Virus record (IMG/VR): IMGVR_UViG_3300048571_000088
Coordinates: 62,001 to 126,000 of that record
Direction: 5' to 3' (one strand)
DNA: 64,000 nucleotides
Shown here: piece by piece, positions 1 through 64,000 of the stretch
How positions within the stretch are numbered: the first letter of the stretch is position 1
How the letters are laid out: each line of letters starts with the position of its first letter
Notes under the pieces: generated by a model
The model's input: only the letters and a program-made list of their open reading frames with translations
What the model was told of the DNA's origin: nothing
The model's database searches: none
Position numbers and translations under genes: made by a program

Positions 1-73
1 GCAAACGGTATGGGATGAGGCATTGAATTGATTCCTATTTAGCCAGTTTTAAAAATAACTTGTTTTGTTATTT

Positions 74-298
74 TTACTTTTGAATTTTGTTTAAGAGATT
101 CTCATAAATTTGAACTATTGTTTTTAATTCATGATCGTACGCAGCAGAACTACAAGGACAACTAGACAGACGTGTATCGTCTATTTCCTTTTGAATATAA
201 GTCCTTAAGTTATCATTAGATTCCAATAAGGCAGTATACAAATCATATAGTTCTGTGTATTGTTGAGTTACAGTATCTGGAGAACAATTTAGAGACAT
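74..298 (-). CDS. hypothetical phage protein (helical/coiled-coil)
   Basis: 74-aa ORF, GGAG SD upstream, co-directional with neighbours. Confidence 0.6.
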   Translation of the reverse strand: MSLNCSPDTVTQQYTELYDLYTALLESNDNLRTYIQKEIDDTRLSSCPCSSAAYDHELKTIVQIYENLLNKIQK

Positions 299-311
299 TT
301 TTAATCTCCTA

Positions 312-554
312 TTAATCTTCCAATTCTTTTAGATCTGGAAGATTATTTTTGAAAATAATGTTGTTGTTATTTTCAAAGGTTTTAATTTGATTGAGGATGT
401 CTTGATGTGCGCAAAATTCTTTTATTTCTAAGGTATGATTTTGTGTGGCAGCAGTTAAATAGTCTTTTAAATTAGTAACAAACTCTTTTAACATGGTGTA
501 ATCAAAATAAAGTGTAGCAAAATCTGCTCGCAATTCTTTAGGGTAATCTGACAT
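312..554 (-). CDS. hypothetical phage protein, similar in size and helical pattern to 74..298
   Basis: 80-aa ORF with GAGG SD. Confidence 0.6.
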   Translation of the reverse strand: MSDYPKELRADFATLYFDYTMLKEFVTNLKDYLTAATQNHTLEIKEFCAHQDILNQIKTFENNNNIIFKNNLPDLKELED

Positions 555-594
555 TTATACCTCTGTATAATACATAATTAACTTCAAACCTTGT

Positions 595-669
595 GCACCA
601 GTTGCAAGAATCGAACTTGCTATCTCTTCACAATTTTCTTGTGAGTGCTCTACCTTGAGCTACCTGATG
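595..669 (-). tRNA. tRNA-like / degenerate tRNA with an aberrant anticodon arm
   Basis: Minus strand shows a canonical D-arm (TAGCTCAAGGTAGAGC) and T-arm (GCAAG-TTCGATT-CTTGC). The anticodon arm TCACAA-GAAAA-TTGTGA is non-canonical, the acceptor stem is imperfect and there is no CCA. Confidence 0.55.
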
Positions 670-698
670 ACTTATTTAGGTTTGAAAACTTTGAATGA

Positions 699-1424
699 TT
701 AAGATAATTTTGACTTAATCAGTAATTTAATTGAATCTAAAAGAAATGGACAACCAAACCACTCTGTGCCAAGTTTTTTGTTAAATTGTAAAACTTCTCC
801 ATTATTAAAATGAAAATACATATTTTCAAAAAACTCGGTATCTTTATTACTATTAACTAGAGAATAGTCTAATAAAGATAATTGAGTAGTATGTACTTTA
901 CTAGGATACCAATAACCATCTAAGCAAGCTTTAATAGTCTCTGTGTACCCTGTAAGAAGTTCTTTACAATCTCTAGGAGGATCTTCATAGAAATGAATAG
1001 AACGTCTTTTTATAACAATTGGTTTAGTAAGGATTGGTAAAATTGTACACTCATGTATCATTGATTGATAACAAAAATAATAACCTTTATATTGATAAAT
1101 AACGGAAGCATCTATAATATCTTTCTTATAGAACTTCTTTACTTGCCAATTTTTTAAAATTACAGCTTCTGTTGAAGAATGTAAAAAACTATGAAAAGCA
1201 CTAGAAAATCTATAAGAAATTTTCTCTTTTGTTTGATACAATTTAACAAAATAATCAAATTGTTCTTTTGTTAAAGAATTAATTTGTTTTGTTAGCCGCT
1301 TTTTTTGATGTTCAGGTAATATTAAATTATCAAAATGCTCTTTTTCCCAGTAATCGTCCGGTAAAGAATCAAAATGAGTTTCGATTAATCCTAGAGAAAT
1401 TTCTTCAGGAGTTTTACTCATCAC
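699..1424 (-). CDS. hypothetical protein
   Basis: 241-aa ORF overlapping the stop of the upstream gene. Confidence 0.7.
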   Translation of the reverse strand: MMSKTPEEISLGLIETHFDSLPDDYWEKEHFDNLILPEHQKKRLTKQINSLTKEQFDYFVKLYQTKEKISYRFSSAFHSFLHSSTEAVILKNWQVKKFYKKDIIDASVIYQYKGYYFCYQSMIHECTILPILTKPIVIKRRSIHFYEDPPRDCKELLTGYTETIKACLDGYWYPSKVHTTQLSLLDYSLVNSNKDTEFFENMYFHFNNGEVLQFNKKLGTEWFGCPFLLDSIKLLIKSKLS

Positions 1425-1845
1425 GTGTACCTCTGGTTATTAGTGAATGATAATCATCAAAAATATCATCTAATAAAGTTTCAGTAAGAAATTCTAAAAC
1501 TTCTTTAAAAGATTCTTTACTTTGCCAATAGTAATCAAAATATGAAGTCAAACCTTTATGTTCTTCTTCAAGATATTTATAATGAGAAACACCGATACAT
1601 TTACCTTTTAAGATAATTGCATAAGCTAAGTCTCCGTCAAAGTTTTCACACCATTGACTTTCAGAAGAATATTGAGTTGTATCTAATATTTCTAAAGCAT
1701 AGAGATGTTGTAAAATTTTAGTTTTACTTGTATCCCAATAGTAATTTAAGTTAAATATTTCATGAGGTATAGCATTTTTATATTTTAATAATTCTTGATT
1801 TGTGGAAGCTTCGATACCTTTTTGAAATAACTCTTGAATATTCAT
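1414..1845 (-). CDS. hypothetical protein
   Basis: 143-aa ORF, GGAG SD. Confidence 0.7.
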   Translation of the reverse strand: MNIQELFQKGIEASTNQELLKYKNAIPHEIFNLNYYWDTSKTKILQHLYALEILDTTQYSSESQWCENFDGDLAYAIILKGKCIGVSHYKYLEEEHKGLTSYFDYYWQSKESFKEVLEFLTETLLDDIFDDYHSLITRGTRDE

Positions 1846-1884
1846 TGAATTAGCTCCAAAGTTTCTTGTTGTTTACGTTCTTTT

Positions 1885-2133
1885 TTAAAAATATCCTTTA
1901 GTTTTGATAAGTTTAAATTGTGCTATTGTTATAGACTCTTCTGTTTCTTCTAGTTCATATTCTGTAGCATATAAGATCACATCTGGAAAGTTTTTATGAA
2001 AATTCCAAATTTCTTTAGGGTTTGTAGGAAGAGTTTCTAGAGTAAATACTCCTAGATTTTTTTCTGTACTGCACAGAGTTTCAAAAGCTGTAGTTGTATT
2101 AGAAACATAAACAACAATATATACATCTCTCAT
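1885..2133 (-). CDS. hypothetical protein
   Basis: 82-aa ORF in a tightly packed operon. Confidence 0.6.
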   Translation of the reverse strand: MRDVYIVVYVSNTTTAFETLCSTEKNLGVFTLETLPTNPKEIWNFHKNFPDVILYATEYELEETEESITIAQFKLIKTKGYF

Positions 2134-2135
2134 TT

Positions 2136-2345
2136 TTAAAGTTCTGTAATTTGATTATAAGTAAGATAGGTTTGAATTTGATCAATACATTTTTGATGAT
2201 CAGGCTGGTAGAATAATTTTTTTAGATTTGGATCATTATTAATACTTTCATTGTATTTTGGACAATAAGTGTTGATAAACCACTGACCAAATCTTTCTGG
2301 AGTTTGTTTAATTTTCCACTGGTTTAATAGTTTGTTGATCAGCAT
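2136..2345 (-). CDS. hypothetical protein
   Basis: 69-aa ORF in operon. Confidence 0.55.
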   Translation of the reverse strand: MLINKLLNQWKIKQTPERFGQWFINTYCPKYNESINNDPNLKKLFYQPDHQKCIDQIQTYLTYNQITEL

Positions 2346-2490
2346 TTTTTAATCCTTGTTTAAAAAATTTGTTTAGATTGGTTGTTAGTGTAATTGTTGG
2401 ATTTTTATTTTTACCAACCAGATTAATACCTACAGTGCCTTTAAAAGCACCAATATTAAATGTTAGTTTTTTACGAACTTGAACTTTCAC
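2308..2490 (-). CDS. small basic hypothetical protein
   Basis: 60-aa ORF, AAGGA SD. Confidence 0.5.
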   Translation of the reverse strand: MKVQVRKKLTFNIGAFKGTVGINLVGKNKNPTITLTTNLNKFFKQGLKNADQQTIKPVEN

Positions 2491-2535
2491 AAGAGATCCT
2501 TTTTAAAAAGGGGAAAGAACTTCCCTCCAAATTAA

Positions 2536-2727
2536 TCAACCAATACTATAAGTAGCACCACGCTTATTAACACCAAGTCGCTCCAATTCTTGTTGAATTA
2601 CAGAATATGGGACAACTGTAGTACCATTAACAGGATCAGTGCAAAGACCTTGTACAAAACATTGTGTCTTACGACCATTTGCTTTAATAGTAACAGCAGT
2701 AAGTTTTAAACGAGGATTGGTGTTCAT
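2536..2727 (-). CDS. hypothetical protein (likely start MNTNPRL at 2727)
   Basis: AAGGA SD before ATG 2727; the start in the ORF track overlaps the upstream gene. Confidence 0.55.
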   Translation of the reverse strand: MNTNPRLKLTAVTIKANGRKTQCFVQGLCTDPVNGTTVVPYSVIQQELERLGVNKRGATYSIG

Positions 2728-2744
2728 AACAATTTCCTTAGTGA

Positions 2745-3173
2745 TTAAGGTGCAGTGAAGGATAAAAGAGCTTTTGCATGTGCAATTGCATCTTCTTTGG
2801 TGGCGTGACAAATACCTTTTTCGATATAATGATTAGTCAGTGTTGGATTACGTCGATATGAAAGCTGAAAACACAAATCATCTGAAATGAGAGTTACAAT
2901 ATAATACTTATCTTGACAGTGTGAGAAAGAAGTTAATGGTTTTTTAATTTTATGACCATTAATTTCAATGTACACTGGTTCAGAAGGAGAAGTTTCTCCA
3001 ATATAATATTCTGTAGTAATATCCCAACATGGCTGGTATGGCTTTTTAAGTTTAATCCACAATTGATTATCCGGATAAAATGACTTATACCAGACAGTCG
3101 TGCCTTCTGGATTAATAGCCCATTTCATAATTAAGTCGTAGTGGGGATGTTTTGTGTTCATATTATTTTCCAT
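2745..3173 (-). CDS. phage protein of the 'I.G..VP.PL...G.CH.T.E.A..HA.AL' family
   Basis: C-terminal motif shared with 12964..13587, 25235..25651, 25656..26078 and 36179..36625. Confidence 0.7.
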   Translation of the reverse strand: MENNMNTKHPHYDLIMKWAINPEGTTVWYKSFYPDNQLWIKLKKPYQPCWDITTEYYIGETSPSEPVYIEINGHKIKKPLTSFSHCQDKYYIVTLISDDLCFQLSYRRNPTLTNHYIEKGICHATKEDAIAHAKALLSFTAP

Positions 3174-3384
3174 AGAGTTTAAAATACCTGTAAGTATCTT
3201 TAGTTAAAACAACTTTCATTTGTTTTGCTTCTTTTCTTAATCTAGTCATTTGATATTTTCTACATAGAAAAGAAGAAATGTTTTTAAACTTGTTTGGAAA
3301 ATAAGCACTACTTACACCAATAAATGCAATGGAGATAGAAATTAAAAGCAGGATGCTTAGTTGTGTTACGCTTGGATCAGTCAT
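3163..3384 (-). CDS. small membrane-anchored protein
   Basis: N-terminal hydrophobic helix. Confidence 0.55.
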   Translation of the reverse strand: MTDPSVTQLSILLLISISIAFIGVSSAYFPNKFKNISSFLCRKYQMTRLRKEAKQMKVVLTKDTYRYFKLYGK

Positions 3385-3622
3385 TAAGGTATCTTTTTAA
3401 ACCAGTAAGGGTTTGAATTGGTATTGCAACTTTATGAGAGTAGCCATCAAGATCAATAAACCCAAGTTTTTTATTATATTCAGAAATAATAAAAAACCCT
3501 TCACTACCTCCTAAACGATGATCTTTACAATCTAAATAGCAATCACAAAGAATAAAATTTTCTTTTTTAAGGGAGCATTTTAATTTTTTGTGTTGTTTTT
3601 TAACTTCATCTTTTAAACTCAT
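3377..3622 (-). CDS. hypothetical protein
   Basis: 81-aa ORF in operon. Confidence 0.55.
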   Translation of the reverse strand: MSLKDEVKKQHKKLKCSLKKENFILCDCYLDCKDHRLGGSEGFFIISEYNKKLGFIDLDGYSHKVAIPIQTLTGLKRYLND

Positions 3623-3625
3623 ATT

Positions 3626-3874
3626 TTAAATCTCCATTAATAAATACTGATAAGCGTTTACTAAATCTTCAGCATCCTGCTCAGAAAAAAAGGGATAGGA
3701 ATATTTATATTCTTCCCGCGAGTTTAAGACTACAAAGTAAACATAGTTTTCAGTGTGCCTTCCTACTGATTCGACATGTTTTAAAGTGGGATGTAATAAG
3801 TAAGCATAGCCTGCTTTTTCATGGATGTCTACAATACTAGCGTAAGCTGCTTCACGACTTTTGAAACTCATCAT
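3626..3874 (-). CDS. hypothetical protein
   Basis: 82-aa ORF in operon. Confidence 0.6.
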   Translation of the reverse strand: MMSFKSREAAYASIVDIHEKAGYAYLLHPTLKHVESVGRHTENYVYFVVLNSREEYKYSYPFFSEQDAEDLVNAYQYLLMEI

Positions 3875-3887
3875 AATTTATACTCTT

Positions 3888-4073
3888 TTACCTAGTATTT
3901 AAAAACTCTTCTAGACTGTTAAGCCAATCTTTAAAATCTTGTTTATCAAGGAATTCTGAAGGCTCGTCTGGCCATGAAGTACTAATGTCTTTATCAACAT
4001 AAGCTTCAAAAGACTCCAATTCATCCAAAAGTTGTTTTTTAAACTTTCCGAAAGACATATTTGATTTACTCAT
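3888..4073 (-). CDS. hypothetical acidic protein
   Basis: 61-aa ORF with ATGA-type coupling. Confidence 0.55.
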   Translation of the reverse strand: MSKSNMSFGKFKKQLLDELESFEAYVDKDISTSWPDEPSEFLDKQDFKDWLNSLEEFLNTR

Positions 4074-4456
4074 ACTTTTAACTCATTTGGTTCGAAACAA
4101 ATTCCATCTTCAATTGGAAAAACAATTTCTGCACGATGTAAAGTTTCAAAGTAACCTACATAAGGAAGCTCGTAGGTTGTATCTTTAAAAATAAAATAAT
4201 GTTGTGTTGCATAAGTTTTTGTCTTATCAAACCAAGGTTCATTATAGTATTTATCTTTAATTTGCTGCGGTGTAGCTTTTGGATGACTTTTAAAAAGTAT
4301 CGAATCTAGTTCTTGTACAAAGCAATAATGTGCTTTAAGAGTACGAAGAAATTCTTTAGCTTCTTCTAGAGTAGGAAAAGTTGCAAAATTATCTTCAGTT
4401 TTAGAATAAGAAGAACAGTCAGTACCTGTTTGATATTGAATTGTAATTGAATACAT
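4070..4456 (-). CDS. conserved-looking large-phage hypothetical protein (Y.TG...EAK...HY...GYFE.L..AEI)
   Basis: 128-aa ORF; motif recalled from large-phage hypotheticals. Confidence 0.65.
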   Translation of the reverse strand: MYSITIQYQTGTDCSSYSKTEDNFATFPTLEEAKEFLRTLKAHYCFVQELDSILFKSHPKATPQQIKDKYYNEPWFDKTKTYATQHYFIFKDTTYELPYVGYFETLHRAEIVFPIEDGICFEPNELKV

Positions 4457-4457
4457 A

Positions 4458-4718
4458 TTATTTAAATTCTGGATTTTGTTGGTAGCCTAAAAGTATACAC
4501 TCTACTGTACCAATAACATAAGAAAATGATTCAACTTTAGGACGAGTAGGAAAAACAAGAGAACAAAATGTAGAGCGACCTTCTACAGGTAGAATTTGTA
4601 CACCGTATGTTTCTTGTAGTTGAATTACATCATTACCATTAAAAATATTAATTTTACGTGTCAAGAATTTATTTAATTCGTCTTGAAGGTTTAACATTTT
4701 TTGTTCAATTTGTTGCAC
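4458..4718 (-). CDS. hypothetical protein
   Basis: 86-aa ORF. Confidence 0.6.
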   Translation of the reverse strand: MQQIEQKMLNLQDELNKFLTRKINIFNGNDVIQLQETYGVQILPVEGRSTFCSLVFPTRPKVESFSYVIGTVECILLGYQQNPEFK

Positions 4719-4740
4719 AGTAATTACTCTTTAAATATGA

Positions 4741-4774
4741 ATGAGAGAGTTATAGTCAAGTATAACTCTCTCAT
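4741..4774. terminator. 14-bp-stem hairpin, probable terminator or processing site
   Basis: ATGAGAGAGTTATA-gtcaag-TATAACTCTCTCAT between genes. Confidence 0.6.
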
Positions 4775-4783
4775 GTATTAGAT

Positions 4784-5731
4784 TTAATCTTCAATAGTAG
4801 TGATTAGATCATCAGGTACTGATGTAATTAGATTACTTACAAATTTAGGAATCTGTAAAGTACCAATTGCTTTTGAATACCCTACAACAAGAACTGCTTT
4901 TGAAATTGCAATAGCTTTCTTGTCTGTAGGTTTTACAGCGGTAAGAATTACAGCAATACCTGAAGCGACTACAAGATCAGCTAAAGCATGATCAATAAAC
5001 ATAGCAGCAATTGGAGGTAGATGTGGTTTAACCATTTCTTTTGTTGCTTGGATAGCAATCTTACCTACTTCTTGCAGTGAAGCTTGAATTACTGCATCTT
5101 TGTGTAGGTTTGGTTGCGAAGCAATGCTAGTGGTTGCAGTATTAAGCAGAGTGTTCATTTTGTTTGTTTCCTGTTTGTTTGAGGTTGGTAAAACAGAGGG
5201 TTGTTTGAGATTTTTAGATATAAAATCTAAAATAATATTAGTATCGATTTTGTCGTGTTCTGGGAAATCATACCTAGAGCTAGTCTCCCAAAGGAGCTTT
5301 TCATTTGTTGGAAAATATGTTTCTTTAAGTGTATTTAAAAGAAATTTTTCGGATGTGTATATACCACTATTTCTACAATGTTTTTTAATAATTGTTAAAA
5401 TAATTTCTAGTGTGTTTAAATCAAAAGGATCTTTAATATGAAAAAAGAAATCTTTTCCTATCTTTCTGCCTAGTTGGTCATACGTACTTAAATAGTTGCT
5501 TAAACTTAGTATTATACTGTTTGTTGACTTTACGCCTGAGGGTGTACAGGATGTATGACCTAAAACAAACAAACTTAAAAGTTCTTGTTGGAAACTTAAG
5601 TTACTTTTGCCTTCTAAAGCAAAATAAAAAGGTTCCTCAGTCGCGAGATAATACTTGTTAAAAGCTTTAAAAGTCTCTACTGAAAAACAATCAAGCTCAA
5701 ATTCTTTAAACAGTGTTAGTAAAGTTGGCAT
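4784..5731 (-). CDS. hypothetical protein with a hydrophobic C-terminal module; possible internal in-frame start (MNTLLNT)
   Basis: 315-aa ORF; internal CAGGA-N9-ATG. Confidence 0.7.
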   Translation of the reverse strand: MPTLLTLFKEFELDCFSVETFKAFNKYYLATEEPFYFALEGKSNLSFQQELLSLFVLGHTSCTPSGVKSTNSIILSLSNYLSTYDQLGRKIGKDFFFHIKDPFDLNTLEIILTIIKKHCRNSGIYTSEKFLLNTLKETYFPTNEKLLWETSSRYDFPEHDKIDTNIILDFISKNLKQPSVLPTSNKQETNKMNTLLNTATTSIASQPNLHKDAVIQASLQEVGKIAIQATKEMVKPHLPPIAAMFIDHALADLVVASGIAVILTAVKPTDKKAIAISKAVLVVGYSKAIGTLQIPKFVSNLITSVPDDLITTIED

Positions 5732-5733
5732 GC

Positions 5734-6162
5734 TTACACTCCTAAATAAGCTTTAATTTCTGCATAAAGCTCTGTGTTGTATTCCCAAAATTCAGAATGA
5801 GTTTCAGTCAGAAGATAGGAGTAGTGAAGGAACTGAAGATAAGTTCCTTCAGGGGTTAAAGTTTTATTTTCAGGGAATAAACACTCTGTACCTACTGGAA
5901 GAACATAAGCATCGACTAAAATAGGATTATCAATAGCTGAATAATCCATAATAGAGAATTTAAGTTCAGTTGGAATACTACTGATGTCTACTCCAGTTTC
6001 TTCTAAGACTTCACGATTTAAAGCTGCGCGTGAATTTGAGTCTGTTTCATCAATCTTTCCTCCCACAAGTCCAAAATTGAATTCATTACCTTTACGAGTA
6101 ATACTAAGAATTTCTCCTTTAGCATTAGTAATAAAGAGTACGACAGCAGACGGTTTGATCAT
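5734..6162 (-). CDS. Nudix hydrolase
   Basis: Nudix box GGKIDETDSNSRAALNREVLEETGV. Confidence 0.9.
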   Translation of the reverse strand: MIKPSAVVLFITNAKGEILSITRKGNEFNFGLVGGKIDETDSNSRAALNREVLEETGVDISSIPTELKFSIMDYSAIDNPILVDAYVLPVGTECLFPENKTLTPEGTYLQFLHYSYLLTETHSEFWEYNTELYAEIKAYLGV

Positions 6163-6174
6163 TGGGTTTCTCTT

Positions 6175-6465
6175 TTATGTGTTACTTTTGTGGTGTTTTA
6201 AAAATTCCATAATATTAGAAAACACATCTTTATGGTTTGAAGGTAGTTTGTGCTTATTAGGCTGTGACTTGCATGTATTAGTGCGATAAATAGCAAGGCC
6301 AGCACAACGACTACCAGAATGAACGTGGCATTCAACAATTGCATCGGAATGACAAATACGCGAATAGTGCTCTGGTGTAGAACCACCTAACCAACCTTTA
6401 AGTGAATCGCGGCGCATTGGGCAATCACTACAAGGGCTGGTTAATTGTTTACTGGCTGCTGACAA
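6175..6465 (-). CDS. Cys/His-rich putative Zn-binding phage protein (PCxxCPxR...CH...CAG)
   Basis: Motif pattern; start uncertain (an SD-positioned ATT lies about 27 nt upstream). Confidence 0.65.
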   Translation of the reverse strand: MSAASKQLTSPCSDCPMRRDSLKGWLGGSTPEHYSRICHSDAIVECHVHSGSRCAGLAIYRTNTCKSQPNKHKLPSNHKDVFSNIMEFLKHHKSNT

Positions 6466-6603
6466 AGTACCAGAGATAATTAACTTATTAATTTTAAACT
6501 TCCTTTTTTTGCTTTAAGAATTTGAAATGCTTACACTCAATATAGTTACCGTCAGATATTTGAATAAAAGCACGAGAATCAATACTAATCCACATTCTTT
6601 GTA

Positions 6604-6729
6604 TTACACCGATTTGTCTACGTTACCTTCGTTTGCGTTATAATCAGCGACGGGTTTCTCGGTGTTTTTATAGCGCTTTAACAGCCAACTAATATATTTA
6701 GCACTGCCGTCAATGTTTTTTGGTTTCAC
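6604..6729 (-). pseudogene. 41-codon remnant of a lytic transglycosylase (SLT) C-terminus
   Basis: Manual translation VKPKNIDGSAKYISWLLKRYKNTEKPVADYNANEGNVDKSV matches the SLT NI.G..YL..LL..Y....A.YNAGEG pattern. Confidence 0.55.
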
Positions 6730-6730
6730 T

Positions 6731-7144
6731 TTACGCTCCTTCAATGTCACGGATAATACCCACCTTGCGGTGGACTCCTACATACCATGAATGATCATTG
6801 CCAGTACGACAGTACACACCGCCATCAAAATTCACTAGCAGACTTTCTTTTCCTACATACCGCACAATACCTGTAGCGCCAATCTCATACCAATTAGTTG
6901 GTTTGCTTAACGTCACAATACGGTCACCAACCTCTGGCTTTTCATCTGACAGCTTGATTGATGTTGGTTTTAGTTGAACATTACCTTTAAAAAAACCATC
7001 ATAACCATCAATCTTGATCAGCACCCTGCCACACCCCCTCAAACTATTGGACATCACCGTACCATACTTATCTCGATGCATCTTACTGTCACAACATTGT
7101 TTAACCTTTATACGCAAACCTTTACGCAGATGAGTTACTTTCAT
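6731..7144 (-). CDS. hypothetical protein, two small beta-barrel (SH3/KOW-like) modules
   Basis: MKVTHLRKGLRIKVK and KPEVGDRIV starts; paralog array. Confidence 0.65.
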   Translation of the reverse strand: MKVTHLRKGLRIKVKQCCDSKMHRDKYGTVMSNSLRGCGRVLIKIDGYDGFFKGNVQLKPTSIKLSDEKPEVGDRIVTLSKPTNWYEIGATGIVRYVGKESLLVNFDGGVYCRTGNDHSWYVGVHRKVGIIRDIEGA

Positions 7145-7353
7145 ACAACATCCTCTTTAATAAGTTTCAAATCTGTATGATGGCCGCAATCTGACTCACC
7201 ATCACCGAAACACACACCCACATTCACTAAATAAGTGTTTGATGTAACCCATTTAACAACTCCAATTTTACCTCGATTGTGAGGATAGAATCTACTATCC
7301 TCTTTATCCTTCACTAACACCTTCATCCCGATTTTTACATTCTTCAACTTCAT
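7141..7353 (-). CDS. small SH3/KOW-like protein
   Basis: MKLKNVKIGMKVLVK...GKIGVV. Confidence 0.65.
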   Translation of the reverse strand: MKLKNVKIGMKVLVKDKEDSRFYPHNRGKIGVVKWVTSNTYLVNVGVCFGDGESDCGHHTDLKLIKEDVV

Positions 7354-7787
7354 TCGTCATTCTTCTTTAAGAATTTACATTCCTTGTAATGTGCCCAACC
7401 ACAGGTGTTAGTAGCTTGTTGGTGCTTAGCAATATGACCACCATTGTGTCCGATGAATCCATCACCATAATCAACCAATAAATATAAGTCAGTCAATTTG
7501 CTACCTGTGGAGACAACAAACCCTCGACCAAGTGTAGTGATGACTTCTTTACCTAAATGCTTCTGCATTGGGTGGGTATATTGAATAGGTACTTGTTCAA
7601 TATCTTTGTGATGGATATCCCACTTCCTGCCACTATCATTCAGAAAGGTTACCGTATTACCCCCCGAACCAGATAAGCCATCTACGGTATGGATATCACC
7701 AATCTTAAAAGGTGCTAATCCAACATAGCTATGCTCTAAACTCTTGATGATATATTGCTCATTGACCTTTACATTCTTTAGCTTCAT
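7350..7787 (-). CDS. hypothetical protein, SH3-like modules
   Basis: MKLKNVKVNEQY start shared with neighbour. Confidence 0.65.
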   Translation of the reverse strand: MKLKNVKVNEQYIIKSLEHSYVGLAPFKIGDIHTVDGLSGSGGNTVTFLNDSGRKWDIHHKDIEQVPIQYTHPMQKHLGKEVITTLGRGFVVSTGSKLTDLYLLVDYGDGFIGHNGGHIAKHQQATNTCGWAHYKECKFLKKNDE

Positions 7788-8263
7788 TTCGAACCCTCCA
7801 AGATTCTGTCAAGTGAATATTTAATCTTATTCACTTCGTATTCCGGTGTATTGCCTTCTTTTCCACCACCACATTTGATTTCATATAAACGCTTCAAACT
7901 CGTGAAGGCATTCCCGAAGTCAAAATCATTACCAAACCCGTGGGTAATGATATCTTGTGTCTCTAGTTTTTCAGTTGAGACAACCTTGTCCACCAGAACC
8001 TTAGGGAAGGTGTAATAACCACTACTACCACCATCACTCTTGATTACTGCTGATTGGTCTTTAATGTCCACTTCGAGGATGTCCCATCTTGTATCCCCGT
8101 CAACATCACGACCATTTGCAAAGACGGCCAAGCCACTACCCCAATCATCCGTAACTCGATATTTACCATCCCCAATATCCAAAACCCACCCAACCACCAC
8201 CCAACCTTCTTTTGTAGACCGGTAGCGATCACCTTTTTTCAGCTTACTTACATCAATGCTCAT
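7784..8263 (-). CDS. protein with a C-terminal DUF3310/T7 gp1.7-like domain
   Basis: KSDGGSSGYY...DFGNAF...GKEGN..EYEVNKI motif. Confidence 0.6.
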   Translation of the reverse strand: MSIDVSKLKKGDRYRSTKEGWVVVGWVLDIGDGKYRVTDDWGSGLAVFANGRDVDGDTRWDILEVDIKDQSAVIKSDGGSSGYYTFPKVLVDKVVSTEKLETQDIITHGFGNDFDFGNAFTSLKRLYEIKCGGGKEGNTPEYEVNKIKYSLDRILEGSK

Positions 8264-8495
8264 AATTATGTTCCTTTTTTGCGGTAGCGATTAAAGTGTC
8301 AATCGAGTGTGTATTGACTTCACCACCGTTCATTTCGTAAGCCCATACCCATTCTCGAGTTATTATTAATGCTGCCAACAACTCTGCATTCTACTGTTTG
8401 AGTTGAGATATCTTATTTGTTTGTATGCAAGCCTCTTGCTCAAATTTTATAACTGTATCTATTGTGTTTATTTTCAGCCAACCCCATAGTGACAT
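8253..8495 (-). pseudogene. 80-codon ORF interrupted by an in-frame TAG at 8391-8393
   Basis: Reads ...KISQLKQ*NAELLAAL...; compare KKLKAQNSELLAAF in 9711..9977. Confidence 0.6.
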
Positions 8496-8504
8496 TTTTA
8501 TGCT

Positions 8505-8708
8505 TTATGGTTTAAGTTTCTTTAGCTCAGAGATGTGAGCAATCACAGACCGCTTGTGAGGTTCAAACTGGACGAAAACAAATGCTACCTTTTCACCTGA
8601 CCCTAACGATTCGATTTCCCCATGTTGCCCCACATAATGCGATAGTGCTTGTGTGGCATTTCGCTTAACTTGCACGGGTAATCCTACCTTAATATTCTCA
8701 GCTTTCAT
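8505..8708 (-). CDS. small SH3/KOW-like protein (likely start MKAENIKVG at 8708)
   Basis: Paralogous to 8868..9062. Confidence 0.65.
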   Translation of the reverse strand: MKAENIKVGLPVQVKRNATQALSHYVGQHGEIESLGSGEKVAFVFVQFEPHKRSVIAHISELKKLKP

Positions 8709-8867
8709 ACCAAGGTTTCCTTCTGGGGTTTTTTTCGTTGTATTCATCCATTTGTTCATCCCACGACTGTTGCTTTGAGGTGGGTTTGTCAGACAGCTTA
8801 GCATTAGCTTCACTAAGAGCTTCTGATCCACCAGCCCAACCATCTTCAGTATCCCAATCACATCTAT

Positions 8868-9062
8868 TCATATCTTCACCTTTTTGATTTCATAGTGCAT
8901 ACATAGAATGGATGTGTTATCTTTTCCTACTACTACATAGCAAGCTTTTGGACTATCCACTTTTACAATCTCACCTTTCTGACCGATAAAATCAGCAGCA
9001 TTGCCTAATGCGTTAGGTTTGATGATTACCTCCAAACCGACCTTCATGTTTTTAGCTTTCAT
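8868..9062 (-). CDS. small SH3/KOW-like protein
   Basis: MKAKNMKVGLEVIIK...GQKGEIV. Confidence 0.65.
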   Translation of the reverse strand: MKAKNMKVGLEVIIKPNALGNAADFIGQKGEIVKVDSPKACYVVVGKDNTSILCMHYEIKKVKI

Positions 9063-9472
9063 ACCACAACCTCTTTATTATACGATTGACAAATGAAATA
9101 CCAAATCCCCGTTCTTTCCCCAACACCAGAAACACTGTGTGCCGATGTGTGATCAAACAAAAATACATCACCACTTCTGACTCTCATAAAGTCAGCTCCA
9201 ACACAAAAATTAAGTGGGAGATTGACTTTTGGAAACCACAGAAGTGTCAAGTCTGAACCTTCGTCATCAACGTGCTGTCTAACATGCCTACTCATTCGAC
9301 CACCAATGATGAGGTCTTCATGTTTAACTTCCACCAGGCCATCCTTAGCCTGTAACTTCTGAATTTCAATAGGCCATTCAACATTCAATACATCAGTGAA
9401 GCACCTGTCATCATTGTTTACAGCCAGTTGCTTCAGAAAACCTTTTACTGGCTTTACATTACCAATTTTCAT
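9059..9472 (-). CDS. putative 2OG-Fe(II) dioxygenase / cupin-fold protein
   Basis: HxD (QHVD) and distal H (LFDHTSAHSV) facial-triad pattern. Confidence 0.6.
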   Translation of the reverse strand: MKIGNVKPVKGFLKQLAVNNDDRCFTDVLNVEWPIEIQKLQAKDGLVEVKHEDLIIGGRMSRHVRQHVDDEGSDLTLLWFPKVNLPLNFCVGADFMRVRSGDVFLFDHTSAHSVSGVGERTGIWYFICQSYNKEVVV

Positions 9473-9501
9473 AATTCTCTCCGTTGTTATAGACCTACTG
9501 A

Positions 9502-9660
9502 CTATTCTGAATCATCATATTCATTCACTAAATCCTGAATAGTCTGGTTAGCTTGAGTAAGCTCCTCATTCAACTCTGTAAGGTAGTAAACAGCTTCAGA
9601 GATTTCTTGATCACTATCTGCACCATCAGTAAGCATACGAATTACAGTGTTGATGCTCAT
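9502..9660 (-). CDS. 52-aa acidic helical protein (not in ORF track)
   Basis: Manual translation MSINTVIRMLTDGADSDQEISEAVYYLTELNEEL... Confidence 0.5.
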   Translation of the reverse strand: MSINTVIRMLTDGADSDQEISEAVYYLTELNEELTQANQTIQDLVNEYDDSE

Positions 9661-9977
9661 GATTCACCCTGTGCCTTTACGGTTGCTTTCGGTGTTGGTG
9701 GAAGTGGCTGTCAGAATTTTGGGCGCCAAACTCCCTCCGGTGTGTTTGAATGAGTTTTCCAATGACCACCAATCTTTCTGGACGCAACAGCCTGATTCAC
9801 GCCGAATTCGTCAATAATAAGCACGCGCTTATCGGGTGGCGCGCTCTCAATTGGCCGCCAAAAAAACGCAGCCAACAACTCTGAATTCTGCGCCTTGAGC
9901 TTCTTGATTTCGGCTTGCGCTAAAGCAAGCATCAAAATAAAAACCAATACAAGAGTATACGTAAAGAATGTTAACAT
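9657..9977 (-). pseudogene. TM-anchored DUF551-like protein with TGA at 9711-9713 where Trp is expected
   Basis: WRPIESAP N-motif; reading through the stop gives PKF*QPLPPTP, the W[QM]PLP terminal motif. Confidence 0.65.
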
Positions 9978-10165
9978 GCTGTTTTTCCTTTTGAGTCGGC
10001 GACTGTTGCTTTCAACTCAGCATTTTCAGCTTCTAATCGGTCGATTTTGTGTAACAGGTTAACGACATTTGCAGATGTGATTTGCTGTGTAAACCACCGC
10101 TTTATGTCTTTGTCTTTAAATTCGCACTGCTTGTGCAACTGCCATGCTTCCATTAGTTCTGTCAT
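9971..10165 (-). CDS. hypothetical coiled-coil protein
   Basis: 64-aa ORF. Confidence 0.6.
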   Translation of the reverse strand: MTELMEAWQLHKQCEFKDKDIKRWFTQQITSANVVNLLHKIDRLEAENAELKATVADSKGKTAC

Positions 10166-10461
10166 GTTTTACCTTGTGCTTTGGCAATTACTGTTTTGCA
10201 CTGTGCATCTAGCTTACAGTTTTTGCAGAAAGCGTGATTGCAGCCGCAAAAACCCTGAAATGCCATAGCTTCAAGTGCAGCTAACAACTCAGGAGCAGCA
10301 GCAATTAAATAACCATTAAGATCTTGAATTGCTTCGCCATTTGGTTGGTATTGCAACCATCCCCAGCCGCGAACATCAGCAATTGGTTGATGCTCTTTGG
10401 CAGTGCGTACCGTTTGTCGTTTTGGGCAATACACCCAGGGTGCTGGTGTGTGCTGGCTCAT
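10162..10461 (-). CDS. phage protein of the 'HTPGPW...LIAAAPELLAAL' family
   Basis: Motif; start MSQHT at 10461. Confidence 0.75.
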   Translation of the reverse strand: MSQHTPAPWVYCPKRQTVRTAKEHQPIADVRGWGWLQYQPNGEAIQDLNGYLIAAAPELLAALEAMAFQGFCGCNHAFCKNCKLDAQCKTVIAKAQGKT

Positions 10462-10844
10462 GCTTGCACCCCACACAACTCATCCGGCACATCTACATCA
10501 ACACCTAGCTGCATCTGCACGACGCCGCGGGCAACGGCTTGTTCGGGCGTGTCACCGTATTCATCCCATTCACTATCACCGGGCGTAGCGCTCCACAGCG
10601 ACGTTATGTTCCAGTATGCCAGCGCTATCTTGTGTTCTTTAATCAACTCCATGCACGTTGCGGGGTCGGTGTAGAAAAACCCGCACTTATGGTGTCTCGG
10701 GTAACCATTTGGTAAAGGTAGCGCCAATACAGCAATTGAGCTGTCATAGGGGTTTGGGCGACTCATTTCAGGTTCTAGCTTCAAAGCATCAGCCAACGCC
10801 CAATCAAGCGCCAATCCGGTCAGTTCTGCGGCTTGGATTTTCAT
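10458..10844 (-). CDS. DUF2591/NinX-like phage protein
   Basis: ELTGLALDWALA...GDTPEQAVARGVV motif. Confidence 0.75.
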   Translation of the reverse strand: MKIQAAELTGLALDWALADALKLEPEMSRPNPYDSSIAVLALPLPNGYPRHHKCGFFYTDPATCMELIKEHKIALAYWNITSLWSATPGDSEWDEYGDTPEQAVARGVVQMQLGVDVDVPDELCGVQA

Positions 10845-11116
10845 CCCACAGCCTCCAATTGCAGCTTACGTAACCGTTTACGGGTTTTAACAGAAGGTAG
10901 TACTACAGGAGCTACATTGGTTCGAGTGTACCGACAGGCAAATGCATGTGGGTAGTTCTGGATCCACACTTCAGTATCTCCAAACTTAACTGTATACATG
11001 TCAACAACAACTAATGGGTGCGTATCCATTAGTGTATTAAGAACTGTATCCCACTCTTTTGAAGTTGGGTAGTTCTGGAACCAATAATCAGGGTATAACC
11101 GATACCAATCAATCAT
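10841..11116 (-). CDS. conserved-looking phage hypothetical protein (start MIDWY at 11116)
   Basis: VWIQNYP...LPSVKTR motif; SD before 11116. Confidence 0.6.
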   Translation of the reverse strand: MIDWYRLYPDYWFQNYPTSKEWDTVLNTLMDTHPLVVVDMYTVKFGDTEVWIQNYPHAFACRYTRTNVAPVVLPSVKTRKRLRKLQLEAVG

Positions 11117-11558
11117 TTTGAATCTCTCCAGTGTAAGGGACTGCATACTTCCAATTACAACCTGCAATACATACAAACCAGTTGCAGTCATTTTTGTAGT
11201 TTACAATGAGACGGACGCTACTAGAAGCAAGTGCTGCTCTATCTGAAGCATCACTGCAATAACAGAGAATTGGTTTTTTAGAGTCTGTTAGCTTCTGTTG
11301 AGTTAAAGCACTTCCAACTAAAGGTAAGCCTTCAAACGCAAAACCATATAAAGTTTCTAATGCAGCTTTGTTCTCGGGTGTTGCAAGGAACAATGAAGGT
11401 AAGCTACTGGTTACTACATTCTTACCTCCCAGAGTAAAGCATCTGATCGAATTAACTAAAGATAATGGGTAGTTGTTTGAAGGATGTTTAGTGACTGTAT
11501 AAATCTCTGTTCCACGAACAGGACAGTAAACCAAATCACCTACTTTGAATGGAGCCAT
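11109..11558 (-). CDS. phage protein (FKVGDLVY...ATPEN...LYG.EFE family)
   Basis: Paralog of the C-terminal part of 11705..12385. Confidence 0.75.
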   Translation of the reverse strand: MAPFKVGDLVYCPVRGTEIYTVTKHPSNNYPLSLVNSIRCFTLGGKNVVTSSLPSLFLATPENKAALETLYGFAFEGLPLVGSALTQQKLTDSKKPILCYCSDASDRAALASSSVRLIVNYKNDCNWFVCIAGCNWKYAVPYTGEIQND

Positions 11559-11704
11559 GTTAGTTACCCTCTTGGTGTATTGGTTTGAATTTGGTGCGCC
11601 TAACTGGATTCAAATTAGTGACCATCCACGTATATTGTGATTCAATCTTTGGTGGCATTGTTTCAGTGTATCCATGATCTTCTTGATTAAAGAGACGAAT
11701 CAAT

Positions 11705-12385
11705 TCAGAGCATGTGTGCATTATTTTCCCATCCTTTCACAGTTTGTACTTGACCAACATAAGGTGTTGCATAATTCCATTCTTGGTCATGGTAATCAAC
11801 AAAGTAGCCACCTTCCACTCGTACAACCAATCGAAGATAGCTACTATTAATCCCCACCAACCCATCTCTCATATTAGTTACATGGCATAAGATTGGCGTA
11901 TCACACTCCGTGAACATCTTACGCGTTAAATCACTACCTGACAGCTCTACAGGTGGCGATTCAAACTCCACGCCATATAGTTGATCTAGTAGTTTTTGGT
12001 TTTCTTGTGTTGCATGGAACAGCGCAGGTAGGGTATCAATTTTATTGCACTTGCCATCTACAGTGAAGCAGGTGTTACGGTCAGCTATTGACAAGGGATA
12101 GCTTTGTGAATTGTAATCAACGGTCGAAAATACACTTGTTCCATAATTAGGCCAGTAAACCAAGTCACCAGCTTTGAATTCATTCTGTTTCATTACAACA
12201 CTCTCTTTAGGTCTTTCAACAATGTACATGCCTTCCATTACCTCAACCATGTGATCATTAACAATGACCCATTGTCCACCGATGAACCACTCCCATGCGC
12301 CATCATGGATTTTGACACACCATTCAGGCTTCACCACAAAGTGCGTTGTACCTTGAGGAAGGGAATCCCAATCAATTTTCTTCAT
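11705..12385 (-). CDS. two-module phage protein (IDW..P.G.TH N-module plus FKAGDLVY module)
   Basis: Shares modules with 11109..11558 and 12964..13587. Confidence 0.75.
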   Translation of the reverse strand: MKKIDWDSLPQGTTHFVVKPEWCVKIHDGAWEWFIGGQWVIVNDHMVEVMEGMYIVERPKESVVMKQNEFKAGDLVYWPNYGTSVFSTVDYNSQSYPLSIADRNTCFTVDGKCNKIDTLPALFHATQENQKLLDQLYGVEFESPPVELSGSDLTRKMFTECDTPILCHVTNMRDGLVGINSSYLRLVVRVEGGYFVDYHDQEWNYATPYVGQVQTVKGWENNAHML

Positions 12386-12963
12386 TACACACCCTCCAGT
12401 TGAAATGTGGCTGAGTTGATACCGTACCTAATCACTGGCGGAGCGCCCGCGCAATAATTGCATAGCCAGTCAACAAAAACAATACAATACACACGACTTG
12501 TGTAAACACATCGAAAAAATCCATTACAACACCTTTCTGAAAAACGTCACAGCTATAATCATAAATCCAAGTAAGCTAGGTAGCACACCCAAACTGCTAC
12601 AAGGAGGACAAACCCTAAAACGCACAAGCAAAATGCCATCATCATTTCTACAAATCTCCTGAATACGAACGGGCAGAGAGTATAAAACCTCCGATAATAC
12701 AACCCAACAACAACAGAGGAAAACCCACAAGGAATACTTTCATCACACCATCACGAGCAGATTGAAAGTGAGAACACGCCACAGTTTTACACTGTCAAGC
12801 TCTATTTCAGGAATGAGCAGTAAAGACGCTGTACACGACAACAGCACCCCAACAGTGATTGCCAACCCATTGAAGCGAGTAGGTCTTTTGCCTTGTGAAA
12901 CTCTTCCTCGTTTTTAACATGAATAAACACGTTTTCTGTCATTTCAATTCTCTTTACTGTTGT

Positions 12964-13587
12964 TTAGTTTACTGTTTCACTGAGACTTCTCAATGCTTTG
13001 GAGTGTAAAATTGCATCTTCACGGTTAGTGTGTAGGTTCTTGTATGCGTCTTTATTTGACTCGCTTAAAGACACACATTTGCTATTTATATTATTATTTA
13101 GGTGTACGATTGGATAGTAATATAATTTACCTAATTGCAACTCACTAGATGTTAGTGGTTTTGGTACGTTGTACCTACCGATACAAATTGTTTCTCGTGG
13201 TGGGAACTCTCCAATGTAGTATTCAAATTGATCAGACCACACATTAATAAACGATATTGCAGTTAACCAAGATCTGTCGAGGTTAGGTCGTCGGTACCAT
13301 ATTGTTTGGGAGGGATCTAAAGCCCACTTTACTATTGAATCGTGATGTACATGTTTTTTGCTTGGTTCTTTGGTTTCTTGTTGGTTAGGGCGTTCGATGA
13401 ATGTATGTTTGCTGCTAATACTTAATTTTTCTTTCATATTGTATATAGACGGCAACCAAACAGAGTTATCGTCATCGAAAAACCTTATAGTTGGCTCGTT
13501 TTTATTTCCTGGCTTGTAGTAACTTTTCACTTGCGTACAATAGTGTGTAGCTCCTTCTGGTGCATTTTTCCAATCAATTTCACTCAT
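12964..13587 (-). CDS. modular phage protein (IDWKNAPEGATHY N-module plus VPKPL family C-module)
   Basis: Motifs shared with 2745..3173. Confidence 0.75.
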   Translation of the reverse strand: MSEIDWKNAPEGATHYCTQVKSYYKPGNKNEPTIRFFDDDNSVWLPSIYNMKEKLSISSKHTFIERPNQQETKEPSKKHVHHDSIVKWALDPSQTIWYRRPNLDRSWLTAISFINVWSDQFEYYIGEFPPRETICIGRYNVPKPLTSSELQLGKLYYYPIVHLNNNINSKCVSLSESNKDAYKNLHTNREDAILHSKALRSLSETVN

Positions 13588-13659
13588 TTTGACTCTCTTT
13601 GTTTTGTTATTAGTATTAAACTAGCCTTAAAAAGAACTGGCCGTCAGTGTTAAAAAAAT

Positions 13660-13687
13660 ATGAGTGGAGAATTAATTCTCCACTCAT
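13660..13687 (-). terminator. perfect 28-bp palindrome followed by a U-tract on the minus strand; terminator of the RNAP1 operon
   Basis: ATGAGTGGAGAATTAATTCTCCACTCAT next to AAAAAAAT. Confidence 0.75.
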
Positions 13688-13695
13688 GGGTTAGA

Positions 13696-14994
13696 TCAAG
13701 CTAGTAACTGATTAAAGCTGTCTGACAAACTTTTCAGTTTAGCAGTAGCTTCTTCTTTACTCGCCTGTTTGTTTGTTTCGGCAATACGGCTGATTTGATA
13801 GATTGGTTCTACCAGTTCACCAAAGAATGAATTCTCTTGGATGAAGTTTTCATGTTGCTTGTAGTTGACTAGTTTGTCACCTACTGGGAAAACTCCTTTA
13901 TTATGGACGCGAAGAAAATCACTACAAGCTTGAAGAATACCTGTTGTGTTTGCCCAATTAATAATTGAGAACATCATTGCAACTTGATCAGGACTTAATT
14001 CTAAATCTTTAGAAAGAATTCGACTGATCTCTTTTTGGTGTTGTGGTTTTGCCATGTTTCGTAAGTACAGTAATTCGAAACTGGAAGAACCTCCTGCGGT
14101 ATGTTTAACACTATCCATTACAAAGTCTTGAAGACCTCGAATATAGATAAATGTTAGTGTTTGATACATTTTATCGGTCAGGCGTAACATTGGAAACTCT
14201 AACTTATCTTGCTTAAAGTTTCCTTTACATTTGATTGCAGTTTTCTGGTACATTTCTGCACACATTGCAAAAACCCAACCATTATTTGTTGCTGGTCCGA
14301 TAGCTGCCTTAGCGTCGCGAGCGTTTAACAGACAATCCATGTAGGAGAGTTTGTATGAACGCTCCTTGAGGTTTAATTCTCTTGCATAAGGCATTTCATG
14401 TAATTGATATACCATTTCTTTGTCGAATAAAGAATCTGCTTCGTATTCGCCTTCTAGGAAGTTTTTATTCCAGTTTAATTCTTCTTGGCAAGGGATCATT
14501 TTAATGTAATCTGGACGATCATCTGCTTGTTTGAAGCAGTAAATGGGCGCTAAATCGCCATCACTATCCGCATGCGAAAAATAGACAATAGATTCTTTGT
14601 CTATTAATATGATATCTTTATTTTTCTCTGTGTCTAGGTAGTTATCAATCAGAATCTTGTGATTATTTGCTAAGTGGTTAGCAAAATCATCTCGACTCCA
14701 GACTCGTAACTCACGGAACATACTCATCCATAGACAAGGGTGTCGCATGAAGTTAAGCTTGAAACCACGAGTTAATTCTGTATACTCTGGTGATTCACAT
14801 TCAGAGAAACAGTATTTATATAACTTTTGATATAATTTACTATCAAAGATTACACATGTGTCTGGCGGAATCAACGCATCTGTTGATTGTTTCTTACTAA
14901 ATCCCATTACTTGTGGGGTTAGCAATGCGTATGTTCCGGTCAAAATCATTCTCCTTGGTTTTGAAAGATGAGTGGAGACATCATAAATCTCCAC
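13696..14994 (-). CDS. two-barrel RNA polymerase, beta'-like catalytic portion (RNAP1 C-half)
   Basis: FMRHPCLW (NRxP-like) and HADSDGD (DxDGD Mg triad, about 14554-14574); in frame with the upstream ORF. Confidence 0.8.
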   Translation of the reverse strand: MEIYDVSTHLSKPRRMILTGTYALLTPQVMGFSKKQSTDALIPPDTCVIFDSKLYQKLYKYCFSECESPEYTELTRGFKLNFMRHPCLWMSMFRELRVWSRDDFANHLANNHKILIDNYLDTEKNKDIILIDKESIVYFSHADSDGDLAPIYCFKQADDRPDYIKMIPCQEELNWNKNFLEGEYEADSLFDKEMVYQLHEMPYARELNLKERSYKLSYMDCLLNARDAKAAIGPATNNGWVFAMCAEMYQKTAIKCKGNFKQDKLEFPMLRLTDKMYQTLTFIYIRGLQDFVMDSVKHTAGGSSSFELLYLRNMAKPQHQKEISRILSKDLELSPDQVAMMFSIINWANTTGILQACSDFLRVHNKGVFPVGDKLVNYKQHENFIQENSFFGELVEPIYQISRIAETNKQASKEEATAKLKSLSDSFNQLLA

Positions 14995-15003
14995 TCTGTT
15001 GGA

Positions 15004-17184
15004 TTACAGTTCTGCACCTTGGTACAGTAACTTGTTAACTTCGTTCAAGTAAGCATTTAACTCTGTGTAACGCTTTTTACTTGGGTCTTGTTCAAACACA
15101 AATAAATAACGTGGAGTACCCATGCAATACTTTAAGATGTTAGAGATACGGATAATAACTTGATGGTAAGTCCAAGTTTTATCAGGGAGTTGGTTTACAA
15201 ACATGTTCAGTGTCTGAGCAGATGGTACTCGGATAACTGGTGCATTGTTGTAATTCATACCTTTAAACGATAACAAGAAGCCGTTTGGATTCCATTCAGG
15301 ATCGAGTAGTTTTGATGTACTCTTGAATGTACTGATTGCTGTTTCAATAAGGTCTTGTTGGGAGAAAACAGAACCTTTTGTTACTGATTTAGCAGAGTAC
15401 ATAGGAAGTTTATCCGTAGGGAACAAACTACCAGTGAGATCAGTTTTGATTTTCATCAATTCATCTACACACTTTTTGTCTGTTTCTGAGACGTACTTAT
15501 CCCAAATGTGCTTCTGTAGAGCTTTGTTACCGTTCTGCGCTAGAAAACGTCCTGTTTCAAACATGAAAGACATTGGTTTTGCTTTACCATAAGTCTGAGC
15601 TAACTCTGTGAAACGAGTATAGACTAGGCCGATGAAGACTTCCGTTTCGAGACCAAATTCGTCAACATAACGAAACTTTGGCAAAGATTTGAAAGCAGCG
15701 TTAACCATCTCCACATTGTTAGCATCAAGAATTCCCCATTTGTTTTTGGGTTTGTAAGTACCCATTTTGACAGCCAATGTAGCTCCAGCCAGTACAATTG
15801 TATTGACTTTAGCTTTGATTGCATTAGCACCTACAGCAAGATCAGGAGTAAGAGAAGGATATGAGCCTTCAAGGAACTCAATGAAACCTAGATTAGGTTT
15901 ACATTTTGTTACTCCCTTTAAACCTGTGTTAGAGTCTATACGTGCATTTCCTGCTGTTTTAGTGAGCAGAAGACGTAGCTTTCTTGCACCTAGGGTACCA
16001 GAATGAGTGAGAGACTCTAACTTGATTTCATTGATATTTTTGACCTCGATTGGTTTATCTTGGACATCAACACCAACAACAAATTTACCTGAAGGACAAT
16101 GGACAGACTCTCCAATCTTCAAGTTGATTTCATTGAACATGTCAGTAATACTAACAGACTGCATAATCTGTTGAGAGACATATTTAGGTGAAGCTTCAAT
16201 TTCACCAGCTAAGAATCGGCCATGACTGGACATACGACAGAATACAACAACAGATTCAGAAAGACAATCATCTCGAGAGACATAAGAATCTGTTGTTGGA
16301 TCGTATAGACAATCTTGAGCGATTACTGAAGTTGCTGGATTTCTTAAAGCAATTGCATCTGAGATTAAATGAGTTTTTAAGCGAGCTACAATGTTCTGAG
16401 CAGGAGGAAAGATTGAAAAGAAACTCTTTCCAGTCTCTTTATATCCTGGCGAACGATATAATGGATTTGATGGGTTATAAGGATGTACGACAAGTTTACC
16501 AGTCATAGAGAAAGAAGACTCTGATGAGGGATGGACTGGTAAGTCTTTAATGACCATTCGACAGGTTTCTGAAGAAGGTTTATAAGCATTTTGTCGTAGA
16601 ATTTCACCTAGTAACCGTAGAGGATGAGTATCTAAGAGTACAGGTTTGAGTTGAGTTGAGTTTAGTCGATCCCAAGGAGACAGGATGACGAAAGTATTTG
16701 ATACTTTCTTGAAGGCATTATAAGCTTTAGGAGTATTGTAATCCATGAAGGCTTGTAAAGCTCCAATGTCACCAGAGAGAAGATAACCGAAAGCTTTTTG
16801 ATCACTTTTGGCGTACTCTGAAAACATGTAAAGACGATGCTGTAATAGCATGTATAGAAGTTGATTCTGGTTAAGAATGCAATTTGAGTTTGTTGAAAAA
16901 TAATCAATCTTTTTGGATGATTTGAAAGATGAAATTTCAAAGAGGAATTTGGGAAATTGGGTTTTTGAAGCTTTTGGATTGTAAATTGAAGCTGAAATTT
17001 CGATTTCAGTGTTTTCTTGATCTGAATTGAAAAGACTCAAAACAAGAAATGTCTGCATTTTTAATTCCCATTTGAATAAAGATTCAAATCCTTTTGGGAT
17101 TAAAAGATCAATTTCAGAAGCATCAAGATTTTCTGGAATAAACGGAACTTCAGAAAAATCGATTGGGCGATTTGTGATTGCCAT
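15004..17184 (-). CDS. two-barrel RNA polymerase, beta-like portion (RNAP1 N-part)
   Basis: GNARIDSNTGLKGV (GDK..HGxKG-like), PDLAVGANAIK and VFIGLVYTRFTE (GxxYxxKL-like). Confidence 0.75.
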   Translation of the reverse strand: MAITNRPIDFSEVPFIPENLDASEIDLLIPKGFESLFKWELKMQTFLVLSLFNSDQENTEIEISASIYNPKASKTQFPKFLFEISSFKSSKKIDYFSTNSNCILNQNQLLYMLLQHRLYMFSEYAKSDQKAFGYLLSGDIGALQAFMDYNTPKAYNAFKKVSNTFVILSPWDRLNSTQLKPVLLDTHPLRLLGEILRQNAYKPSSETCRMVIKDLPVHPSSESSFSMTGKLVVHPYNPSNPLYRSPGYKETGKSFFSIFPPAQNIVARLKTHLISDAIALRNPATSVIAQDCLYDPTTDSYVSRDDCLSESVVVFCRMSSHGRFLAGEIEASPKYVSQQIMQSVSITDMFNEINLKIGESVHCPSGKFVVGVDVQDKPIEVKNINEIKLESLTHSGTLGARKLRLLLTKTAGNARIDSNTGLKGVTKCKPNLGFIEFLEGSYPSLTPDLAVGANAIKAKVNTIVLAGATLAVKMGTYKPKNKWGILDANNVEMVNAAFKSLPKFRYVDEFGLETEVFIGLVYTRFTELAQTYGKAKPMSFMFETGRFLAQNGNKALQKHIWDKYVSETDKKCVDELMKIKTDLTGSLFPTDKLPMYSAKSVTKGSVFSQQDLIETAISTFKSTSKLLDPEWNPNGFLLSFKGMNYNNAPVIRVPSAQTLNMFVNQLPDKTWTYHQVIIRISNILKYCMGTPRYLFVFEQDPSKKRYTELNAYLNEVNKLLYQGAEL

Positions 17185-17229
17185 TTTTACAACTCCTAGA
17201 GAATTTGGAAAGATTTGAAACTCCGATTT

Positions 17230-17373
17230 TTAAGATCGGAATTTGTTCCAGAGGAATTTTACACCTAAAAACAATCCGTAAATGGAAATTGCATCAAGAA
17301 TTCCGATTATAATTGCTGCAGCTATCGGAGAAAATCCTGTAACGCCAAGAATTGTATACCAAAATTCGATCAT
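17230..17373 (-). CDS. 47-aa single-TM microprotein
   Basis: MIEFWYTILGVTGFSPIAAAIIIGIL...; paralog of 17378..17518. Confidence 0.6.
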   Translation of the reverse strand: MIEFWYTILGVTGFSPIAAAIIIGILDAISIYGLFLGVKFLWNKFRS

Positions 17374-17377
17374 GCTT

Positions 17378-17518
17378 TTACACCTTAAGTGAGAGAAGAT
17401 AAAAGAATACGGCAACGGAAATTACTACAAGAATTCCGATCAGAATTGTTGCAGTCATCGGAGAAAATCCTGTTGCAGAAATTGCAACAGTAAGAATTGT
17501 ATTCCAAAATTCTATCAT
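17378..17518 (-). CDS. 46-aa TM microprotein (not in ORF track)
   Basis: Manual translation MIEFWNTILTVAISATGFSPMTATILIGILVVISVAVFFYLLSLKV. Confidence 0.6.
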   Translation of the reverse strand: MIEFWNTILTVAISATGFSPMTATILIGILVVISVAVFFYLLSLKV

Positions 17519-17688
17519 GCTGGTACACCTTGAGTGAGAATCAATGTTACTACTAATAAAGGCAAATAAGCAACAATTGAGAGAAAAGAATACAATACAA
17601 AATGTATTGTTCCGGCTGAAGAGAAAATATACAATCCGAGAATCAATAAACAGAATGCATAAATTGCTATTTGCTTGGTTGAGAACAT
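17515..17688 (-). CDS. 57-aa two-TM microprotein (not in ORF track)
   Basis: MFSTKQIAIYAFCLLILGLYIFSSAG...; ATGA overlap with the next ORF. Confidence 0.55.
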   Translation of the reverse strand: MFSTKQIAIYAFCLLILGLYIFSSAGTIHFVLYSFLSIVAYLPLLVVTLILTQGVPA

Positions 17689-17792
17689 TTTCGGAATCCT
17701 ATTTCTGCAAGAACAATTGACAAAAGGATTCCATAAAATCCTGTCCAGATTGAAATCAATGCTACGCCAATAATTGCAGCATACAATTTCAA
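17667..17792 (-). CDS. 41-aa TM microprotein (TTG start, not in ORF track)
   Basis: MKLYAAIIGVALISIWTGFYGILLSIVLAEIGFRKCSQPSK. Confidence 0.45.
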   Translation of the reverse strand: MKLYAAIIGVALISIWTGFYGILLSIVLAEIGFRKCSQPSK

Positions 17793-17793
17793 T

Positions 17794-18126
17794 CTAAAAG
17801 TTAAATCGAACATTTTTCAAGTCTCCTAGTTTCCATTCAGGTTCGAAAGTTTGCCATTTTCCTTTTACTTTCTTTCTGTATCCGAACAGTTTTGCTGTTA
17901 CGAAAAGACAAAGAGAAAACATTACACCGGAAAAAGCAGAAATTATGATGCCAGAAATTGTTCCTGTTAAAGCCATATAAGCTGTAATTCCGAAACCAAA
18001 AAAGGCATCGAGATATGCTTTATAGCCTAAAGCTGTTAGAAACAATTTCTTATCCATGCTGTACAGAATATAGAAAAACTCGACAGCAGTGATAATTCCA
18101 ACGAGTAATAATGTTGATAAAGACAT
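17794..18126 (-). CDS. multi-pass membrane protein (likely start MSLSTLL at 18126)
   Basis: About three hydrophobic segments, basic C-terminus, AAGGAG SD. Confidence 0.75.
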   Translation of the reverse strand: MSLSTLLLVGIITAVEFFYILYSMDKKLFLTALGYKAYLDAFFGFGITAYMALTGTISGIIISAFSGVMFSLCLFVTAKLFGYRKKVKGKWQTFEPEWKLGDLKNVRFNF

Positions 18127-18187
18127 TATAATCTCCTTTTGGGATTGAAGTGTGAACTTTTGATCATTCACACTTCAAGAAAGAATC

Positions 18188-19426
18188 TTAAATGATTTCT
18201 GCTGAATTGTAATTTTCTGATTCAACAGTTTCATCAAGAATTGTTTGTTCGTTGATTGATTCTTCATTCAAACTTGCAAGCATGGCTTCCAATGAATCTG
18301 GAATTGAATCAATTGCATTGGAATGCAAAGATAAACCGTTACTTGGATTTGCATTCTGAGTGTAAGAATTGATTCGAACGCCAACAAAAGAATGTCCATT
18401 TCGAGCACTGTTGTTTCCAACTGTTGCAACGAATGTTTGAACTTGACCTTGAACGAACATTTCTGTTGGTGTTTCTGTCACTTCTTCAAAGACCATTGAA
18501 CGAGTTCGAGCATCTTCTTTGCCAGTATTGAATGCTGTATCCATTACTGTTGCAATGATTGCTGTTTGATGTCCTTGGGAATCTTGAGCAGTTGCCATTG
18601 TTGAAGTTGCGTGCATTCCTTTTTCAGTGTTGGTTAAAGAATTGCGACCAATATTCAATCCTGTTTCATCTGGAGCAGAAGAAGTATTGGTAACAATGAA
18701 TCCATTTACACTGTTTACTGTTGGACAGTAAGTAAACTTGAATCGTTCTGCTAGACCTTTTAGATCACCCCAAGGATTTGTTGCACTTTGAGATGCTGGT
18801 GATAAAGCGTAAACAGGAACGATATTTTCAGTCAGGAAAACTTGTGAACGACGAAGTAAACCTTTTGCAATCACTTTCTTACGGATTTCTTGATATTGCT
18901 CAAATGCTTGTTTGGTTGCATCTTTAGCCAATTCTTCATCAGTGATTGTTGCTTCAATTTCACTGATCGCTTTCATCAAGATTTCGTAAGCTTGAGTTGT
19001 TACTGTGTTTGGTACATCTAGAGCTGGTAAATGTACATCACGGAATTGACAGTCTGAAGCTAATAAAGCATTGAATGAGTTTGCTTTACCATCAATCTTA
19101 AGAGACTGAAACATATCAAACACACCTTTTGCTGTGTTACGATATACTGATTCACCTTTATTCGTAATGCTTAATTCAGCTCGTCCGTTAACTGCTACCC
19201 AAATTGTACGAGTTGCATTGAGTCCACTAGAGTATGGTTCAATGATGTACATTGGAATGCAATGATAGGTTGTTACTTTACCTTTACTATTAAGTAATGG
19301 GATATTTTCTACGATTCGTGAGGAATGACGAAAAGCCAATACTGTTGCTAGTAGTTGGCAAGGAGTCGACCGTTGATTGGTTTGGACTTTTGCTTGTGTT
19401 GCTTGAGAGAGGTCTAGAGAAGACAT
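18188..19426 (-). CDS. 412-aa beta-rich protein with an acidic tail; possible OB-fold ssDNA-binding protein
   Basis: C-terminal FVQGQVQT...VGVRI resembles SSB strands, followed by an acidic tail; function is inference. Confidence 0.7.
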   Translation of the reverse strand: MSSLDLSQATQAKVQTNQRSTPCQLLATVLAFRHSSRIVENIPLLNSKGKVTTYHCIPMYIIEPYSSGLNATRTIWVAVNGRAELSITNKGESVYRNTAKGVFDMFQSLKIDGKANSFNALLASDCQFRDVHLPALDVPNTVTTQAYEILMKAISEIEATITDEELAKDATKQAFEQYQEIRKKVIAKGLLRRSQVFLTENIVPVYALSPASQSATNPWGDLKGLAERFKFTYCPTVNSVNGFIVTNTSSAPDETGLNIGRNSLTNTEKGMHATSTMATAQDSQGHQTAIIATVMDTAFNTGKEDARTRSMVFEEVTETPTEMFVQGQVQTFVATVGNNSARNGHSFVGVRINSYTQNANPSNGLSLHSNAIDSIPDSLEAMLASLNEESINEQTILDETVESENYNSAEII

Positions 19427-19462
19427 GGTTTAGATCCTGTAGTGGATGGATGGGTTTTGTAA

Positions 19463-19641
19463 CAGTGCTATCAAGGAGTAGAGAGCACTGGTATAAGATT
19501 TTGTTTGTGTTTAATCTTATACCAGTGATATCTTTTACTGTGTATATTAATATGAAAAGACAGCTTTTGGTTTGTTTTAAAACAATAAGTATTGAGAGTG
19601 TAAAAGAGGTGTTTATCGAGTTGAAGCGAGATAAACACCTC
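19463..19641 (-). promoter_or_regulatory. structured leader of the RNAP1 operon (overlapping hairpins)
   Basis: 15-bp stem 19486-19527, 12-bp stem 19606-19641 and a competing 7-bp stem 19463-19490. Confidence 0.55.
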
Positions 19642-19792
19642 ATAAGTTCATTGGATGGTTTGTTGTGTTGCTTATATATTATATATTGCTATATCTGTTG
19701 TTAGTATTTATAGCTTTAGCTTCTGTATTCTAAGATTTGGGTACAGTAAGGAAGAAAAGTTAAGGTCTGTGGTTAGCAGATTAAGTAGCCAT

Positions 19793-20377
19793 TTATACCT
19801 GATTTGACTGTTTTAGTTTTATCTCTAAAGTCATGTACATCTTATTCGAGCAAAAACTATTTGGTGCCCTGTGGAAATCTGACACACTATAGAGAAAACT
19901 ATCATGATTTTTTAATTCATTGTCTTCACAACTTACTAATAAACTAATACTGTTAGTATTATATTTTGAAAAGTCACATCCTGCATATGTAGCACCCATT
20001 ATTATAATACTGTCTTCGTATGTGTAACTATCATGTAATATTTCACTCGTTAAGAGTTTAATGTATTCATTTTCTTTAATGACTTTTTGAATGTTTTCTG
20101 ATTTATGTTGTTCATAATTAGCCGCAGGGTCATCAAGATAAATATTTTTAATTCTTAAATTATTTCTAAGATTGTTTAAACTTAGTGCTAGATCTATACT
20201 TAGTTGTTCCGAGCTTGGTAATATAATTACACTATTAGGTTTTAAATGGAAAAGACCTTCTTTATTTGTTTTATTAATAACTTGTATAATTACTGATAAA
20301 ATATTCTCTGCGTATTCGATTGAAGTTGTTTTTTCTATTTCTGATTCAAATTTATTAAGTAACATATTATTAAACAT
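19793..20377 (-). CDS. hypothetical protein
   Basis: 194-aa ORF coupled to the upstream gene. Confidence 0.65.
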   Translation of the reverse strand: MFNNMLLNKFESEIEKTTSIEYAENILSVIIQVINKTNKEGLFHLKPNSVIILPSSEQLSIDLALSLNNLRNNLRIKNIYLDDPAANYEQHKSENIQKVIKENEYIKLLTSEILHDSYTYEDSIIIMGATYAGCDFSKYNTNSISLLVSCEDNELKNHDSFLYSVSDFHRAPNSFCSNKMYMTLEIKLKQSNQV

Positions 20378-20783
20378 TAGTTTCTTCTTTAGTTAAAGTT
20401 ATGGTTAATACAAAAGTTGTTGTTAATAACTCAAAAAAGTTATTACGAATTTTTGAAGGAATTTCTTCTGAATCTAGTATCAGTGTGATAGCGTCTTCTT
20501 CACCTAATTCATCTTTTAAATAATCTAAATTTAATGTATCTAATTTATTTATATCTATTACAGTGAGTCTTGATTTATTTATGCTTAATTTTTCGGAGTA
20601 ACGTTGTTTTTCAGAACCTTCTAAATATTGTTCTGGATTATTCGTAAGTATGAATGTACTTACATTTTTCATTTTAAGCATTTGAATATATTTTCGTATA
20701 TAAGTAATAAAATCTTTTTCTGCTGGTTTAATGTTTAAGTTACTTTTAATAAATTGTATATTTTTGTATGTATATCGATACAT
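20370..20783 (-). CDS. hypothetical protein
   Basis: 137-aa ORF with AAGGA SD. Confidence 0.65.
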   Translation of the reverse strand: MYRYTYKNIQFIKSNLNIKPAEKDFITYIRKYIQMLKMKNVSTFILTNNPEQYLEGSEKQRYSEKLSINKSRLTVIDINKLDTLNLDYLKDELGEEDAITLILDSEEIPSKIRNNFFELLTTTFVLTITLTKEETNV

Positions 20784-20803
20784 GTTATTTATCCTTTATG
20801 TTA

Positions 20804-22121
20804 TTATTTAGATATTTCGTATTTATCTTCTAGCCAATTTTTTAAAAAGGTTCTCATTCTTTTGGAAGGTATATACAGATTAATCTCTTCATTGTTTCTT
20901 ATTGCTGATCTCCAAATAAACTGTACCATCTCAGATATAGCATATACATCTTCTTTAACACTAAAGCCCCTAGCTGATGAGGCTTTAACTAATTCAGGAT
21001 TAGGGTAAAGATTAAGAAGGTAAGCTACTGTATGTCGATCTCCATAGTTATTAGTAGCTTTAGTATTCATTGGTAACCATTCATTTGAATAATTGTTGAC
21101 ACCGTTCTTCTGTACTCTTGTTTTACAATCTTTAAAACAAGTCCAGAGTAAATCTGATTTTTTACATTTGGCTTTATTTCTAATGTAATTGTCTAAGTTA
21201 GCAGAAAGTGTGTCTTTGACTGCTGTTTGTTTGCAGTTAGTAGAAGATAAAGCAGATTCTTTACTGCCTGTTTCATTTAATTTCCCTCTTAAAGTGTCTT
21301 CGTAGACATTAATTAGATGTTTTATTTCTGAAGGTTTTTTACCAAATCTGATAACTTCATAATCTAAGCCATGAGCTTTTAAGTAAGTAGCCATGATATT
21401 ATCTTCGAACATGTATGTGGCAATCCATACTTCTTTAAAAGCTTTTAAAGCATTAATTGCAAGTTCCCATATCACTACTTTTCCGTCTATCAGCATTAAC
21501 TGCCCTAAGTCACACAAAGTAGCAAATGTTTCGTAATAAGTATCTTTAGTAGTATCTCTTCCGTTAGAAGTGTCTCCATAATTTTCTCTGTGAAATTTAA
21601 GAGTAATCCCGTCTGTTTCTTCTAGTGTGATCCAACCATTATCAAACATAGCTTTTATTTCTTTCTCATTGTAGACATCATAGATCTCATACACACTTAA
21701 CATCTCATCAATTACTAAGATATAATCTCTAGCCTGCTTAAGTATTTCTGGTGTTAAGTTAACAAAGAGTTGATGAGTACTTACTATGTTATCATTATTC
21801 TTTAATAACTGAGGAAGAGATTCAGCCTTACCTCCTTTATTCGAGAAATAAGGATGTTTGAACACTCTATCTTTAAGAGGAGTTTCTTCTGCTTCGTTAT
21901 ATTGGTACAGTAAAGAAGAATCATCACTCTCTACAATGATCGGCCTTTTATATAAGTCTTCAGGATCATACACTGTTCCTGCAATTCTGTGACACTCTGT
22001 GAGTAGTGGTGTTATAAATATGTACTTTTGAGACATGTCAGAGTTTTTAATATTTTCAATAACCTTAGTTGTTTTGCCTGACCCGCATCATTGCATCGTA
22101 CACTTTAATGTTTGTTTTCAT
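20804..22121 (-). pseudogene. SF2 helicase-like / origin-binding protein, +1 frameshift at 22085 inside Walker A
   Basis: ATG 22121 with SD gives MKTNIKVYDAMM-(extra C)-GSGKTT, then LVIDE (Walker B) and EMVQFIWRSAIR; paralog of 23251..24576. Confidence 0.8.
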
Positions 22122-22183
22122 AGTTGTAATTCCTTAGTTAGTGGGTTGATGCACACAAGAGAGGTACACACCATTACCTCTCT

Positions 22184-22212
22184 ATTATAACAAGTTAGAG
22201 TTAACTTGTCAA
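22184..22212 (-). promoter_or_regulatory. perfect consensus sigma70 promoter
   Basis: Minus strand TTGACA-17 nt-TATAAT. Confidence 0.85.
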
Positions 22213-23164
22213 CTCCCTCTCTAGCTAAATCGTATTGAGAGAAAAACCTCTCTAGCTAAATCAAAAAAACCCTATTTTTTAGCGCTCTAATTGAGATTAA
22301 CCTTAAGAAGAATAAGTTTAAAAATATAAAAGAGTAGTTCTAGTTTACTCGTACTCCCTTTCGGTCGTAGTCGTAAACTCCAAGATTCTTTCTTAGCTTC
22401 CTATCGTTTCCAGTCATATATCTGTGTACTTCGTACCCATCTATATTTCTTACCACTTATAGTTATTATTGTAGTAGTACTTAATCTTTAAAAGAAAGTA
22501 AGTAAAGAGAAGAAGGTACTAATACTTAATAATGTCTAGGAAAGATCTATGTAGTTTCTTATTTCTTATAGCTAGTATTTGTACATCCATCTTTTTTACT
22601 TATCTTTTCATAGGTATGTACTTTTCTTTGCTAAGTAAGTATTTTTATTAAATGTTTATTTCTTAAAAGGTACTAAGAAACTATAGGAAGGAAAGAGAAA
22701 ATTAAAGAATTTCTTGTTACCAGATTATTCTTACTCCTTCCAGTCGTACTCATAATCTTACAGATATTTATCAAATAGGTACCTAATCTGAAGAGAATAC
22801 TAGGAAACAAGAGGAGACCGAACCGGAGGTTTGGGGTACGAGTGTTTAGCTAGCTGGAAGCTAGACAATAAGATACCTTTCAAAGAGAACTTTAGTTTAC
22901 GAATGCGATGCGTCAGCGGAGCAAGAGTAAACAGAGAACTACTCTTTTAATGTAGGGCTTTAAAAAATAATTCTTTTAAAATTAAATACTTGGAAGCCAT
23001 TTTACTCAATTTCTAGGAGATTAGACCCCCCCCCCTTAGGGCTTTCCAGGGAAAGGTTCGTAAAATCAAATACTTGGAAGCCATTTTAGAGAATTTATAG
23101 GAACATATAAACATTGATGTTTATATGTATGCAGTTCTCTGTTTTATTCCTATGAATAAACTTA
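22213..23164. other. candidate replication origin (AT-rich non-coding region with direct repeats)
   Basis: About 1 kb without ORFs; 16-bp repeat at 22216/22247, 21-bp repeat at 22984/23068, C10 run at 23026-23035; flanked by divergent helicase-like genes. Confidence 0.55.
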
Positions 23165-23193
23165 TTGCATTTTCCTAGGACATATGTTATATT
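23165..23193 (+). promoter_or_regulatory. sigma70-like promoter
   Basis: TTGCAT-17 nt-TATATT upstream of 23251. Confidence 0.65.
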
Positions 23194-23250
23194 AAATAGT
23201 AAGCTACTAAAAATGTCTTTGGTAGCATATTAAGGAGAGCCACACAACAG

Positions 23251-24576
23251 ATGACTAAAATTACAGTAATAGATGCAATAATGGGAGCAGGAAAGAGTTC
23301 TTATATTACCCATCTTATTCATAAAGCACCACATGATCAATCTTTTCTTTACATCACTCCGTTACTAAGTGAATGTCACAGGGTAGCTTGTACTACTTCA
23401 ACAAGATCTAAAGGAGAACCACCAAAGAGAGATTCTAATAATAATATTATCTATACAGAAACTACTAATCCTAATGCAGTAGATATAAGATATAGAAAGT
23501 TTAAACACCCTGAAGTGAAGAGTAGTGGAGGTAAGATTGATAGTTTAAAATATCTAGTTGAGCATAAGCATAATATTACTTCTACCCACTCATTACTCCT
23601 AAGACTAGAAGCGCAAAAAACAGAGTTATTTAATCTTAAAGATTATATATTGATAGTAGATGAAGCTTTAAATGCTTACTCTGAATATGATCAACTCAGT
23701 GCTTATACTGTTAAGCAACAGATTAAGAATGGATTATTTAGTATAGATCCAGATGGGTTTACACTTTTATTTCATCCAGAAGTTATAGGTACAACAGGGA
23801 GTATAGAAGGTTTAACTCAGTTAGAAGAGTATGCTGAACTTTGTAACAGGAGAGTATTACTTTTTGTGGGAGGTAAGATTATAGTTTGGGAGTTAAGTCC
23901 TGATTTATTAAACTCATTTAAAGAGGTGTGGTTTTGCACGTACCAATATAAAGGTACAGTATTGGATACTTATTTAATATCCAATGGATTTCAAGTACAG
24001 ATTACAACAATACCTACTAATAAGAAACCTTCTGACTATAAGCCTCTTATTACTATTATTGAAGAAGATAAACTGAATGCTATAGGCGCAGAAAAATACT
24101 CTTTAAGCTACACTGCTATGGAAGAGGTAGAAACTTTAGAAGTACTCAGAAAGAATTTGATGAATTTTTTTATCACTAAATGCTGTAACGCTACAGCGAA
24201 AGATCGTATCTGGACTTCCTATAAAGAGAAAAGAGATGTTAATAATAGAATTATTATTGTTAATAAAGTTATAGCAGGCAAAAATTACTTTAAACAATGG
24301 TTACCATTTAATACTAAAGCAACTAATGAATATTCTAATTGTCACAACGTAGCTTACCTTTGTAATATATTTCTTAATGTAGATATTAAGACTGTTGCTA
24401 GTAAGAAAGGTCATCCAGTTGATGAAGACATGCATGCGTTAAACGAGATGATCCAGTTTATCTGGAGATCTGCAATTAGAAACCAAGAACCAATTAATTT
24501 ATATATACCTTCTGCAAGAATGAGAAATCTCTTCAAGAGTTGGTTAAATGATGAGTACGAAATTAAGGAACTCTAA
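23251..24576 (+). CDS. SF2 helicase-like / origin-binding protein
   Basis: DAIMGAGKS Walker A, LIVDE Walker B, EMIQFIWRSAIR motif VI-like. Confidence 0.85.
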   Translation: MTKITVIDAIMGAGKSSYITHLIHKAPHDQSFLYITPLLSECHRVACTTSTRSKGEPPKRDSNNNIIYTETTNPNAVDIRYRKFKHPEVKSSGGKIDSLKYLVEHKHNITSTHSLLLRLEAQKTELFNLKDYILIVDEALNAYSEYDQLSAYTVKQQIKNGLFSIDPDGFTLLFHPEVIGTTGSIEGLTQLEEYAELCNRRVLLFVGGKIIVWELSPDLLNSFKEVWFCTYQYKGTVLDTYLISNGFQVQITTIPTNKKPSDYKPLITIIEEDKLNAIGAEKYSLSYTAMEEVETLEVLRKNLMNFFITKCCNATAKDRIWTSYKEKRDVNNRIIIVNKVIAGKNYFKQWLPFNTKATNEYSNCHNVAYLCNIFLNVDIKTVASKKGHPVDEDMHALNEMIQFIWRSAIRNQEPINLYIPSARMRNLFKSWLNDEYEIKEL

Positions 24577-24583
24577 TCTAAAC

Positions 24584-24615
24584 AGAGAAGTTTGCAACTT
24601 ACTACAAACTTCTCT
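24584..24615. terminator. hairpin between convergent genes
   Basis: AGAGAAGTTTG...CAAACTTCTCT. Confidence 0.65.
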
Positions 24616-24622
24616 CAACAAC

Positions 24623-25168
24623 CTAGTTAAACTTTCTGAAGGTTAAAGAAATTCTTCCACCTTTATGTACCTTCTTTTCTATTCCATGTGTATAGAGTTT
24701 TTGACATCCAGCACCCATTACTAAGACATCTCCATCTTTAAGAGGAATACTTACAACTTCACAGTCTTTCTTATTCTTTAGTATGAAATCACAACTATCT
24801 CCTAAAGATACAGATACTACTACTGGATCTATACCTAACTCTCGTTCATCATCTGAGTGTTGAGAAATCCCTGCATTAGCACCATCTGGATAGTAGTTTA
24901 ATAAGCAAGCATTGAAACTCGTACCATTTTGCTCATTGATCACTCCCATCAATTGTAAGAGACGTTTATCCCAAGGTTGAGCTTTCATTACTAAACCACT
25001 GAAAGCATAATCTTTTCCCATGCTACAGACACCTCGACTAATCTGTCTTCCGTAGAAGGTAGGATATACCCAAGGTACTGTCTTTATGAGACGTTGTAAG
25101 TGGTGTTGAGTATTCTTAACTTTTAGCTCAGAAAAGAATACATCACACTTGGATACTAAGGAAGTCAT
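24623..25168 (-). CDS. alkB: AlkB-family 2OG-Fe(II) dioxygenase
   Basis: NACLLNYY, HSDDE (HxD), THGI and RISLTFR motifs; likely start MTSLV at 25168. Confidence 0.9.
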   Translation of the reverse strand: MTSLVSKCDVFFSELKVKNTQHHLQRLIKTVPWVYPTFYGRQISRGVCSMGKDYAFSGLVMKAQPWDKRLLQLMGVINEQNGTSFNACLLNYYPDGANAGISQHSDDERELGIDPVVVSVSLGDSCDFILKNKKDCEVVSIPLKDGDVLVMGAGCQKLYTHGIEKKVHKGGRISLTFRKFN

Positions 25169-25234
25169 ATTTCTCTCTCTGTTGTAAACACACATGTATG
25201 ATTTGATAATACAATCCAAATCATACAAGTTTAT

Positions 25235-25651
25235 TTACTCAGTTACACCTAGTAAAGAAAGAATATACATACCTTTGATAGTTGCAGCTTCTTTACTTTT
25301 GTAGATTAAACCAGCCAGACAAAGATGGGCTTTTGCTAAGCTACTACTGTTCCTTGTTTGAGCAATGGTTGGGTTAGTGATATCTACAATCCAAACGTCA
25401 CCGTAGACATCCTCAATATTTCTTATCGGTTTGACGTTAACTAGATTCCCTACGTATTCATACTCTGGGAGCCGTTCTTTCTTACATACTAGCACCTCAA
25501 CGTCATAAGGATCTACTGTGAGTGCAGAAAGGTCACCGAACGTAATCTCTTCAAAAGACAATTCATTCTTTTTACGAATGAAAATACCCTTTGAAGTATC
25601 CTTACAATGAATAATGATTGGATCGATGAAAGGATGGGTTTGTTGTGTCAT
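25235..25651 (-). CDS. hypothetical phage protein (dispersed paralog family)
   Basis: KPI...VWIVD...GLIYKSKEAA. Confidence 0.65.
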   Translation of the reverse strand: MTQQTHPFIDPIIIHCKDTSKGIFIRKKNELSFEEITFGDLSALTVDPYDVEVLVCKKERLPEYEYVGNLVNVKPIRNIEDVYGDVWIVDITNPTIAQTRNSSSLAKAHLCLAGLIYKSKEAATIKGMYILSLLGVTE

Positions 25652-25655
25652 TACA

Positions 25656-26078
25656 TTACTCCATTACAACAGGGCTGAGATTGATTTTGGAACGAAGGTG
25701 TAAAGCCACCCGTTGAGCTTCAATTTCGTCTATATACAACAAGCCTTCTTTTAGAAGACGTTGAATGTAAGTAGAGTGTTTATTCCATTTGATACGTGTC
25801 CATCCAGTTGCTGAGATGATAGATGGAGTAACTAGAACAGTTTTGGGATCTTCAGGTAATTCTTCAATACCTGAGAATAATGGAAGTTCATACTTATCCA
25901 TTACACCTACATAGAACTGATAACTTAGTACCCGATGTAAGTTATCAATACGTAGGGACATATTAACGAAAGGACGAAAACGATCATTTCCTTCCTTAGA
26001 TTCTCGATACCAGACCTTTGAGTCCCCTGCTACAGCTAACTCACAAGCTTCTTGAAAGCTAATGTACTTCATAAGCAT
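25656..26078 (-). CDS. hypothetical phage protein (dispersed paralog family)
   Basis: LLKEGLLY...EAQRVA. Confidence 0.65.
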   Translation of the reverse strand: MLMKYISFQEACELAVAGDSKVWYRESKEGNDRFRPFVNMSLRIDNLHRVLSYQFYVGVMDKYELPLFSGIEELPEDPKTVLVTPSIISATGWTRIKWNKHSTYIQRLLKEGLLYIDEIEAQRVALHLRSKINLSPVVME

Positions 26079-26091
26079 GGTGTTACTCCTG

Positions 26092-26277
26092 TTAGATTTT
26101 GTTGCTTAAGAGAAACAAAAAAGCTTCTTTAATAAATGGAGTTTCTAAAAATACTCCATTCCGATACATGCAGCGAAACATAATTTTACTACGATAAAAT
26201 ATACGAACGCTTGCATTCCCATTGGTAACTTTCATACGCATGTTGTTACTCCTGGTTAAACTTGAGGTTTTATCCAC
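26092..26277 (-). CDS. hypothetical protein
   Basis: 61-aa ORF. Confidence 0.45.
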   Translation of the reverse strand: MDKTSSLTRSNNMRMKVTNGNASVRIFYRSKIMFRCMYRNGVFLETPFIKEAFLFLLSNKI

Positions 26278-26465
26278 TTGTGGAAATCCATTTCAACTTG
26301 ACGGGATTGAGAAATCCACCCAAAAGCAGTTTCAATATCATAAAGAGTAACTGGAACATCTTTATGTCCAAGTTCACACATTTTGTTTGAAAGCTGAGGA
26401 TAATTTACAATGTCAGGATTTTCAGATAAAACCTGACACATTAATTCATAAGCAGGACTAGTCAC
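26256..26465 (-). CDS. hypothetical protein
   Basis: 69-aa ORF. Confidence 0.6.
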   Translation of the reverse strand: MTSPAYELMCQVLSENPDIVNYPQLSNKMCELGHKDVPVTLYDIETAFGWISQSRQVEMDFHKWIKPQV

Positions 26466-26476
26466 ATTAGGCGCCC

Positions 26477-26719
26477 CTAGAAAAAGGTTAGGTACACGAT
26501 GATATATGCTACATAAGCAAATGCCATACGTGAGGGATAATCAAGCTTCTCTTTAGTGCCTAGCAGAACAAGCAAAGCTGCTACAGTTGTGAGTGAAACA
26601 ACTAGTACTGAGTACCAAAAGAGGAACTGTAGTACCATTACAAGAAGGAGTGTAAGCATTTCAGTGATCTCCGTGGGGTTAATACAACAATCCAGTAAGT
26701 TCTGGATATAACGTTTCAA
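26477..26719 (-). CDS. small membrane protein
   Basis: Two hydrophobic segments. Confidence 0.6.
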   Translation of the reverse strand: MKRYIQNLLDCCINPTEITEMLTLLLVMVLQFLFWYSVLVVSLTTVAALLVLLGTKEKLDYPSRMAFAYVAYIIVYLTFF

Positions 26720-27128
26720 AAGGAATCTCTCTTACTACACGAGTATGTGCTTCAATACCAGATTCAGTAAATAACAGAACTTGTTTAGTAAGCTCTACAA
26801 CATCTTCATCTTTTATATCCAGTTCACTAAGAACACATTCATTAACGAACATATCAATGCAATCATCAACGTCAAACCAATCCTTAGCTTGCTGTCTACT
26901 AGAGAAAGCAAAATAAACTTGCTTTCCCGCGTCATGTCTGTTGCCGATAAAGGATTGAAATCTTTTTTCAGAGTCTCTACATGGTTTTGCTACGCTTTCA
27001 CGCGCAACTATCAGACGTGTTTCACTATCAACATCATGACCATCTTTCAATGCTAGTCGTGTGTGTTTGTCGGCTCTGTAGCAACCAACATCAAGCTTAC
27101 CTTTCTGATGAAATCGAAAAACTCTCAT
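26679..27128 (-). CDS. hypothetical protein, possibly ADP-ribosyltransferase-like fold (start MRVFRF at 27128)
   Basis: VFR...FAFSS..Q...WF...QVL pattern; weak. Confidence 0.6.
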   Translation of the reverse strand: MRVFRFHQKGKLDVGCYRADKHTRLALKDGHDVDSETRLIVARESVAKPCRDSEKRFQSFIGNRHDAGKQVYFAFSSRQQAKDWFDVDDCIDMFVNECVLSELDIKDEDVVELTKQVLLFTESGIEAHTRVVREIPFETLYPELTGLLY

Positions 27129-27192
27129 AACAATACCTCTCTTAGTGAAACCATACATATGAGTACTCAATTACGAATACTCATAAGTCTGA

Positions 27193-27720
27193 TTACAGTT
27201 CTTGATCAATACAGAAATGATCTTTCAACTCTTGAAGAGTGTCAACAGCATGGTACTTCAATTCCGTTGGTACGAAATCAAGACCTTTAACTTCTTTCAA
27301 AGCAGTAATAAAGTTAGTGATAGGACAGTAAGCATAAAGATAATACGAGTTACAACTCTCATCAGCTTCTATCCAACCTAAGATAGTATTAAAATGTTCT
27401 GTCTTTACAACAGCTATGTTCGTACCATCTTGAAAGATACCAATATACTGAACAGGTGTAGGAGCACCATTGAAAGCTAACTGTTTGGTAAGTTTCTCAA
27501 CCTTACCTTTTCGTCCTTTCTCAATAAGCTCTGCATTCAACATTCGACGTTCAATCATCATATCAATGATACCTAGTACCTGACCAATCTCCACATCTAC
27601 AGGATTGTTCTGCAGATGAATTGATTCAGTACCAAAACGAGCTAACTTGTGGAAACAAGTCGATACTTCAAGACATTCTTCACTCAAATTCATGAGCAAC
27701 ACTTGATAAAGATCTTTCAT
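27193..27720 (-). CDS. MazG-like all-alpha NTP pyrophosphohydrolase domain protein
   Basis: LSEECLEV...KLARFG...EIGQVLGII. Confidence 0.65.
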   Translation of the reverse strand: MKDLYQVLLMNLSEECLEVSTCFHKLARFGTESIHLQNNPVDVEIGQVLGIIDMMIERRMLNAELIEKGRKGKVEKLTKQLAFNGAPTPVQYIGIFQDGTNIAVVKTEHFNTILGWIEADESCNSYYLYAYCPITNFITALKEVKGLDFVPTELKYHAVDTLQELKDHFCIDQEL

Positions 27721-27750
27721 AACAATGTTCCTTACAGTGTGGAGTGATTA

Positions 27751-28311
27751 CTACTCTTGCTTCTCAATAACTACATAATCACCTTCTTGCGTGATCTTAT
27801 AGCCTTCTTTATACAACTGAGAAGTCTTCTTACCATCAATCTTTAAGTAAGCCAACTGATCTTGTATGGGCTGTTCTTGTACCTGAATTACATCAATTTC
27901 TTCAAGTATCACAGAACAGTATCCAACAGGCTTACTTGAGATAGCTAAAGCAATATCTACAGGATTACCAGTAAAGAACCCAATCAGCTCTTTACTTTCA
28001 CCTTCTGGTTTATAATGAGCAGCATAGACTGGAGAAGACAGAGTAGGGATCATCCACTCTGCAATCAATTTATCCTGTGCATCTTGTAGTGCCTCTACAA
28101 ACTCGTCTATGGTTTTGTATCCGCAGACACTCTCACCGAAGAGAGTACACTGGAGTAGATACATACTTTCTGTATCATACTTCCAAGCAACTGACTTACC
28201 CAATATGTGAGTAATTTCAACACTAGTGTACGGTTCAAGATCCACTCCTGTCAAAACACACGTTGACTTCTCATGGTTAGTCACCACAGCAATCACTGAC
28301 TTTGTTTTCAC
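27751..28311 (-). CDS. hypothetical protein
   Basis: 186-aa ORF. Confidence 0.65.
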   Translation of the reverse strand: MKTKSVIAVVTNHEKSTCVLTGVDLEPYTSVEITHILGKSVAWKYDTESMYLLQCTLFGESVCGYKTIDEFVEALQDAQDKLIAEWMIPTLSSPVYAAHYKPEGESKELIGFFTGNPVDIALAISSKPVGYCSVILEEIDVIQVQEQPIQDQLAYLKIDGKKTSQLYKEGYKITQEGDYVVIEKQE

Positions 28312-28327
28312 AGTCTATTACTCCTTA

Positions 28328-28711
28328 CTAAGAAATATCGTAATCGACATCAAAGTCGTATTCTTGTTCACACCATTCAAGATTCTGGATATGATCAATC
28401 AGAGACTGAACAATCGGTTCTTTCTCACAATACTTCAAGAACTGTTGAGCATGTTTCAGATTATGGAAATAACCTTCCAACCGATTGTATTCATTGCCAG
28501 CACAGAACTCACTGAGATAAACACAAGTCTTGAAACCAGCATAAGGAAGTTCACAACGAGCATCAACCGCAGAACTTTCGTAGCCTGTAGTTCTGAAAGT
28601 ACCTAAACATACAACCTTCATAATAGTCTCAGTGTAAGCATCAACATGATACATAACCTTACCATGATGAACGTCTTTAGCACGGATACGAATTTTCTTA
28701 AGTTTCGCCAT
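28328..28711 (-). CDS. hypothetical protein
   Basis: 127-aa ORF, GGAG SD. Confidence 0.65.
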   Translation of the reverse strand: MAKLKKIRIRAKDVHHGKVMYHVDAYTETIMKVVCLGTFRTTGYESSAVDARCELPYAGFKTCVYLSEFCAGNEYNRLEGYFHNLKHAQQFLKYCEKEPIVQSLIDHIQNLEWCEQEYDFDVDYDIS

Positions 28712-28713
28712 GA

Positions 28714-28965
28714 TTACTCTCCTTTACTTTTAGGACAATTTGATTCAATCTCAATCAAATCATCAGTGATTGCTTTCTGTACGTGAGGATCTGCTTCTAA
28801 GTCAGCTAAGAGTTTACAAACAGGGCTAGGTGTAACAACAACTTTAACTGGTTCTACCATAGTTGTCCTTAGTGGGTTGCAAAGAACAATAACGACGGTA
28901 GTAGCAAACAGTGCAGTAAGGACTACTGCTACAGCAAATGATTTCATATTACCTTTCCAAACCAA
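28714..28965 (-). CDS. signal-anchored small protein
   Basis: N-terminal hydrophobic helix, two Cys in the C-domain. Confidence 0.6.
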   Translation of the reverse strand: MVWKGNMKSFAVAVVLTALFATTVVIVLCNPLRTTMVEPVKVVVTPSPVCKLLADLEADPHVQKAITDDLIEIESNCPKSKGE

Positions 28966-29035
28966 TAAAGAATTTTAAAAGGATTCTTTGGAACCTTGAC
29001 AGATCTTGGACGGTCTTTTTAAAACTGATGACAAT

Positions 29036-29077
29036 AAAAAAGGTACTCAAAGAAATTAATCTAAGAGTACCTTTTTT
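29036..29077. terminator. bidirectional intrinsic terminator
   Basis: AAAAAAGGTACTC...GAGTACCTTTTTT. Confidence 0.8.
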
Positions 29078-29082
29078 TAGTT

Positions 29083-29595
29083 TTACAGCTTCGTACAGTA
29101 CTTAGAGAAGCTATGAATATCTTTCTTACGATGCCAACAGTCTACAAGAAACTCTAGATCTTGTAACTCTTCTGGAAGAGATGGATAATGTACAACAACA
29201 AAGAATACATCACCAAACATTATTGAATCATCATTGAGTTCGTTAACAACGTGAACTGAGATATTAGTAACCACTACAGTATCACATTGTTTCAAGAACT
29301 CAATGACAAAGTCAAGCAACTCCCAACGATTCCGTCCATATACAGTATCTTTATCCCACAAAGAATTTTCTCTTTCAGCATTATAATATGCGTTTAACTG
29401 GTAATTAGCGTGTTCACCTCGAACAGGATACGTAATATCACCTGAAAATTTAGGCCAGTTTTGAAATGCCAACGCAAGGATCTTCCTGCATGCGCCGGAG
29501 CGGACACTGCCACAAATCCCTTGTGTTTTTTGTGAAGGAGTGTCATTCTCTTTCAGTCTCACCAGAGTTCCAATTGTCTCTTCAAGAATACTCAT
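29083..29595 (-). CDS. conserved-looking phage hypothetical protein (GIC...W..FSG...YPV...YG..R.ELLD)
   Basis: Motif recalled from enterobacterial phage hypotheticals. Confidence 0.65.
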   Translation of the reverse strand: MSILEETIGTLVRLKENDTPSQKTQGICGSVRSGACRKILALAFQNWPKFSGDITYPVRGEHANYQLNAYYNAERENSLWDKDTVYGRNRWELLDFVIEFLKQCDTVVVTNISVHVVNELNDDSIMFGDVFFVVVHYPSLPEELQDLEFLVDCWHRKKDIHSFSKYCTKL

Positions 29596-29601
29596 GATAC
29601 A

Positions 29602-30294
29602 TTACTCCATGTTTGCTACGGTAAGCATAACGATTGTGTGACAGAAATGATCACTTCCTTTACAGTAGCAACCTAATACCTTTCCTTTCATACTCTTGAT
29701 CTCAGCCTTAAAAGCAGGATCAAATAGAGCATGAATGAAATCAAAGCGATGTTGAGCTACAGCTTCATCAACTGTATCAACTTTAACAGTTCTTGGAATA
29801 CCAGACAGATGAGTATAAGGATTACCATACTTAGATCCCCTTCCTCGGCCGCAGTATATATCACATTTCTCTTTCTTTCCTACGTTTGCCATCAAGTGAT
29901 AATACTTGTCCTGATTAGCTTGCATAAGACGAAGAGAGTCTTTAATCCAAATACGATAAACTTCTGTAGCTTGGCAAGCACTTCCTGTCTTGCCAAAGAT
30001 ATCAGAGAATCCTCGATACTTACGAATTGTCTTCAATAAGTCAGGATTCTCTTGGAAGTATAAATCCCACAGAGAAGAATACAGCTCTCGTACCTCTTCC
30101 TGATTTATAGCTTGTTTCCCTTTGGCTTGAGAAACACTTAGTCCTGTTGTACCATCAGAGAATACCTTTGCAGCTTGGTATATCTCTTCGATTGATTTTC
30201 CATTGTAAGCTTTAAGTCTTGCAAAAAACGCCGAGAAAAGCTTATTCCCTTTCGAACTGCATTCTAACATTGGCTTGAAACCATGTTGTAACAT
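29602..30294 (-). CDS. NADAR-like domain fused to a DUF4326 domain (start MLQHG at 30294)
   Basis: SIEEIYQAAKVF (NADAR EHYYQAxK-like); C-terminal YCGRG.GS.YGNP...KGKVLGCYC...CH. Confidence 0.7.
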   Translation of the reverse strand: MLQHGFKPMLECSSKGNKLFSAFFARLKAYNGKSIEEIYQAAKVFSDGTTGLSVSQAKGKQAINQEEVRELYSSLWDLYFQENPDLLKTIRKYRGFSDIFGKTGSACQATEVYRIWIKDSLRLMQANQDKYYHLMANVGKKEKCDIYCGRGRGSKYGNPYTHLSGIPRTVKVDTVDEAVAQHRFDFIHALFDPAFKAEIKSMKGKVLGCYCKGSDHFCHTIVMLTVANME

Positions 30295-30374
30295 GACACA
30301 TCTCCTAACGATGATTAACAACTCATATACATGATGGAACTCAATTAAGAATTCCATCAAGTCTATAAGCTTAC

Positions 30375-31091
30375 TTACGTTGTAACTGGTTTAGTCTCTT
30401 CGTCATCACCGAAGACTTTATTCCACCCTGCATACGCTTTATCAGATACCCAATTCCACAGAACACCACCTGCAGCAAGAATGTAACTAATGACAAACTT
30501 CAGCCAGTCTTTCCCTAAGTCCCAAGAAGAGTGAAACCAAGTTACCGTACCAGTCTTTTTATCAACTGTTCCGATCTCATTAGTTTCACGATCAATGATA
30601 GCTTCTGAACCATCATTAAACTTCACTGTTACTTGTTTATCTTCTGTATCTAACAGCATAGCAGCAGAAGTAGGTGATACATTCTCACCTTCAGGAGCAT
30701 CAGGTTGTACTTGCTTAGAGTCAATATACTCTTTAGCAGCATCAGTAACAGCATTGCAGTATGAGTAACGCTTTCTCATATTTTCTGAATGCCAAATAGA
30801 AGTACCAGAGAAGATTCCGCTAGGATCTTTCTGGAACCCACCCCCCTCTCCTTTCGTATTGAGAAGAATTCCAGCTTCGATATACTCCATCATACCGTGA
30901 ACTGAAGCTTTTAACTCTGCAGTTAGCTTGGCTCGACGCAAAGCAATAGGATCTTTCTTTGCTTTCTCAAGCTCAGTCAGCAATTCAGTAATCCGAGTTG
31001 TAGCTTTACCCAACGCAGAGAACGGATCAGTTTGAAGTTGAGTGGCTACACGCGCAGCCAATACTTCTTGATTACGAACATCAGTCTTCAT
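30375..31091 (-). CDS. hypothetical protein with a C-terminal membrane anchor (start MKTDV at 31091)
   Basis: GAGG SD; hydrophobic C-terminal helix. Confidence 0.7.
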   Translation of the reverse strand: MKTDVRNQEVLAARVATQLQTDPFSALGKATTRITELLTELEKAKKDPIALRRAKLTAELKASVHGMMEYIEAGILLNTKGEGGGFQKDPSGIFSGTSIWHSENMRKRYSYCNAVTDAAKEYIDSKQVQPDAPEGENVSPTSAAMLLDTEDKQVTVKFNDGSEAIIDRETNEIGTVDKKTGTVTWFHSSWDLGKDWLKFVISYILAAGGVLWNWVSDKAYAGWNKVFGDDEETKPVTT

Positions 31092-31105
31092 GATAAAACC
31101 TCTTG

Positions 31106-31402
31106 TTAAAGGAGTACATACCGTATTACAGGTACAAGACTCACAGGATTGTATAAAGGGATAAAGAGAGGAGAGGCAGATACAACACACCAGAGTCCAA
31201 TCTTCTCCATTAACCAAACATCAAACCATTGCAGTGGTACAGTATGATCTTCCTGATTAAACCATACAAGACCAGCACCATATACTAAGATAGCAATATA
31301 AATATCACCACCAAAACTAGACTGAGGGTCTAGAGGGAACAATACAAACACAAACAAGAACCAAGCAATATTCAATGTAAGTTGCTTACCATCAGCACTC
31401 AT
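31106..31402 (-). CDS. membrane protein
   Basis: Several hydrophobic segments. Confidence 0.55.
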   Translation of the reverse strand: MSADGKQLTLNIAWFLFVFVLFPLDPQSSFGGDIYIAILVYGAGLVWFNQEDHTVPLQWFDVWLMEKIGLWCVVSASPLFIPLYNPVSLVPVIRYVLL

Positions 31403-31880
31403 TTTTCAAATACTCCTTTAATCCTGTCTGATATTTCTCTTCAGTACAGAATACTTTCTGAGTAAAGAGATCTTTATAACGATTTAAGAATCCCTTGTCT
31501 GTACACAGAATGATTGTGCTAGGTACTACAGACTTATACCCATAAACTACAAAGACTAATGAAAGATTAGTATCTGTGATAGGAAGCTTATGTTTCTTTA
31601 GTTCTTCTTCAGCCCATTCGATAACTTCAACTGGAGGAGGATAAGCAACTGACTCACTTTCAATCTTCCAATCCTCAGCCCATGTTGTATCTGGTAGATA
31701 TAGAATCTTCCGTACATCAGGAATAGAATTGCCAACATACTTATTACCTCCAGTCATACAATTGGTACGAAGAATCCAACCAGCATTAGAGAATGTCTTG
31801 ACAAGTAATGACAATTCAATCTCTTTTTGCTTAGTTAGTGTCTTTGGGATCACTAGTCCAAGAATCTTAGGTTTACTCAT
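31392..31880 (-). CDS. degenerate SLOG/DprA-like protein
   Basis: AGWILRT...GG...ILYLP...VFVVYG...IILC is collinear with 32419..33018. Confidence 0.6.
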   Translation of the reverse strand: MSKPKILGLVIPKTLTKQKEIELSLLVKTFSNAGWILRTNCMTGGNKYVGNSIPDVRKILYLPDTTWAEDWKIESESVAYPPPVEVIEWAEEELKKHKLPITDTNLSLVFVVYGYKSVVPSTIILCTDKGFLNRYKDLFTQKVFCTEEKYQTGLKEYLKNEC

Positions 31881-31942
31881 AACAGGAATCCTAAATGGGT
31901 TAAAAGAGGGTACATATCTAGTACCCTCTTAGTTAATCTACA

Positions 31943-32413
31943 TCAGAATGGAAGATCATCGTCTTCGTCTGAGTAGACGCTAGGCGTAGGAGTAGGAGAC
32001 AACTTAGGGATAGGTGCAAATCCATCAGTTGTACTTGCACCTGTACGTTTCTTACGGGCTGCACCACCTGTATACATATCTTTGTTCGCATATTCTGGGT
32101 TACGCTGATCCAGAATATCAAAGCTTTTTACAGCGATGTGTGGCGATGCTTTCCAGTTTCCACTCTGATCTTGATAGTTACCAGTACGAGGAGTACCAGT
32201 AATGGTAATCAGGTTTCCAACATAGATACGATTGTGCATCATGTTGTACGCTTCTTCACTGCGAGGCCACAACTGGCATACCCAAGAATCAACAATTTCT
32301 TGATCTTGATACAATTCCTTGAACATCACTACAAACTTGAAGGGTTTACCTTCAACGTAACCTTGCGTCAGTACTTGAGCGATACGACCTGTGTTCTGAA
32401 TGATAGGTAACAT
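31943..32413 (-). CDS. ssb: single-stranded DNA-binding protein
   Basis: OB-fold G.LITITG..RT..YQDQ.G; acidic DDDLPF tail. Confidence 0.9.
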   Translation of the reverse strand: MLPIIQNTGRIAQVLTQGYVEGKPFKFVVMFKELYQDQEIVDSWVCQLWPRSEEAYNMMHNRIYVGNLITITGTPRTGNYQDQSGNWKASPHIAVKSFDILDQRNPEYANKDMYTGGAARKKRTGASTTDGFAPIPKLSPTPTPSVYSDEDDDLPF

Positions 32414-32418
32414 GTTTG

Positions 32419-33018
32419 TTACTCCTTGAAAATCTGTGGGTTATTACGGATGAAGTCACGAAACTCTTCCATCATCTCTGGACGACGAGAGTTAAACACT
32501 GGAATACTAAACTCAGATGCTAAGTTAATAGCTGTAGCAGTACCACCCGTCTTAATAGAGGTGTCTGCACTTGTCTGCGCACCATCTCGTGTATAACAGA
32601 TTACAAAGTCTACAGGAGTTTCTAAGTCCTGTCCTAGAATCTGAAATATATTACGAGTGTGGGCTTTCTTTGAGAAGCCGTACAGACGTTCAGGATGAGG
32701 ATGAACCATCTTAACGTACTCTTCAGCTTCCTTTTGTTTCTCTACTCCGTCGGTAACCAGATACGTACCATTCAGTAATCCAACACGTTTCATGTTGAAT
32801 CCCTCTTCTGGAAGATATATTTCCAGTTGAGTAGGTAATGCAACACCACCTTGAATTGCATGATGAGCACCAGATTGGCAGTAGAAATCACAGCCAGTAG
32901 CATTACCAGAGCGAAGCGTACCACCTTGAGTTACCAGTTTTTCACTGATAGACATCAAATGATGAAGATGCAACTCTGATACACCTTCACGGTTTCCAAT
33001 ACCTGCGAAACTGAACAT
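32419..33018 (-). CDS. SLOG-superfamily (DprA/Smf-like) protein
   Basis: FAGIGNR, LRSGNATGCD, RNIFQILG, VDFVICYT, GGTATAI. Confidence 0.85.
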   Translation of the reverse strand: MFSFAGIGNREGVSELHLHHLMSISEKLVTQGGTLRSGNATGCDFYCQSGAHHAIQGGVALPTQLEIYLPEEGFNMKRVGLLNGTYLVTDGVEKQKEAEEYVKMVHPHPERLYGFSKKAHTRNIFQILGQDLETPVDFVICYTRDGAQTSADTSIKTGGTATAINLASEFSIPVFNSRRPEMMEEFRDFIRNNPQIFKE

Positions 33019-33160
33019 TAGAAATCTCCTTGGATTGAGTCAAGTTCATCTAGATCTTCAATCCTTTGTTTATCTTTAGGTGTCATATCGGAATTAGACA
33101 CCTGTATGATGTTACTGCAAATCACAACAATAATGAAGATGACAGCAACGATTGTTCTCA

Positions 33161-33409
33161 TCACATCACCTTTACAATATCATGATTCTGTGTACCATAA
33201 TGATGAGTAAGCTTCTCAGTATAAGAACGCTTAGTACCATCTTCGAAACTCAGACTTACCGTATAAAACTGATTACTATGCTTTCCAACCGCTGCCACTT
33301 TCTTTTTCTTACCGTTACCAAACACAACGGTACTACCACGTTTAACTGCCATCATAATAGGCTCCTTGACAAACAATAAGAATGGTGGTGTGTGAGCATA
33401 AGTACTCAC
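33161..33409 (-). CDS. small basic protein
   Basis: Likely start MAVKRG. Confidence 0.55.
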   Translation of the reverse strand: MSTYAHTPPFLLFVKEPIMMAVKRGSTVVFGNGKKKKVAAVGKHSNQFYTVSLSFEDGTKRSYTEKLTHHYGTQNHDIVKVM

Positions 33410-33425
33410 ACACCATGTTACTTTT

Positions 33426-33803
33426 CTAGAAGAACCAACGCTTGACTAGTGCTTTCTGAATGCGAGTAGACAGCTTATTATAATGCGCGAAGCTGACCCA
33501 GGCATTGATAAAACTGCTAGCTGTCTTCTCGCAGCTCATCAGAAACTCTGAAATGAATAGATCGCTAATGAGGATCTCTGCTTCTGTTCCAGCACTACCA
33601 TCTACCAAAGTAACCGTCATTACTTTGTTTTCGAAGATCTTACCTTCTTCAACAAAGAATTCATAGATAGGAGGAAGTTCAGAGGGATTGAAAGGAGAAT
33701 CATTTGACTTGGTAGCCAACTCAGATGCATTGATCTCATCTGCCAGACGGCTAATAAGGGAGTGAACTGCTGCGACAGTCGAACGGGCGATTTGGATTTT
33801 CAT
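33426..33803 (-). CDS. hypothetical protein
   Basis: 125-aa ORF, AAGGA SD. Confidence 0.65.
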   Translation of the reverse strand: MKIQIARSTVAAVHSLISRLADEINASELATKSNDSPFNPSELPPIYEFFVEEGKIFENKVMTVTLVDGSAGTEAEILISDLFISEFLMSCEKTASSFINAWVSFAHYNKLSTRIQKALVKRWFF

Positions 33804-33814
33804 GATAACTTTCC

Positions 33815-34144
33815 TTACAGGGTGATGGTGTTTTGGTTGTTAAGGTCGCTGCATACAACATGAGCAACACAATAACAAACCAGTTCAGTGATGGTACGTT
33901 TCACAACATGACGAATCATCTTTTTCTGCTTGTACGCTTCGTAGGTCTTTACAGCTTCCAGACCGGTACTCAGCACAAATGCAGACTTATGCCATCCTTT
34001 CTGATGTAACATAATTCCAGAAAGTGTTGCAATTTTGTGATTCCCTGCTAATTGAGTCACAAGGAATAACCGGTTTGTTGTAACGCTTTTTTCAATAATG
34101 CTCATAACTTCACTCTTTTGAAAATAGTTCAGGTAGGGTAGCAC
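33815..34144 (-). CDS. hypothetical protein
   Basis: 109-aa ORF. Confidence 0.6.
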   Translation of the reverse strand: MLPYLNYFQKSEVMSIIEKSVTTNRLFLVTQLAGNHKIATLSGIMLHQKGWHKSAFVLSTGLEAVKTYEAYKQKKMIRHVVKRTITELVCYCVAHVVCSDLNNQNTITL

Positions 34145-34252
34145 CAGAACACAGTGTTTAAACGAAAATAACCAAAAAGAGCCTTGTAAGCATTTGATCC
34201 TAAAGAAGAATAAAACACTAATTTAACTCTTTCTGATCCTCTCACTAACTTT

Positions 34253-34639
34253 TTATACGACTGTCTTAAGTTTGTCTCGACAGTAACTCAATACCAAACA
34301 GGAGTGAGTATCAAGCTTGACATTAGAATCTTGAATCATACAAAGAGACTCTAATGCAGCTTCAACACACTCAATTGCATTCTTCTGCTTCATCAGCTTA
34401 CTACCTGAAGAAGAAAAGATTTCGTACACACCCTTCTGGATGATAGAAAGATGATACTTGAGGTCATTTAGTGACATTGTCTGGATATTGGTACGAACAT
34501 ACGTACCTGCACGATGCAGCATATTCAGGTTGGTGTACTCTTTGTTGTTCTTCTCAAGTTCAACCCAAGTTTCAAACAAAGATGCTAGACCTTCACTCCA
34601 GTCTAACTGAGTACCTTTTAGTTTCACTGTAGCATTCAT
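34253..34639 (-). CDS. hypothetical protein
   Basis: 128-aa ORF. Confidence 0.65.
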   Translation of the reverse strand: MNATVKLKGTQLDWSEGLASLFETWVELEKNNKEYTNLNMLHRAGTYVRTNIQTMSLNDLKYHLSIIQKGVYEIFSSSGSKLMKQKNAIECVEAALESLCMIQDSNVKLDTHSCLVLSYCRDKLKTVV

Positions 34640-34944
34640 GCTTTGTTCTCCTTGTTTACTTCAGCACGAGCAAAACCAGCATAGTGCCCGTACTTAAACT
34701 TCTTTTTGAATCGCCCTGTGTTCTGATTTGCTACACGCAGTTGCTCAACGTAGAAAGAATCATCGTGTGGCTTGAAAGGAAGCTCACTTTTACTTTTCTT
34801 TGCACCTGGATCAAATGGTTGATCATATGCGTACCGTTCTTTAGATTCTTCTTCCACATAACGAGGAACAGGTTCTGAAGGGTACAGTTCAACAGAGGAT
34901 TCAAGATCGTCTGCGATTTTGCGTGCTAAGTCTTTAATGTTCAT
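34636..34944 (-). CDS. hypothetical protein (start MNIKDL at 34944)
   Basis: Leader AGGAGTTGCATCATG. Confidence 0.65.
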   Translation of the reverse strand: MNIKDLARKIADDLESSVELYPSEPVPRYVEEESKERYAYDQPFDPGAKKSKSELPFKPHDDSFYVEQLRVANQNTGRFKKKFKYGHYAGFARAEVNKENKA

Positions 34945-35015
34945 GATGCAACTCCTAATGTGCATACTAAGGGAATGAAGGTTTTAGAAGAGATCCTTCA
35001 ACTCTTAAATCTAAA

Positions 35016-35573
35016 TCAGTACTGAGATAGCAGATTAGCAATCCGGTGATTTAACACCTGAATAACTTTCCGCTCAGTTACAGAAAACTGCATGGATACC
35101 AGCCATTCAGTTACAGCTTTCAATCCCATTTTCTGTACTGCATACATGTCAGCTTCCAATTCATTCTGGAAGTACAGACCTTTACCTGTCTTAATCTCGT
35201 CTTGACTAGGACGGAGTTGAGAATTCAGGTAATGCCGAGCATTGATATGACCCATTTCATGGAAGTATACAACCTTCTTGAAAGTTTCATTCCAATCTAA
35301 GAATGCCTGATTAATAACAATCGCAAAGACAGGCTCTTGTGTTGCTGGATTGTACAACGCTACCTGAAGTGCATTTGGAACACGAGGATGTAAACCAAGA
35401 GCACCTGTCACCAGAAAATCATTCTGATACACATTGACACCTTCGAACATCTCTACAACAGAAGACTCGCGAATAACACTAGTAAAGTCTTTCTGTTTGA
35501 GTTGCGCCATTGTCGTTTGAATTTCAATAGTATCTTTGAAATTCCGTACCAACTTGGTAATAAAGTTCATCAT
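35016..35573 (-). CDS. putative zinc metallopeptidase (M48-like)
   Basis: HEMGH (HExxH) and downstream ELEAD. Confidence 0.75.
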   Translation of the reverse strand: MMNFITKLVRNFKDTIEIQTTMAQLKQKDFTSVIRESSVVEMFEGVNVYQNDFLVTGALGLHPRVPNALQVALYNPATQEPVFAIVINQAFLDWNETFKKVVYFHEMGHINARHYLNSQLRPSQDEIKTGKGLYFQNELEADMYAVQKMGLKAVTEWLVSMQFSVTERKVIQVLNHRIANLLSQY

Positions 35574-35839
35574 GCTTCTCCTAATAGAGCAGTGATTGTG
35601 GCTTCAAGGTTTGTTATGCCACCAGAAATCCGTATATAACACTCATGTGAGCTATACAGATCTTCAGTGGCATGACGAGTAAACTTAGTACATGCAATGA
35701 TAGCACTGTAAGTACCAGTTCGTTTCTTACCTACAGCGTCTTGATCAGTAAGGAAAGTAAACCGACACATTCCTTTGTACTTCCTCATCAACTTATGAGT
35801 TAAAGCTGATCGTACACCTACTACAAGAATGTGTTTCAT
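35570..35839 (-). CDS. small Rossmann-fold protein, DUF2325-like (start MKHILVVG at 35839)
   Basis: ILVVG...AIIACTKFTRH...GGITNL pattern. Confidence 0.55.
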   Translation of the reverse strand: MKHILVVGVRSALTHKLMRKYKGMCRFTFLTDQDAVGKKRTGTYSAIIACTKFTRHATEDLYSSHECYIRISGGITNLEATITALLGEA

Positions 35840-35859
35840 TTGTCTTCCCTTCCTGTATC

Positions 35860-36111
35860 TTACATACCTAATAGGTAACGTAATAATGCTTCTTTGACAC
35901 ACTCTTGAAATAGAGTACGCCCCCAGTTTGTCTTACTTTCAGCTACACGAATCAAAATTTCTTTCAATTCAGTGTCTAAGTCCTCCCAGTAAGGATTCTT
36001 CAGTGTTTCCAAAGCTACAGTACGATTAAATGTCGCTCCACAACTTGCTACCTGTTCAAGAAACAACAAGTAGAACTCACGACGTGTTTCTTGAATCTCT
36101 TTCATACTCAT
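35860..36111 (-). CDS. hypothetical protein
   Basis: 83-aa ORF, leader AGGAGTTGTATCATG. Confidence 0.65.
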   Translation of the reverse strand: MSMKEIQETRREFYLLFLEQVASCGATFNRTVALETLKNPYWEDLDTELKEILIRVAESKTNWGRTLFQECVKEALLRYLLGM

Positions 36112-36178
36112 GATACAACTCCTAATAGAACATCACACACATATGTACCCCATAAGAGAGATACATAAGTTTGGGATG

Positions 36179-36625
36179 TTATTTAAGTTTCTTGTGCATT
36201 ACCTTAGCTACTTTCATAGCATCTTTGTAACGCAAGAACAACAAACCATTCTCTAATAAATGAGCATACACCGGATCACCCGGATTCACACAGACCTGAG
36301 TAAAGAAAGCATTCTGATCCCAAATCTCTTTGGTTGGTAGCTTAGGTGTGTAGACAAATACAATTGACTTACCTAGTACCGTATCCTTAGTGATTGGAGC
36401 GATGACAGTGCCACCGTCTCCAATGTAAGCTGTCTTAGGTTGTGTCTCGTAGCACACAAGATCACAACCATCTGAAATCTGAGCTAACAGACTCTCAATC
36501 GTCTTGACCTCTGTGTACTCCTTCTTCTTTGTAGGCCGAATCCACAGTTTAAACTCACTACTGGATAACCACAATGTGATCTGCTCTTTGTGTTTAGCAA
36601 AAAGCTCGCGTTTTGAAAGTGCCAT
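36179..36625 (-). CDS. hypothetical protein (dispersed paralog family)
   Basis: VIAPIT...LLENGLLFL...DAMKVA. Confidence 0.7.
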   Translation of the reverse strand: MALSKRELFAKHKEQITLWLSSSEFKLWIRPTKKKEYTEVKTIESLLAQISDGCDLVCYETQPKTAYIGDGGTVIAPITKDTVLGKSIVFVYTPKLPTKEIWDQNAFFTQVCVNPGDPVYAHLLENGLLFLRYKDAMKVAKVMHKKLK

Positions 36626-36697
36626 GATGCAACTCCTCTGAGAAATTCCTTTATTATTGATACCATTTCCTAAGAAGATAGTACCAATGTAAAAGAA

Positions 36698-36946
36698 CTA
36701 GGTTGTATGATCGTCGTTGATAATCTGGCGAAGAAGGTGCATAACTGTCTCACACTCTTCTCGTGTCAGTTTCCCAATGATCATCGGATTTGCCGGTACG
36801 GTAACCCGGCAAATATACATCCGAATGCTACCGTCACCACGTTCAGTAAGGCTCCAATCAATGATGTGATTGAAAGCATAATTGAATGGACGACCAAACT
36901 CTTTTTTCCAGAGTTCATTCAACTTACGAATCGATTCTTCACGCAT
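36698..36946 (-). CDS. hypothetical protein
   Basis: 82-aa ORF, AGGAG SD. Confidence 0.6.
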   Translation of the reverse strand: MREESIRKLNELWKKEFGRPFNYAFNHIIDWSLTERGDGSIRMYICRVTVPANPMIIGKLTREECETVMHLLRQIINDDHTT

Positions 36947-37021
36947 TATCGCTCTCCTTATTGAGCAGTAGAAAAACCTTTACTGTTGCTACCCTACTGT
37001 AAGAGTAGCAATATAAAGATT

Positions 37022-37471
37022 CTATTTACGGTGAATACGATCTTCATCGTACTGTCGCTGTACTACTTGCGCAATGTATTCAAGATCTACACTAGGAAGT
37101 AATTCAGAAACATGTATAACAACATCATTAACTGTTGCACGAGACATACAGTCAAACATGAAGTCAGCATATTCAAGTTGAATACTAACCTCAAGGATGC
37201 GATTCATACTCTGTTCTAGACTCAATGAAGTATCTACAACAATAGGTACTAACAGCCGATGTATGTGACGTTCGACTGCAATAATACCCATCCGGTTTTC
37301 AGCTACGTTCGAGATTCCTTTGTCGAACCATTTCAAACCAAACCAACCTTGTTTGGCAACCCAGCCTACAACATCAGTCGTTCCTTCGGCTTCATTGTAC
37401 CAGCTACCATTTGAGAATTTTTGTACTGGATTCTCAACCAGTTTCGTGTACAACTCAATCATTTTGTTCAT
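37022..37471 (-). CDS. hypothetical protein
   Basis: 149-aa ORF. Confidence 0.65.
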   Translation of the reverse strand: MNKMIELYTKLVENPVQKFSNGSWYNEAEGTTDVVGWVAKQGWFGLKWFDKGISNVAENRMGIIAVERHIHRLLVPIVVDTSLSLEQSMNRILEVSIQLEYADFMFDCMSRATVNDVVIHVSELLPSVDLEYIAQVVQRQYDEDRIHRK

Positions 37472-37730
37472 TGTTTCATCCCCTTACGGATATAAAGAAA
37501 TACAACCAGACTCACAGACATAACCACACAGGCTGTCATGAAAAAGCACAGGAATAGTCCAATACCAATCAACTCAAGAATCGTCATCTCTTAACTCCAA
37601 ATCAAAGTCGATAATGTAAAGCTCATCCCTAGTACAAACAGGATAGCCAGCCATAACACCACTTGAGAATGAAACGCAGACTCATAAAGTCTTTGTTCCT
37701 TCTCAAACTTATACAGTTCAATCAAATCCA

Positions 37731-38024
37731 TTAACGAATCACCGAATTAGCAATCAAGGTTGCCTTTTGGAACTTACTTTCATCGGCAACAGGAATGATG
37801 CTGAATACACGCACAAGTGTCCGCATTGATGTTTGTGCATGTACGAGGATACGATTTTCACCTTCTTGCATCCAAACGCAAGAGATGTTTTTTCCGTTGT
37901 TTCGCACCACTGTGAATGGATTATCTGTGTAGACCACTACTCCAGCCTTACAGGCATCATAAGTACCCTTTGCAGAGCTACAACCTGACAAGAGAATAAC
38001 ACAAAGAACTAATAAAGCTCGCAT
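37731..38024 (-). CDS. predicted lipoprotein
   Basis: Signal peptide with lipobox LSG-C (MRALLVLCVILLSGC). Confidence 0.75.
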   Translation of the reverse strand: MRALLVLCVILLSGCSSAKGTYDACKAGVVVYTDNPFTVVRNNGKNISCVWMQEGENRILVHAQTSMRTLVRVFSIIPVADESKFQKATLIANSVIR

Positions 38025-38110
38025 AACAAAACCTCACAAATAATAGAAAAGGAATTGAATAGTTTACTGACTTATTCAGGTCGTATAGTTCTGCGCTTAC
38101 GTTTCACACT

Positions 38111-38413
38111 TTACTCCTTAAGAGTACAAGGATAACCATAGTGAAGAATAGTCCTCAACATCTTATCAACTTCTTTCTCAACTGGCAGTCCATACTCGTC
38201 AATTTCAAGCATCCGTTGCATGAGGTACTTCTTACACAACCGCATCTGACGTGTAACCATAAGGTCTTCGCGTGCCTTCAGGATCGCAGTTGGTTCATCC
38301 AAGATGTCAGCATCGTGCAACTGATCTCCAATTGCACGAATACCTTCAGCGTTGAACTGAAGATCAAACAAGATCTCCTCGGATTTGTACTTTGCCATTA
38401 GATATCCTCCCAT
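38111..38413 (-). CDS. hypothetical protein
   Basis: Likely start MAKYK. Confidence 0.65.
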   Translation of the reverse strand: MGGYLMAKYKSEEILFDLQFNAEGIRAIGDQLHDADILDEPTAILKAREDLMVTRQMRLCKKYLMQRMLEIDEYGLPVEKEVDKMLRTILHYGYPCTLKE

Positions 38414-38733
38414 GTGTCAGCTTTCTTAGCCTGCCGTAGTACACGGTAATCAGAATAAGCCTCTTCGTTCTCTTGAACCCATTCTTTCAGATTCATCAGC
38501 TTACCTTCCAAACCACCACGGAATGTATCCGCAGTAATCTGAACTTGCAAACGTACATCTGGTTGAGTGTACTCTGCAAATGGATCACAGAGAAGAGATG
38601 CTACGTGATCAATCTCAGCTTGGTCTTTCTTTGTCAGACTCACCTTAACCTTCCGTCCGTTACTCAACAGTCTCATGGAACGGGTGACTTCAACAACATC
38701 ACCAACAGCTTGACGAGTATTCTTGAACAACAT
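38398..38733 (-). CDS. hypothetical protein, paralog of 40175..40513
   Basis: KNT...VGDVVE.T.SM.L..NGR...QIT.DTFRGGL.GKL.NLKEW. Confidence 0.75.
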   Translation of the reverse strand: MLFKNTRQAVGDVVEVTRSMRLLSNGRKVKVSLTKKDQAEIDHVASLLCDPFAEYTQPDVRLQVQITADTFRGGLEGKLMNLKEWVQENEEAYSDYRVLRQAKKADTWEDI

Positions 38734-38947
38734 GGTGATACTCCTGAGATTTTACAAGGGATCTCTTCATTAACCCTTTTTTGCTATTCCTATAAAATCC
38801 ATAAAGAATCTCATAGGAATATCAAAGCAGTTTATACTCTTACTAAGGAGTACCTAATTATGAATGAAAAAGGTACCTGTTTTTATGTACTAGAGACAGG
38901 ATTATGTGAACCTTTCAGTTCACAAACTCTAGATAAGTGGCATATAC

Positions 38948-39469
38948 TTATCTGATATATAAATGTATAAAGTTAGGTGAAAGTTTCTTGAACTGTGTCA
39001 AGAGGGATTCAATATGATCCCAAGCCTCTTCACTATAAGGCATTTCAGTATTTAGAATTACCTCGGAAGATTTACCTTCAAACAAGTGCATAATTAGCTT
39101 AATGTTACCTGACACCATTTGATACATATAATATTTTACAGTGAAGTACTCATTTTTATAAGTATTATTCATGATGGAGCCTGTACTCTTTTCGTACTTG
39201 TGGACTCCACCAGTTCTTTTACATATATTCTTTTTTCTTGGATACTTATCTCTGAATGTACGTTTAAACTCCCGTGTGGACAGGATCTCACCTGTTTCAC
39301 GAATGACAATGGTATGGAAGGTGCGATCTTTATAATCAGCAACTTCCGCCATTGCCGGAGTCATCTTGTACGCCTCTGCCGGTTTATTCCAGCGATTTGT
39401 AAAAGCTAACTCGTAAATGGCGCCAAGATCAACTGACAGTTGTCTTGAGTGTTGTGTGGTCATCGTCAT
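38948..39469 (-). CDS. hypothetical protein
   Basis: 173-aa ORF, AAGGAG SD. Confidence 0.7.
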   Translation of the reverse strand: MTMTTQHSRQLSVDLGAIYELAFTNRWNKPAEAYKMTPAMAEVADYKDRTFHTIVIRETGEILSTREFKRTFRDKYPRKKNICKRTGGVHKYEKSTGSIMNNTYKNEYFTVKYYMYQMVSGNIKLIMHLFEGKSSEVILNTEMPYSEEAWDHIESLLTQFKKLSPNFIHLYIR

Positions 39470-39796
39470 TATAGTCTCCTTATAGACTGACGGTGGGTGG
39501 GTACTATCTTTAAATCTATGAATACTAGAGAGATACTAATACCCATAGATTTAAAGGAGGGTAACTTAATACCCTCACATCTGATTTAGAATTCTAAATA
39601 ACCAAGAAAACTACTTTAAATACGTACAAGGTTACCAAATTCATCTTGTACGTAAGGGATACATAGAGTCTTAGTCCATGAGCTATTAGCCCAAGAACCA
39701 ACCCAGTATACACCATTGATATATTCCATAATAATACTCTACAGTCAACCTAAAGCTAATATTTAGAGAGGCTAGCTTATGAATCCTCTTTGGAGA

Positions 39797-40012
39797 CTAT
39801 TCGCCTGCGTACTCTGCTTCCTCAAGTACGAGGAAGACAATCTGGACGAGGCCTAGAGCCTTATCATGCTGCTCCAGACGATATTCCACATCCTCTGGGA
39901 TCTTCCCGAGGATGGTGTCATCCCCGATGTAGAAGCAATCAGAAGCAGGGATAACAACACCTGCTTCTGCCAGTTGGGTACGGATCGCTGCAGCATTGGT
40001 TTGCGCGTTCAT
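39797..40012 (-). CDS. hypothetical acidic early protein
   Basis: AGGAG SD, own leader. Confidence 0.65.
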   Translation of the reverse strand: MNAQTNAAAIRTQLAEAGVVIPASDCFYIGDDTILGKIPEDVEYRLEQHDKALGLVQIVFLVLEEAEYAGE

Positions 40013-40174
40013 GTATTTTCTCCTAATAGATGGGCATGACCCCAGGAAGGTTTGAGAGTTTCAACTGCTCTCACAGACTCTATATTATTTAGTGTGCATT
40101 AAGAGTTCGCACAGACTACAAGAGTTAGGTACACTCAATATCACGTACCTTCGTCCTGTAGGACTTTCTGTCTA

Positions 40175-40513
40175 TCAGCAGTTGTACTCAACCCAGGCTT
40201 GGCTGTACGCAGCTTGTCGTGCGTCGTGCCACTCTTTCAAGTTCACCAATTTCCCCGTCAAACCACCCCGGAAGGTGTCAGAGGTGATCTGAACTTCCAG
40301 TGGCGAATCCGCCGGTGTCTTGAATGTCACAAACCCACAGTTGTACATCTCGGACACCGAGTCCAGCAAGTCGCGGTCTGACTTGCTAACAGCTACGGTA
40401 ACGGGGCGGCCATTGAAGGCCAACTTCATTGAAGAAGTTATTTCGACCACGTCCCCAACTCTCTGAGTTGTATTCTTGTACATGATGTATTCTCCTTGAT
40501 TGATGGGCAGCAC
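40175..40513 (-). CDS. hypothetical protein, paralog of 38398..38733
   Basis: Shared motifs; likely start MYKNT. Confidence 0.75.
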   Translation of the reverse strand: MLPINQGEYIMYKNTTQRVGDVVEITSSMKLAFNGRPVTVAVSKSDRDLLDSVSEMYNCGFVTFKTPADSPLEVQITSDTFRGGLTGKLVNLKEWHDARQAAYSQAWVEYNC

Positions 40514-40595
40514 CCCAAGCTTAAAACTTCTTTACATATAAAACCCATAAGAGAGTCTCATATGTAAAGAAGGGGCGCAGGAGCACCCCAACTTT

Positions 40596-40808
40596 TTAAC
40601 ACACCTTCAATTCGTCCCCACAGTCAATACAAGCATAATACTCGTATTGATTTGTCATCCGGGAGAAGACACAGACGTGTCCGCAATGACAACGGAAGAA
40701 GTTACCCTCTTCGTTGATCTCTGCTACGGTCTGCACCTCTCCTTCGAGCTTTGCAGGTATTTTGGTGTACATGACGTTAGCCATATAGTAAAGTAACTCC
40801 ATTAACAA
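40596..40808 (-). CDS. small Zn-finger protein
   Basis: CHCGH...CIDCG. Confidence 0.6.
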   Translation of the reverse strand: MLMELLYYMANVMYTKIPAKLEGEVQTVAEINEEGNFFRCHCGHVCVFSRMTNQYEYYACIDCGDELKVC

Positions 40809-40840
40809 TGTGAGAAATTAAAAAGGTTTCTCACTTACCT

Positions 40841-41092
40841 TTAAACAATCTCAGTGAATGACTTTTCAGTCGTATCATAAGAGAATGTCTTAATACCTTG
40901 ATGACGGAGTGTCTGTAGTGCCTCATCAGCAGTACCAGCACTCATTACCACATTTTTCACCCCGAAGGATGAAATCTCTTCGGCGAACTTAATCGCTGCT
41001 TCAGAAGAATCAAGACGAACTTGATCCATCGAGACCACTTCCACCTCTACAGCAGAAGAAATTTCAACACCAAGAAAAACATAGATCTTCAT
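40841..41092 (-). CDS. hypothetical protein
   Basis: 83-aa ORF. Confidence 0.6.
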   Translation of the reverse strand: MKIYVFLGVEISSAVEVEVVSMDQVRLDSSEAAIKFAEEISSFGVKNVVMSAGTADEALQTLRHQGIKTFSYDTTEKSFTEIV

Positions 41093-41103
41093 AATGACCC
41101 CCC

Positions 41104-41460
41104 TTAGTACTGATAAGCAGTGAGTCGGAGCAGATCTTCAACCACTTCAGAATCAATTACATCTGAAGGGAGAAAACATACATCCCACCCTTGTACACCT
41201 ACAATCTCCCCGTACTTAATATGTAACAGGGAAACATAGGCTCCGTAATTACGAGCAAACTCTTTCTTCTCAGCTACAGAGAGGTCAGAGTAGTACTCAA
41301 AGGTCATAGCATGAAGCCATTGACCTTCTGCTACAGAATTACCTACTGTAGCATCTGGAGTCTTAGAGAAACGAACAACGTAAACATCGTTCAATTTCTC
41401 ACCAACACCCCAAGGATGTCCTATTGCGGAGTCCATCCAGTCATGGTCATGAGCGTACAT
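41104..41460 (-). CDS. hypothetical protein
   Basis: 118-aa ORF, GGAG SD. Confidence 0.65.
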   Translation of the reverse strand: MYAHDHDWMDSAIGHPWGVGEKLNDVYVVRFSKTPDATVGNSVAEGQWLHAMTFEYYSDLSVAEKKEFARNYGAYVSLLHIKYGEIVGVQGWDVCFLPSDVIDSEVVEDLLRLTAYQY

Positions 41461-41556
41461 AACAGTACTCCGACAAAAAGAATCAAACTTATAAGTACTA
41501 ACCAGGAATACTTATAAGTTTGATTGAGGGTTTCTTATAACCCTCAAAATACCAGC

Positions 41557-41808
41557 TTAGCTATGATTAGGGTGTATAGCGGTTGATCCGTCAGTGGCAG
41601 TCACTTGTACGTACCACGAGCGAGGACAATCCTCTGCATCTGCCATCACTTCGTAAGGCACGGCAATCGCCTCGCATGTGTCGACGAACATGGATTGATG
41701 AATGACGGCGGCATCCTTGTAGTCGCCGTCGAATCCCATGAAGTACTCATCATGGTACTTCTGCGCCTCTACTTCTATTTTCGAGACCAACTGCTCTGCC
41801 ATGTTCAT
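41557..41808 (-). CDS. hypothetical acidic protein
   Basis: 83-aa ORF, GGAG SD. Confidence 0.65.
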   Translation of the reverse strand: MNMAEQLVSKIEVEAQKYHDEYFMGFDGDYKDAAVIHQSMFVDTCEAIAVPYEVMADAEDCPRSWYVQVTATDGSTAIHPNHS

Positions 41809-42127
41809 ACTACATCTCCAAGACCAAAGAAAGGTGGTCAGCCTGTAATACTTCTTTATAGTTTATATCCATAGAAGAATACAATCTATAAAGAAACATG
41901 AGGTGAGAGAAACTGATCAAAAAGTAACCAGTTCTCTCACCTCCTCCTTAGATTCATCCTACCAACATCCAGTAGAACAAACCTAAAAATAATAAGAAAA
42001 TAATAAGAACAGATAACCATCCATTATTACTTTCTATCTTATCCTGATAATTCTTCATAAGAACACCTAAGATTAAGAAAGAGACTAATACATTTAATTA
42101 TACAGGCTGTATTCCCACCTGTAACCC

Positions 42128-42523
42128 TTACTTTACTGACATCAAGTACTCAATAACGTCAGCGAGGAGTTGTGGGTGCTCCTCAAGTTTGATCATACGG
42201 TGTCCGTACTCAACGAAGTCTTCCAACTTCAAAGATACGAGTGCAGCAGCACGCTCAACAATACCTTCATAGGAATTGCTGTCCACGACGTCTCCGTGGA
42301 AGTAGACTGCCATCGCAACGATAGCAAATTCTACTTCCATCTCTGCATGTACAGCAGAACTGCACCCATGTACCAGACGGTCAGACTGCACGTACACATT
42401 AAGCATACGTGCAGAAGTCCCAAATCCGTATACGAATTTATCATATACGGCAATTGGGGTATCCCCTACTACAGGGGCGTACGGGTCGTTGGTGACCCCA
42501 GCCATGTATCCCATATTGGACAC
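42128..42523 (-). CDS. hypothetical acidic protein
   Basis: 131-aa ORF, AAGGAG SD. Confidence 0.7.
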   Translation of the reverse strand: MSNMGYMAGVTNDPYAPVVGDTPIAVYDKFVYGFGTSARMLNVYVQSDRLVHGCSSAVHAEMEVEFAIVAMAVYFHGDVVDSNSYEGIVERAAALVSLKLEDFVEYGHRMIKLEEHPQLLADVIEYLMSVK

Positions 42524-42650
42524 TCCTTAACTCTGTGTGAGATTCAAAGGTTCTCACACTCTACCTTATTACATACTCTATATGTACTAAACACTAATAC
42601 ACATAAGTATATAAGATCAGTTTATACACTTGATCAGGTGTTGATCTGTT

Positions 42651-43331
42651 TCAGGAATGATCCCAAAACAGATCTGCGAACCACTCGGCAGTTGCTTGGA
42701 AGCTGCCATCTTCCTTACATCCGGCAATGTCTGCGCGGATGGCAGCTTCGGCTGCTTTGTTCCGGCCGACAACTCGCTGCCCTTTACGAGCAGCCATGTA
42801 GCTAGTGACAGCCGCAGGGACTGTCCATCCAGCTTTCTTATCTTCCCACTCGCACAGGAAGAGCTTGTAGCCTTCTTCGCGAGCAGCAGTTTCCACCCCC
42901 TCTGCTACTACAGGGGATGATGAAGGGATCACCACTTCTTGGTGATCTTTTCCTGCTGCCATTGCTTCGAATTTCTCGACAATGGCAAAGAATGCCTTCC
43001 GAGACACAGCAATTTCAGTCGTGTCATACTTGGACTCGCTAGTGCAAGCCCATAAGGTGAATCCGACTTTCCAGCCTGTGTCGGATTGATCACAAGGGAC
43101 ACTGATTTGCATCCCCTGTGCGAAGGTGAATGGTGCATTGTGATCAACAATGCGCACCTTGTTGCCCAGCATCTCTGCTGGCGTCAAGGCCATTACAGCC
43201 TCATTTGTTGCCAACACGGCAACAAGTTTGGCAGCTTTTTTGGCCGCCAGTTCGTCTTCGGTCGGCGGAGCAACATAGCTCTCATCCGCCACCCGACAAC
43301 CATAACGGTCATCGTACTGAAAATATGCCAT
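42651..43331 (-). CDS. hypothetical early protein
   Basis: 226-aa ORF, GGAGAATACATTATG leader. Confidence 0.7.
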   Translation of the reverse strand: MAYFQYDDRYGCRVADESYVAPPTEDELAAKKAAKLVAVLATNEAVMALTPAEMLGNKVRIVDHNAPFTFAQGMQISVPCDQSDTGWKVGFTLWACTSESKYDTTEIAVSRKAFFAIVEKFEAMAAGKDHQEVVIPSSSPVVAEGVETAAREEGYKLFLCEWEDKKAGWTVPAAVTSYMAARKGQRVVGRNKAAEAAIRADIAGCKEDGSFQATAEWFADLFWDHS

Positions 43332-43482
43332 AATGTATTCTCCAAAACTTGTGTGAGATTAATGAGGGTTCTCACACTTAACCCTAAACAAATATATAAA
43401 TACCAGTAAGTACCTGATACTCATATATTTATTAACTCTAATTAGAAGGATAGAGTTAATCCTTTGTTCAAGTGTACCGAGC

Positions 43483-43857
43483 TTATACAGCCCAGTACAT
43501 ACCAACGTGTTTAAAGACCGAAGTCTTACGCACACCTCCATTACCATCAGGCACGTCAACTGACACTCGGTCAGTGCAAGCGTACCCAACCCGATATCCA
43601 GCAGCTTGCAAAACTTCTTGCAGAACTGGCATGAAACTTGGCATGCCTCCGATCATAACGTGCCCACAGTCAATCCGCGCATCTTTCACAAGCCCAAGAA
43701 CCCGCTTAGCACGGGAGACAAGCTCCTCGTGGTCATAAATCGCAGGGAAGGTGATTGCCGCAACAAGCGCAGCTTTCAAATCACCTTGAAGATCGATGAC
43801 ACCAGACGCCAGTTGATCTTCAGTCGCGGCGTGTTGAGTCAGATTCAAAATGTTCAT
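43483..43857 (-). CDS. Csx20-like small Rossmann-fold protein, putative cyclic-oligoadenylate ring nuclease
   Basis: LNLTQH, ITFPAI, VMIGG, GY.V.YACTDR and KTSVFKH match the Csx20 pattern as recalled (N.TNH, PFP.V, V...GE, GI.V.AAC.ER, K...F.F). Confidence 0.6.
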   Translation of the reverse strand: MNILNLTQHAATEDQLASGVIDLQGDLKAALVAAITFPAIYDHEELVSRAKRVLGLVKDARIDCGHVMIGGMPSFMPVLQEVLQAAGYRVGYACTDRVSVDVPDGNGGVRKTSVFKHVGMYWAV

Positions 43858-43985
43858 AATGTATTCTCCATAATGACGGGCATCACCCCGAGTACTTTTA
43901 GATGAGGGAGTAATAAAACCCTCTAGGAATTATTCCACATATAGGTACTAGATTTCTCCAATACCTATAAATTGAATAATTAAGC

Positions 43986-44501
43986 TCATTGAGTAATAAA
44001 GGAGAGCTTTACACCTTCAGATGACGTCTCGCTTAAAGAAGATAAAGCATCAAAGCAAGCCTTAGCTTTACTCTTATACTTTAAAGCTTCTTTCTCAGGA
44101 TCAAGTCCAAGTATGGTACGAGTAAACTCAGCACCATACTCAGTAATCCGAGAATTATCAAGAGCATCATATGCTTTAACCAACAAAGCAATACGATTAC
44201 CACTTGATAACAAGCGATTCAATGCAGTCTCAGAAGTTTCACCTTCCATCTTAGTAACAAGACGTAAAGCTTCCTTCCCTTCATCTGTACTCAAGAACTT
44301 ATAACAGTCCTCAAATACATATGAAGTATCCTCGACTACATCATGAAGAACAGCTACAACTAGTGAATCACCAGTGTAACCATCCTTCCTCATCAGACCA
44401 TACACCCTAAGAGGATGATTGATGTATGGTTCTTCATCTCCTCTTCTCATCTGACCTTCATGTGCCAGACGAGAAAAAGAGATAACTTCTTGTATTCCCA
44501 T
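43986..44501 (-). CDS. HD-domain (p)ppGpp hydrolase-like protein (small alarmone hydrolase / Mesh1-like)
   Basis: AHEGQ.R...PYINHP...AVLHDVVEDT...LVKAYDALDN. Confidence 0.9.
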   Translation of the reverse strand: MGIQEVISFSRLAHEGQMRRGDEEPYINHPLRVYGLMRKDGYTGDSLVVAVLHDVVEDTSYVFEDCYKFLSTDEGKEALRLVTKMEGETSETALNRLLSSGNRIALLVKAYDALDNSRITEYGAEFTRTILGLDPEKEALKYKSKAKACFDALSSLSETSSEGVKLSFITQ

Positions 44502-44545
44502 AGTACCTCCAAGGGATAAACAAGAAACTCGAACATTTAATTACC

Positions 44546-44568
44546 CAGAGGCTGTTCAACCACCTCTG
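44546..44568 (-). terminator. hairpin between the SAS-like and SAH-like genes
   Basis: CAGAGG-11 nt-CCTCTG. Confidence 0.4.
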
Positions 44569-44584
44569 TCAGATTCAGACACTA

Positions 44585-45136
44585 CTAACTACGTTTCCAC
44601 GCATCAGTGTAAATCTGAATCTGACGACGAACAAGGCGTTCCATTGCCTTAAATTCGTCGGAGTCAAGCTCATCAGCATACAAATGAGCTTGAGCCACGA
44701 GGGAACGCTGTCCCTCGTACAACCGATGTCCATAATCCTTGGCCTGGATCATGGCAACGGTATTGATTTGCAGCTCGCAGATCATACCGTCAATCGTGAC
44801 ATATACCAAAATGTCACGGTACATCGGAGCAGGGACATTCACCCCTGCTCGGAGCCAGTTTCTCTTAACCGTAACTGGTAAAACGGTGGTGATTGCAGCC
44901 AGCACTTCCTGTGCTTCTGCCGCTGTGGTTACCACTAGGGTTCCACGAACAGCATCTTTCAGGCGACTGCAATCACCTTTGTAGTCCGCCAGAACCTTTT
45001 CCATGGCTCTGGCGTAGCTTTTGATCGGTGCCAACATAACATCAGCACCAATCTGCCCGGCAACCTTGGTGACCACGGAGTCAAACTCCGCTTTAACCTT
45101 AGCTGCCGAAGCTAGCAAATCAATCAGTTCTTGCAT
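44585..45136 (-). CDS. RelA/SpoT-type nucleotidyltransferase (small alarmone synthetase-like)
   Basis: PIKS..RA.EK, KDAVRG, YRD and CELQINT...GH.LYE correspond to the SYN motifs. Confidence 0.8.
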   Translation of the reverse strand: MQELIDLLASAAKVKAEFDSVVTKVAGQIGADVMLAPIKSYARAMEKVLADYKGDCSRLKDAVRGTLVVTTAAEAQEVLAAITTVLPVTVKRNWLRAGVNVPAPMYRDILVYVTIDGMICELQINTVAMIQAKDYGHRLYEGQRSLVAQAHLYADELDSDEFKAMERLVRRQIQIYTDAWKRS

Positions 45137-45209
45137 AGAACCTCCTGATCAATTGTATGTGAGATTTACAAAAGGTTCTCACACATAACCTAATTTCTTA
45201 CTTTTATAA

Positions 45210-45296
45210 TCACCCAAAAAGGATAAGTATAAAAGTAAGAAAAGACAGTTTACTGACATGTCTAGGTCGTATGGCTCTGCGTTTACGACGTTTCAT
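45210..45296 (-). CDS. 28-aa basic-then-hydrophobic micropeptide
   Basis: MKRRKRRAIRPRHVSKLSFLTFILILFG with AGGAG SD; degenerate copy at 38061-38107. Confidence 0.4.
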   Translation of the reverse strand: MKRRKRRAIRPRHVSKLSFLTFILILFG

Positions 45297-45549
45297 GAGA
45301 AACTCCTGCAGAGGGATAGAGTGTTTAATAAGGTACACTCTAATGAGACCTAATTACTTTAATATTTAATGAGGTAAAGTAAGAAAACCTCAAGAAATCA
45401 ATTCTGCTCTGCATCTAGCGCGGTGAGCACCAGAACATGAAGCAGAATTGAAATCAAAACATAAGCGAGAACGCCCATATTAAAAACTCCAAAACAACAA
45501 TAAGGTTCTCTACTTAAAAAGGTGAGAGAACACAACCTACGTCTCAAGC

Positions 45550-45753
45550 TTAACGACCAAGAATCTCGTTAAGCTTGAGACGGCAACGATTTGCCTTACG
45601 ATGAAGACGGTCACGATCTTCATCGTCTTCCTGGGAGTTGCAATCCCAAGAGTCTTCCCATCCGTGGGAAGAGGTAGTTTCGAGATCCTCGCGAACCTCG
45701 TGGATCTGTCTTACCAACAGATCCGAATACTCTAGGCGAGTCACGGAAGACAC
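45550..45753 (-). CDS. hypothetical acidic/basic small protein
   Basis: 67-aa ORF. Confidence 0.55.
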   Translation of the reverse strand: MSSVTRLEYSDLLVRQIHEVREDLETTSSHGWEDSWDCNSQEDDEDRDRLHRKANRCRLKLNEILGR

Positions 45754-46147
45754 TCCATAAGAAGGTAAGCGGAGATTATGGCTTCCGCTTGTAGCCGTCA
45801 GAGAGCATTTGACTCCAGTAGGTAAAAGAACCTACAAAGAGAAAATGCCTCCAAGAGGATAAACCTCAAAAGAACCATAAGGCTCTTTCGGAGTCAACCC
45901 TCAAGAAGGGCATGATGGTCGCGCCAAACCCAGACCACCCCAAGTGAGGAATCGGAGGCGCGACCGCGAGCGCACGAGCACAATATGACACTAAGCCATA
46001 AGACGGTCGAGGCACGGAGTCACCAGTCCACATTTGTCTGGTGTATAGCGAGTAGCGAGCGGAGTAAGTGTTTTCTTTAACTACAACCCAACTCAGTACT
46101 TGTTCTTTTGGCTGCCATCTTCAGTACTAGGGAACCACCACTAGTAG

Positions 46148-46167
46148 ACTGCCCCTCCCAGGGCAGT
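46148..46167 (-). terminator. GC hairpin after RNAP2
   Basis: ACTGCCC-ctccca-GGGCAGT. Confidence 0.5.
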
Positions 46168-46178
46168 TTCGGCTTGTA

Positions 46179-49100
46179 TTAAGGTTTAATTGCTACCGCT
46201 GCATTCAAGAGATACGCTTGAATGCTTTGGTTAACAACTACCTCAGGTCTTGACATCAGCTCAGTCACGTCACCGATCTTCGATACCTTATTCAGGTTAC
46301 CAAAGACCAGCTCCATGGCATCTACGTTGACTTTTGCATCATGCCCAACAGCAGCAAGTGCATGTACCATCAACGTAAGGATGATGATGTCCATCCCTTT
46401 GGCAGAAACGTTATACTCTTTCTGCAATTCCGCCGAGTAGAACATCTTCTCGAACGAAATCTGATAAGCTTCGCGCAAGCTTACAACTTCTGCTACCTTT
46501 TCAGATAACATTTTAGCTTGACGTTGCTTAATTACAGTGAGTAACGCTCCTGCATTATTGGCAAGGAGTTCCTCGGAATCCCATGCATACATTTGTACCC
46601 AAGCTTTCGCTTCAGCTTCAGTATACACAGGGGCGATACGGGCACAACTTTGGGGTGACATTACCTTCGCCAACATCTTGGCTGCCATCTCCCCAATTGC
46701 CCGTTTGATTCGATCCATCGAATCGCTTTGGGTTGCTCCACCCTGCAGATTTACCAGTGAGCGTACAACAGCCTTCACTAGTTTATCATACACATGTGCC
46801 ATACCAGCCACATTCTTACGGATACCTACCCGCATCAGCATAGTTGCTGGCAGATAGGAACCCGAAAGGAGCACCTCTTTTACAACTTTACGTGCCAAGT
46901 CCTCACGGCTCTGCGTCAATTGTTGCGCATGGGTGAAGAGTCCGACGTTACCACGTGCCAGACCAGCCTTTACAACAGCCTTGGTGATGTCTTCCCATGT
47001 ATGCAACACATGGGTAACCACTTTCGGCACCAATGGTGTCCACAAACCTTCCAATTCCGCTTTCACGAAATCAATGGTAGCTTGAGCCACTGGGTTGACA
47101 CTTTCGTCCAACGGTGCATCTTGTTGAACGACCTTACCAAGCCCATCCTTCAGAATAGACTTGTTTGGAACAAGGTAGACGCTACCTGTGTCCCCGTCAC
47201 CGTCATCCTGCCCATGCAATACGAACATTGCATTGTGCAGTTGTGCAGTACCCATCAAGATTGCATCTAAAGAAGACTGAACCTTGTTTCGCACTACCCA
47301 CACACGGCGAACAGCATTGGCCATGATGGTTGGAGGCTTGGCGAACACCGCACCAACACCTGAAGAGTAGCTCTTGCAGGCGCTGTGGTACTGCTCATCA
47401 AGCACAGGAGATGCAACTTCACCGTACCCGAGACTCCACGACGAGACGATCAGACCCGTCGACCCGTGGGCATGAACCTGCCCAAGTTGCTTGCCAAGAA
47501 CACTGTTCCGACATTCCAAGATACTCTCTTTCAAGATACCCCAGACTGTCTCTGTTCTTCCTGAAGCGTCGATAGTGGTAGTGTACCACACCGCCTCAAG
47601 TATGGCAGCAAGCAGACCTTGCGTTTTGATCAGAGTGCCTTTGTTGGACACACTGACCAGTTTTTCCAATACCTTGGTACCAGGGAAGATCATCTCAGTC
47701 CCGTCTGGGAACTGAAGATTTGCCCACTCGGCATCACCAAGTTGGAACAACTGCGCAATGACAATCTCGCCATGCAGGGTCATTCCATGGTCACGCTCCA
47801 ACCAGTTCTTTTCCTTACGAACTTCGTGAAGCGTGTTTACCATATCTTCCATATTAACATCGAAGATGTCTTTACGGTCGATGGTGCCCGGGTGTAGCAA
47901 CTTGAAAGCCAGTTGCAGTTGCTCAACATCAGCTCCTGCTTTCTCACCTTCAAGTACAGCATTTACAAATGCTTCAGCTTGGTCAGTACCATAGTTGGAG
48001 CTGATAGACTGAAGCATTTGTACGTTAGTTTTGACGCTAACGTTTTTACGACGGATTTCTCCGGCTCCAACTAACTCTAGCAGGCTTTCTGCTAGAGTTA
48101 TTCCTCTTTGCTGCGACAACGCAAAGGCTCGTTTTGTAACCGAACCCTTGTTTGCAAGGCCAGTGCAACGATGCACAGCAACTTGACAGAACGACTCAAA
48201 CCCTACCGATTCTTCTGGTACGAGTTCGAACACTGCGCAAGCTGCTGACTCAGTGATGCGGTAATCAGCATCACGTACTATCGCAACAGAGATAACATCT
48301 CCATTGGTCAGTGTTGCATCTTGCCACGGAAGGCTGGCTTTTGACGCAGCAGCTTTCACCGCTGTGTACGGCAGAATGACAATGTTAGTGTCACACTCCA
48401 TCGTCAACAACTCAGCCACCACATCAGCTTCGCGGATCAATGGATCAACCACATCTTCCACGTAGGCTAGACCAACCTTCTGACCCAGCACAGCAAACCC
48501 AACACAGCGAACTGCACCGAATTGATGCCAAGCGTGGGTGTTGAAGCCACCTGAGCCGATTGCACCACTAGCTTCAACCGCCTTGACGGTCTCTGCTTGG
48601 TACTGGCCTCGCTTGGTGCTATCTAAAGCGTACACCACCGTTGTAGCAGTGAACGGGATAGTACCATCATCCGTCGTGCCTTTCACTTGCTTCGATAGAC
48701 GAGCAATCAGTTTTTCAACCGACTCTGCCGAAACAATCCCATCTGCATCTGGTGCTGCGAATACGTTCGCTTTCCGGATATACGAATCCAGTTTTTGAAC
48801 GTACCCATGCTTTTCATGATTTTCAGCATGAAGGCTTGCACCGAAGCCTTTCTTACTGAGAGTCTCTGTTACAGCAGACTCTCCTTCATTCCAGATACCT
48901 TTCAGGACAGTTCCTGTTGGGCCATCTAGAACAACACACATGGCAGGATTAGCTCTTAATCCTGCCAGTTCCACACCGGCCTTATGCGCTAACAGAGCGT
49001 CAATAACGACTCCATTTTTGCTAGGCTGTGCGTTTTTGTCCAGCACAATGATCTGCTCTTTTTCAGCGATCAGGATAAGTTTGGTCATCTTTTCGACAGG

Positions 49101-49613
49101 CAAGATGACCCCAGCCTTCTTGCTATCCTTCCTTACGACCCGCAGATTGAATCCGTTAGGATGCCCGATGTGGAAGTCCCAGACAGACTTGTGTTGCTCA
49201 AGCCCTGCTTCTGGTTGGAGCAACTGCATAGCAGCAAGGAGGATCTGTGGCAACGCTGTTTCCAGCTCTAACGGCAACCCCAAAGCTAGCGACTCACCAG
49301 CTTTCACTGATTCCCATGCCTGTCTCAGAGGTGTCTTGATGTAACGTTTCTCTCCTTTTAGTCCAAGAGTTGTTGCACGATCTTGGAGCAGACTACGAAC
49401 CCGGATACGACAGGCATTCCGAAGCGATACAACTTGCTCCGATTGCGTACCCAGGTTCTGGGTGGTTGTGACCAACTCAGCCAGGTTATGGCAATGAGTG
49501 ATCAATGATACCAAAGCCCGGTTACGGTCTTCTGCCGCTGTATCGTGAGACGTTGTCTCATCGATGTAAGCGACCAGAGCCTCGAGGGTCTTGATGTTGG
49601 TGTTAGTAGTCAT
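46179..49613 (-). CDS. single-chain two-barrel RNA polymerase-like protein (RNAP2)
   Basis: Beta-like GQKVG / IVILPYTAVKA / DYRITE, then beta'-like FAKPP and HGQDDGDGD (DxDGD, about 47190-47216); collinear with 13696..17184. Confidence 0.75.
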   Translation of the reverse strand: MTTNTNIKTLEALVAYIDETTSHDTAAEDRNRALVSLITHCHNLAELVTTTQNLGTQSEQVVSLRNACRIRVRSLLQDRATTLGLKGEKRYIKTPLRQAWESVKAGESLALGLPLELETALPQILLAAMQLLQPEAGLEQHKSVWDFHIGHPNGFNLRVVRKDSKKAGVILPVEKMTKLILIAEKEQIIVLDKNAQPSKNGVVIDALLAHKAGVELAGLRANPAMCVVLDGPTGTVLKGIWNEGESAVTETLSKKGFGASLHAENHEKHGYVQKLDSYIRKANVFAAPDADGIVSAESVEKLIARLSKQVKGTTDDGTIPFTATTVVYALDSTKRGQYQAETVKAVEASGAIGSGGFNTHAWHQFGAVRCVGFAVLGQKVGLAYVEDVVDPLIREADVVAELLTMECDTNIVILPYTAVKAAASKASLPWQDATLTNGDVISVAIVRDADYRITESAACAVFELVPEESVGFESFCQVAVHRCTGLANKGSVTKRAFALSQQRGITLAESLLELVGAGEIRRKNVSVKTNVQMLQSISSNYGTDQAEAFVNAVLEGEKAGADVEQLQLAFKLLHPGTIDRKDIFDVNMEDMVNTLHEVRKEKNWLERDHGMTLHGEIVIAQLFQLGDAEWANLQFPDGTEMIFPGTKVLEKLVSVSNKGTLIKTQGLLAAILEAVWYTTTIDASGRTETVWGILKESILECRNSVLGKQLGQVHAHGSTGLIVSSWSLGYGEVASPVLDEQYHSACKSYSSGVGAVFAKPPTIMANAVRRVWVVRNKVQSSLDAILMGTAQLHNAMFVLHGQDDGDGDTGSVYLVPNKSILKDGLGKVVQQDAPLDESVNPVAQATIDFVKAELEGLWTPLVPKVVTHVLHTWEDITKAVVKAGLARGNVGLFTHAQQLTQSREDLARKVVKEVLLSGSYLPATMLMRVGIRKNVAGMAHVYDKLVKAVVRSLVNLQGGATQSDSMDRIKRAIGEMAAKMLAKVMSPQSCARIAPVYTEAEAKAWVQMYAWDSEELLANNAGALLTVIKQRQAKMLSEKVAEVVSLREAYQISFEKMFYSAELQKEYNVSAKGMDIIILTLMVHALAAVGHDAKVNVDAMELVFGNLNKVSKIGDVTELMSRPEVVVNQSIQAYLLNAAVAIKP

Positions 49614-49656
49614 ATTGATATAACTAATTCTAACTGGTTTCTAACTACGACCAAGC

Positions 49657-50124
49657 TTACGCTTGAGCCGTCGCAACCAGTTTTGCTGCTTTGCGAGCAG
49701 CGTGACGTGCACGGCGATCCGCTACACGAGCGGTCTTCCCTGTTACACGGACAACTGCTGTTGCAGGGAGGGTTGCAGCAGGAGCGGTCTTTGGAGCAGC
49801 TTTCGCCACTCCTTTCCCGGCCAGGAGCATCAGCCGCAGGGATGTTCTCCCTGCGACATAACTAGCCTGAACATTGGCACGACGGCGTGCCTCTTTGGCT
49901 AGCCGACCTTGCCGAGCTGTTTCCAGCTCTTGTTTCGTGGCAAGGTGAGCACGAAGCTCTGCTTTGGCCTCGGCCAAAGCCAACGCGTTGGAGGCACGGG
50001 TTTCAACCCAACGGCTCACGCCGTAGCCAGGCTTCACGTTCAAGGAGGCAACGCGTGCCTCCAGGGTCGAGATTTGTGTCTCACGGCTTACGCCGTGAGC
50101 TGGCCGTGATTTGATTGCCTTCAT
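49657..50124 (-). CDS. Ala/Arg/Lys-rich basic protein (histone-like, putative nucleic-acid binding)
   Basis: Composition; AGGAG SD; directly upstream of RNAP2. Confidence 0.7.
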   Translation of the reverse strand: MKAIKSRPAHGVSRETQISTLEARVASLNVKPGYGVSRWVETRASNALALAEAKAELRAHLATKQELETARQGRLAKEARRRANVQASYVAGRTSLRLMLLAGKGVAKAAPKTAPAATLPATAVVRVTGKTARVADRRARHAARKAAKLVATAQA

Positions 50125-50144
50125 GATTTATCTCCTGTATGGAT

Positions 50145-50683
50145 AGGCTCATTACACCTACTCTGCCTAGTACAGAGAAAAGAGGGAATAACTAGAATGT
50201 ACAGCAGGGTACTTAAACCCATGTAGACCTGTGCTACATACACACCTTTCTTTTATTAAATAGTGAGTAAAGGATCTCACTAGCTGTTTCGTCCTTTTGG
50301 ACTCATCAGTGTTACCTCACAGTAACAGACAGCAGCACACTATATTTTATATCCTGTGTGCTATAGGATAAGACAATGGAACGCTCAGCTCTTACAGAAC
50401 GTTCCACATACGCCGCAACTGCACCACCATGTTGAACTCAACCTGGCTCAAGCCTGGGAAAGTTGCACCGTCGCCCAGGCGTACAACTTCCACGACGGTG
50501 CAACCACATGGCACGAATGCCATGTCTGCGACTTCCAGGACAACGAACCCTTGCTTATCCAGCATATTCATACGATCCATGATATTCTCCTTAAAGACAG
50601 GCTCATTACACCTGTTGGTATATGTACAAGGGCTAACCTATATACATATACCATTACTGCCTAGTACAGTAGATAATAACTAG
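50145..50683 (-). promoter_or_regulatory. duplicated upstream element before the two terminal minus-strand genes
   Basis: AGGCTCATTACACCT at 50145 and 50599; CTGCCTAGTACAG at 50163 and 50657; AATAACTAG at 50187 and 50675. Confidence 0.65.
50392..50580 (-). CDS. hypothetical small protein
   Basis: AAGGAG SD; preceded by the duplicated element. Confidence 0.55.
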   Translation of the reverse strand: MDRMNMLDKQGFVVLEVADMAFVPCGCTVVEVVRLGDGATFPGLSQVEFNMVVQLRRMWNVL

Positions 50684-50777
50684 GATGACTACCTTGTATA
50701 TACGTCCTACTGATAGGGTGGAGGGTGCTTAGATGCCACCCCATACCATAACCATATAGTACTCTTATATACATCTA

Positions 50778-50928
50778 GTCAGCTTGATAGGAATGAATAA
50801 AAAAGTCAGCTTGATAGGAATGAATAAAAAAGTCAGCTTGATAGGAATGAATAAAAAAGTCAGCTTGATAGGAATGAATAAAAAAGTCAGCTTGATAGGA
50901 ATGAATAAAAAAGTCAGCTTGATAGGAA
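50778..50928. repeat. perfect 27-bp tandem repeat, 5 full units plus 16 bp
   Basis: GTCAGCTTGATAGGAATGAATAAAAAA at 50778, 50805, 50832, 50859, 50886, partial at 50913. Confidence 0.95.
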
Positions 50929-50944
50929 CTTACTACCATTACCT

Positions 50945-50956
50945 ACCCCCGGGGGT
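50945..50956. other. 12-bp palindrome ACCCCCGGGGGT; candidate terminus/packaging site
   Basis: GC palindrome in an AT-rich strand-switch region. Confidence 0.4.
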
Positions 50957-51018
50957 GCGCAAACAACACTATCAATAAAATATAGACACACTTCCAAAAA
51001 TTAAAAATATATATTTTA

Positions 51019-51048
51019 TGGACTAATAGCATCATTTTATGTTATAAT
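51019..51048 (+). promoter_or_regulatory. sigma70-like promoter with extended -10
   Basis: TGGACT-18 nt-TATAAT with TG immediately upstream of the -10. Confidence 0.55.
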
Positions 51049-51120
51049 AGAGTGTGCATGATTGAGGCATATTATTATTCTTTATCATGTATTAATTTAT
51101 ATTATATAAGAGTAAGAGAT

Positions 51121-51424
51121 ATGAGTATATTTACAGATGCTGCTGTTGTAGGAACAATTGTTGGTGGTAGTACTTTATTAGGTGTTACTACCGAAGCTGT
51201 ATTACATCCTACTAATGGTGATGATAAAGATTTTAGTAATACTATAGAATCTTCTGCTGAAGTTGGATTAGGATTAGGGCTTGCGTACCTTGGTATTAAG
51301 TATCGGAAAATTAGGTGCGAAAAAGTTTAATGCTGCTATGGAAAGTAGAGGTATGTCTAGTGCTGAGAGGTTCACTCAAGGTGCTACTACAGGCACTCCT
51401 ACTAGAGTCACACCTTATCCTTAG
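51121..51424 (+). pseudogene. Gly-rich small protein, probable +1 frameshift at 51304
   Basis: Removing C51304 extends ...GIKY-GKLGAKKFNAAMESRG... to a stop at 51424. Confidence 0.45.
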
Positions 51425-51494
51425 ATTATTTCTTATCTTATGTGTATAGATTTTCAAATATCGTTTACATTTATAAGAGGTTTTAAGATTACAT

Positions 51495-51812
51495 ATGAAT
51501 ATAAATAAAGACGAACCGGACACTAGTGTTAAGTTTAAGTTAGGCTCTTCTATTCCTTTTGGTACTTTAATAACTATTATTATTCAGACTATTATTATTA
51601 TTGCTACTACTGTTGGTGTATTTAGTACGTATATGGGTAAGATAGATAAGTTAGCTGATGACCAAGAGATTATAAGAAAAGAACTACAAATAATGAGAAC
51701 TGAAGTTATTACTAGAAATGAAGCTTCTGTTCAGTTTACTTTTATTAATGATCAGTTACGTAGACAAGATGGTGAAATTAGAGATTTACAATCTCAGGTC
51801 TATACTAAGTAA
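51495..51812 (+). CDS. TM plus coiled-coil protein (holin/spanin-like candidate)
   Basis: Hydrophobic helix followed by heptads. Confidence 0.7.
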   Translation: MNINKDEPDTSVKFKLGSSIPFGTLITIIIQTIIIIATTVGVFSTYMGKIDKLADDQEIIRKELQIMRTEVITRNEASVQFTFINDQLRRQDGEIRDLQSQVYTK

Positions 51813-51823
51813 GGAGAGATGGT

Positions 51824-51961
51824 GTGGGTGGAAAAGACTTATATACACCTAAAAATATATTTACAGTATTATTAACTATTGTCAGTATATTTTTACTTTC
51901 TTTTGGTATTATAGATGAAAAAGTATTTAAAGATATTATTATCTTTATCTACACAAATTAA
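51824..51961 (+). CDS. 45-aa TM peptide (not in ORF track)
   Basis: AAGGAG SD, GTG start, MGGKDLYTPKNIFTVLLTIVSIFLLSFGII... Confidence 0.5.
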   Translation: MGGKDLYTPKNIFTVLLTIVSIFLLSFGIIDEKVFKDIIIFIYTN

Positions 51962-51985
51962 ATTTATTTAAAAGGAAATAATATT

Positions 51986-52471
51986 ATGAATTTATTTACA
52001 GGTGCAAGTAAAGAAGCTCTTACGGCAGTAAAGAGCCTAGGAGGTGGACGAACAGGATTGGACGAAGCGGCTTTAAAAACCTACGATAAATCTTCGTTCT
52101 CAGATACTGCAGGACTATATGCTCACAACGCTATGGCAAATATTGCTTCTTCTAGTTGGAGCAAATCGATTGGCGCGGGCGCTGGTATCGGAGCAGTATG
52201 GGGAGGTGGTAGTGGGTACTTGGATGGTCAAGGAGTTCTTGGTTCTGCTGCAGCAGGTGCTTTCACTGGAGGTATGATGGGTGCTGGTGTACGCTTTGGT
52301 GCTGGTGCTTATGCAAAAAATGCTGCTTCTTTAGGAGCAGACAATGGATTTATGCATCAGTATGCAGACACAGTAGGAGGAAAGTCAGTAAAGAGATATG
52401 CAACTTCTCTTCAAGCAAATTCAGAACCAGGTGTAAACCCATTCAGTTGGGATAACTTCTTCGGAGCTTAA
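51986..52471 (+). CDS. Gly/Ala-rich probable virion protein
   Basis: GAGAGIGAVWGG glycine-zipper-like segments; AAGGA SD. Confidence 0.7.
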   Translation: MNLFTGASKEALTAVKSLGGGRTGLDEAALKTYDKSSFSDTAGLYAHNAMANIASSSWSKSIGAGAGIGAVWGGGSGYLDGQGVLGSAAAGAFTGGMMGAGVRFGAGAYAKNAASLGADNGFMHQYADTVGGKSVKRYATSLQANSEPGVNPFSWDNFFGA

Positions 52472-52474
52472 ATA

Positions 52475-52765
52475 TTGATCACTATTGCAACTCTTAAGAA
52501 CGCTTGGTACTTTGTTGGATCTGTTTCTGTACCTCCAAATACTCTTGTCACTTGTGATGAAGTTCTATTTACAGTTTCACAACTAGAGCAATTACTTCAT
52601 AGTTTAAATAGTGACATCATAGCACTCACTTATACACATACTCAACAAGTTAAGAATACCCTTTTAACAAAGAAAGGGTATTTAAGTGAAAACAATTTTA
52701 GAAATATAAATGGAACTTCTGTGCTAGGCTACGGGTCTGTTTCACAATTAGGAGATGTTTCTTAG
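52475..52765 (+). CDS. small virion/tail protein carrying the shared MITI... N-terminal module
   Basis: N-terminus homologous to 52765 and 55254. Confidence 0.7.
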   Translation: MITIATLKNAWYFVGSVSVPPNTLVTCDEVLFTVSQLEQLLHSLNSDIIALTYTHTQQVKNTLLTKKGYLSENNFRNINGTSVLGYGSVSQLGDVS

Positions 52766-54015
52766 TGATCACAATAAGAACAATTAACAAATCTTGGTAC
52801 TTTATTAACACTACAATGATCCGTCCAGATACTTCTGTTGTGTATGACGAGACATTACTAACTAGTATTCAAGCTAGAGATATAATTATTTCAGTAGAAT
52901 CTAATCGTCTTTTTGTAACTCCTACTGATCTTATTAAACTAGAAGTAATAAGAAATGGAGGTACTTCTTCAGGTGGGAATACAGGAGGGTCAGGTTCTGT
53001 TGCAGGTGTAAGTTTTGTAAACGGAAGACAAGGTAATGTAATCCTAGGGAAAACAGACGTAGGATTGTCATTTGTAGATAATACTTCAGACTTGAATAAA
53101 CCAATATCATCTTCCACTCAGAGTGCACTTAATTTAAAACAGGATGCTCTTACTTTAAAGACGATTAATTCTTTGTCTATTTTAGGTGCAGGTAATATTG
53201 ATATCTCTGGTACTCCTGCTTCTGTCACTCCATTAGTTTCTAGTGGTTCTGGCGTAACAGGAACTTCAAGTAAGTTTGCAAGAGAAGATCATAAGCATCC
53301 AATTACACCAATCTCATCAGATCTTACTAACTTACTATCATACGGTACTGATGGACTGTATAGAATGCTCCCTGAGATATATCTTAGTAATGGACCTATT
53401 ACTGGTTCTGCAGCTTCTAATTATAAGATCGGGCTTGACACTTTAAATCAAACCTTATACTACAAGAATTCAGGTAATTGGGCGAAAGCACCTATTAGTG
53501 TTGATATTTCTTTTACAGTCTCCGATCACTCTGCAAGTCTGCCTGGTGTGCTGCCTCTTAGTGCTCCAGTCACACCTTCAGTAGGAGATGTGCATCTTGA
53601 GATATATTCTACAAACTTGATATATTGGATTAGGGGTGCTACCTCTTGGGTTCAGGGTCCTGTATTACTTACTAATCCAAATGGCGCTGTGACAGTCTCA
53701 CCTGCCTCTACAAATACAGTAGGTTCAGTAGGTATTTCTAACTTATACGCCAGACAAGATCATAAACATCCTGCCCAAGGAATATCTTCAGATAATCTCA
53801 ATGAAATTACTGTAGGTTCGGATGGACTACATTACTTTAAGGCAAAGACGTATGTATACGAATATGCAGACTTAGGTACATTACAAGCAACGCCGTCACA
53901 ATATAAAAAGTATGGTGTGATTTACATTACAACTGATACTGACACTATTTATCGTTGGGATGGAACTAATTTTAAACAACTAACTAAAAATATAATTGAT
54001 GGAGGGGGTGCTTAA
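52765..54015 (+). CDS. tail fibre / tail accessory protein
   Basis: VSFVNGRQGNV, VDNTSDLNKPISSSTQSAL and two AREDHKHP repeats. Confidence 0.8.
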   Translation: MITIRTINKSWYFINTTMIRPDTSVVYDETLLTSIQARDIIISVESNRLFVTPTDLIKLEVIRNGGTSSGGNTGGSGSVAGVSFVNGRQGNVILGKTDVGLSFVDNTSDLNKPISSSTQSALNLKQDALTLKTINSLSILGAGNIDISGTPASVTPLVSSGSGVTGTSSKFAREDHKHPITPISSDLTNLLSYGTDGLYRMLPEIYLSNGPITGSAASNYKIGLDTLNQTLYYKNSGNWAKAPISVDISFTVSDHSASLPGVLPLSAPVTPSVGDVHLEIYSTNLIYWIRGATSWVQGPVLLTNPNGAVTVSPASTNTVGSVGISNLYARQDHKHPAQGISSDNLNEITVGSDGLHYFKAKTYVYEYADLGTLQATPSQYKKYGVIYITTDTDTIYRWDGTNFKQLTKNIIDGGGA

Positions 54016-55232
54016 TGGCCGATGTAATTCAAATAAGAAGAGACTATCCAGGCGCTTGGAGTACAATCAATCCGACTCTTCGTTCTGGAGAACTGGGAGT
54101 AGAGTTAACAACCTTACGTCTTAAAATTGGAGACGGAAGTACCAATTGGAATATTCTTCCTTATGTCGGAGGAGGTGCTTCAATAAGCAACCTTACCGAT
54201 TTAACAGATGTTCAGGTATCTTCTGAAGCAATAGAAGATATTCTTAGTTTCAACGGAACTTCCTGGGAAAACACACCTTTCAATCAACTAGAATCACGTT
54301 GTGTACTAACCTACAACTCAGGCACTAGAGTTTTCACTTATACAAACGAGTCAGGAATTACTGAAATCTTTAATCTAGGTCTTGCTAATATTAATAATAC
54401 ATCTGACATTAACAAGCCTATATCTACGGCTACTCAAACAGCTTTAGACGGGAAGCAAACTACTTTAGTCTCAACTAGTAATATTAAAAGTTTAAATAGT
54501 ATTAGTCTCCTAGGGTCAGGAAATATTGAAGTAGCATCTGTTATCAGAGGTACTAATTTAGCTGCACTTAATTCTCTTCCTGCAGGAAGTAAAAGTATTG
54601 CAAATATCTATATCACACTAGATACAAACTATACTTACAGATGGGATACAACTACTAGTACATTTATACAAACAAGTCCTAGTACAGGAGTGCCTACAGG
54701 TACAATCTTACAAGGTGTTTGGGGTATTGCATCTATAGGTAATCTATCAGTACCTTCTGGCTATTGGCCTTTAGACGGAACTGTAGTTAATAGTGCAGGT
54801 AGTCCGTTACATGGTATTACCATGCCAGATACAAGAGGAAAAGTACTAGCAAATGCTAAAGTAAGTGGAGGGGCAGCAGGTACTTCATCAGGTAGTGAAA
54901 CAACTACACTATCTCAATCTAATCTACCTAATGTTGTTATTAGTCCTACAGCTACTTATACCCCTACAGGTTCAATTACTATTAATTCTACTAACGTAGA
55001 TGATACTTATCCTGCTGCGGCACCATTCAACTTTGATGGTACAGGTTCAAGCTCGAATATTGGAAGAACTGGTAATCAACTAGATAAAACCAGAAGTCAC
55101 TCACACACAGGTAGCTTTACAGGTACTTCAACTACAATTACATCTTCTTTCAATTTGAATAACAATGTTACTCAGACTACTATAGACAACAGACAATTAA
55201 CTTACTACATAACTCAAATTATTAAGTTATAA
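54015..55232 (+). CDS. tail fibre protein with Mtd_N-like N-terminus and collar-like C-terminus
   Basis: IQIRRD...NPTL..GELGVE...KIGDG..W..LPY; PTGTI...W.LDG...MPDTRG. Confidence 0.85.
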   Translation: MADVIQIRRDYPGAWSTINPTLRSGELGVELTTLRLKIGDGSTNWNILPYVGGGASISNLTDLTDVQVSSEAIEDILSFNGTSWENTPFNQLESRCVLTYNSGTRVFTYTNESGITEIFNLGLANINNTSDINKPISTATQTALDGKQTTLVSTSNIKSLNSISLLGSGNIEVASVIRGTNLAALNSLPAGSKSIANIYITLDTNYTYRWDTTTSTFIQTSPSTGVPTGTILQGVWGIASIGNLSVPSGYWPLDGTVVNSAGSPLHGITMPDTRGKVLANAKVSGGAAGTSSGSETTTLSQSNLPNVVISPTATYTPTGSITINSTNVDDTYPAAAPFNFDGTGSSSNIGRTGNQLDKTRSHSHTGSFTGTSTTITSSFNLNNNVTQTTIDNRQLTYYITQIIKL

Positions 55233-55253
55233 CGTAAAGGAGTAAGTCAACTT

Positions 55254-58200
55254 ATGATTACAATTACAACAATAAATAAATCCTATTATTTTATTAATAA
55301 TACTGTGATACAACCTGATTCATCTTTACAAGTAGATGAATCAGTTCTTTCTTACAGAAAATTAAGAGATCTTAAAAAAGCGGAAGAAAGTAAAAGAATC
55401 TCTTTATCTGCTGGAGATAAGATTCTAGTAGAGAACGGAATAGCTAGCAAAGATAATAATTTAAGTCCTTCAGAATTTAAGACTGTATTTGGCGAATCTA
55501 TAGTCGGATCAGGAAATATTGAAGGCGGCACTGTATCTGAAGAAGATACAAGTCTTTCAGATCTTGGCTCGTCTGTTCATATTTCCGGTGGAAATATCAC
55601 ACCTACAGGTGGAGTAAGTTTTACAGTAAGTTCTGGAGTAGGCTATGCAAGAGACTCAACAGATAAGTTAATTAAGATTATTTGGGATGATTTATCAGGC
55701 AGTGCGCTATATAGTGAAGATAACTATATCTCTATAGATTACACTGGAAGTTTAGTACTCAACAACTCTGCAGCTACTAGCACAGGCGTACCGATAGGTT
55801 ACATATATACAGGAAGCTCTAATACTATTATTCTTGGTTACGCTAACTCTAGGCTTACCGGTAAGAATAGTCTTGCACGTATTGCTGATCTATTTAGAGG
55901 TACTCTAGGCTCTCTAGTAGAAAGCGGATGTTCTACCGCTATGAAACCATCTCCTGACGGATTAGAGTTAATTATTTCAGAAGGTAAGGTATGGAGTTTA
56001 CTAAATAAGTATAATCTCCCAGAGAAATCTACATTTTATAAACTGTACAAGAATAGTGTAAGCTTTGCATTTGACGACTCAGTACCTAATAAGGTAAATA
56101 ACACTCAATGGAATAACACTTCACTCTCAGGTTCTTCAGCTCTAGTAACAATGACTTCTGGTTACTACAAGAAAGATATGATAGCTATTACTCCTACAGG
56201 TACTGCTTACTATTTATTTGGTACTACTGAAGTCGCTACTCTAGAAGAAGCAAGAGAGATTCCTTTACCTTTAGTTCCAGAGAACATTAAGACTTCTGTT
56301 ATTAGAAGCGCTGCTTTGATTATTCAAAAAGATGCTTTAGAAGTCTCAACAGTACTTGACATAAGACCTGTATTTCAAAGAATATTTGAAACGGGGGCTG
56401 CCGCTAGTAATGCCACTGTAATTAGCCACAATGACCTAGTAGATTTGTCGGACGATACCCATCAACAATACTTAAACGAAACAAGAGCGGACATACGTTT
56501 CTACAAGAAAGCTGACATTGATAATTTACTACTGTTGAAATCTAATAGTGATCATACACATCCACTAGTTACTACTAGTGCAGACGGATTACTCAGTTCT
56601 TCAGATAAAGTTAAACTTAATTCCGTACAAAACAATGCAACTCAGAACTCAACAGATGCTCATTTGCTGAGCCGTACTAACCACACAGGTACCCAAACTG
56701 TAAGTACAATTAGTGATTTTACATCTTCTGTTGTAAGCCAAATAAGTAACAGAATACAAGATCAGATCCAAGACGGGAACACTCTAAACGCTCCGTCACA
56801 AAATGCTGTATTTGATGCTTTAGCAACCAAAGCAGGAACTACTCATACACATTCTATTGCAGACACTCCAGGACTTCAATCTACACTTGACGGAAAAGCA
56901 CCTACAAGTCATTTGCACACTGCTTCTCAAGTCAGTGATTTTTCAGCAGCAGCAAGAACTGCCGTAGTTGTAGATAGTGTAGTAGATGGAGTGACAGATA
57001 GGTCTCCATCTCAGAATGCAGTCTTTGACGCACTCACTACAAAAGCTGAAACTATTCATTCTCATACTAGTGCAAGCATTACAGACTTTACATCATCAGT
57101 TGACAGTAGAATTACAACTAAAATTGCTTCAACTGTGCTTGACGATTTATCAGATGTTAATACAACAGGCAAGGCAAATGGACAAGTTCTGACTTACTCT
57201 TCTGCTAGTGGTTTGTTTACTCCTGTAACACCTGCAACTCACGGCGATATGTATAAAACTACATACGATACAAACAATACAGGTGTCGTAGACGACAGTG
57301 AGAAACTAGGTAATAATTTACCTACTTACTTTACTAACAGAAGTAATCATACTGGTACTCAAGATGTAAGTACAATTACAGGACTATCTAAAACAACTAT
57401 AGGTCTTGGTAACGTCGATAATACATCTGATGTTTCTAAGCCGATCTCGACAGCTACTCAAACAGCACTAAACACTAAAGAGAATACGCTGCCTGTAGGT
57501 AGTAGTACAGACTACTTGGCCGGTGATAAAACACTAAAGCAACTAGTAACAAACAATGTTACTGAAAGTACTGATAAGAGATATTTAACTGATGCTCAAA
57601 AAGCAGTTGTAGTAGGAATTTCTGGTACTAATACAGGAGACGAAACAACCTCAAGCATTAAGACTAAGCTTGGTGTCGCTAGTACTACAGTAGATGGTTA
57701 CTTAAGTTCTTCAGCTTATAATACTTTTAATAGTAAAGAGCCAGCCTTACCGACAGGTACAGGAACTCAATATATTAAAGGAGATAAAACATTAGGTACA
57801 CTAGATAAAGCAGCAGTAGGGCTTGAAAACGTAGCTAACACTGATACTTCTAATGCGGCAAACATTACAACTGGTTTATTACCTATTGAAAGACTAAGTA
57901 CAAATCTACAAGAATTGAATGTGTACACTCCTCTTCCAGGCAGTTTTCCATATTTTGACGGGTCTAACTATGTAGCGAAATCATTTATTAGTCCTTACGA
58001 GACTATCGGTTTAGTTCATAATGGAGGAAATCTAGAGTTAGATGTTCGACGCCCTATGCACCCTACAAGCCCGTACTTTAGTTTTCTAGAGAATTTTGTT
58101 GGTGTCACTAGCACAGCAGTATCACCATACCTTAACAGAACAGTTACAGGCGGGGCTACAAGCGCCGTGTTACCTAACTTAGGTGATTTCAGGCACGGAG

Positions 58201-58745
58201 TTGTCAGTTTAAATACAGGTACTACTACAACAGGTAGTGCAACTCTAAGTACAGTATTGATGCAAGTGTTAAATTTCGCTAACGTACCTGTTGGTGGGTA
58301 TTGTGAGGTTGGTTGCTCATTCCTTCTGCCTATTGTATACGATGCTACTAACGCTTACAGCCTATACTTAGGATTTGGCGATCAAACACTGGCCTTACCC
58401 ACCGATGGCGCTTATTTCTGCTACACAGGTGGCGCTGTAACTGCAAGAGTAGTAAACAACAGTACTGTAACTTCTACTACTTTCCCTGGCCTTGCAAATT
58501 TAGTTGCAAATACTCAGTATAATTTAAGAATAAAAGTTACACGAATAACATCCACAACATACTCTGCTGTGTTTACTATTAACGGAGGATTTTCAACAAC
58601 AGTCACTACTGGCTTTCCTGTAGTCTTAGGCAGAGAGACTGCTTTACAGTTTACTATTCTCAAAGCAGCAGGAACGGTAGCAAGAACAATAGAGATGGAT
58701 TGGGTATACTATGAACACTACTACCCAAGAACTGTATTATATTAA
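55254..58745 (+). CDS. long tail fibre protein
   Basis: HTH/NHTGTQ and VDNTSD..KPISTATQTAL repeats; lectin-like beta-rich C-terminus. Confidence 0.85.
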   Translation: MITITTINKSYYFINNTVIQPDSSLQVDESVLSYRKLRDLKKAEESKRISLSAGDKILVENGIASKDNNLSPSEFKTVFGESIVGSGNIEGGTVSEEDTSLSDLGSSVHISGGNITPTGGVSFTVSSGVGYARDSTDKLIKIIWDDLSGSALYSEDNYISIDYTGSLVLNNSAATSTGVPIGYIYTGSSNTIILGYANSRLTGKNSLARIADLFRGTLGSLVESGCSTAMKPSPDGLELIISEGKVWSLLNKYNLPEKSTFYKLYKNSVSFAFDDSVPNKVNNTQWNNTSLSGSSALVTMTSGYYKKDMIAITPTGTAYYLFGTTEVATLEEAREIPLPLVPENIKTSVIRSAALIIQKDALEVSTVLDIRPVFQRIFETGAAASNATVISHNDLVDLSDDTHQQYLNETRADIRFYKKADIDNLLLLKSNSDHTHPLVTTSADGLLSSSDKVKLNSVQNNATQNSTDAHLLSRTNHTGTQTVSTISDFTSSVVSQISNRIQDQIQDGNTLNAPSQNAVFDALATKAGTTHTHSIADTPGLQSTLDGKAPTSHLHTASQVSDFSAAARTAVVVDSVVDGVTDRSPSQNAVFDALTTKAETIHSHTSASITDFTSSVDSRITTKIASTVLDDLSDVNTTGKANGQVLTYSSASGLFTPVTPATHGDMYKTTYDTNNTGVVDDSEKLGNNLPTYFTNRSNHTGTQDVSTITGLSKTTIGLGNVDNTSDVSKPISTATQTALNTKENTLPVGSSTDYLAGDKTLKQLVTNNVTESTDKRYLTDAQKAVVVGISGTNTGDETTSSIKTKLGVASTTVDGYLSSSAYNTFNSKEPALPTGTGTQYIKGDKTLGTLDKAAVGLENVANTDTSNAANITTGLLPIERLSTNLQELNVYTPLPGSFPYFDGSNYVAKSFISPYETIGLVHNGGNLELDVRRPMHPTSPYFSFLENFVGVTSTAVSPYLNRTVTGGATSAVLPNLGDFRHGVVSLNTGTTTTGSATLSTVLMQVLNFANVPVGGYCEVGCSFLLPIVYDATNAYSLYLGFGDQTLALPTDGAYFCYTGGAVTARVVNNSTVTSTTFPGLANLVANTQYNLRIKVTRITSTTYSAVFTINGGFSTTVTTGFPVVLGRETALQFTILKAAGTVARTIEMDWVYYEHYYPRTVLY

Positions 58746-58761
58746 TTAAGAGGATTCAAAA

Positions 58762-59601
58762 ATGGTATATGTTGACATTCTAACATACAAATACGTAGAC
58801 AATGCTGCCAATCTCCCAGAAGATTGGCCTGCTCAACTATCTTATGTCTATGACAATAAAGAACCGGTCGAAAAAGACTGGATACGACTAGAAGAAGTGG
58901 ATTACTTACTTTACATACAAGAAGAAGAGCGAATAGCAAGATACGAAGCTGCGCTTTTAAAATATGAAAACAGCAAGACACTTAAGATCACTGATATCAT
59001 AGATGATAATTTTAGTCACTTACCTCCAGACAAAATAGACTTTAGGCGCCATTTAAAAAATAATGTCTACTTGAACAAAACCATTACCATGTTAAAAAAT
59101 GGTCGACCAGATGTGTGTGAATACACTTACAACGGAGAAATATATGCTAAAGTTAGATTTGAGTTTTTGACTAATCATTTCAATCTAGTATATAATAAAA
59201 AGACATTGTTAGGATATCTAAATAAAAATGGAGAAATCCTGCATGAGTACTTATTGACTGCAGAAGACACAGATTTAGGAAGTCCTTACGGATTGCAGAA
59301 GGGAGTACAAGAGCGATTCCAAGCTCGATCTTATATCTTTGACGAGATTAAATCTTATGTGAATGCAGTGATTCTTCAGGTATACATGGGTAAAGGTCTC
59401 TCATACGAGGAGGTACTAGCTGATGGTGGTAATTTCTGGAAAGATTATTCCGCTGAGATTAGTTCTTGGTGTAATATTGGCGGTATGGCTGTTATCAGCG
59501 ATAAGCTACTCTCTGATACAAAATACTCATTTCTTAATTTACCGTCAGGAGTCAAGTCACTCACAATCAGAGAATGGATTCTCGACAGGATCACCTACTA
59601 A
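58762..59601 (+). CDS. hypothetical late (tail-associated) protein
   Basis: 279-aa ORF, GAGGA SD, directly after the tail fibre. Confidence 0.7.
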   Translation: MVYVDILTYKYVDNAANLPEDWPAQLSYVYDNKEPVEKDWIRLEEVDYLLYIQEEERIARYEAALLKYENSKTLKITDIIDDNFSHLPPDKIDFRRHLKNNVYLNKTITMLKNGRPDVCEYTYNGEIYAKVRFEFLTNHFNLVYNKKTLLGYLNKNGEILHEYLLTAEDTDLGSPYGLQKGVQERFQARSYIFDEIKSYVNAVILQVYMGKGLSYEEVLADGGNFWKDYSAEISSWCNIGGMAVISDKLLSDTKYSFLNLPSGVKSLTIREWILDRITY

Positions 59602-59602
59602 T

Positions 59603-59911
59603 ATGTCAACTGAAGAAAAATCCGTAAATGGTGTAGGGCCTTCTTGGTTCTCTCCGTCTCTTAGGAGAAAGTTAACCACTTTCTCCAAAGTGTTCTTTGA
59701 TGAGCAGTGCTGGGTTTCTCATGATATACAGTACACTACAGGTGGAACACAAAAAGATAAAGAAAGAATTGATAAAGAATTCCTTCGAGATATGATTGCT
59801 TCTGTCAACAAACGAAGCATCCACAAACGAATTGTTGGGTACCCATTAGCTACTTTTTATTATATTAATGTTGCTTTATTTGGACACCCTTCATTCAACT
59901 TTAATACTTAA
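59603..59911 (+). CDS. small protein with a phospholipase-A2-like C..HD..Y motif (true start 59603)
   Basis: QCWVSHDIQY...RIDKEF...YY..V..FG. Confidence 0.55.
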   Translation: MSTEEKSVNGVGPSWFSPSLRRKLTTFSKVFFDEQCWVSHDIQYTTGGTQKDKERIDKEFLRDMIASVNKRSIHKRIVGYPLATFYYINVALFGHPSFNFNT

Positions 59912-59931
59912 TAAATTAAAAGGTAATCAAA

Positions 59932-60465
59932 ATGATTTTAAATACAAAATATACATTCTTAACTAAAGAAAAAGGGCCAAAAGTAATTCTCAATGCTGTA
60001 CAATTATACGGTGTAAAAGAGATTGCAGGTAATTTACACAACCAGCAGATATTAGATTGGGCTAAGGAAATTAATGTCTCTAGGCTCTACACAAAAGATG
60101 AAATTCCTTGGTGTGGTCTGTTTGTAGGTGTCTGTGTTAAACGCTCAGGCTATCCCATAGTTGATAATCCTTTATGGGCTAGAAGCTGGGCTTCCTTTGG
60201 TAAAAAACAGGAAGTAGCTATGTTAGGTGATATACTTGTATTTAAAAGAGGAGTTGGAGGTCACGTAGGTTTTTATGTCGCTGAAGATAACTTGTGCTAT
60301 CACGTACTAGGCGGGAATCAAAACAATGAGGTAACAGTGATGCGAATAGAAAAGGATCGTTGTATTTCTATCAACAGGTGTGATTGGAAAATAGGCCAAC
60401 CTGATAACGTAAGACAAATTAAAGTTAAATACAATAACGGAGTTATCTCTAAAGATGAATCATGA
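59932..60465 (+). CDS. TIGR02594-family (NlpC/P60/CHAP-like) peptidoglycan peptidase
   Basis: EIPWCGLFV, ARSW, GGHVGF, LGGNQ. Confidence 0.9.
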   Translation: MILNTKYTFLTKEKGPKVILNAVQLYGVKEIAGNLHNQQILDWAKEINVSRLYTKDEIPWCGLFVGVCVKRSGYPIVDNPLWARSWASFGKKQEVAMLGDILVFKRGVGGHVGFYVAEDNLCYHVLGGNQNNEVTVMRIEKDRCISINRCDWKIGQPDNVRQIKVKYNNGVISKDES

Positions 60466-60901
60466 ACTAAGTACAATAGAGTTCATAAAATCCACTCGAG
60501 AGTATGTTACTACCCCCTTACCAAACGTAAGGGGTGATTTAGTTTTAGGCTGGCAGCATAAGTTATCACCTTCGGAAATAAATAGTGAATTGCTTACGTG
60601 GTCAAGTGAATACTCAGATTATGTACTTGTAAACGATTTGATAAAAATAGACAAAGCATTAAAGAAGTTAATAACTACAGATTTAACTCAAAGCAGATAT
60701 AATGCGATTGTATCTCTAGTCTATGATATAGGTATACTTAGATTTAAATTGTCAGGAATTGTAGAACTACTGAATAAAGTAGACCATCTAAGTGTAGAAT
60801 CACAATTTAAAAGATGGGGTGGATACTTAAAAAATAAAAATTATACGTTAGTGAAACTAAGAAAACTCGAAGCTGAACTGTACGTCAAAGGTAATAAATA
60901 A
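60455..60901 (+). CDS. GH24 lysozyme homolog with a degenerate catalytic motif
   Basis: LTQSRYNAIVSLVYDIG, FKRW, LVKLRKLEAELY; EG/D/T triad region reads STRE...NVRG..VLGWQH. Confidence 0.7.
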   Translation: MNHELSTIEFIKSTREYVTTPLPNVRGDLVLGWQHKLSPSEINSELLTWSSEYSDYVLVNDLIKIDKALKKLITTDLTQSRYNAIVSLVYDIGILRFKLSGIVELLNKVDHLSVESQFKRWGGYLKNKNYTLVKLRKLEAELYVKGNK

Positions 60902-62170
60902 ATGGACAAGAATACACAGATTCAAGATATATTTAAAAAAGCTGAATTACTAGCTGGTAAGAAAGTAGAAACAAAAGAAGAGACGTTACCAGACCCCAAG
61001 AAGATTCAGTTACCTAGTGAGTATGTAACTCTTTCAGGGATTATGTTAGATTCTAAAGATGTAATGACAAATACAAACTTCCTATCGAAGCTGACACTAA
61101 ACGATCAGAACTACAAAGACATGACGTTTACACCAGAACAAGCTAAAAAGATTCAAAGAGAACTTACTAAATCTACAGCAGGCGTTATAAGTGCAACACC
61201 ATTAACATGCTTAGGTCCTAATTGTACTTTTGCTTCTACTTGTATTGCAAAAGGTACTGAAGTCTTGACATACACTAGCAAAAATGGTGTTAAACATATT
61301 GAAGATTTAGTTGCTGGAGATATTATATATTCCTTTAACTCTAAAACTAAAGAAATAGAGCACGATCCAGTAGTCGCAGTAAAATTCATGGGTAGTAAAG
61401 AAGTATATAATGTCGTTACCACGACTGGCTTATCTTTACTTTGTACTATAGATCATCTAGTACTTACAGAGAGGAATGATGACCTTGTTTACCTAACTAT
61501 TCAAGACGGTTTACAAGTAGGGGATAAATTATTCTTGGCAGACACTGAAGACTACTTAGAGAATATTTATGAATCTTATGGAGATCTATTAGTAGACACT
61601 ATAGAATCAATACAAAAACAAGACGTAACTGATGTCTATGATATAGAAGTAAGAAAGAATCATAACTTCTTTGCTAATAACATATGTGTACATAATTGTG
61701 TATTTCAGCAAGAAGGTAAGGCACCAATCGGACAAGACTGTATCATTGAAACGAACCAAATTAAATATTGGATGGAAAGGTATATCCAAGAGTTTGAAGT
61801 TGATGGTTCTTCATTAACTGATCTGCACATGATTGCTAGATTATGTGAGTATGATGTCCTAGAGATGAGGGCTACTAAATATCTTAAACTTAATGATCAG
61901 AATTTACTTACGGATTTTATTTCATCTTTTGACGAGAATGGCAACCCAATAACAAATAAAGTTCTATCTCCTGCATTCGAACTAAAAGAAAGAGTAGACA
62001 GGATGCGTTCTAAGACATTAAAAGAATTAATGGCTACAAGAGAAGCTAAAGCTAAGATCCTTACTGCTAATGGAAAAACAAGTACACTCCACTTAAGCGA
62101 TCTAAAAGAACAATTAGATGCGATAATTAAAAACAAATCTAAAATAATTGATGTCACACCAGTAGAGTAA
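60902..62170 (+). CDS. intein-containing protein of unknown function (possibly terminase-small-subunit-like)
   Basis: 422-aa ORF; exteins rebuild a Cys cluster. Confidence 0.75.
   Translation: MDKNTQIQDIFKKAELLAGKKVETKEETLPDPKKIQLPSEYVTLSGIMLDSKDVMTNTNFLSKLTLNDQNYKDMTFTPEQAKKIQRELTKSTAGVISATPLTCLGPNCTFASTCIAKGTEVLTYTSKNGVKHIEDLVAGDIIYSFNSKTKEIEHDPVVAVKFMGSKEVYNVVTTTGLSLLCTIDHLVLTERNDDLVYLTIQDGLQVGDKLFLADTEDYLENIYESYGDLLVDTIESIQKQDVTDVYDIEVRKNHNFFANNICVHNCVFQQEGKAPIGQDCIIETNQIKYWMERYIQEFEVDGSSLTDLHMIARLCEYDVLEMRATKYLKLNDQNLLTDFISSFDENGNPITNKVLSPAFELKERVDRMRSKTLKELMATREAKAKILTANGKTSTLHLSDLKEQLDAIIKNKSKIIDVTPVE
61241..61696 (+). mobile_element. 152-aa mini-intein (Hint domain, no homing endonuclease)
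   Basis: N-terminal CIAKGT, block B T.DHLVLT, C-terminal VYDIEV..NHNFFAN...VHN followed by Cys. Confidence 0.9.
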
Positions 62171-62176
62171 CAAGAC

Positions 62177-62698
62177 ATGTTAAGAAAGCCTATCCAGTCT
62201 CAAGAAGAACGAATTCTTGTAAACTCACTAAAGAAGAAAAGCAAAAAAGTTAATGTTTATTTTAATAAGAAAACGAAAGGAAAATCTAAGTACTTGATCG
62301 GTGATTTCTATAGTAAGAAGAATGACGAGACTTTTAAATATCGTTCTTCTTATGAGTTGGCTTTCTTTCATCAACTCGAAGCGGATAGTAATGTCGTAAA
62401 CTATATGTACGAACCTTTTGAAGTCGCATATATTGACTTCCACAAACAAGAAAGAAACTATAGACCAGACTTACTAATTCTTAATGCAGATGGTAGTGTT
62501 ATCGTTGCTGAAATTAAACCTAGTGCTATGCTAGGAGATTTTGATGTGCAAGCTAAGGCAACTGCCGCCAGGAAATACATTCAAAACAATTATAAAGACT
62601 ACAGAATAGAATATAAATTTATTACAGAGAAGCACATATTTAGCAATAATACTGAATATGTTAAGTTCGTAGCAGAAACTAAAAACAGACAATTTTAA
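62177..62698 (+). CDS. TnsA-N / T4 gp4-like PD-(D/E)xK nuclease (head completion-like)
   Basis: YRSSYEL, YEPF.V.Y, YRPDLL, AEIKP. Confidence 0.8.
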   Translation: MLRKPIQSQEERILVNSLKKKSKKVNVYFNKKTKGKSKYLIGDFYSKKNDETFKYRSSYELAFFHQLEADSNVVNYMYEPFEVAYIDFHKQERNYRPDLLILNADGSVIVAEIKPSAMLGDFDVQAKATAARKYIQNNYKDYRIEYKFITEKHIFSNNTEYVKFVAETKNRQF

Positions 62699-62731
62699 TG
62701 TAACCACGCGCAAAAATAGGAGATATACTCT

Positions 62732-64000
62732 ATGATTGGAAAACCAAATATACATGCTACATGGGATAATATTTTCTCGATCATAGAGCATCATAAATCG
62801 ACTAGCAAAAATGATTTTCCTTTGTTATCGCCAGACCAAGAAATTGTACAGCCTAGTCTGAGTGCAGGATCAATAGCCACTGTAAGTCCGCTCAGTACAT
62901 CTTCAGTATCAATACCAAACATAAAGAAGAAAGTATCTTCTATCGCGGGCGCCACCATATTAGCAGCCTCTGGGTTACTAGGTTTTGCCTCTCATTCTAA
63001 TATAGGGTTACTTAGTGCTGCAAGAGAAGCACCTGTCGTACTTCCAGTAGTCACTAAAATAAGTGACACTGTAAAAACTGGAAAAATAACTACTCCGACT
63101 ACTAGTAAAGCTTCGATTGTGAATCTAAGTGCCACAGAAGCCACGAAGAATGCTCCTTCTGTTCGATACGAAAACAGACTTATAGGTACCCCAGAGCAAA
63201 TTAATAATCTAGGTGCAAAAGGGATTCTAGACCTCTTTCAGACGTCAGGTAACTACCAAAATAATCTAGGTATACACTTAATGAGTCCAAAAGGAATAGA
63301 TAGTCAAGTAATAAAAGACTTAGCTGACCAGACCTCACAACAAGTAAGATACTACGATGATGACCAATTGCAAGTTTGGTTTAACCCTCAAGGGGAAGGA
63401 GGTGTATTTAAGTACTCAGAGAAAGATAAAAAGAATCACAGGGTAAACAGTACTATATATACATCTGATAAGTACAAACCTTTGACGCAGCGACCTTTGA
63501 CTACAACAACACAAACGCCTTGGATGGAGCATGTGGAGAAACTAGTCAATCAAGTATCCGAGTCAGGAATGGCCTCACTTGAAGAAGGAACAAACAATAG
63601 TCTCGAGATTTCCGATATGCTGAAGACCGTACATCTTAAATCAGGAAATGAGTGGTGCGGCGCAACAATTGGGTACGGTTTTTCTAGAGCTGGGATAACT
63701 CCTCACAAATCAGGTGCTATTAGTTTAGCATGGAGAGGATTCGGAACAAAACTAGATCGTCCAGCCATCGGTGCAATTGCAACATACCCACATGGAAAAG
63801 GAAAAGGCCACGCTGGATTTGTAAAAGGCTTTGTAAAAGGATCTACAAGTAAGCTTGTACTTGTAGGTGGAAATCAACTTGACACAGTCAACTACATGGT
63901 AAAAGATATTGCAGACTTAAAATTCAATTACCCCTCAGGTTATAAACCAGAATACAATCTTCCGTCTTACTCGGTACCTAACGACACCAATACATTTATG
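62732..64000 (+). CDS. partial ORF (runs off the window) with a C-terminal TIGR02594-like peptidase domain; probable baseplate/tail hydrolase
   Basis: Manual translation is open for 423 codons; EWCGA, SLAWRGFG, GHAGFV, VGGNQ; AGGAG SD. Confidence 0.8.
   Translation, partial: MIGKPNIHATWDNIFSIIEHHKSTSKNDFPLLSPDQEIVQPSLSAGSIATVSPLSTSSVSIPNIKKKVSSIAGATILAASGLLGFASHSNIGLLSAAREAPVVLPVVTKISDTVKTGKITTPTTSKASIVNLSATEATKNAPSVRYENRLIGTPEQINNLGAKGILDLFQTSGNYQNNLGIHLMSPKGIDSQVIKDLADQTSQQVRYYDDDQLQVWFNPQGEGGVFKYSEKDKKNHRVNSTIYTSDKYKPLTQRPLTTTTQTPWMEHVEKLVNQVSESGMASLEEGTNNSLEISDMLKTVHLKSGNEWCGATIGYGFSRAGITPHKSGAISLAWRGFGTKLDRPAIGAIATYPHGKGKGHAGFVKGFVKGSTSKLVLVGGNQLDTVNYMVKDIADLKFNYPSGYKPEYNLPSYSVPNDTNTFM

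What the first reader, a model, noticed from the sequence alone, without database searches (positions are those of the whole stretch)
43483..43857. Csx20-like putative ring nuclease in the pre-early region: candidate type III anti-CRISPR
The motif series LNLTQH / EDQ / ITFPAI / VMIGG / LQAAGYRVGYACTDR / KTSVFKH parallels the CRISPR-associated Csx20 family as I recall it; that family is linked to cyclic-oligoadenylate degradation. The classic viral ring nuclease is AcrIII-1 (DUF1874), a different family. A Csx20-type gene with its own leader among the first-expressed genes would be a distinct anti-type-III strategy.
Basis: inference. Interest (0 to 1): 0.75.

Follow-up and report, generated by a model that had tools for sequence, protein, structure and literature searches.

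The report
Phage Csx20-like candidate ring nuclease
A 242-kb freshwater phage carries a small gene related to Csx20, a bacterial enzyme that destroys the cyclic-oligoadenylate alarm signal of type III CRISPR, so it probably disarms that defence; the idea has been proposed for phage csx20 genes but never tested on a phage copy.

Summary
The ORF (window 43483-43857, minus strand, 124 aa) and all quoted motifs are real, and the gene is under strong purifying selection. NCBIfam and PADLOC Csx20 models give weak collinear hits, 84 of 89 homologs hit Csx20 on their own, and profile-profile comparison with bona fide Csx20 gives 97.3% probability. Precomputed Pfam places it in PF27247 (MJ1673). It fails the NCBIfam Csx20 cutoff (19 vs 70 bits) and belongs to a separate, largely viral clade. 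That clade also includes copies embedded in type III CRISPR loci and the Pasteurella prophage csx20 gene of a published acr operon. The fold is confident (pLDDT 97) and Rossmann/CARF-like. A homodimer is supported (0.83 vs control 0.17) and echoed by natural tandem fusions. His9, Gln15, Arg97 and His117 are essentially invariant and shared with Csx20. Most likely it is a dimeric cA4 ring nuclease used as a type III anti-CRISPR. The "pre-early" and "own leader" claims are not supported: it is the third gene of a unit after a Tas1-like alarmone synthetase and an HD hydrolase. Phage csx20 as counter-defence is already in the literature, so this is a new member of a known kind.

The parts
43483..43857 (-). 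Csx20-like (Pfam MJ1673 family) gene, 124 aa; candidate homodimeric cOA ring nuclease
   Evidence: ORF; Csx20 HMM hits; hhalign to bona fide Csx20 97.3%; pLDDT 97; dimer 0.83 vs control 0.17; dN/dS ~0.04
43855..43869 (-). SD-spacer-ATG cassette GGAGAATACATTATG (translation initiation region of the gene)
   Evidence: Exact copy also at 43329-43343, in front of the next gene; a one-mismatch copy at 40481-40495; 3 matches vs 0.27 expected
43431..43460 (-). 10-bp stem hairpin about 20 nt after the stop codon, followed by an A/T-rich stretch; possible end of the transcription unit (inferred)
   Evidence: RNA fold of 43340-43482(-): z = -4.6. The simple terminator scan did not call it
43986..44501 (-). 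HD-domain SpoT/Mesh1-type alarmone hydrolase, 171 aa; second gene of the unit
   Evidence: Pfam HD_4 29.8 bits, phrog_990 E=2.9e-24; PDB sequence hits to RelA/SpoT hydrolase domains, (p)ppApp hydrolase 7smg and Mesh1
44585..45136 (-). Tas1-like RelA/SpoT-homologue nucleotide pyrophosphokinase, 183 aa; first gene of the unit
   Evidence: PDB 6ox6 Tas1 E=6.5e-10; weak Pfam RelA_SpoT E=0.02; 70% identical ortholog in the same order in L180
45158..45184 (-). Conserved inverted repeat/hairpin GTGTGAGAAC-N-ATCTCACA heading the three-gene unit, about 20 nt upstream of the RelA-like start
   Evidence: 3 exact-pattern copies in the window vs 0 expected; only 4 arm-pattern copies in the whole genome, all within 102.8-107.2 kb; alignment A3
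43352..43377 (-). Next copy of the same hairpin, heading the following gene (42651-43331); marks the downstream boundary of the unit

Best explanation
The gene encodes a small homodimeric CARF-like protein of the Csx20/MJ1673 superfamily. The phage most likely uses it as a stand-alone ring nuclease. Two subunits would build a composite pocket across the dimer axis from the loop after strand 1 (N5-T7-Q8-H9) and the Gly-rich loop after strand 4 (G70-G71-P73), together with R97, K111 and H117. This pocket would bind the cyclic oligoadenylate (most likely cA4) made by the host's Cas10 when type III CRISPR recognises phage RNA. The enzyme would cleave it without metal to linear products, so CARF/SAVED effectors are never switched on. 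Shown here: homology to Csx20, a confident fold, a supported dimer, conserved polar residues, purifying selection, orphan status in a phage with no cas genes, and clade-mates inside type III loci and in a published acr operon. Inferred: ligand identity, catalysis rather than mere binding, and the in-vivo anti-CRISPR effect.
Confidence: 0.58

Rival explanations
1. It is a cOA sponge rather than an enzyme: the dimer binds cA4 (or another cOA) tightly and sequesters it with little or no cleavage, as described for Csx15.
For: Same fold class and dimer evidence as the main explanation. Csx15, a relative of Csx16/Csx20, is a good cA4 sponge and a very slow nuclease (PMC13148439). Nothing here distinguishes binding from cleavage.
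Against: The residues shared with the enzymatically active Csx20 (His, Arg, His, Thr, Gln) are near-invariant in this clade. The Csx15 authors argue that sponging is a poor strategy against the large cOA amounts made by type III systems, and Csx15 was not found in phages.
Confidence: 0.12
2. It degrades or binds a different cyclic-nucleotide signal (for example cA3 or cA6, or a CBASS, Pycsar or Thoeris-type messenger), so its target is not, or not only, cA4-dependent type III CRISPR.
For: Csx20 itself degrades cA3 at high enzyme concentration. The clade is very divergent from Csx20. The CRISPR-linked members sit next to Csm6-family (Cas_NE0113) CARF genes, a family in which some members use cA6. 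Many cellular hosts of the family (18 CPR genomes) show no Cas10. SAVED domains from CBASS are among the structural neighbours.
Against: The only direct genomic associations found are with type III loci and with an anti-CRISPR operon. No CBASS or Thoeris neighbourhood was seen. cA4 is the predominant type III messenger, and all CARF-type stand-alone ring nucleases assayed are cA4-specific (PMC12409355).
Confidence: 0.13
3. It belongs functionally to the upstream alarmone module, for example by binding or hydrolysing (p)ppApp/(p)ppGpp or regulating the Tas1-like synthetase, and has nothing to do with cOA.
For: It is the third gene after a Tas1-like RSH and an HD alarmone hydrolase, behind one shared hairpin module. 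The order is kept in the closest relative L180, and a wastewater relative keeps both the RelA-like and Csx20-like genes.
Against: None of 143 other loci carrying the family has a RelA-like or HD homolog nearby, with a working positive control. Relatives at 61-64% identity lack both. In L180 a second HD paralog lies elsewhere, and two small ORFs separate HD from the Csx20-like gene. The family's only recurrent functional associations are type III CRISPR and an acr operon.
Confidence: 0.07
4. It is a generic Rossmann-like small enzyme (the top structural hit is the C-terminal domain of aspartate/glutamate racemases), and the Csx20 similarity carries no functional meaning.
Confidence: 0.04

Closest known systems
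Csx20 (NCBIfam NF040559; CRISPR-associated cA4 ring nuclease; Hoikkala et al. 2025, PMC12409355)
   Same: Same length (~124 aa). Full-length profile homology (97.3%). Shared H..T..Q, Gly-loop, Y-x-x-(S/T)-x-R and F-K/R-H motifs. Predicted dimer. Same Pfam family (MJ1673) by precomputed annotation.
   Different: Scores 19 bits vs the 70-bit cutoff. Separate clade on a very long branch. Gly-loop is MIGGxP rather than QGDFGAT. Encoded by a phage with no cas genes. The two clades can coexist in one genome (G001). Activity untested.
Prophage/phage csx20 homologs in Aca14 (RHH)-regulated acr operons of Pasteurella multocida (PMC13551039)
   Same: Same clade: the Pm86 copy scores 80 bits with this clade's profile vs 24 with bona fide Csx20. 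Mobile-element encoded, and proposed as a co-opted cas gene for counter-defence.
   Different: No RHH/Aca14-like gene next to the window's gene or in 143 other loci by phmmer. Here the partners are an alarmone synthetase/hydrolase pair, and the candidate operator is a different inverted repeat.
AcrIII-1 / Crn2 (DUF1874, Pfam PF08960 STIV_B116-like)
   Same: Same proposed job: a small viral homodimeric, metal-independent cA4 ring nuclease that pre-empts type III signalling.
   Different: Unrelated family. No PF08960 match in this genome.
Crn1 (Sso2081) and CARF-domain sensors (Csx1/Csm6, Can2, Cam1, Card1) and SAVED domains
Csx15 (CARF-type cA4 sponge / slow nuclease) and Crn4b (phage/plasmid-borne broad ring nuclease)
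   Same: Small dimeric cOA-binding proteins. Crn4b is likewise found on phages and proposed as an Acr. Catalysis centres on conserved Thr/His/Arg.
   Different: Csx15 was not seen in phages and acts mainly by sequestration. Crn4 has an unrelated novel fold.

Membership tests
Csx20 sensu stricto (NCBIfam NF040559 equivalog) | Whole-protein score at or above the curated cutoff (70 bits) | tested here: not met
   19.1 bits, E=1.3e-3; 18 bits in six-frame search. Bona fide Csx20 score 142-171 bits.
Csx20 sensu stricto (NCBIfam NF040559 equivalog) | Gene located in or next to a type III CRISPR-cas locus | tested here: not met
   Phage genome with no Cas10 palm or RAMP match. However, about 6 clade-mates in cellular genomes are embedded in type III loci.
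Csx20/MJ1673 superfamily (Pfam PF27247) | Significant match to the family model / homology to bona fide members over the whole domain | tested here: met
   Precomputed PF27247 hit for the identical protein P0001 and all close homologs. The model is absent from the local Pfam copy, so it was not re-scored. Independent tests: hhalign 97.3%, E=1.8e-11, columns 10-123 vs 6-122; 84 of 89 homologs hit NF040559; PADLOC Csx20 E=1.6e-3.
Csx20/MJ1673 superfamily (Pfam PF27247) | Conserved polar residues proposed for cOA binding/catalysis (His, Arg, Thr/Ser, Gln) | tested here: met
   H9, T12, Q15, Y92, T95, R97 and H117 align with invariant or near-invariant H7, T10, Q13, Y93, T96, R98 and H118 of Csx20. 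They are 88-89 of 89 conserved in the clade, apart from T12 (81 T + 6 S), Y92 (73 Y + 15 F) and position 95 (all S or T).
Ring nuclease (functional class) | Homodimer forming one cOA site on the two-fold axis | tested here: inconclusive
   The dimer prediction passes its controls (0.83 vs 0.17), and tandem-fused homologs exist. No ligand could be modelled and no coordinates were available to map the pocket.
Ring nuclease (functional class) | Cleavage of cyclic oligoadenylate to linear products | not testable with these tools
   Biochemical assay needed. Shown only for a CRISPR-associated Csx20 (PMC12409355).
CARF superfamily fold | Rossmann-like beta-alpha-beta core with significant structural similarity to solved CARF domains | tested here: inconclusive
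AcrIII-1 / Crn2 (DUF1874) | Match to PF08960 (STIV_B116-like) | tested here: not met
   No Pfam hit for the protein, and no PF08960 match anywhere in the genome.
Anti-CRISPR (type III) | Inhibits CRISPR immunity in vivo; typically in an Aca-regulated operon | not testable with these tools
   A clade-mate in Pm86 lies in the published csx20-aca14 operon. No Aca-like gene was identified beside the window's gene. A conserved inverted repeat heads the unit, but its binder is unknown.

The most novel reading that the evidence does not exclude
The MJ1673/Csx20-like clade could be a predominantly viral ring-nuclease lineage, far more widespread in uncultured phages than the four phage genomes reported, and possibly rivalling AcrIII-1. 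From it, cellular type III systems may have repeatedly borrowed copies. In this phage lineage it would also be wired into a single hairpin-controlled 'nucleotide-messenger warfare' cassette together with a Tas1-like (p)ppApp synthetase and its hydrolase, coupling takeover of host adenine-nucleotide pools with destruction of the host's cOA alarm.
Probability: 0.15. Interest if true: 0.7.

Novelty: new member of a known kind. Interest (0 to 1): 0.45.

Why it matters
Type III CRISPR is hard for phages to escape by point mutation, and destroying its second messenger is one of the few general counter-measures. Only AcrIII-1 and a viral SAVED protein have been shown experimentally to do this. Crn4b and Csx20 homologs on phages are proposals. 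This gene is a clean, confidently folded, strongly conserved phage representative of a large and mostly viral branch of the Csx20 superfamily: 1432 cluster representatives and at least 185 viral contigs. A single cA4-cleavage and plasmid-challenge experiment would establish whether this whole branch is a second major family of viral ring nucleases. It would also help annotation, because the family is currently labelled 'hypothetical' or 'MJ1673' and falls below the Csx20 cutoff used by NCBI. The finding itself is incremental, since the concept is already published.

Tried and rejected
- Local Pfam and PHROGs gave no hit for the protein. PF27247 is not in the local Pfam library.
- PDB sequence searches with the protein and with the family profile found nothing.
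- Foldseek against the PDB gave no significant match.
The direct model-to-Csx20 structural comparison is therefore missing.
- Source names for homologs were all 'hypothetical'.
- Megablast and tblastn of neighbouring genes found no close cultured phage.
- Fusion partners: no Pfam domain in 10 long homologs. The 410-aa extension of P0059 has no Atlas or PDB match.
- Nucleus-forming jumbo phage idea: no msRNAP beta, tubulin or phiKZ chimallin match. Rejected on present evidence, though this is a weak negative.
- Sigma-70 promoter scan found none upstream of the gene, and site counts were at or below shuffled expectation.
- An apparent AT-rich promoter-like element shared by the hairpin-bearing leaders does not recur convincingly genome-wide, so no promoter consensus is claimed.
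- RNA evidence: no RNA run holds this DNA. Laying a freshwater metatranscriptome at 80% likeness gave short contigs of a relative over neighbouring genes but none over this ORF, so there is no expression evidence either way.
- The gene's high GC is not specific to it; the whole ~10-kb region is GC-rich.
- One search used a wrong accession (PF09002 is Card1_endonuc); it was repeated correctly as PF08960.
- jackhmmer returned nothing without a control; the test was repeated with phmmer and a positive control.
- The supplement of PMC12409355 is not held, so the published phage Csx20 hits could not be compared.

Full report
**1. The observation**

Window 43483-43857 holds a 124-aa ATG-to-stop ORF on the minus strand. 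A GGAG Shine-Dalgarno lies 8 nt before the ATG. The gene is real:
- An exhaustive HMMER search finds 1432 cluster representatives at E<=1e-3.
- The closest relative (88% amino-acid identity, 76% nucleotide identity) gives dN/dS of about 0.04. dS is saturated, so the value is approximate.
- AlphaFold2 with an 89-sequence alignment gives mean pLDDT 97.1.

**2. The genome**

The window is bases 62001-126000 of a 242,588-bp virus record that CheckV rates 100% complete.
- GC content is 33.3%.
- A 132-bp terminal overlap shows the assembly is circularly closed.
- The DNA recurs in at least 24 freshwater metagenome samples.
- It has no close relative among 50,697 deposited phages.
- I found no phiKZ-type multisubunit RNA polymerase, tubulin or chimallin, so nothing suggests a nucleus-forming phage.
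- The genome has no Cas10 palm or RAMP domain and no AcrIII-1/DUF1874 gene.

**3. Is it Csx20-like?**

Yes at superfamily level, no in the strict sense.
- NCBIfam CAS_Csx20 matches residues 47-118 to model positions 48-119 of 124, at E=1.3e-3. The score is only 19 bits against a 70-bit cutoff.
- PADLOC's independent Csx20 model gives E=1.6e-3.
- Of 89 diverse homologs (alignment A1), 84 hit Csx20 on their own, best 1.6e-13.
- I collected 28 bona fide Csx20 genes (142-171 bits) from one bacterial class and aligned 20 of them (A2). Profile-profile comparison of A1 with A2 gives 97.3% probability, E=1.8e-11, over columns 10-123 vs 6-122.
- The aligned conserved residues are H9/H7, T12/T10, Q15/Q13, G71/G72, Y92/Y93, T95/T96, R97/R98 and F115-x-H117/F116-x-H118.
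- In the window's clade, T7, H9, Q15, G19 and G71 are invariant. N5, R97, K111, F115, H117 and G119 are 88 of 89.
- The precomputed Pfam label of the identical protein and its relatives is PF27247, named MJ1673. ESM Atlas places it among MJ1673 clusters that are 50-82% viral.
[quoted passage not shown] M. jannaschii was the control genome scoring above the Csx20 cutoff.

**4. Two clades**

A maximum-likelihood tree of 139 sequences separates bona fide Csx20 (100/100 support) from the window's family by a very long branch.
- One Thermoanaerobacter genome has both: a 157-bit Csx20 next to a Cas10-like gene, and a 36-bit member of the window's clade on another contig.
- Within the window's clade, 70 viral, 52 other cellular and 6 CRISPR-linked sequences are interleaved.
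- The window's protein groups with a viral contig and a small Neisseriaceae-binned contig.
- Caveat: my bona fide Csx20 sample comes from a single class, so intermediate forms may exist.

**5. Fold and oligomer**

The model is a beta-alpha-beta core (strands 3-5, 20-22, 66-69; helices 13-17, 25-34, 43-60, 76-85) followed by a long beta-hairpin (89-103, 109-122).
- Foldseek against the PDB finds nothing significant. Its weak hits include cA4-bound Cam1, Sso2081/Crn1 and Csm6.
- About 17 of the top 50 hits from 48,161 chains are CARF or SAVED sensors or ring nucleases. These include SAVED-CHAT, Cap5, VC1899, Cap14, Csx1-Crn2, Cam1, TIR-SAVED, a viral SAVED ring nuclease, Csm6', Can2, a CARF deaminase and Cami1. 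I read this as consistent with a CARF-like fold, not as proof.
- A homodimer is supported: ipSAE 0.83 in three runs against a best control of 0.17. In calibration this mark was reached by 20 of 30 solved homodimers and 1 of 23 monomers. Because my own alignment was used, these counts hold only roughly.
- The interface contains the conserved loops 69-77 and 91-96 and the C-terminal strand.
- Independently, many homologs are tandem duplications of the whole domain in one chain. This is the arrangement expected if the functional unit is a dimer.

**6. Genomic associations of the family**

There is no conserved neighbour.
- Clustering 793 neighbours from 143 loci gives a largest cluster covering 7 loci.
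- A PHROG tally of 150 viral neighbours gives no family more than three times.

The family is much more visible in viral data than in cellular genomes:
- At least 185 confirmed loci in IMG/VR, against 64 in one genome for each of 185,579 species.
- Many of the cellular copies lie in prophage or mobile contexts, for example an SU10-type portal and terminase in L125 and a Mu transposase in L089.

A minority are embedded in type III CRISPR loci:
- In Akkermansia (L136, L143, L144) the gene sits between a Csm6-family CARF gene (Cas_NE0113) and cas10/cmr2-cmr3-cmr4-cmr6.
- In Hyphomicrobiaceae (L129, L131) it forms a pair with a Csm6-family gene, divergent from a Cas10-palm/RAMP/RAMP operon.
- In a Synergistaceae MAG the domain is the C-terminus of a WYL-WCX protein on the same contig as Cas10.
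- All of these score 120-146 bits with this clade's profile and at most 13 with bona fide Csx20.

Pasteurella phage Pm86 carries a (truncated) clade member, 80 vs 24 bits. It is immediately followed by a 71-aa ORF that looks RHH-like by eye. This matches the csx20-aca14 anti-CRISPR operon characterised in P. multocida (PMC13551039).

**7. Local organisation**

- The gene lies at genome position 105,483-105,857. That is about 6 kb from the head of a ~110-kb leftward gene array, which diverges from the rightward structural block at about 112-113.5 kb. This is compatible with early expression but is not evidence for it.
- No sigma-70-like promoter lies in the 128-bp spacer upstream.
- The 'leader' is an exact 15-nt SD-to-ATG cassette shared with the next gene.
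- A conserved inverted repeat, GTGTGAGAAC-N-ATCTCACA, occurs four times in the whole genome, all within 4.5 kb. It sits about 20 nt upstream of the starts of the RelA-like gene, the 226-aa gene and the 131-aa gene, but not of the Csx20-like gene.
- A strong hairpin follows the Csx20-like stop codon.
- I therefore infer a three-gene unit:
  - a Tas1-like RelA/SpoT homologue (183 aa; PDB 6ox6 E=6.5e-10);
  - an HD alarmone hydrolase (171 aa; HD_4, and similar to (p)ppApp hydrolase and Mesh1);
  - the Csx20-like gene.
- The order is kept in the closest relative (L180). A wastewater relative also keeps the RelA-like and Csx20-like genes.
- Relatives at 61-64% identity lack both partners. None of 143 other loci has them, with a working positive control. 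The linkage is lineage-specific.
- No RNA data cover the gene.

**8. Mechanism**

The best-supported reading is a stand-alone, metal-independent homodimeric ring nuclease.
- The loops after strand 1 (N5, T7, Q8, H9) and strand 4 (G70, G71, P73), with R97, K111 and H117, would form a composite site on the two-fold axis. This is inferred from the CARF paradigm and the interface list.
- The site would bind cA4 made by host Cas10 and linearise it. This would prevent activation of CARF/SAVED effectors.
- Csx20 has this activity in vitro (PMC12409355).
- Because the phage has no type III machinery of its own, the cellular 'off-switch' role does not apply. Counter-defence is the natural role, as proposed for phage csx20, Crn4b and AcrIII-1.
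- Confidence is about 0.58. Rivals are a sponge (0.12), another cyclic-nucleotide substrate (0.13), an alarmone-linked role (0.07) and an unrelated Rossmann enzyme (0.04).

**9. Novelty**

- Csx20 as a ring nuclease, its presence in four phage genomes, and phage csx20 in acr operons as a co-opted cas gene are all published (PMC12409355, PMC13551039).
- This gene is a new, well-behaved member of that kind.
- What goes beyond the literature I could read:
  - the phage copies form a large, mostly viral clade that is distinct from canonical Csx20 and falls below its annotation cutoff;
  - CRISPR-embedded copies nest inside that clade;
  - tandem-fused and effector-extended forms exist.
- None of this is experimentally tested.

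Noticed in passing
window 46106-46174 (-): Full-length type II hammerhead ribozyme (Rfam RF02276, 56.2 bits vs gathering 37, E=6.6e-9) with an intact GAAAC / GUC / CUGANGA core. It lies 5 nt after the stop of the 1144-aa ORF, so it could cleave the leftward transcript between that ORF and the downstream small genes.
   Followed up: partly
window 50281-50335 (-): Type III hammerhead-like match (RF00008, 43.8 bits, just under gathering 48.5, E=5.8e-7) upstream of the 155-aa and 1144-aa ORFs. Together with the type II copy, it would bracket that two-gene segment.
   Followed up: no
window 43986-45136 (-): A Tas1-like RelA/SpoT-homologue synthetase (183 aa; PDB 6ox6 E=6.5e-10) directly followed by an HD SpoT/Mesh1/(p)ppApp-hydrolase-like gene (171 aa). 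This is an alarmone synthetase-hydrolase pair resembling toxSAS-SAH modules, carried by a phage. The closest relative L180 has a second HD paralog.
   Followed up: partly
window 40810-40834, 42536-42559, 43352-43377, 45158-45184 (-): An inverted repeat/hairpin with arms GTGAGAA/TTCTCAC occurs only four times in the 242-kb genome, all within 4.5 kb. Three copies lie about 20 nt upstream of a start codon. It is a candidate operator or 5'-UTR element of a small local regulon; its binder is unknown.
   Followed up: partly
window ~40000-50000 (genome 102-112 kb): A GC-rich island (44-53% GC per kb, against 33.3% for the genome and about 29% in the flanks) holding the 1144-aa ORF, the alarmone pair and the Csx20-like gene. 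This suggests a different origin or different constraints for the whole block.
   Followed up: partly
P0058, P0060, P0063, P0068, P0069, P0105, P0167; P0056, P0059, P0131, P0079: Homologs with two complete Csx20-like domains in tandem. Some have an added 180-410-aa C-terminal extension with no Pfam, PDB or Atlas match. These may be sensor-effector proteins built on a pseudo-dimeric Csx20-like module.
   Followed up: partly
L101:6645-8387 (+): A 580-aa WYL-WCX-Csx20-like fusion in a Synergistaceae type III CRISPR locus (Cas10 about 13 kb away, RAMP nearby). It is a candidate cOA-responsive transcription regulator.
   Followed up: partly
L136:6856-13970; L143:2321-10315; L131:1386-9659; L129:1923-8378: Type III loci in Akkermansia and Hyphomicrobiaceae in which a member of this clade, not canonical Csx20, is paired with a Csm6-family (Cas_NE0113) CARF gene. 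The published survey reported no known ring nuclease beside Csm6-type effectors.
   Followed up: partly
window 42651-43331 and 43890-44238 vs runs X26/X27: A wastewater relative (~85% nucleotide identity) keeps the Csx20-like and RelA-like genes. It replaces the 226-aa gene by 214 nt and the HD region by about 1.2 kb, so this is a mosaic hot spot.
   Followed up: no
window 20804-22036 (-) and 23251-24576 (+): Two divergent paralogs of phrog_2467 (410 and 441 aa), a family of unknown function spread across Bacillus, Acinetobacter, Vibrio and other phages. In some records it is annotated as homing endonuclease or helicase.
   Followed up: no
window 595-668 (-): ARAGORN reports a tRNA-Phe with the unusual anticodon AAA.
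   Followed up: no
genome ends (G000 1-132 and 242457-242588): A 132-bp, 99% identical direct overlap of the two record ends shows the assembly is circularly closed, although the record is classed as linear.
   Followed up: yes

What the first reader, a model, noticed from the sequence alone, without database searches (positions are those of the whole stretch)
43986..45136. Adjacent stand-alone RelA/SpoT-type synthetase and HD hydrolase
A minimal SAS-like gene is followed by an SAH/Mesh1-like gene, with a hairpin between them. SAH antitoxins for toxSAS enzymes are known. In a lytic phage's early region the pair could transiently make and then remove (p)ppGpp or (p)ppApp, modify tRNA, or counter host alarmone-based defence. 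The synthetase motifs are atypical (KDAVRG, YRDI), so substrate specificity is open.
Basis: partly seen in the sequence, partly recalled or inferred. Interest (0 to 1): 0.65.

Follow-up and report, generated by a model that had tools for sequence, protein, structure and literature searches.

The report
Phage alarmone synthetase–hydrolase gene pair
A 243-kb freshwater phage carries, side by side, a small enzyme of the kind that makes bacterial "alarm" nucleotides and a small enzyme that destroys them, a free-standing version of toxin–immunity pairs already known from other phages and bacteria.

Summary
Two minus-strand genes lie 83 nt apart: A (44585-45136, 183 aa) and B (43986-44501, 171 aa).

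A is a complete, stand-alone RelA/SpoT-type synthetase domain.
- Model pLDDT is 91.5. The best solved match is Tas1 (Z 15.6, 30% identity; profile E 7e-19).
- The donor-site and catalytic residues are invariant.
- Its acceptor motif, YRDIL, is not the YxGxN of the (p)ppApp makers Apk1/Apk2. It is the GYRD type of RelV/VpEAS, which make only (p)ppGpp.

B is an intact small alarmone hydrolase.
- Pfam HD_4 scores above its cut-off.
- Structural matches are Aph1 (Z 17.4) and PaSAH/MESH1 (about 16).
- It has guanine-type Arg-Arg at the base pocket and lacks the (p)ppApp-specific Aph1 signature.

The pair is conserved in all four closer relatives examined. YRD-type synthetase domains sit beside three different hydrolase lineages, so the linkage looks functional.

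My reading: a phage-expressed alarmone synthetase, making (p)ppGpp more likely than (p)ppApp, with an enzymatic antidote or brake.

The hairpin between the genes is real and conserved, with compensatory changes. The genome's only hammerhead ribozyme lies upstream.

This is a new variant of a known kind. Product, toxicity, timing and phage lifestyle are untested.

The parts
44585..45136 (-). Gene A: a stand-alone RelA/SpoT-type synthetase (toxSYNTH-like) domain, 183 aa, of the RelV/Tas1 superfamily, 'YRD' clade. Motifs: APIKSYARAMEK (syn1), KDAVRGT (syn2), MYRDIL (syn3), ELQINT (syn4).
   Evidence: ORF with Shine-Dalgarno sequence. Family profile against Tas1, E 6.8e-19. Model pLDDT 91.5. VIA-align: Tas1 Z 15.6, 164 residues aligned, 30% identity. 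K39, K47, D61, R64 and Y106 are invariant and E121 is nearly invariant; Q123 is conserved and invariant. dN/dS 0.13-0.15.
43986..44501 (-). Gene B: a small alarmone hydrolase (HD domain), 171 aa, with metal and catalytic residues H29, H53-D54, E57-D58, D112 and N116, and a guanine-type R19-R20 pocket.
   Evidence: Pfam HD_4 29.8 bits, above the 27.2 cut-off. TIGR00691 E 1e-11. Rel hydrolase domains E 2e-10, MESH1 E 7e-9, Aph1 E 3e-7. Model pLDDT 91.9. Aph1 Z 17.4, PaSAH 16.4, MESH1 16.3. Invariant residues. Pocket mapping.
44546..44568 (-). Conserved intergenic stem-loop just after the stop codon of A. It has a 6-7 bp stem of the form NNNGGU...GCCN'N'N', and a loop that begins GG and ends ACA.
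   Evidence: Fold. The same element occurs at the orthologous A-B spacer in L003, L004, L008 and L009 and at a second site, with five different compensated stems.
44533..44543 (-). Invariant AT-rich box TAATTAAATGT, 2-3 nt after the hairpin and about 30 nt before B's ribosome-binding site. It could be a -10-like promoter element or a processing or protein-binding site.
   Evidence: There are only two exact copies in the 242.6-kb genome, both directly after the hairpin. The core AATTAAATGT is invariant in the relatives.
46106..46174 (-). Type II hammerhead ribozyme, 5 nt after the stop of the 1144-aa gene and about 970 nt upstream of A. It is the only one in the genome.
   Evidence: Rfam RF02276, 56.2 bits against a gathering score of 37. 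Single copy in the genome. The same family lies upstream of A's orthologues in L003, L009, L006 and L012.
42090..42122 (-). Second copy of the hairpin plus TAATTAAATGT element, after the 131-aa gene.
43483..43857 (-). Next gene downstream of B: a 124-aa protein of the MJ1673 family (PF27247). It is syntenic and 86-89% identical in relatives. Whether it belongs to the module is unknown.
   Evidence: Synteny and identity. Family assignment from the relatives' precomputed Pfam hits and the Atlas clusters. No direct Pfam hit at E 0.01.

Best explanation
A and B form a two-gene alarmone module carried by a jumbo phage.

Gene A is a free-standing, catalytically competent RelA/SpoT-type pyrophosphokinase. 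It would take the beta-gamma pyrophosphate of ATP and put it on the 3'-OH of a purine nucleotide.
- By its acceptor-loop motif (YRD, as in RelV and VpEAS) and by the kind of hydrolase that travels with it, the product is most likely (p)ppGpp, possibly with some (p)ppApp.
- I put the odds at roughly 55% mainly (p)ppGpp or dual, 25% mainly (p)ppApp, and 20% other or inactive.
- A has no delivery domain (no MuF, portal, PAAR, LXG or signal peptide), so it would be made from the phage genome inside the infected cell rather than injected.
- Fast enzymes of this superfamily stop growth by draining GTP or ATP and by alarmone signalling.

Gene B is an intact Mn-type HD hydrolase. It would remove the 3'-pyrophosphate again and so act as an enzymatic antidote or brake, in the manner of a type IV antitoxin.

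The conserved hairpin and AT-rich box between the genes, and the hammerhead upstream, suggest that the two genes are not simply co-expressed at a fixed ratio.

What is shown: the fold, the catalytic residues, the motif class, conservation of the pair, purifying selection, and the RNA elements.
What is inferred: activity, product, toxicity, neutralisation, timing, and the benefit to the phage (host shut-off or exclusion of competitors).
For: Synthetase identity:
- The family profile matches Tas1 at E 6.8e-19.
- Foldseek and VIA-align cover the whole length: Tas1 Z 15.6, SAS1/2 Z 15.0, SaEAS Z 14.9.
- K39, K47, D61, R64 and Y106 are invariant and E121 nearly so; Q123 is conserved there and invariant. 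These correspond to the FaRel2 donor and catalytic residues K66, K74, D90, R95, Y128 and E145 (PMC11782079) and to Tas1 R330 and E382 (PMC12691689).

Motif class:
- A has DAVRGT / MYRDIL / ELQIN.
- RelV (Q9KSN2_VIBCH) and Q87Q55_VIBPA, the only hit from the VpEAS source strain and taken here to be VpEAS, have DLARAT / SGYRDLN / AEVQLH. Both RelV and VpEAS are (p)ppGpp-specific.
- Tas1, the Javan119 Apk2 and a Sphingomonas homologue have YxGxN.
- A has L110 where Tas1 has the ATP-site residue N370.

Hydrolase:
-.
- R19-R20 align with TtRel R43/R44, the guanine stackers, and with Aph1 D24/K25. B has R118 and E121 where Aph1 has D116 and R119 (PMC10083569).

Linkage:
- The pair has an 83-89 nt spacer in all four contigs at 67-70% identity.
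- A stand-alone homologue at 34% identity has an HD_4 gene 1.8 kb downstream.
- In PHB04-like phages the fused domain is followed by a MESH1-like hydrolase in five of nine distinct loci.
- In all three hydrolase lineages that sit next to YRD-type synthetases, the Aph1-D24 position is Arg. In the three hydrolases next to YxGxN-type synthetases it is Asp.

Precedent:
- SAH enzymes neutralise toxSAS enzymes (PMC7229694).
- Aph1 neutralises Apk2 (PMC10083569).
Against: - No activity, toxicity or expression data exist; no RNA run holds the locus.
- A itself is below the Pfam RelA_SpoT cut-off.
- The nearest solved relative, Tas1, makes (p)ppApp. The syn2 R-x-T pattern is shared with Apk enzymes (PMC12226406).
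- Motif swaps did not convert Apk2 to a (p)ppGpp synthetase, so motifs alone do not set specificity.
- The motif/pocket correlation rests on three lineages against three.
- The hydrolase is absent within 4-5 kb of the homologues at 48% and 38% identity and from four of the nine distinct fused phage loci, so it is not obligatory.
- Stand-alone phage hydrolases are far more common than the synthetase: 269 phage records against one phage, deposited as two records. B could therefore have a role of its own.
- A is compositionally unlike B: GC3 is 51% against 27%.
Confidence: 0.6

Rival explanations
1. A is an Apk-type (p)ppApp synthetase like Tas1/Apk1 and Apk2. It depletes ATP and ADP and inhibits purine synthesis, and B is its (p)ppApp-degrading immunity enzyme.
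For: Tas1 is the best sequence and structure match in the PDB. A shares the syn1 form P-x-K with Tas1, the R-x-T form of syn2 and the x-N form of syn4. B's best structural match is the phage (p)ppApp hydrolase Aph1 (Z 17.4, 28% identity). The closest fused relative is a MuF protein, as Apk2 is (P0054).
Against: A lacks the YxGxN signature and the residue equivalent to Tas1 N370. B lacks Aph1 D24, D116 and R119. No Tis1/IapK-like small gene lies nearby. The PDB holds no RelV-type structure, so 'closest to Tas1' partly reflects what has been solved. RelV and VpEAS, which share A's motifs, make only (p)ppGpp.
Confidence: 0.25
2. The two genes are functionally independent. B is a counter-defence or host-manipulation hydrolase that removes host (p)ppGpp or undoes toxSAS damage, as proposed for other phage SAHs. 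A acts separately, and their adjacency is incidental.
For: HD hydrolases of this type occur in 269 phage records without a synthetase. Phage SAHs neutralise all tested toxSAS enzymes (PMC7229694). HD-alarmone phosphodiesterases are listed as counter-nucleotide defences of jumbo phages (PMC7824862). Relatives carry a second copy of the hydrolase 3.2 kb away and the window's genome has another HD gene. Some A homologues have no hydrolase nearby. A and B differ in GC3.
Against: The adjacency and the 83-89 nt spacer, with its conserved hairpin, are kept across 30-36% protein divergence. Three unrelated hydrolase lineages sit next to YRD-type synthetase domains, and a fourth type sits next to YxGxN-type ones, with a matching pocket residue.
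Confidence: 0.15
3. A is a tRNA 3'-CCA pyrophosphokinase like FaRel2, PhRel2 or CapRel. It blocks translation, and B removes the modification.
For: The fold is shared (CapRel Z 12.4). SAH enzymes also neutralise the translation-targeting toxSAS enzymes (PMC7229694).
Against: A is structurally nearer to nucleotide-making enzymes (Z 15-15.6) than to CapRel (12.4) or FaRel2 (7.9). No sequence match to those families was found. Its pI is neutral, 6.7. No zinc-finger-type antitoxin gene is adjacent, although that is the mode of control typical of tRNA-targeting toxSAS enzymes (PMC11782079).
Confidence: 0.07
4. The pair is a toxin-antitoxin or exclusion cassette. Its benefit is to the element itself, through addiction during pseudolysogeny or abortive exclusion of other phages, as with Phrann gp29/gp30, rather than through host take-over.
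For: The two-gene toxSAS-like architecture fits (PMC7229694). A sits in a GC-rich island unlike the rest of the genome. The neighbourhood is variable.
Against: No integrase or lysogeny gene was found, although only PF00589 was searched. The antidote is an enzyme, not a labile binder, so classical addiction is less obvious. There is no PADLOC hit.
Confidence: 0.2

Closest known systems
FaRel-ATfaRel of Cellulomonas marina (toxSAS with an SAH type IV antitoxin; PMC7229694)
   Same: A small stand-alone synthetase gene lies next to a small HD hydrolase gene that would neutralise it by degrading its product. The architecture is conserved as a short operon.
   Different: FaRel has a second, Tis1-like protein antitoxin and sits in a bacterial chromosome. 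A belongs to another branch (RelV/Tas1-like, YRD motif). The window shows no binder antitoxin. The carrier is a 243-kb phage.
Apk2-IapK-Aph1 of temperate phages (MuF polymorphic toxins; PMC10083569, PMC12226406). Seen here in Streptococcus phage Javan119.
   Same: A phage-encoded Tas1-superfamily synthetase domain is followed by an HD hydrolase. B's best structural match is Aph1. A's closest fused relative is a MuF protein.
   Different: Apk2 is fused to MuF next to the portal gene, carries YxGxN, makes only (p)ppApp, and has a small IapK/Tis1 immunity gene. Aph1 has the D24/D116/R119 signature. A is free-standing with YRD, no MuF is detected in the genome, no IapK-like gene is present, and B has R19, R118 and E121 at those positions.
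RelV (V. cholerae VC1224) and VpEAS (V. parahaemolyticus VP1295), (p)ppGpp-specific synthetases of the Apk1-homologue set (PMC12691689)
   Same: The same syn2/syn3/syn4 motif class (D-x-x-R-x-T, GYRD, E-x-Q-x-[HN]). Both are small single-domain enzymes that are toxic when cytoplasmic.
   Different: RelV and VpEAS carry a Sec signal peptide and have no adjacent immunity gene. A has neither a signal peptide nor an export domain, and it has a hydrolase neighbour. A direct alignment of A with RelV was not run, because the RelV sequence was available only as text in a supplement.
Tas1/Apk1-Tis1 of Pseudomonas aeruginosa (PDB 6ox6)
   Same: The best solved relative of A: Z 15.6, 30% identity over 164 residues, covering the whole toxin domain.
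   Different: Tas1 is the C-terminus of a PAAR effector of the type VI secretion system, is neutralised by a binder (Tis1), and has YSGVN with N370. A has YRDIL.
RelA/SpoT domains in phage polyvalent, MuF-fused and portal-fused virion proteins (PMC5512222). Example: Bordetella phage PHB04 gp034-gp033-gp032.
   Same: The same YRD clade (32-38% identity to A), with a hydrolase two genes downstream in five of nine distinct loci. The published prediction is that phages trigger an alarmone-like response.
   Different: In those proteins the domain is the C-terminus of 480-2115-aa proteins that are probably packaged and injected, followed by a 56-86-aa gene and a MESH1-like hydrolase. In the window the domain is a solo 183-aa protein with a different hydrolase lineage.
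Stand-alone phage SAHs (PbcSpo of PVP-SE1, PaSpo of SSU5; HD-alarmone phosphodiesterases of jumbo phages; PMC7229694, PMC7824862)
   Same: B is a single-domain phage hydrolase of the same superfamily with an intact active site.
   Different: As reported in the passages read, those hydrolases stand without a synthetase partner. B is paired with one.

Membership tests
RSH superfamily, small alarmone synthetase (SYNTH/toxSYNTH domain) | Pfam RelA_SpoT (PF04607) match at or above the gathering score | tested here: not met
   A scores 15.6 bits against a cut-off of 27. Clade members do pass: PHB04 gp034 30.6, P0055 33.6, P0057 27.6.
RSH superfamily, small alarmone synthetase (SYNTH/toxSYNTH domain) | SYNTH fold (a central antiparallel sheet flanked by helices) over the whole domain | tested here: met
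   Model pLDDT 91.5. Tas1 Z 15.6, SAS1 15.0, SAS2 15.0, SaEAS 14.9, all covering residues 1-183.
RSH superfamily, small alarmone synthetase (SYNTH/toxSYNTH domain) | Donor-site and catalytic residues: syn1 Lys/Lys, syn2 Asp and Arg, acceptor-loop Tyr, syn4 Glu-x-Gln | tested here: met
   K39, K47, D61, R64 and Y106 are invariant and E121 nearly invariant; Q123 is conserved there and invariant. Mapped to FaRel2 and Tas1 residues from PMC11782079 and PMC12691689.
RSH superfamily, small alarmone synthetase (SYNTH/toxSYNTH domain) | Pyrophosphokinase activity | not testable with these tools
   Needs an enzyme assay.
Apk1/Apk2 adenosine 3'-pyrophosphokinases ((p)ppApp synthetase toxins) | Sequence homology to the Tas1 toxin domain | tested here: met
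   phmmer E 6.5e-10; profile E 6.8e-19.
Apk1/Apk2 adenosine 3'-pyrophosphokinases ((p)ppApp synthetase toxins) | Apk signature at syn3 (G-x-N, as in Y-S-G-V-N), including the residue equivalent to Tas1 N370 | tested here: not met
   A has Y-R-D-I-L (L110). Tas1, the Javan119 Apk2 and Sphingomonas L036 have YxGxN. The signature is taken from PMC12226406.
Apk1/Apk2 adenosine 3'-pyrophosphokinases ((p)ppApp synthetase toxins) | An N-terminal delivery domain (PAAR for Apk1, MuF for Apk2) | tested here: not met
   A is 183 aa, which is the toxin domain only. No Phage_Mu_F hit was found in the genome.
Apk1/Apk2 adenosine 3'-pyrophosphokinases ((p)ppApp synthetase toxins) | An adjacent Tis1/IapK-type binder immunity gene | tested here: not met
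   No ORF in 38.0-50.2 kb resembles the small genes that follow fused or solo homologues. No ORF between A and the hammerhead is conserved in relatives. The test was by sequence only, so a fold-level relative could be missed.
RelV/VpEAS-like (p)ppGpp-specific synthetases (exported alarmone synthetases) | The GYRD-type acceptor loop together with D-x-x-R-x-T and E-x-Q-x-[HN] | tested here: met
   Motif comparison with Q9KSN2_VIBCH and Q87Q55_VIBPA from the supplement of PMC12691689 against A.
RelV/VpEAS-like (p)ppGpp-specific synthetases (exported alarmone synthetases) | A Sec signal peptide or other export domain | tested here: not met
   Residues 2-29 of A form the first helix of the domain, aligned with Tas1 from residue 246. 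There is no N-terminal extension.
toxSAS-SAH toxin-antitoxin module (type IV-like) | A conserved two-gene arrangement of synthetase and hydrolase | tested here: met
   The window plus L003, L004, L008 and L009, with a spacer of 83-89 nt. The arrangement is lost in more distant homologues.
toxSAS-SAH toxin-antitoxin module (type IV-like) | Toxicity of the synthetase and rescue by the hydrolase | not testable with these tools
   Needs co-expression assays.
Small alarmone hydrolase (RSH HD domain) | HD_4 match above the cut-off, with intact metal and catalytic residues (His, His-Asp, Glu-Asp, Asp, Asn) | tested here: met
   29.8 bits against 27.2. H29, H53, D54, E57, D58, D112 and N116 are invariant.
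Small alarmone hydrolase (RSH HD domain) | The SAH fold | tested here: met
   Model pLDDT 91.9. Aph1 Z 17.4 (rmsd 2.1 A over 137 residues), PaSAH 16.4, MESH1 16.3, RelH 15.2.
Aph1 family of (p)ppApp-specific hydrolases | The signature D24, R96, D116, R119, K133, Y134 (PMC10083569) | tested here: not met
   Mapped through the Javan119 Aph1 homologue and the 7smg sequence: D24 corresponds to R19, D116 to R118, R119 to E121. R96 is ambiguous. K133-Y134 possibly corresponds to K141-Y142, but the register differs between MAFFT/phmmer and the structural alignment.

The most novel reading that the evidence does not exclude
The locus is a self-contained, phage-encoded 'alarmone pulse' device. A ribozyme-processed transcript delivers a very fast stand-alone (p)ppGpp synthetase that imposes a stringent-like shut-off, or GTP drain, on the host. 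A conserved hairpin and AT-box switch between the genes delays or meters the hydrolase that ends the pulse. More broadly, the acceptor-loop type of the synthetase (YRD against YxGxN) and the base-pocket residue of the linked hydrolase (Arg against Asp) co-vary. That would give a sequence rule predicting which alarmone each of the thousands of Tas1/RelV-like toxin domains makes.
Probability: 0.2. Interest if true: 0.75.

Novelty: new variant of a known kind. Interest (0 to 1): 0.55.

Why it matters
Alarmone-synthetase toxins are known in three settings: as injected or secreted effectors, as bacterial toxin-antitoxin modules, and as MuF fusions of temperate phages. Phage hydrolases are known as lone counter-defence genes.

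A free-standing synthetase paired with a hydrolase in a jumbo phage would mean that a virus makes and unmakes an alarmone from inside the infected cell. That is a direct handle on how phages use the stringent-response currency for take-over or for competition.

The motif/pocket co-variation found here, if it holds, gives a cheap predictor of product specificity across a family of more than 5,000 cluster representatives. The family is mostly uncharacterised polymorphic toxins.

The pair is small, 183 and 171 aa, and can be tested directly in E. coli.

Tried and rejected
- Near-identity DNA search of the phage collection found no match. tblastn with the 1144-aa neighbour also found nothing, so the phage has no close deposited relative.
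- NCBIfam gave nothing for A. PADLOC gave nothing for A or B.
- PHROGs and Pfam on ten neighbours gave no informative hits.
- Search for a Tis1/IapK-like binder gene. The small ORFs that follow fused or solo homologues fall into at least two families, and none resembles any ORF in window 38.0-50.2 kb.
- Integrase (PF00589) and MuF (PF04233) are absent from the genome. Serine recombinases were not searched, so the lifestyle stays open.
- Expression. No RNA run holds the locus; all 24 runs are DNA from freshwater metagenomes. I therefore did not use read laying.
- The hairpin as an intrinsic terminator is rejected: there is no U-tract and the scan did not call it. A single-sequence fold is not significant.
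- RNAalifold and MAFFT on the spacers mis-registered the stems because loop lengths differ. I therefore read the stems directly, and the count of structure pairs was not run.
- The AT-box as a genome-wide promoter motif is rejected: only two exact copies exist.
- A PDB search with the C-terminal half of B, meant to see the Aph1 alignment, found nothing. This was solved via the Javan119 homologue.
- The search for related loci with the wide alignment A7 failed for lack of a conserved stretch.
- Contexts of P0069, P0150 and P0186 were too short to be informative.
- A direct alignment of A with RelV/VpEAS was left out. Those sequences were available only as text in a supplement, with no reference id.
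Full report
**Where we are.** The window is bases 62001-126000 of a 242,588-base virus record that CheckV rates as complete. The record comes from freshwater metagenomes. It has no close relative among deposited phages. The finding lies in a long block of small minus-strand ORFs without family matches. On one side is an 1144-aa gene of unknown function; tail-fibre genes start on the other strand about 3 kb beyond it.

**The observation.** Two minus-strand ORFs occupy exactly the reported interval.
- A is at 44585-45136 and encodes 183 aa.
- B is at 43986-44501 and encodes 171 aa.
- They are 83 nt apart, and each has a GGAGG ribosome-binding site.
- Against orthologues at 64-70% identity, dN/dS is 0.13-0.15 for A and 0.23-0.28 for B. 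dS is saturated, so the values are approximate, but both genes are clearly under constraint.

**Gene A is a complete, bare synthetase domain.**
- Pfam RelA_SpoT alone is sub-threshold: 15.6 bits against a cut-off of 27.
- The only solved protein that A finds by sequence is Tas1, the type VI (p)ppApp synthetase toxin of Pseudomonas aeruginosa (E 6.5e-10).
- A profile of 20 family members raises this to E 6.8e-19 over Tas1 chain positions 245-375.
- The AlphaFold model is confident (pLDDT 91.5).
- The model aligns end to end with Tas1 (Z 15.6, 164 residues, 30% identity), with SAS1 and SAS2 (Z 15.0) and with the exported synthetase SaEAS (Z 14.9).
- The tRNA-modifying enzymes are further away: CapRel Z 12.4 and FaRel2 Z 7.9.
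- The residues that bind the donor ATP and magnesium in FaRel2 and Tas1 have counterparts that are invariant or nearly so in A's family: K39, K47, D61, R64, Y106, E121 and Q123.
- A has no extra N- or C-terminal domain and no signal peptide. Its pI is 6.7.

**Which branch of the superfamily?** An exhaustive profile search finds 5,307 cluster representatives at E <= 1e-3 and 305 at E <= 1e-30.
- The 150 best have a median length of 660 aa and reach 4,564 aa. They are mostly multidomain polymorphic-toxin-like proteins.
- Only 8 of the 150 are 230 aa or shorter.
- The closest fused relatives carry a Phage_Mu_F domain (P0054, 2,115 aa), a portal domain (P0058) or the polyvalent-protein InPase domain (P0063).
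- Neighbours of other homologues carry ddrB-ParB, InPase, DUF3560 and ART-PolyVal domains.
- This is the world of virion-packaged 'polyvalent' proteins, in which RelA/SpoT domains have already been described and predicted to trigger an alarmone-like response (PMC5512222).
- At least 129 of the 150 representatives share A's acceptor-loop motif Y-R-D, and none has the Y-x-G-x-N of Tas1.
- Y-x-G-x-N is the published signature of the (p)ppApp-specific Apk enzymes (PMC12226406). I see it in Tas1, in the Apk2 of Streptococcus phage Javan119 and in a Sphingomonas homologue.
- The GYRD type, together with D-x-x-R-x-T and E-x-Q-x-H/N, is what V. cholerae RelV (Q9KSN2) and V. parahaemolyticus Q87Q55 carry in the supplement of PMC12691689. 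Q87Q55 is the only hit from the VpEAS source strain, and I take it to be VpEAS.
- That paper shows RelV and VpEAS to make (p)ppGpp exclusively and to be toxic when kept in the cytoplasm.
- A also has Leu where Tas1 has its ATP-site residue N370.
- So 'closest to Tas1' partly reflects what has been crystallised. By motif, A sits with the (p)ppGpp makers.
- Motif swaps did not convert Apk2 to a (p)ppGpp synthetase, so this is a lead and not a proof.

**Gene B is an intact small alarmone hydrolase.**
- It passes Pfam HD_4 and matches TIGR00691 (E 1e-11).
- It matches the hydrolase domains of Rel and SpoT enzymes, MESH1, Lmo0812 and Aph1.
- H29, H53-D54, E57-D58, D112 and N116 are invariant.
- The model (pLDDT 91.9) is closest to Aph1, the phage (p)ppApp hydrolase (Z 17.4, rmsd 2.1 A over 137 residues, 28% identity). 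PaSAH (16.4) and MESH1 (16.3) are within about one unit.
- Aph1's specificity signature is D24, R96, D116, R119, K133 and Y134. The D24R/R119A double mutant gains ppGpp hydrolysis (PMC10083569).
- I read the Aph1 sequence from its alignment with the Javan119 homologue and carried it to B. B has R19 at the D24 position, R20 at K25, R118 at D116 and E121 at R119. Only the Lys-Tyr pair may be kept.
- R19-R20 are the positions of the guanine-stacking R43/R44 of Thermus Rel.
- B is therefore not an Aph1-type (p)ppApp specialist. It has the pocket of enzymes that take (p)ppGpp, several of which also take (p)ppApp.

**Is the pairing meaningful?**
- All four contigs that carry orthologues of A at 67-70% identity have the hydrolase directly downstream, 83-89 nt away.
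- A 191-aa solo homologue at 34% identity has an HD_4 gene 1.8 kb downstream.
- In Bordetella phage PHB04 and its metagenomic relatives, the domain is the C-terminus of a 480-721-aa protein encoded right after the portal gene. It is followed by a 56-86-aa gene and, in five of nine distinct loci, by a hydrolase that is MESH1-like (E 5e-36 to human MESH1).
- So YRD-type synthetases are accompanied by three separate hydrolase lineages.
- In all three lineages the residue at the Aph1-D24 position is Arg. In the hydrolases next to Y-x-G-x-N synthetases (Javan119, B. caccae Aph1 itself, Sphingomonas) it is Asp.
- This co-variation, three lineages against three, supports both the functional coupling and a purine preference that differs from Apk/Aph1.
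- On the other side, the homologues at 48% and 38% identity have no hydrolase within 4-5 kb. Four of the nine distinct fused phage loci, and a separate 314-aa homologue (L010/L011), also lack one.
- The published Apk2 loci likewise sometimes lack theirs. There a small binder immunity gene is the constant partner.
- No such small gene is detectable in the window.
- In bacterial genomes, the five relatives the scan reached are all fused proteins.

**RNA features.** The stem-loop after A's stop codon (44546-44568) looks unremarkable on its own.
- An almost identical arrangement stands after the 131-aa gene at 42090-42122: a stem, a loop beginning GG and ending ACA, then TAATTAAATGT, then about 30 nt, then the ribosome-binding site.
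- Both sites are kept in L003, L004, L008 and L009.
- The three outer base pairs differ between copies (AGA/UCU, ACA/UGU, AGU/ACU, CGU/ACG, CUU/AAG) and are always complementary.
- The box occurs exactly only at these two places in the genome.
- This is a selected structure. Whether it is a terminator-promoter junction, a processing site or a protein-binding site cannot be told from sequence.
- Upstream, 5 nt after the 1144-aa gene, lies a type II hammerhead ribozyme (56.2 bits against a gathering score of 37). It is the only one in the 243-kb genome.
- The same family lies between the large upstream gene block and A's orthologue in four related contigs from both the 70% and the 48% clades.
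- The 970 nt between the ribozyme and A hold no conserved ORF.

**Interpretation.** The best-supported reading is a phage-borne alarmone module.
- A is made inside the infected cell and transfers pyrophosphate from ATP to a purine nucleotide.
- B reverses the reaction, as ATfaRel does for FaRel and Aph1 does for Apk2.
- I favour (p)ppGpp, or a dual product, over (p)ppApp for the reasons above. tRNA modification is the least supported.
- The benefit to the phage is not shown. It could be a transient stringent-like shut-off or GTP/ATP drain during take-over, exclusion of competing phages, or a toxin-antitoxin-like function.
- The RNA elements hint at metered or staged expression but prove nothing.
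- 'Lytic' and 'early' remain assumptions.

**Novelty.** Every ingredient is known:
- toxSAS with an SAH antitoxin;
- MuF-Apk2 with Aph1 in temperate phages;
- RelA/SpoT domains in phage polyvalent proteins;
- lone alarmone hydrolases in jumbo phages.

What is new is the combination: a solo, delivery-domain-free RelV/Tas1-type synthetase, paired with a Rel-pocket hydrolase, in a jumbo phage, without a binder immunity gene, and with conserved RNA elements around it. I rate it a new variant of a known kind and of moderate interest. The motif/pocket rule is its most useful by-product.

Noticed in passing
window 46106-46174 (-); also L006 3378-3452, L012 4110-4184, L003 and L009 2547-2619: A type II hammerhead ribozyme (RF02276, 56.2 bits) lies directly after the 1144-aa gene. 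It is the only one in the 243-kb genome and is conserved at the syntenic place upstream of A's orthologues in two clades.
   Followed up: partly
window 42090-42122 (-) and 44533-44568 (-): A two-copy intergenic element made of a compensated hairpin plus an exact TAATTAAATGT box. It is also present at both orthologous sites in four related contigs. Its function is unknown.
   Followed up: partly
window 43483-43857 (-): A 124-aa protein of the MJ1673 family (PF27247, mostly viral) lies directly downstream of B. At 86-89% identity to relatives it is more conserved than A or B. It has a weak PADLOC hit to the CRISPR-associated Csx20 (E 0.0016).
   Followed up: partly
window about 40000-50500: A GC-rich island (45-55% GC) in a genome of 33% GC. 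A, the 124-aa, 131-aa and 1144-aa genes are 48-50% GC, but B in their midst is 39% (GC3 27%). A is also richer in GC than its neighbour in every relative.
   Followed up: partly
G000:C1:52117-52485 (-), outside the window (L014 1252-1761): A second, distant HD-domain gene in the same phage (Pfam HD E 3e-6, 24% identical to B). The relatives instead carry a close paralogue of B (55% identity) about 3.2 kb downstream of the pair.
   Followed up: partly
window 46179-49613 (-): A 1144-aa protein with no Pfam, PHROG, PADLOC or phage-database match. It is only 26% identical to the 1,190-1,327-aa proteins at the same place in relatives.
   Followed up: partly
window 20804-22036 (-) and 23251-24576 (+): Two paralogous phrog_2467 genes on opposite strands. 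Relatives in other phages are annotated variously as homing endonuclease or helicase, so they are probably mobile genes.
   Followed up: no
window 595-668 (-): ARAGORN calls a tRNA-Phe with anticodon AAA, which is unusual for bacteria and phages (GAA is the norm).
   Followed up: no
L012 2914-3252: A group I intron (RF00028, 62 bits) in a related phage contig, overlapping the end of the DUF723 gene upstream of the synthetase.
   Followed up: no
L001 5567-5776, L023 6564-6782, L025 6594-6854, L026 3010-3183; L010 5942-6175 and L031 981-1214: Two families of 57-86-aa genes immediately follow YRD-type synthetase genes, whether fused or solo. They are candidates for Tis1/IapK-like binder immunity proteins and are absent from the window.
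   Followed up: partly
window 45140-45190 (-), just upstream of A: An inverted repeat (GTGTGAGA...TCTCACA) lies 15-45 nt before A's ribosome-binding site. Relatives have different hairpins at the same place.
   Followed up: no
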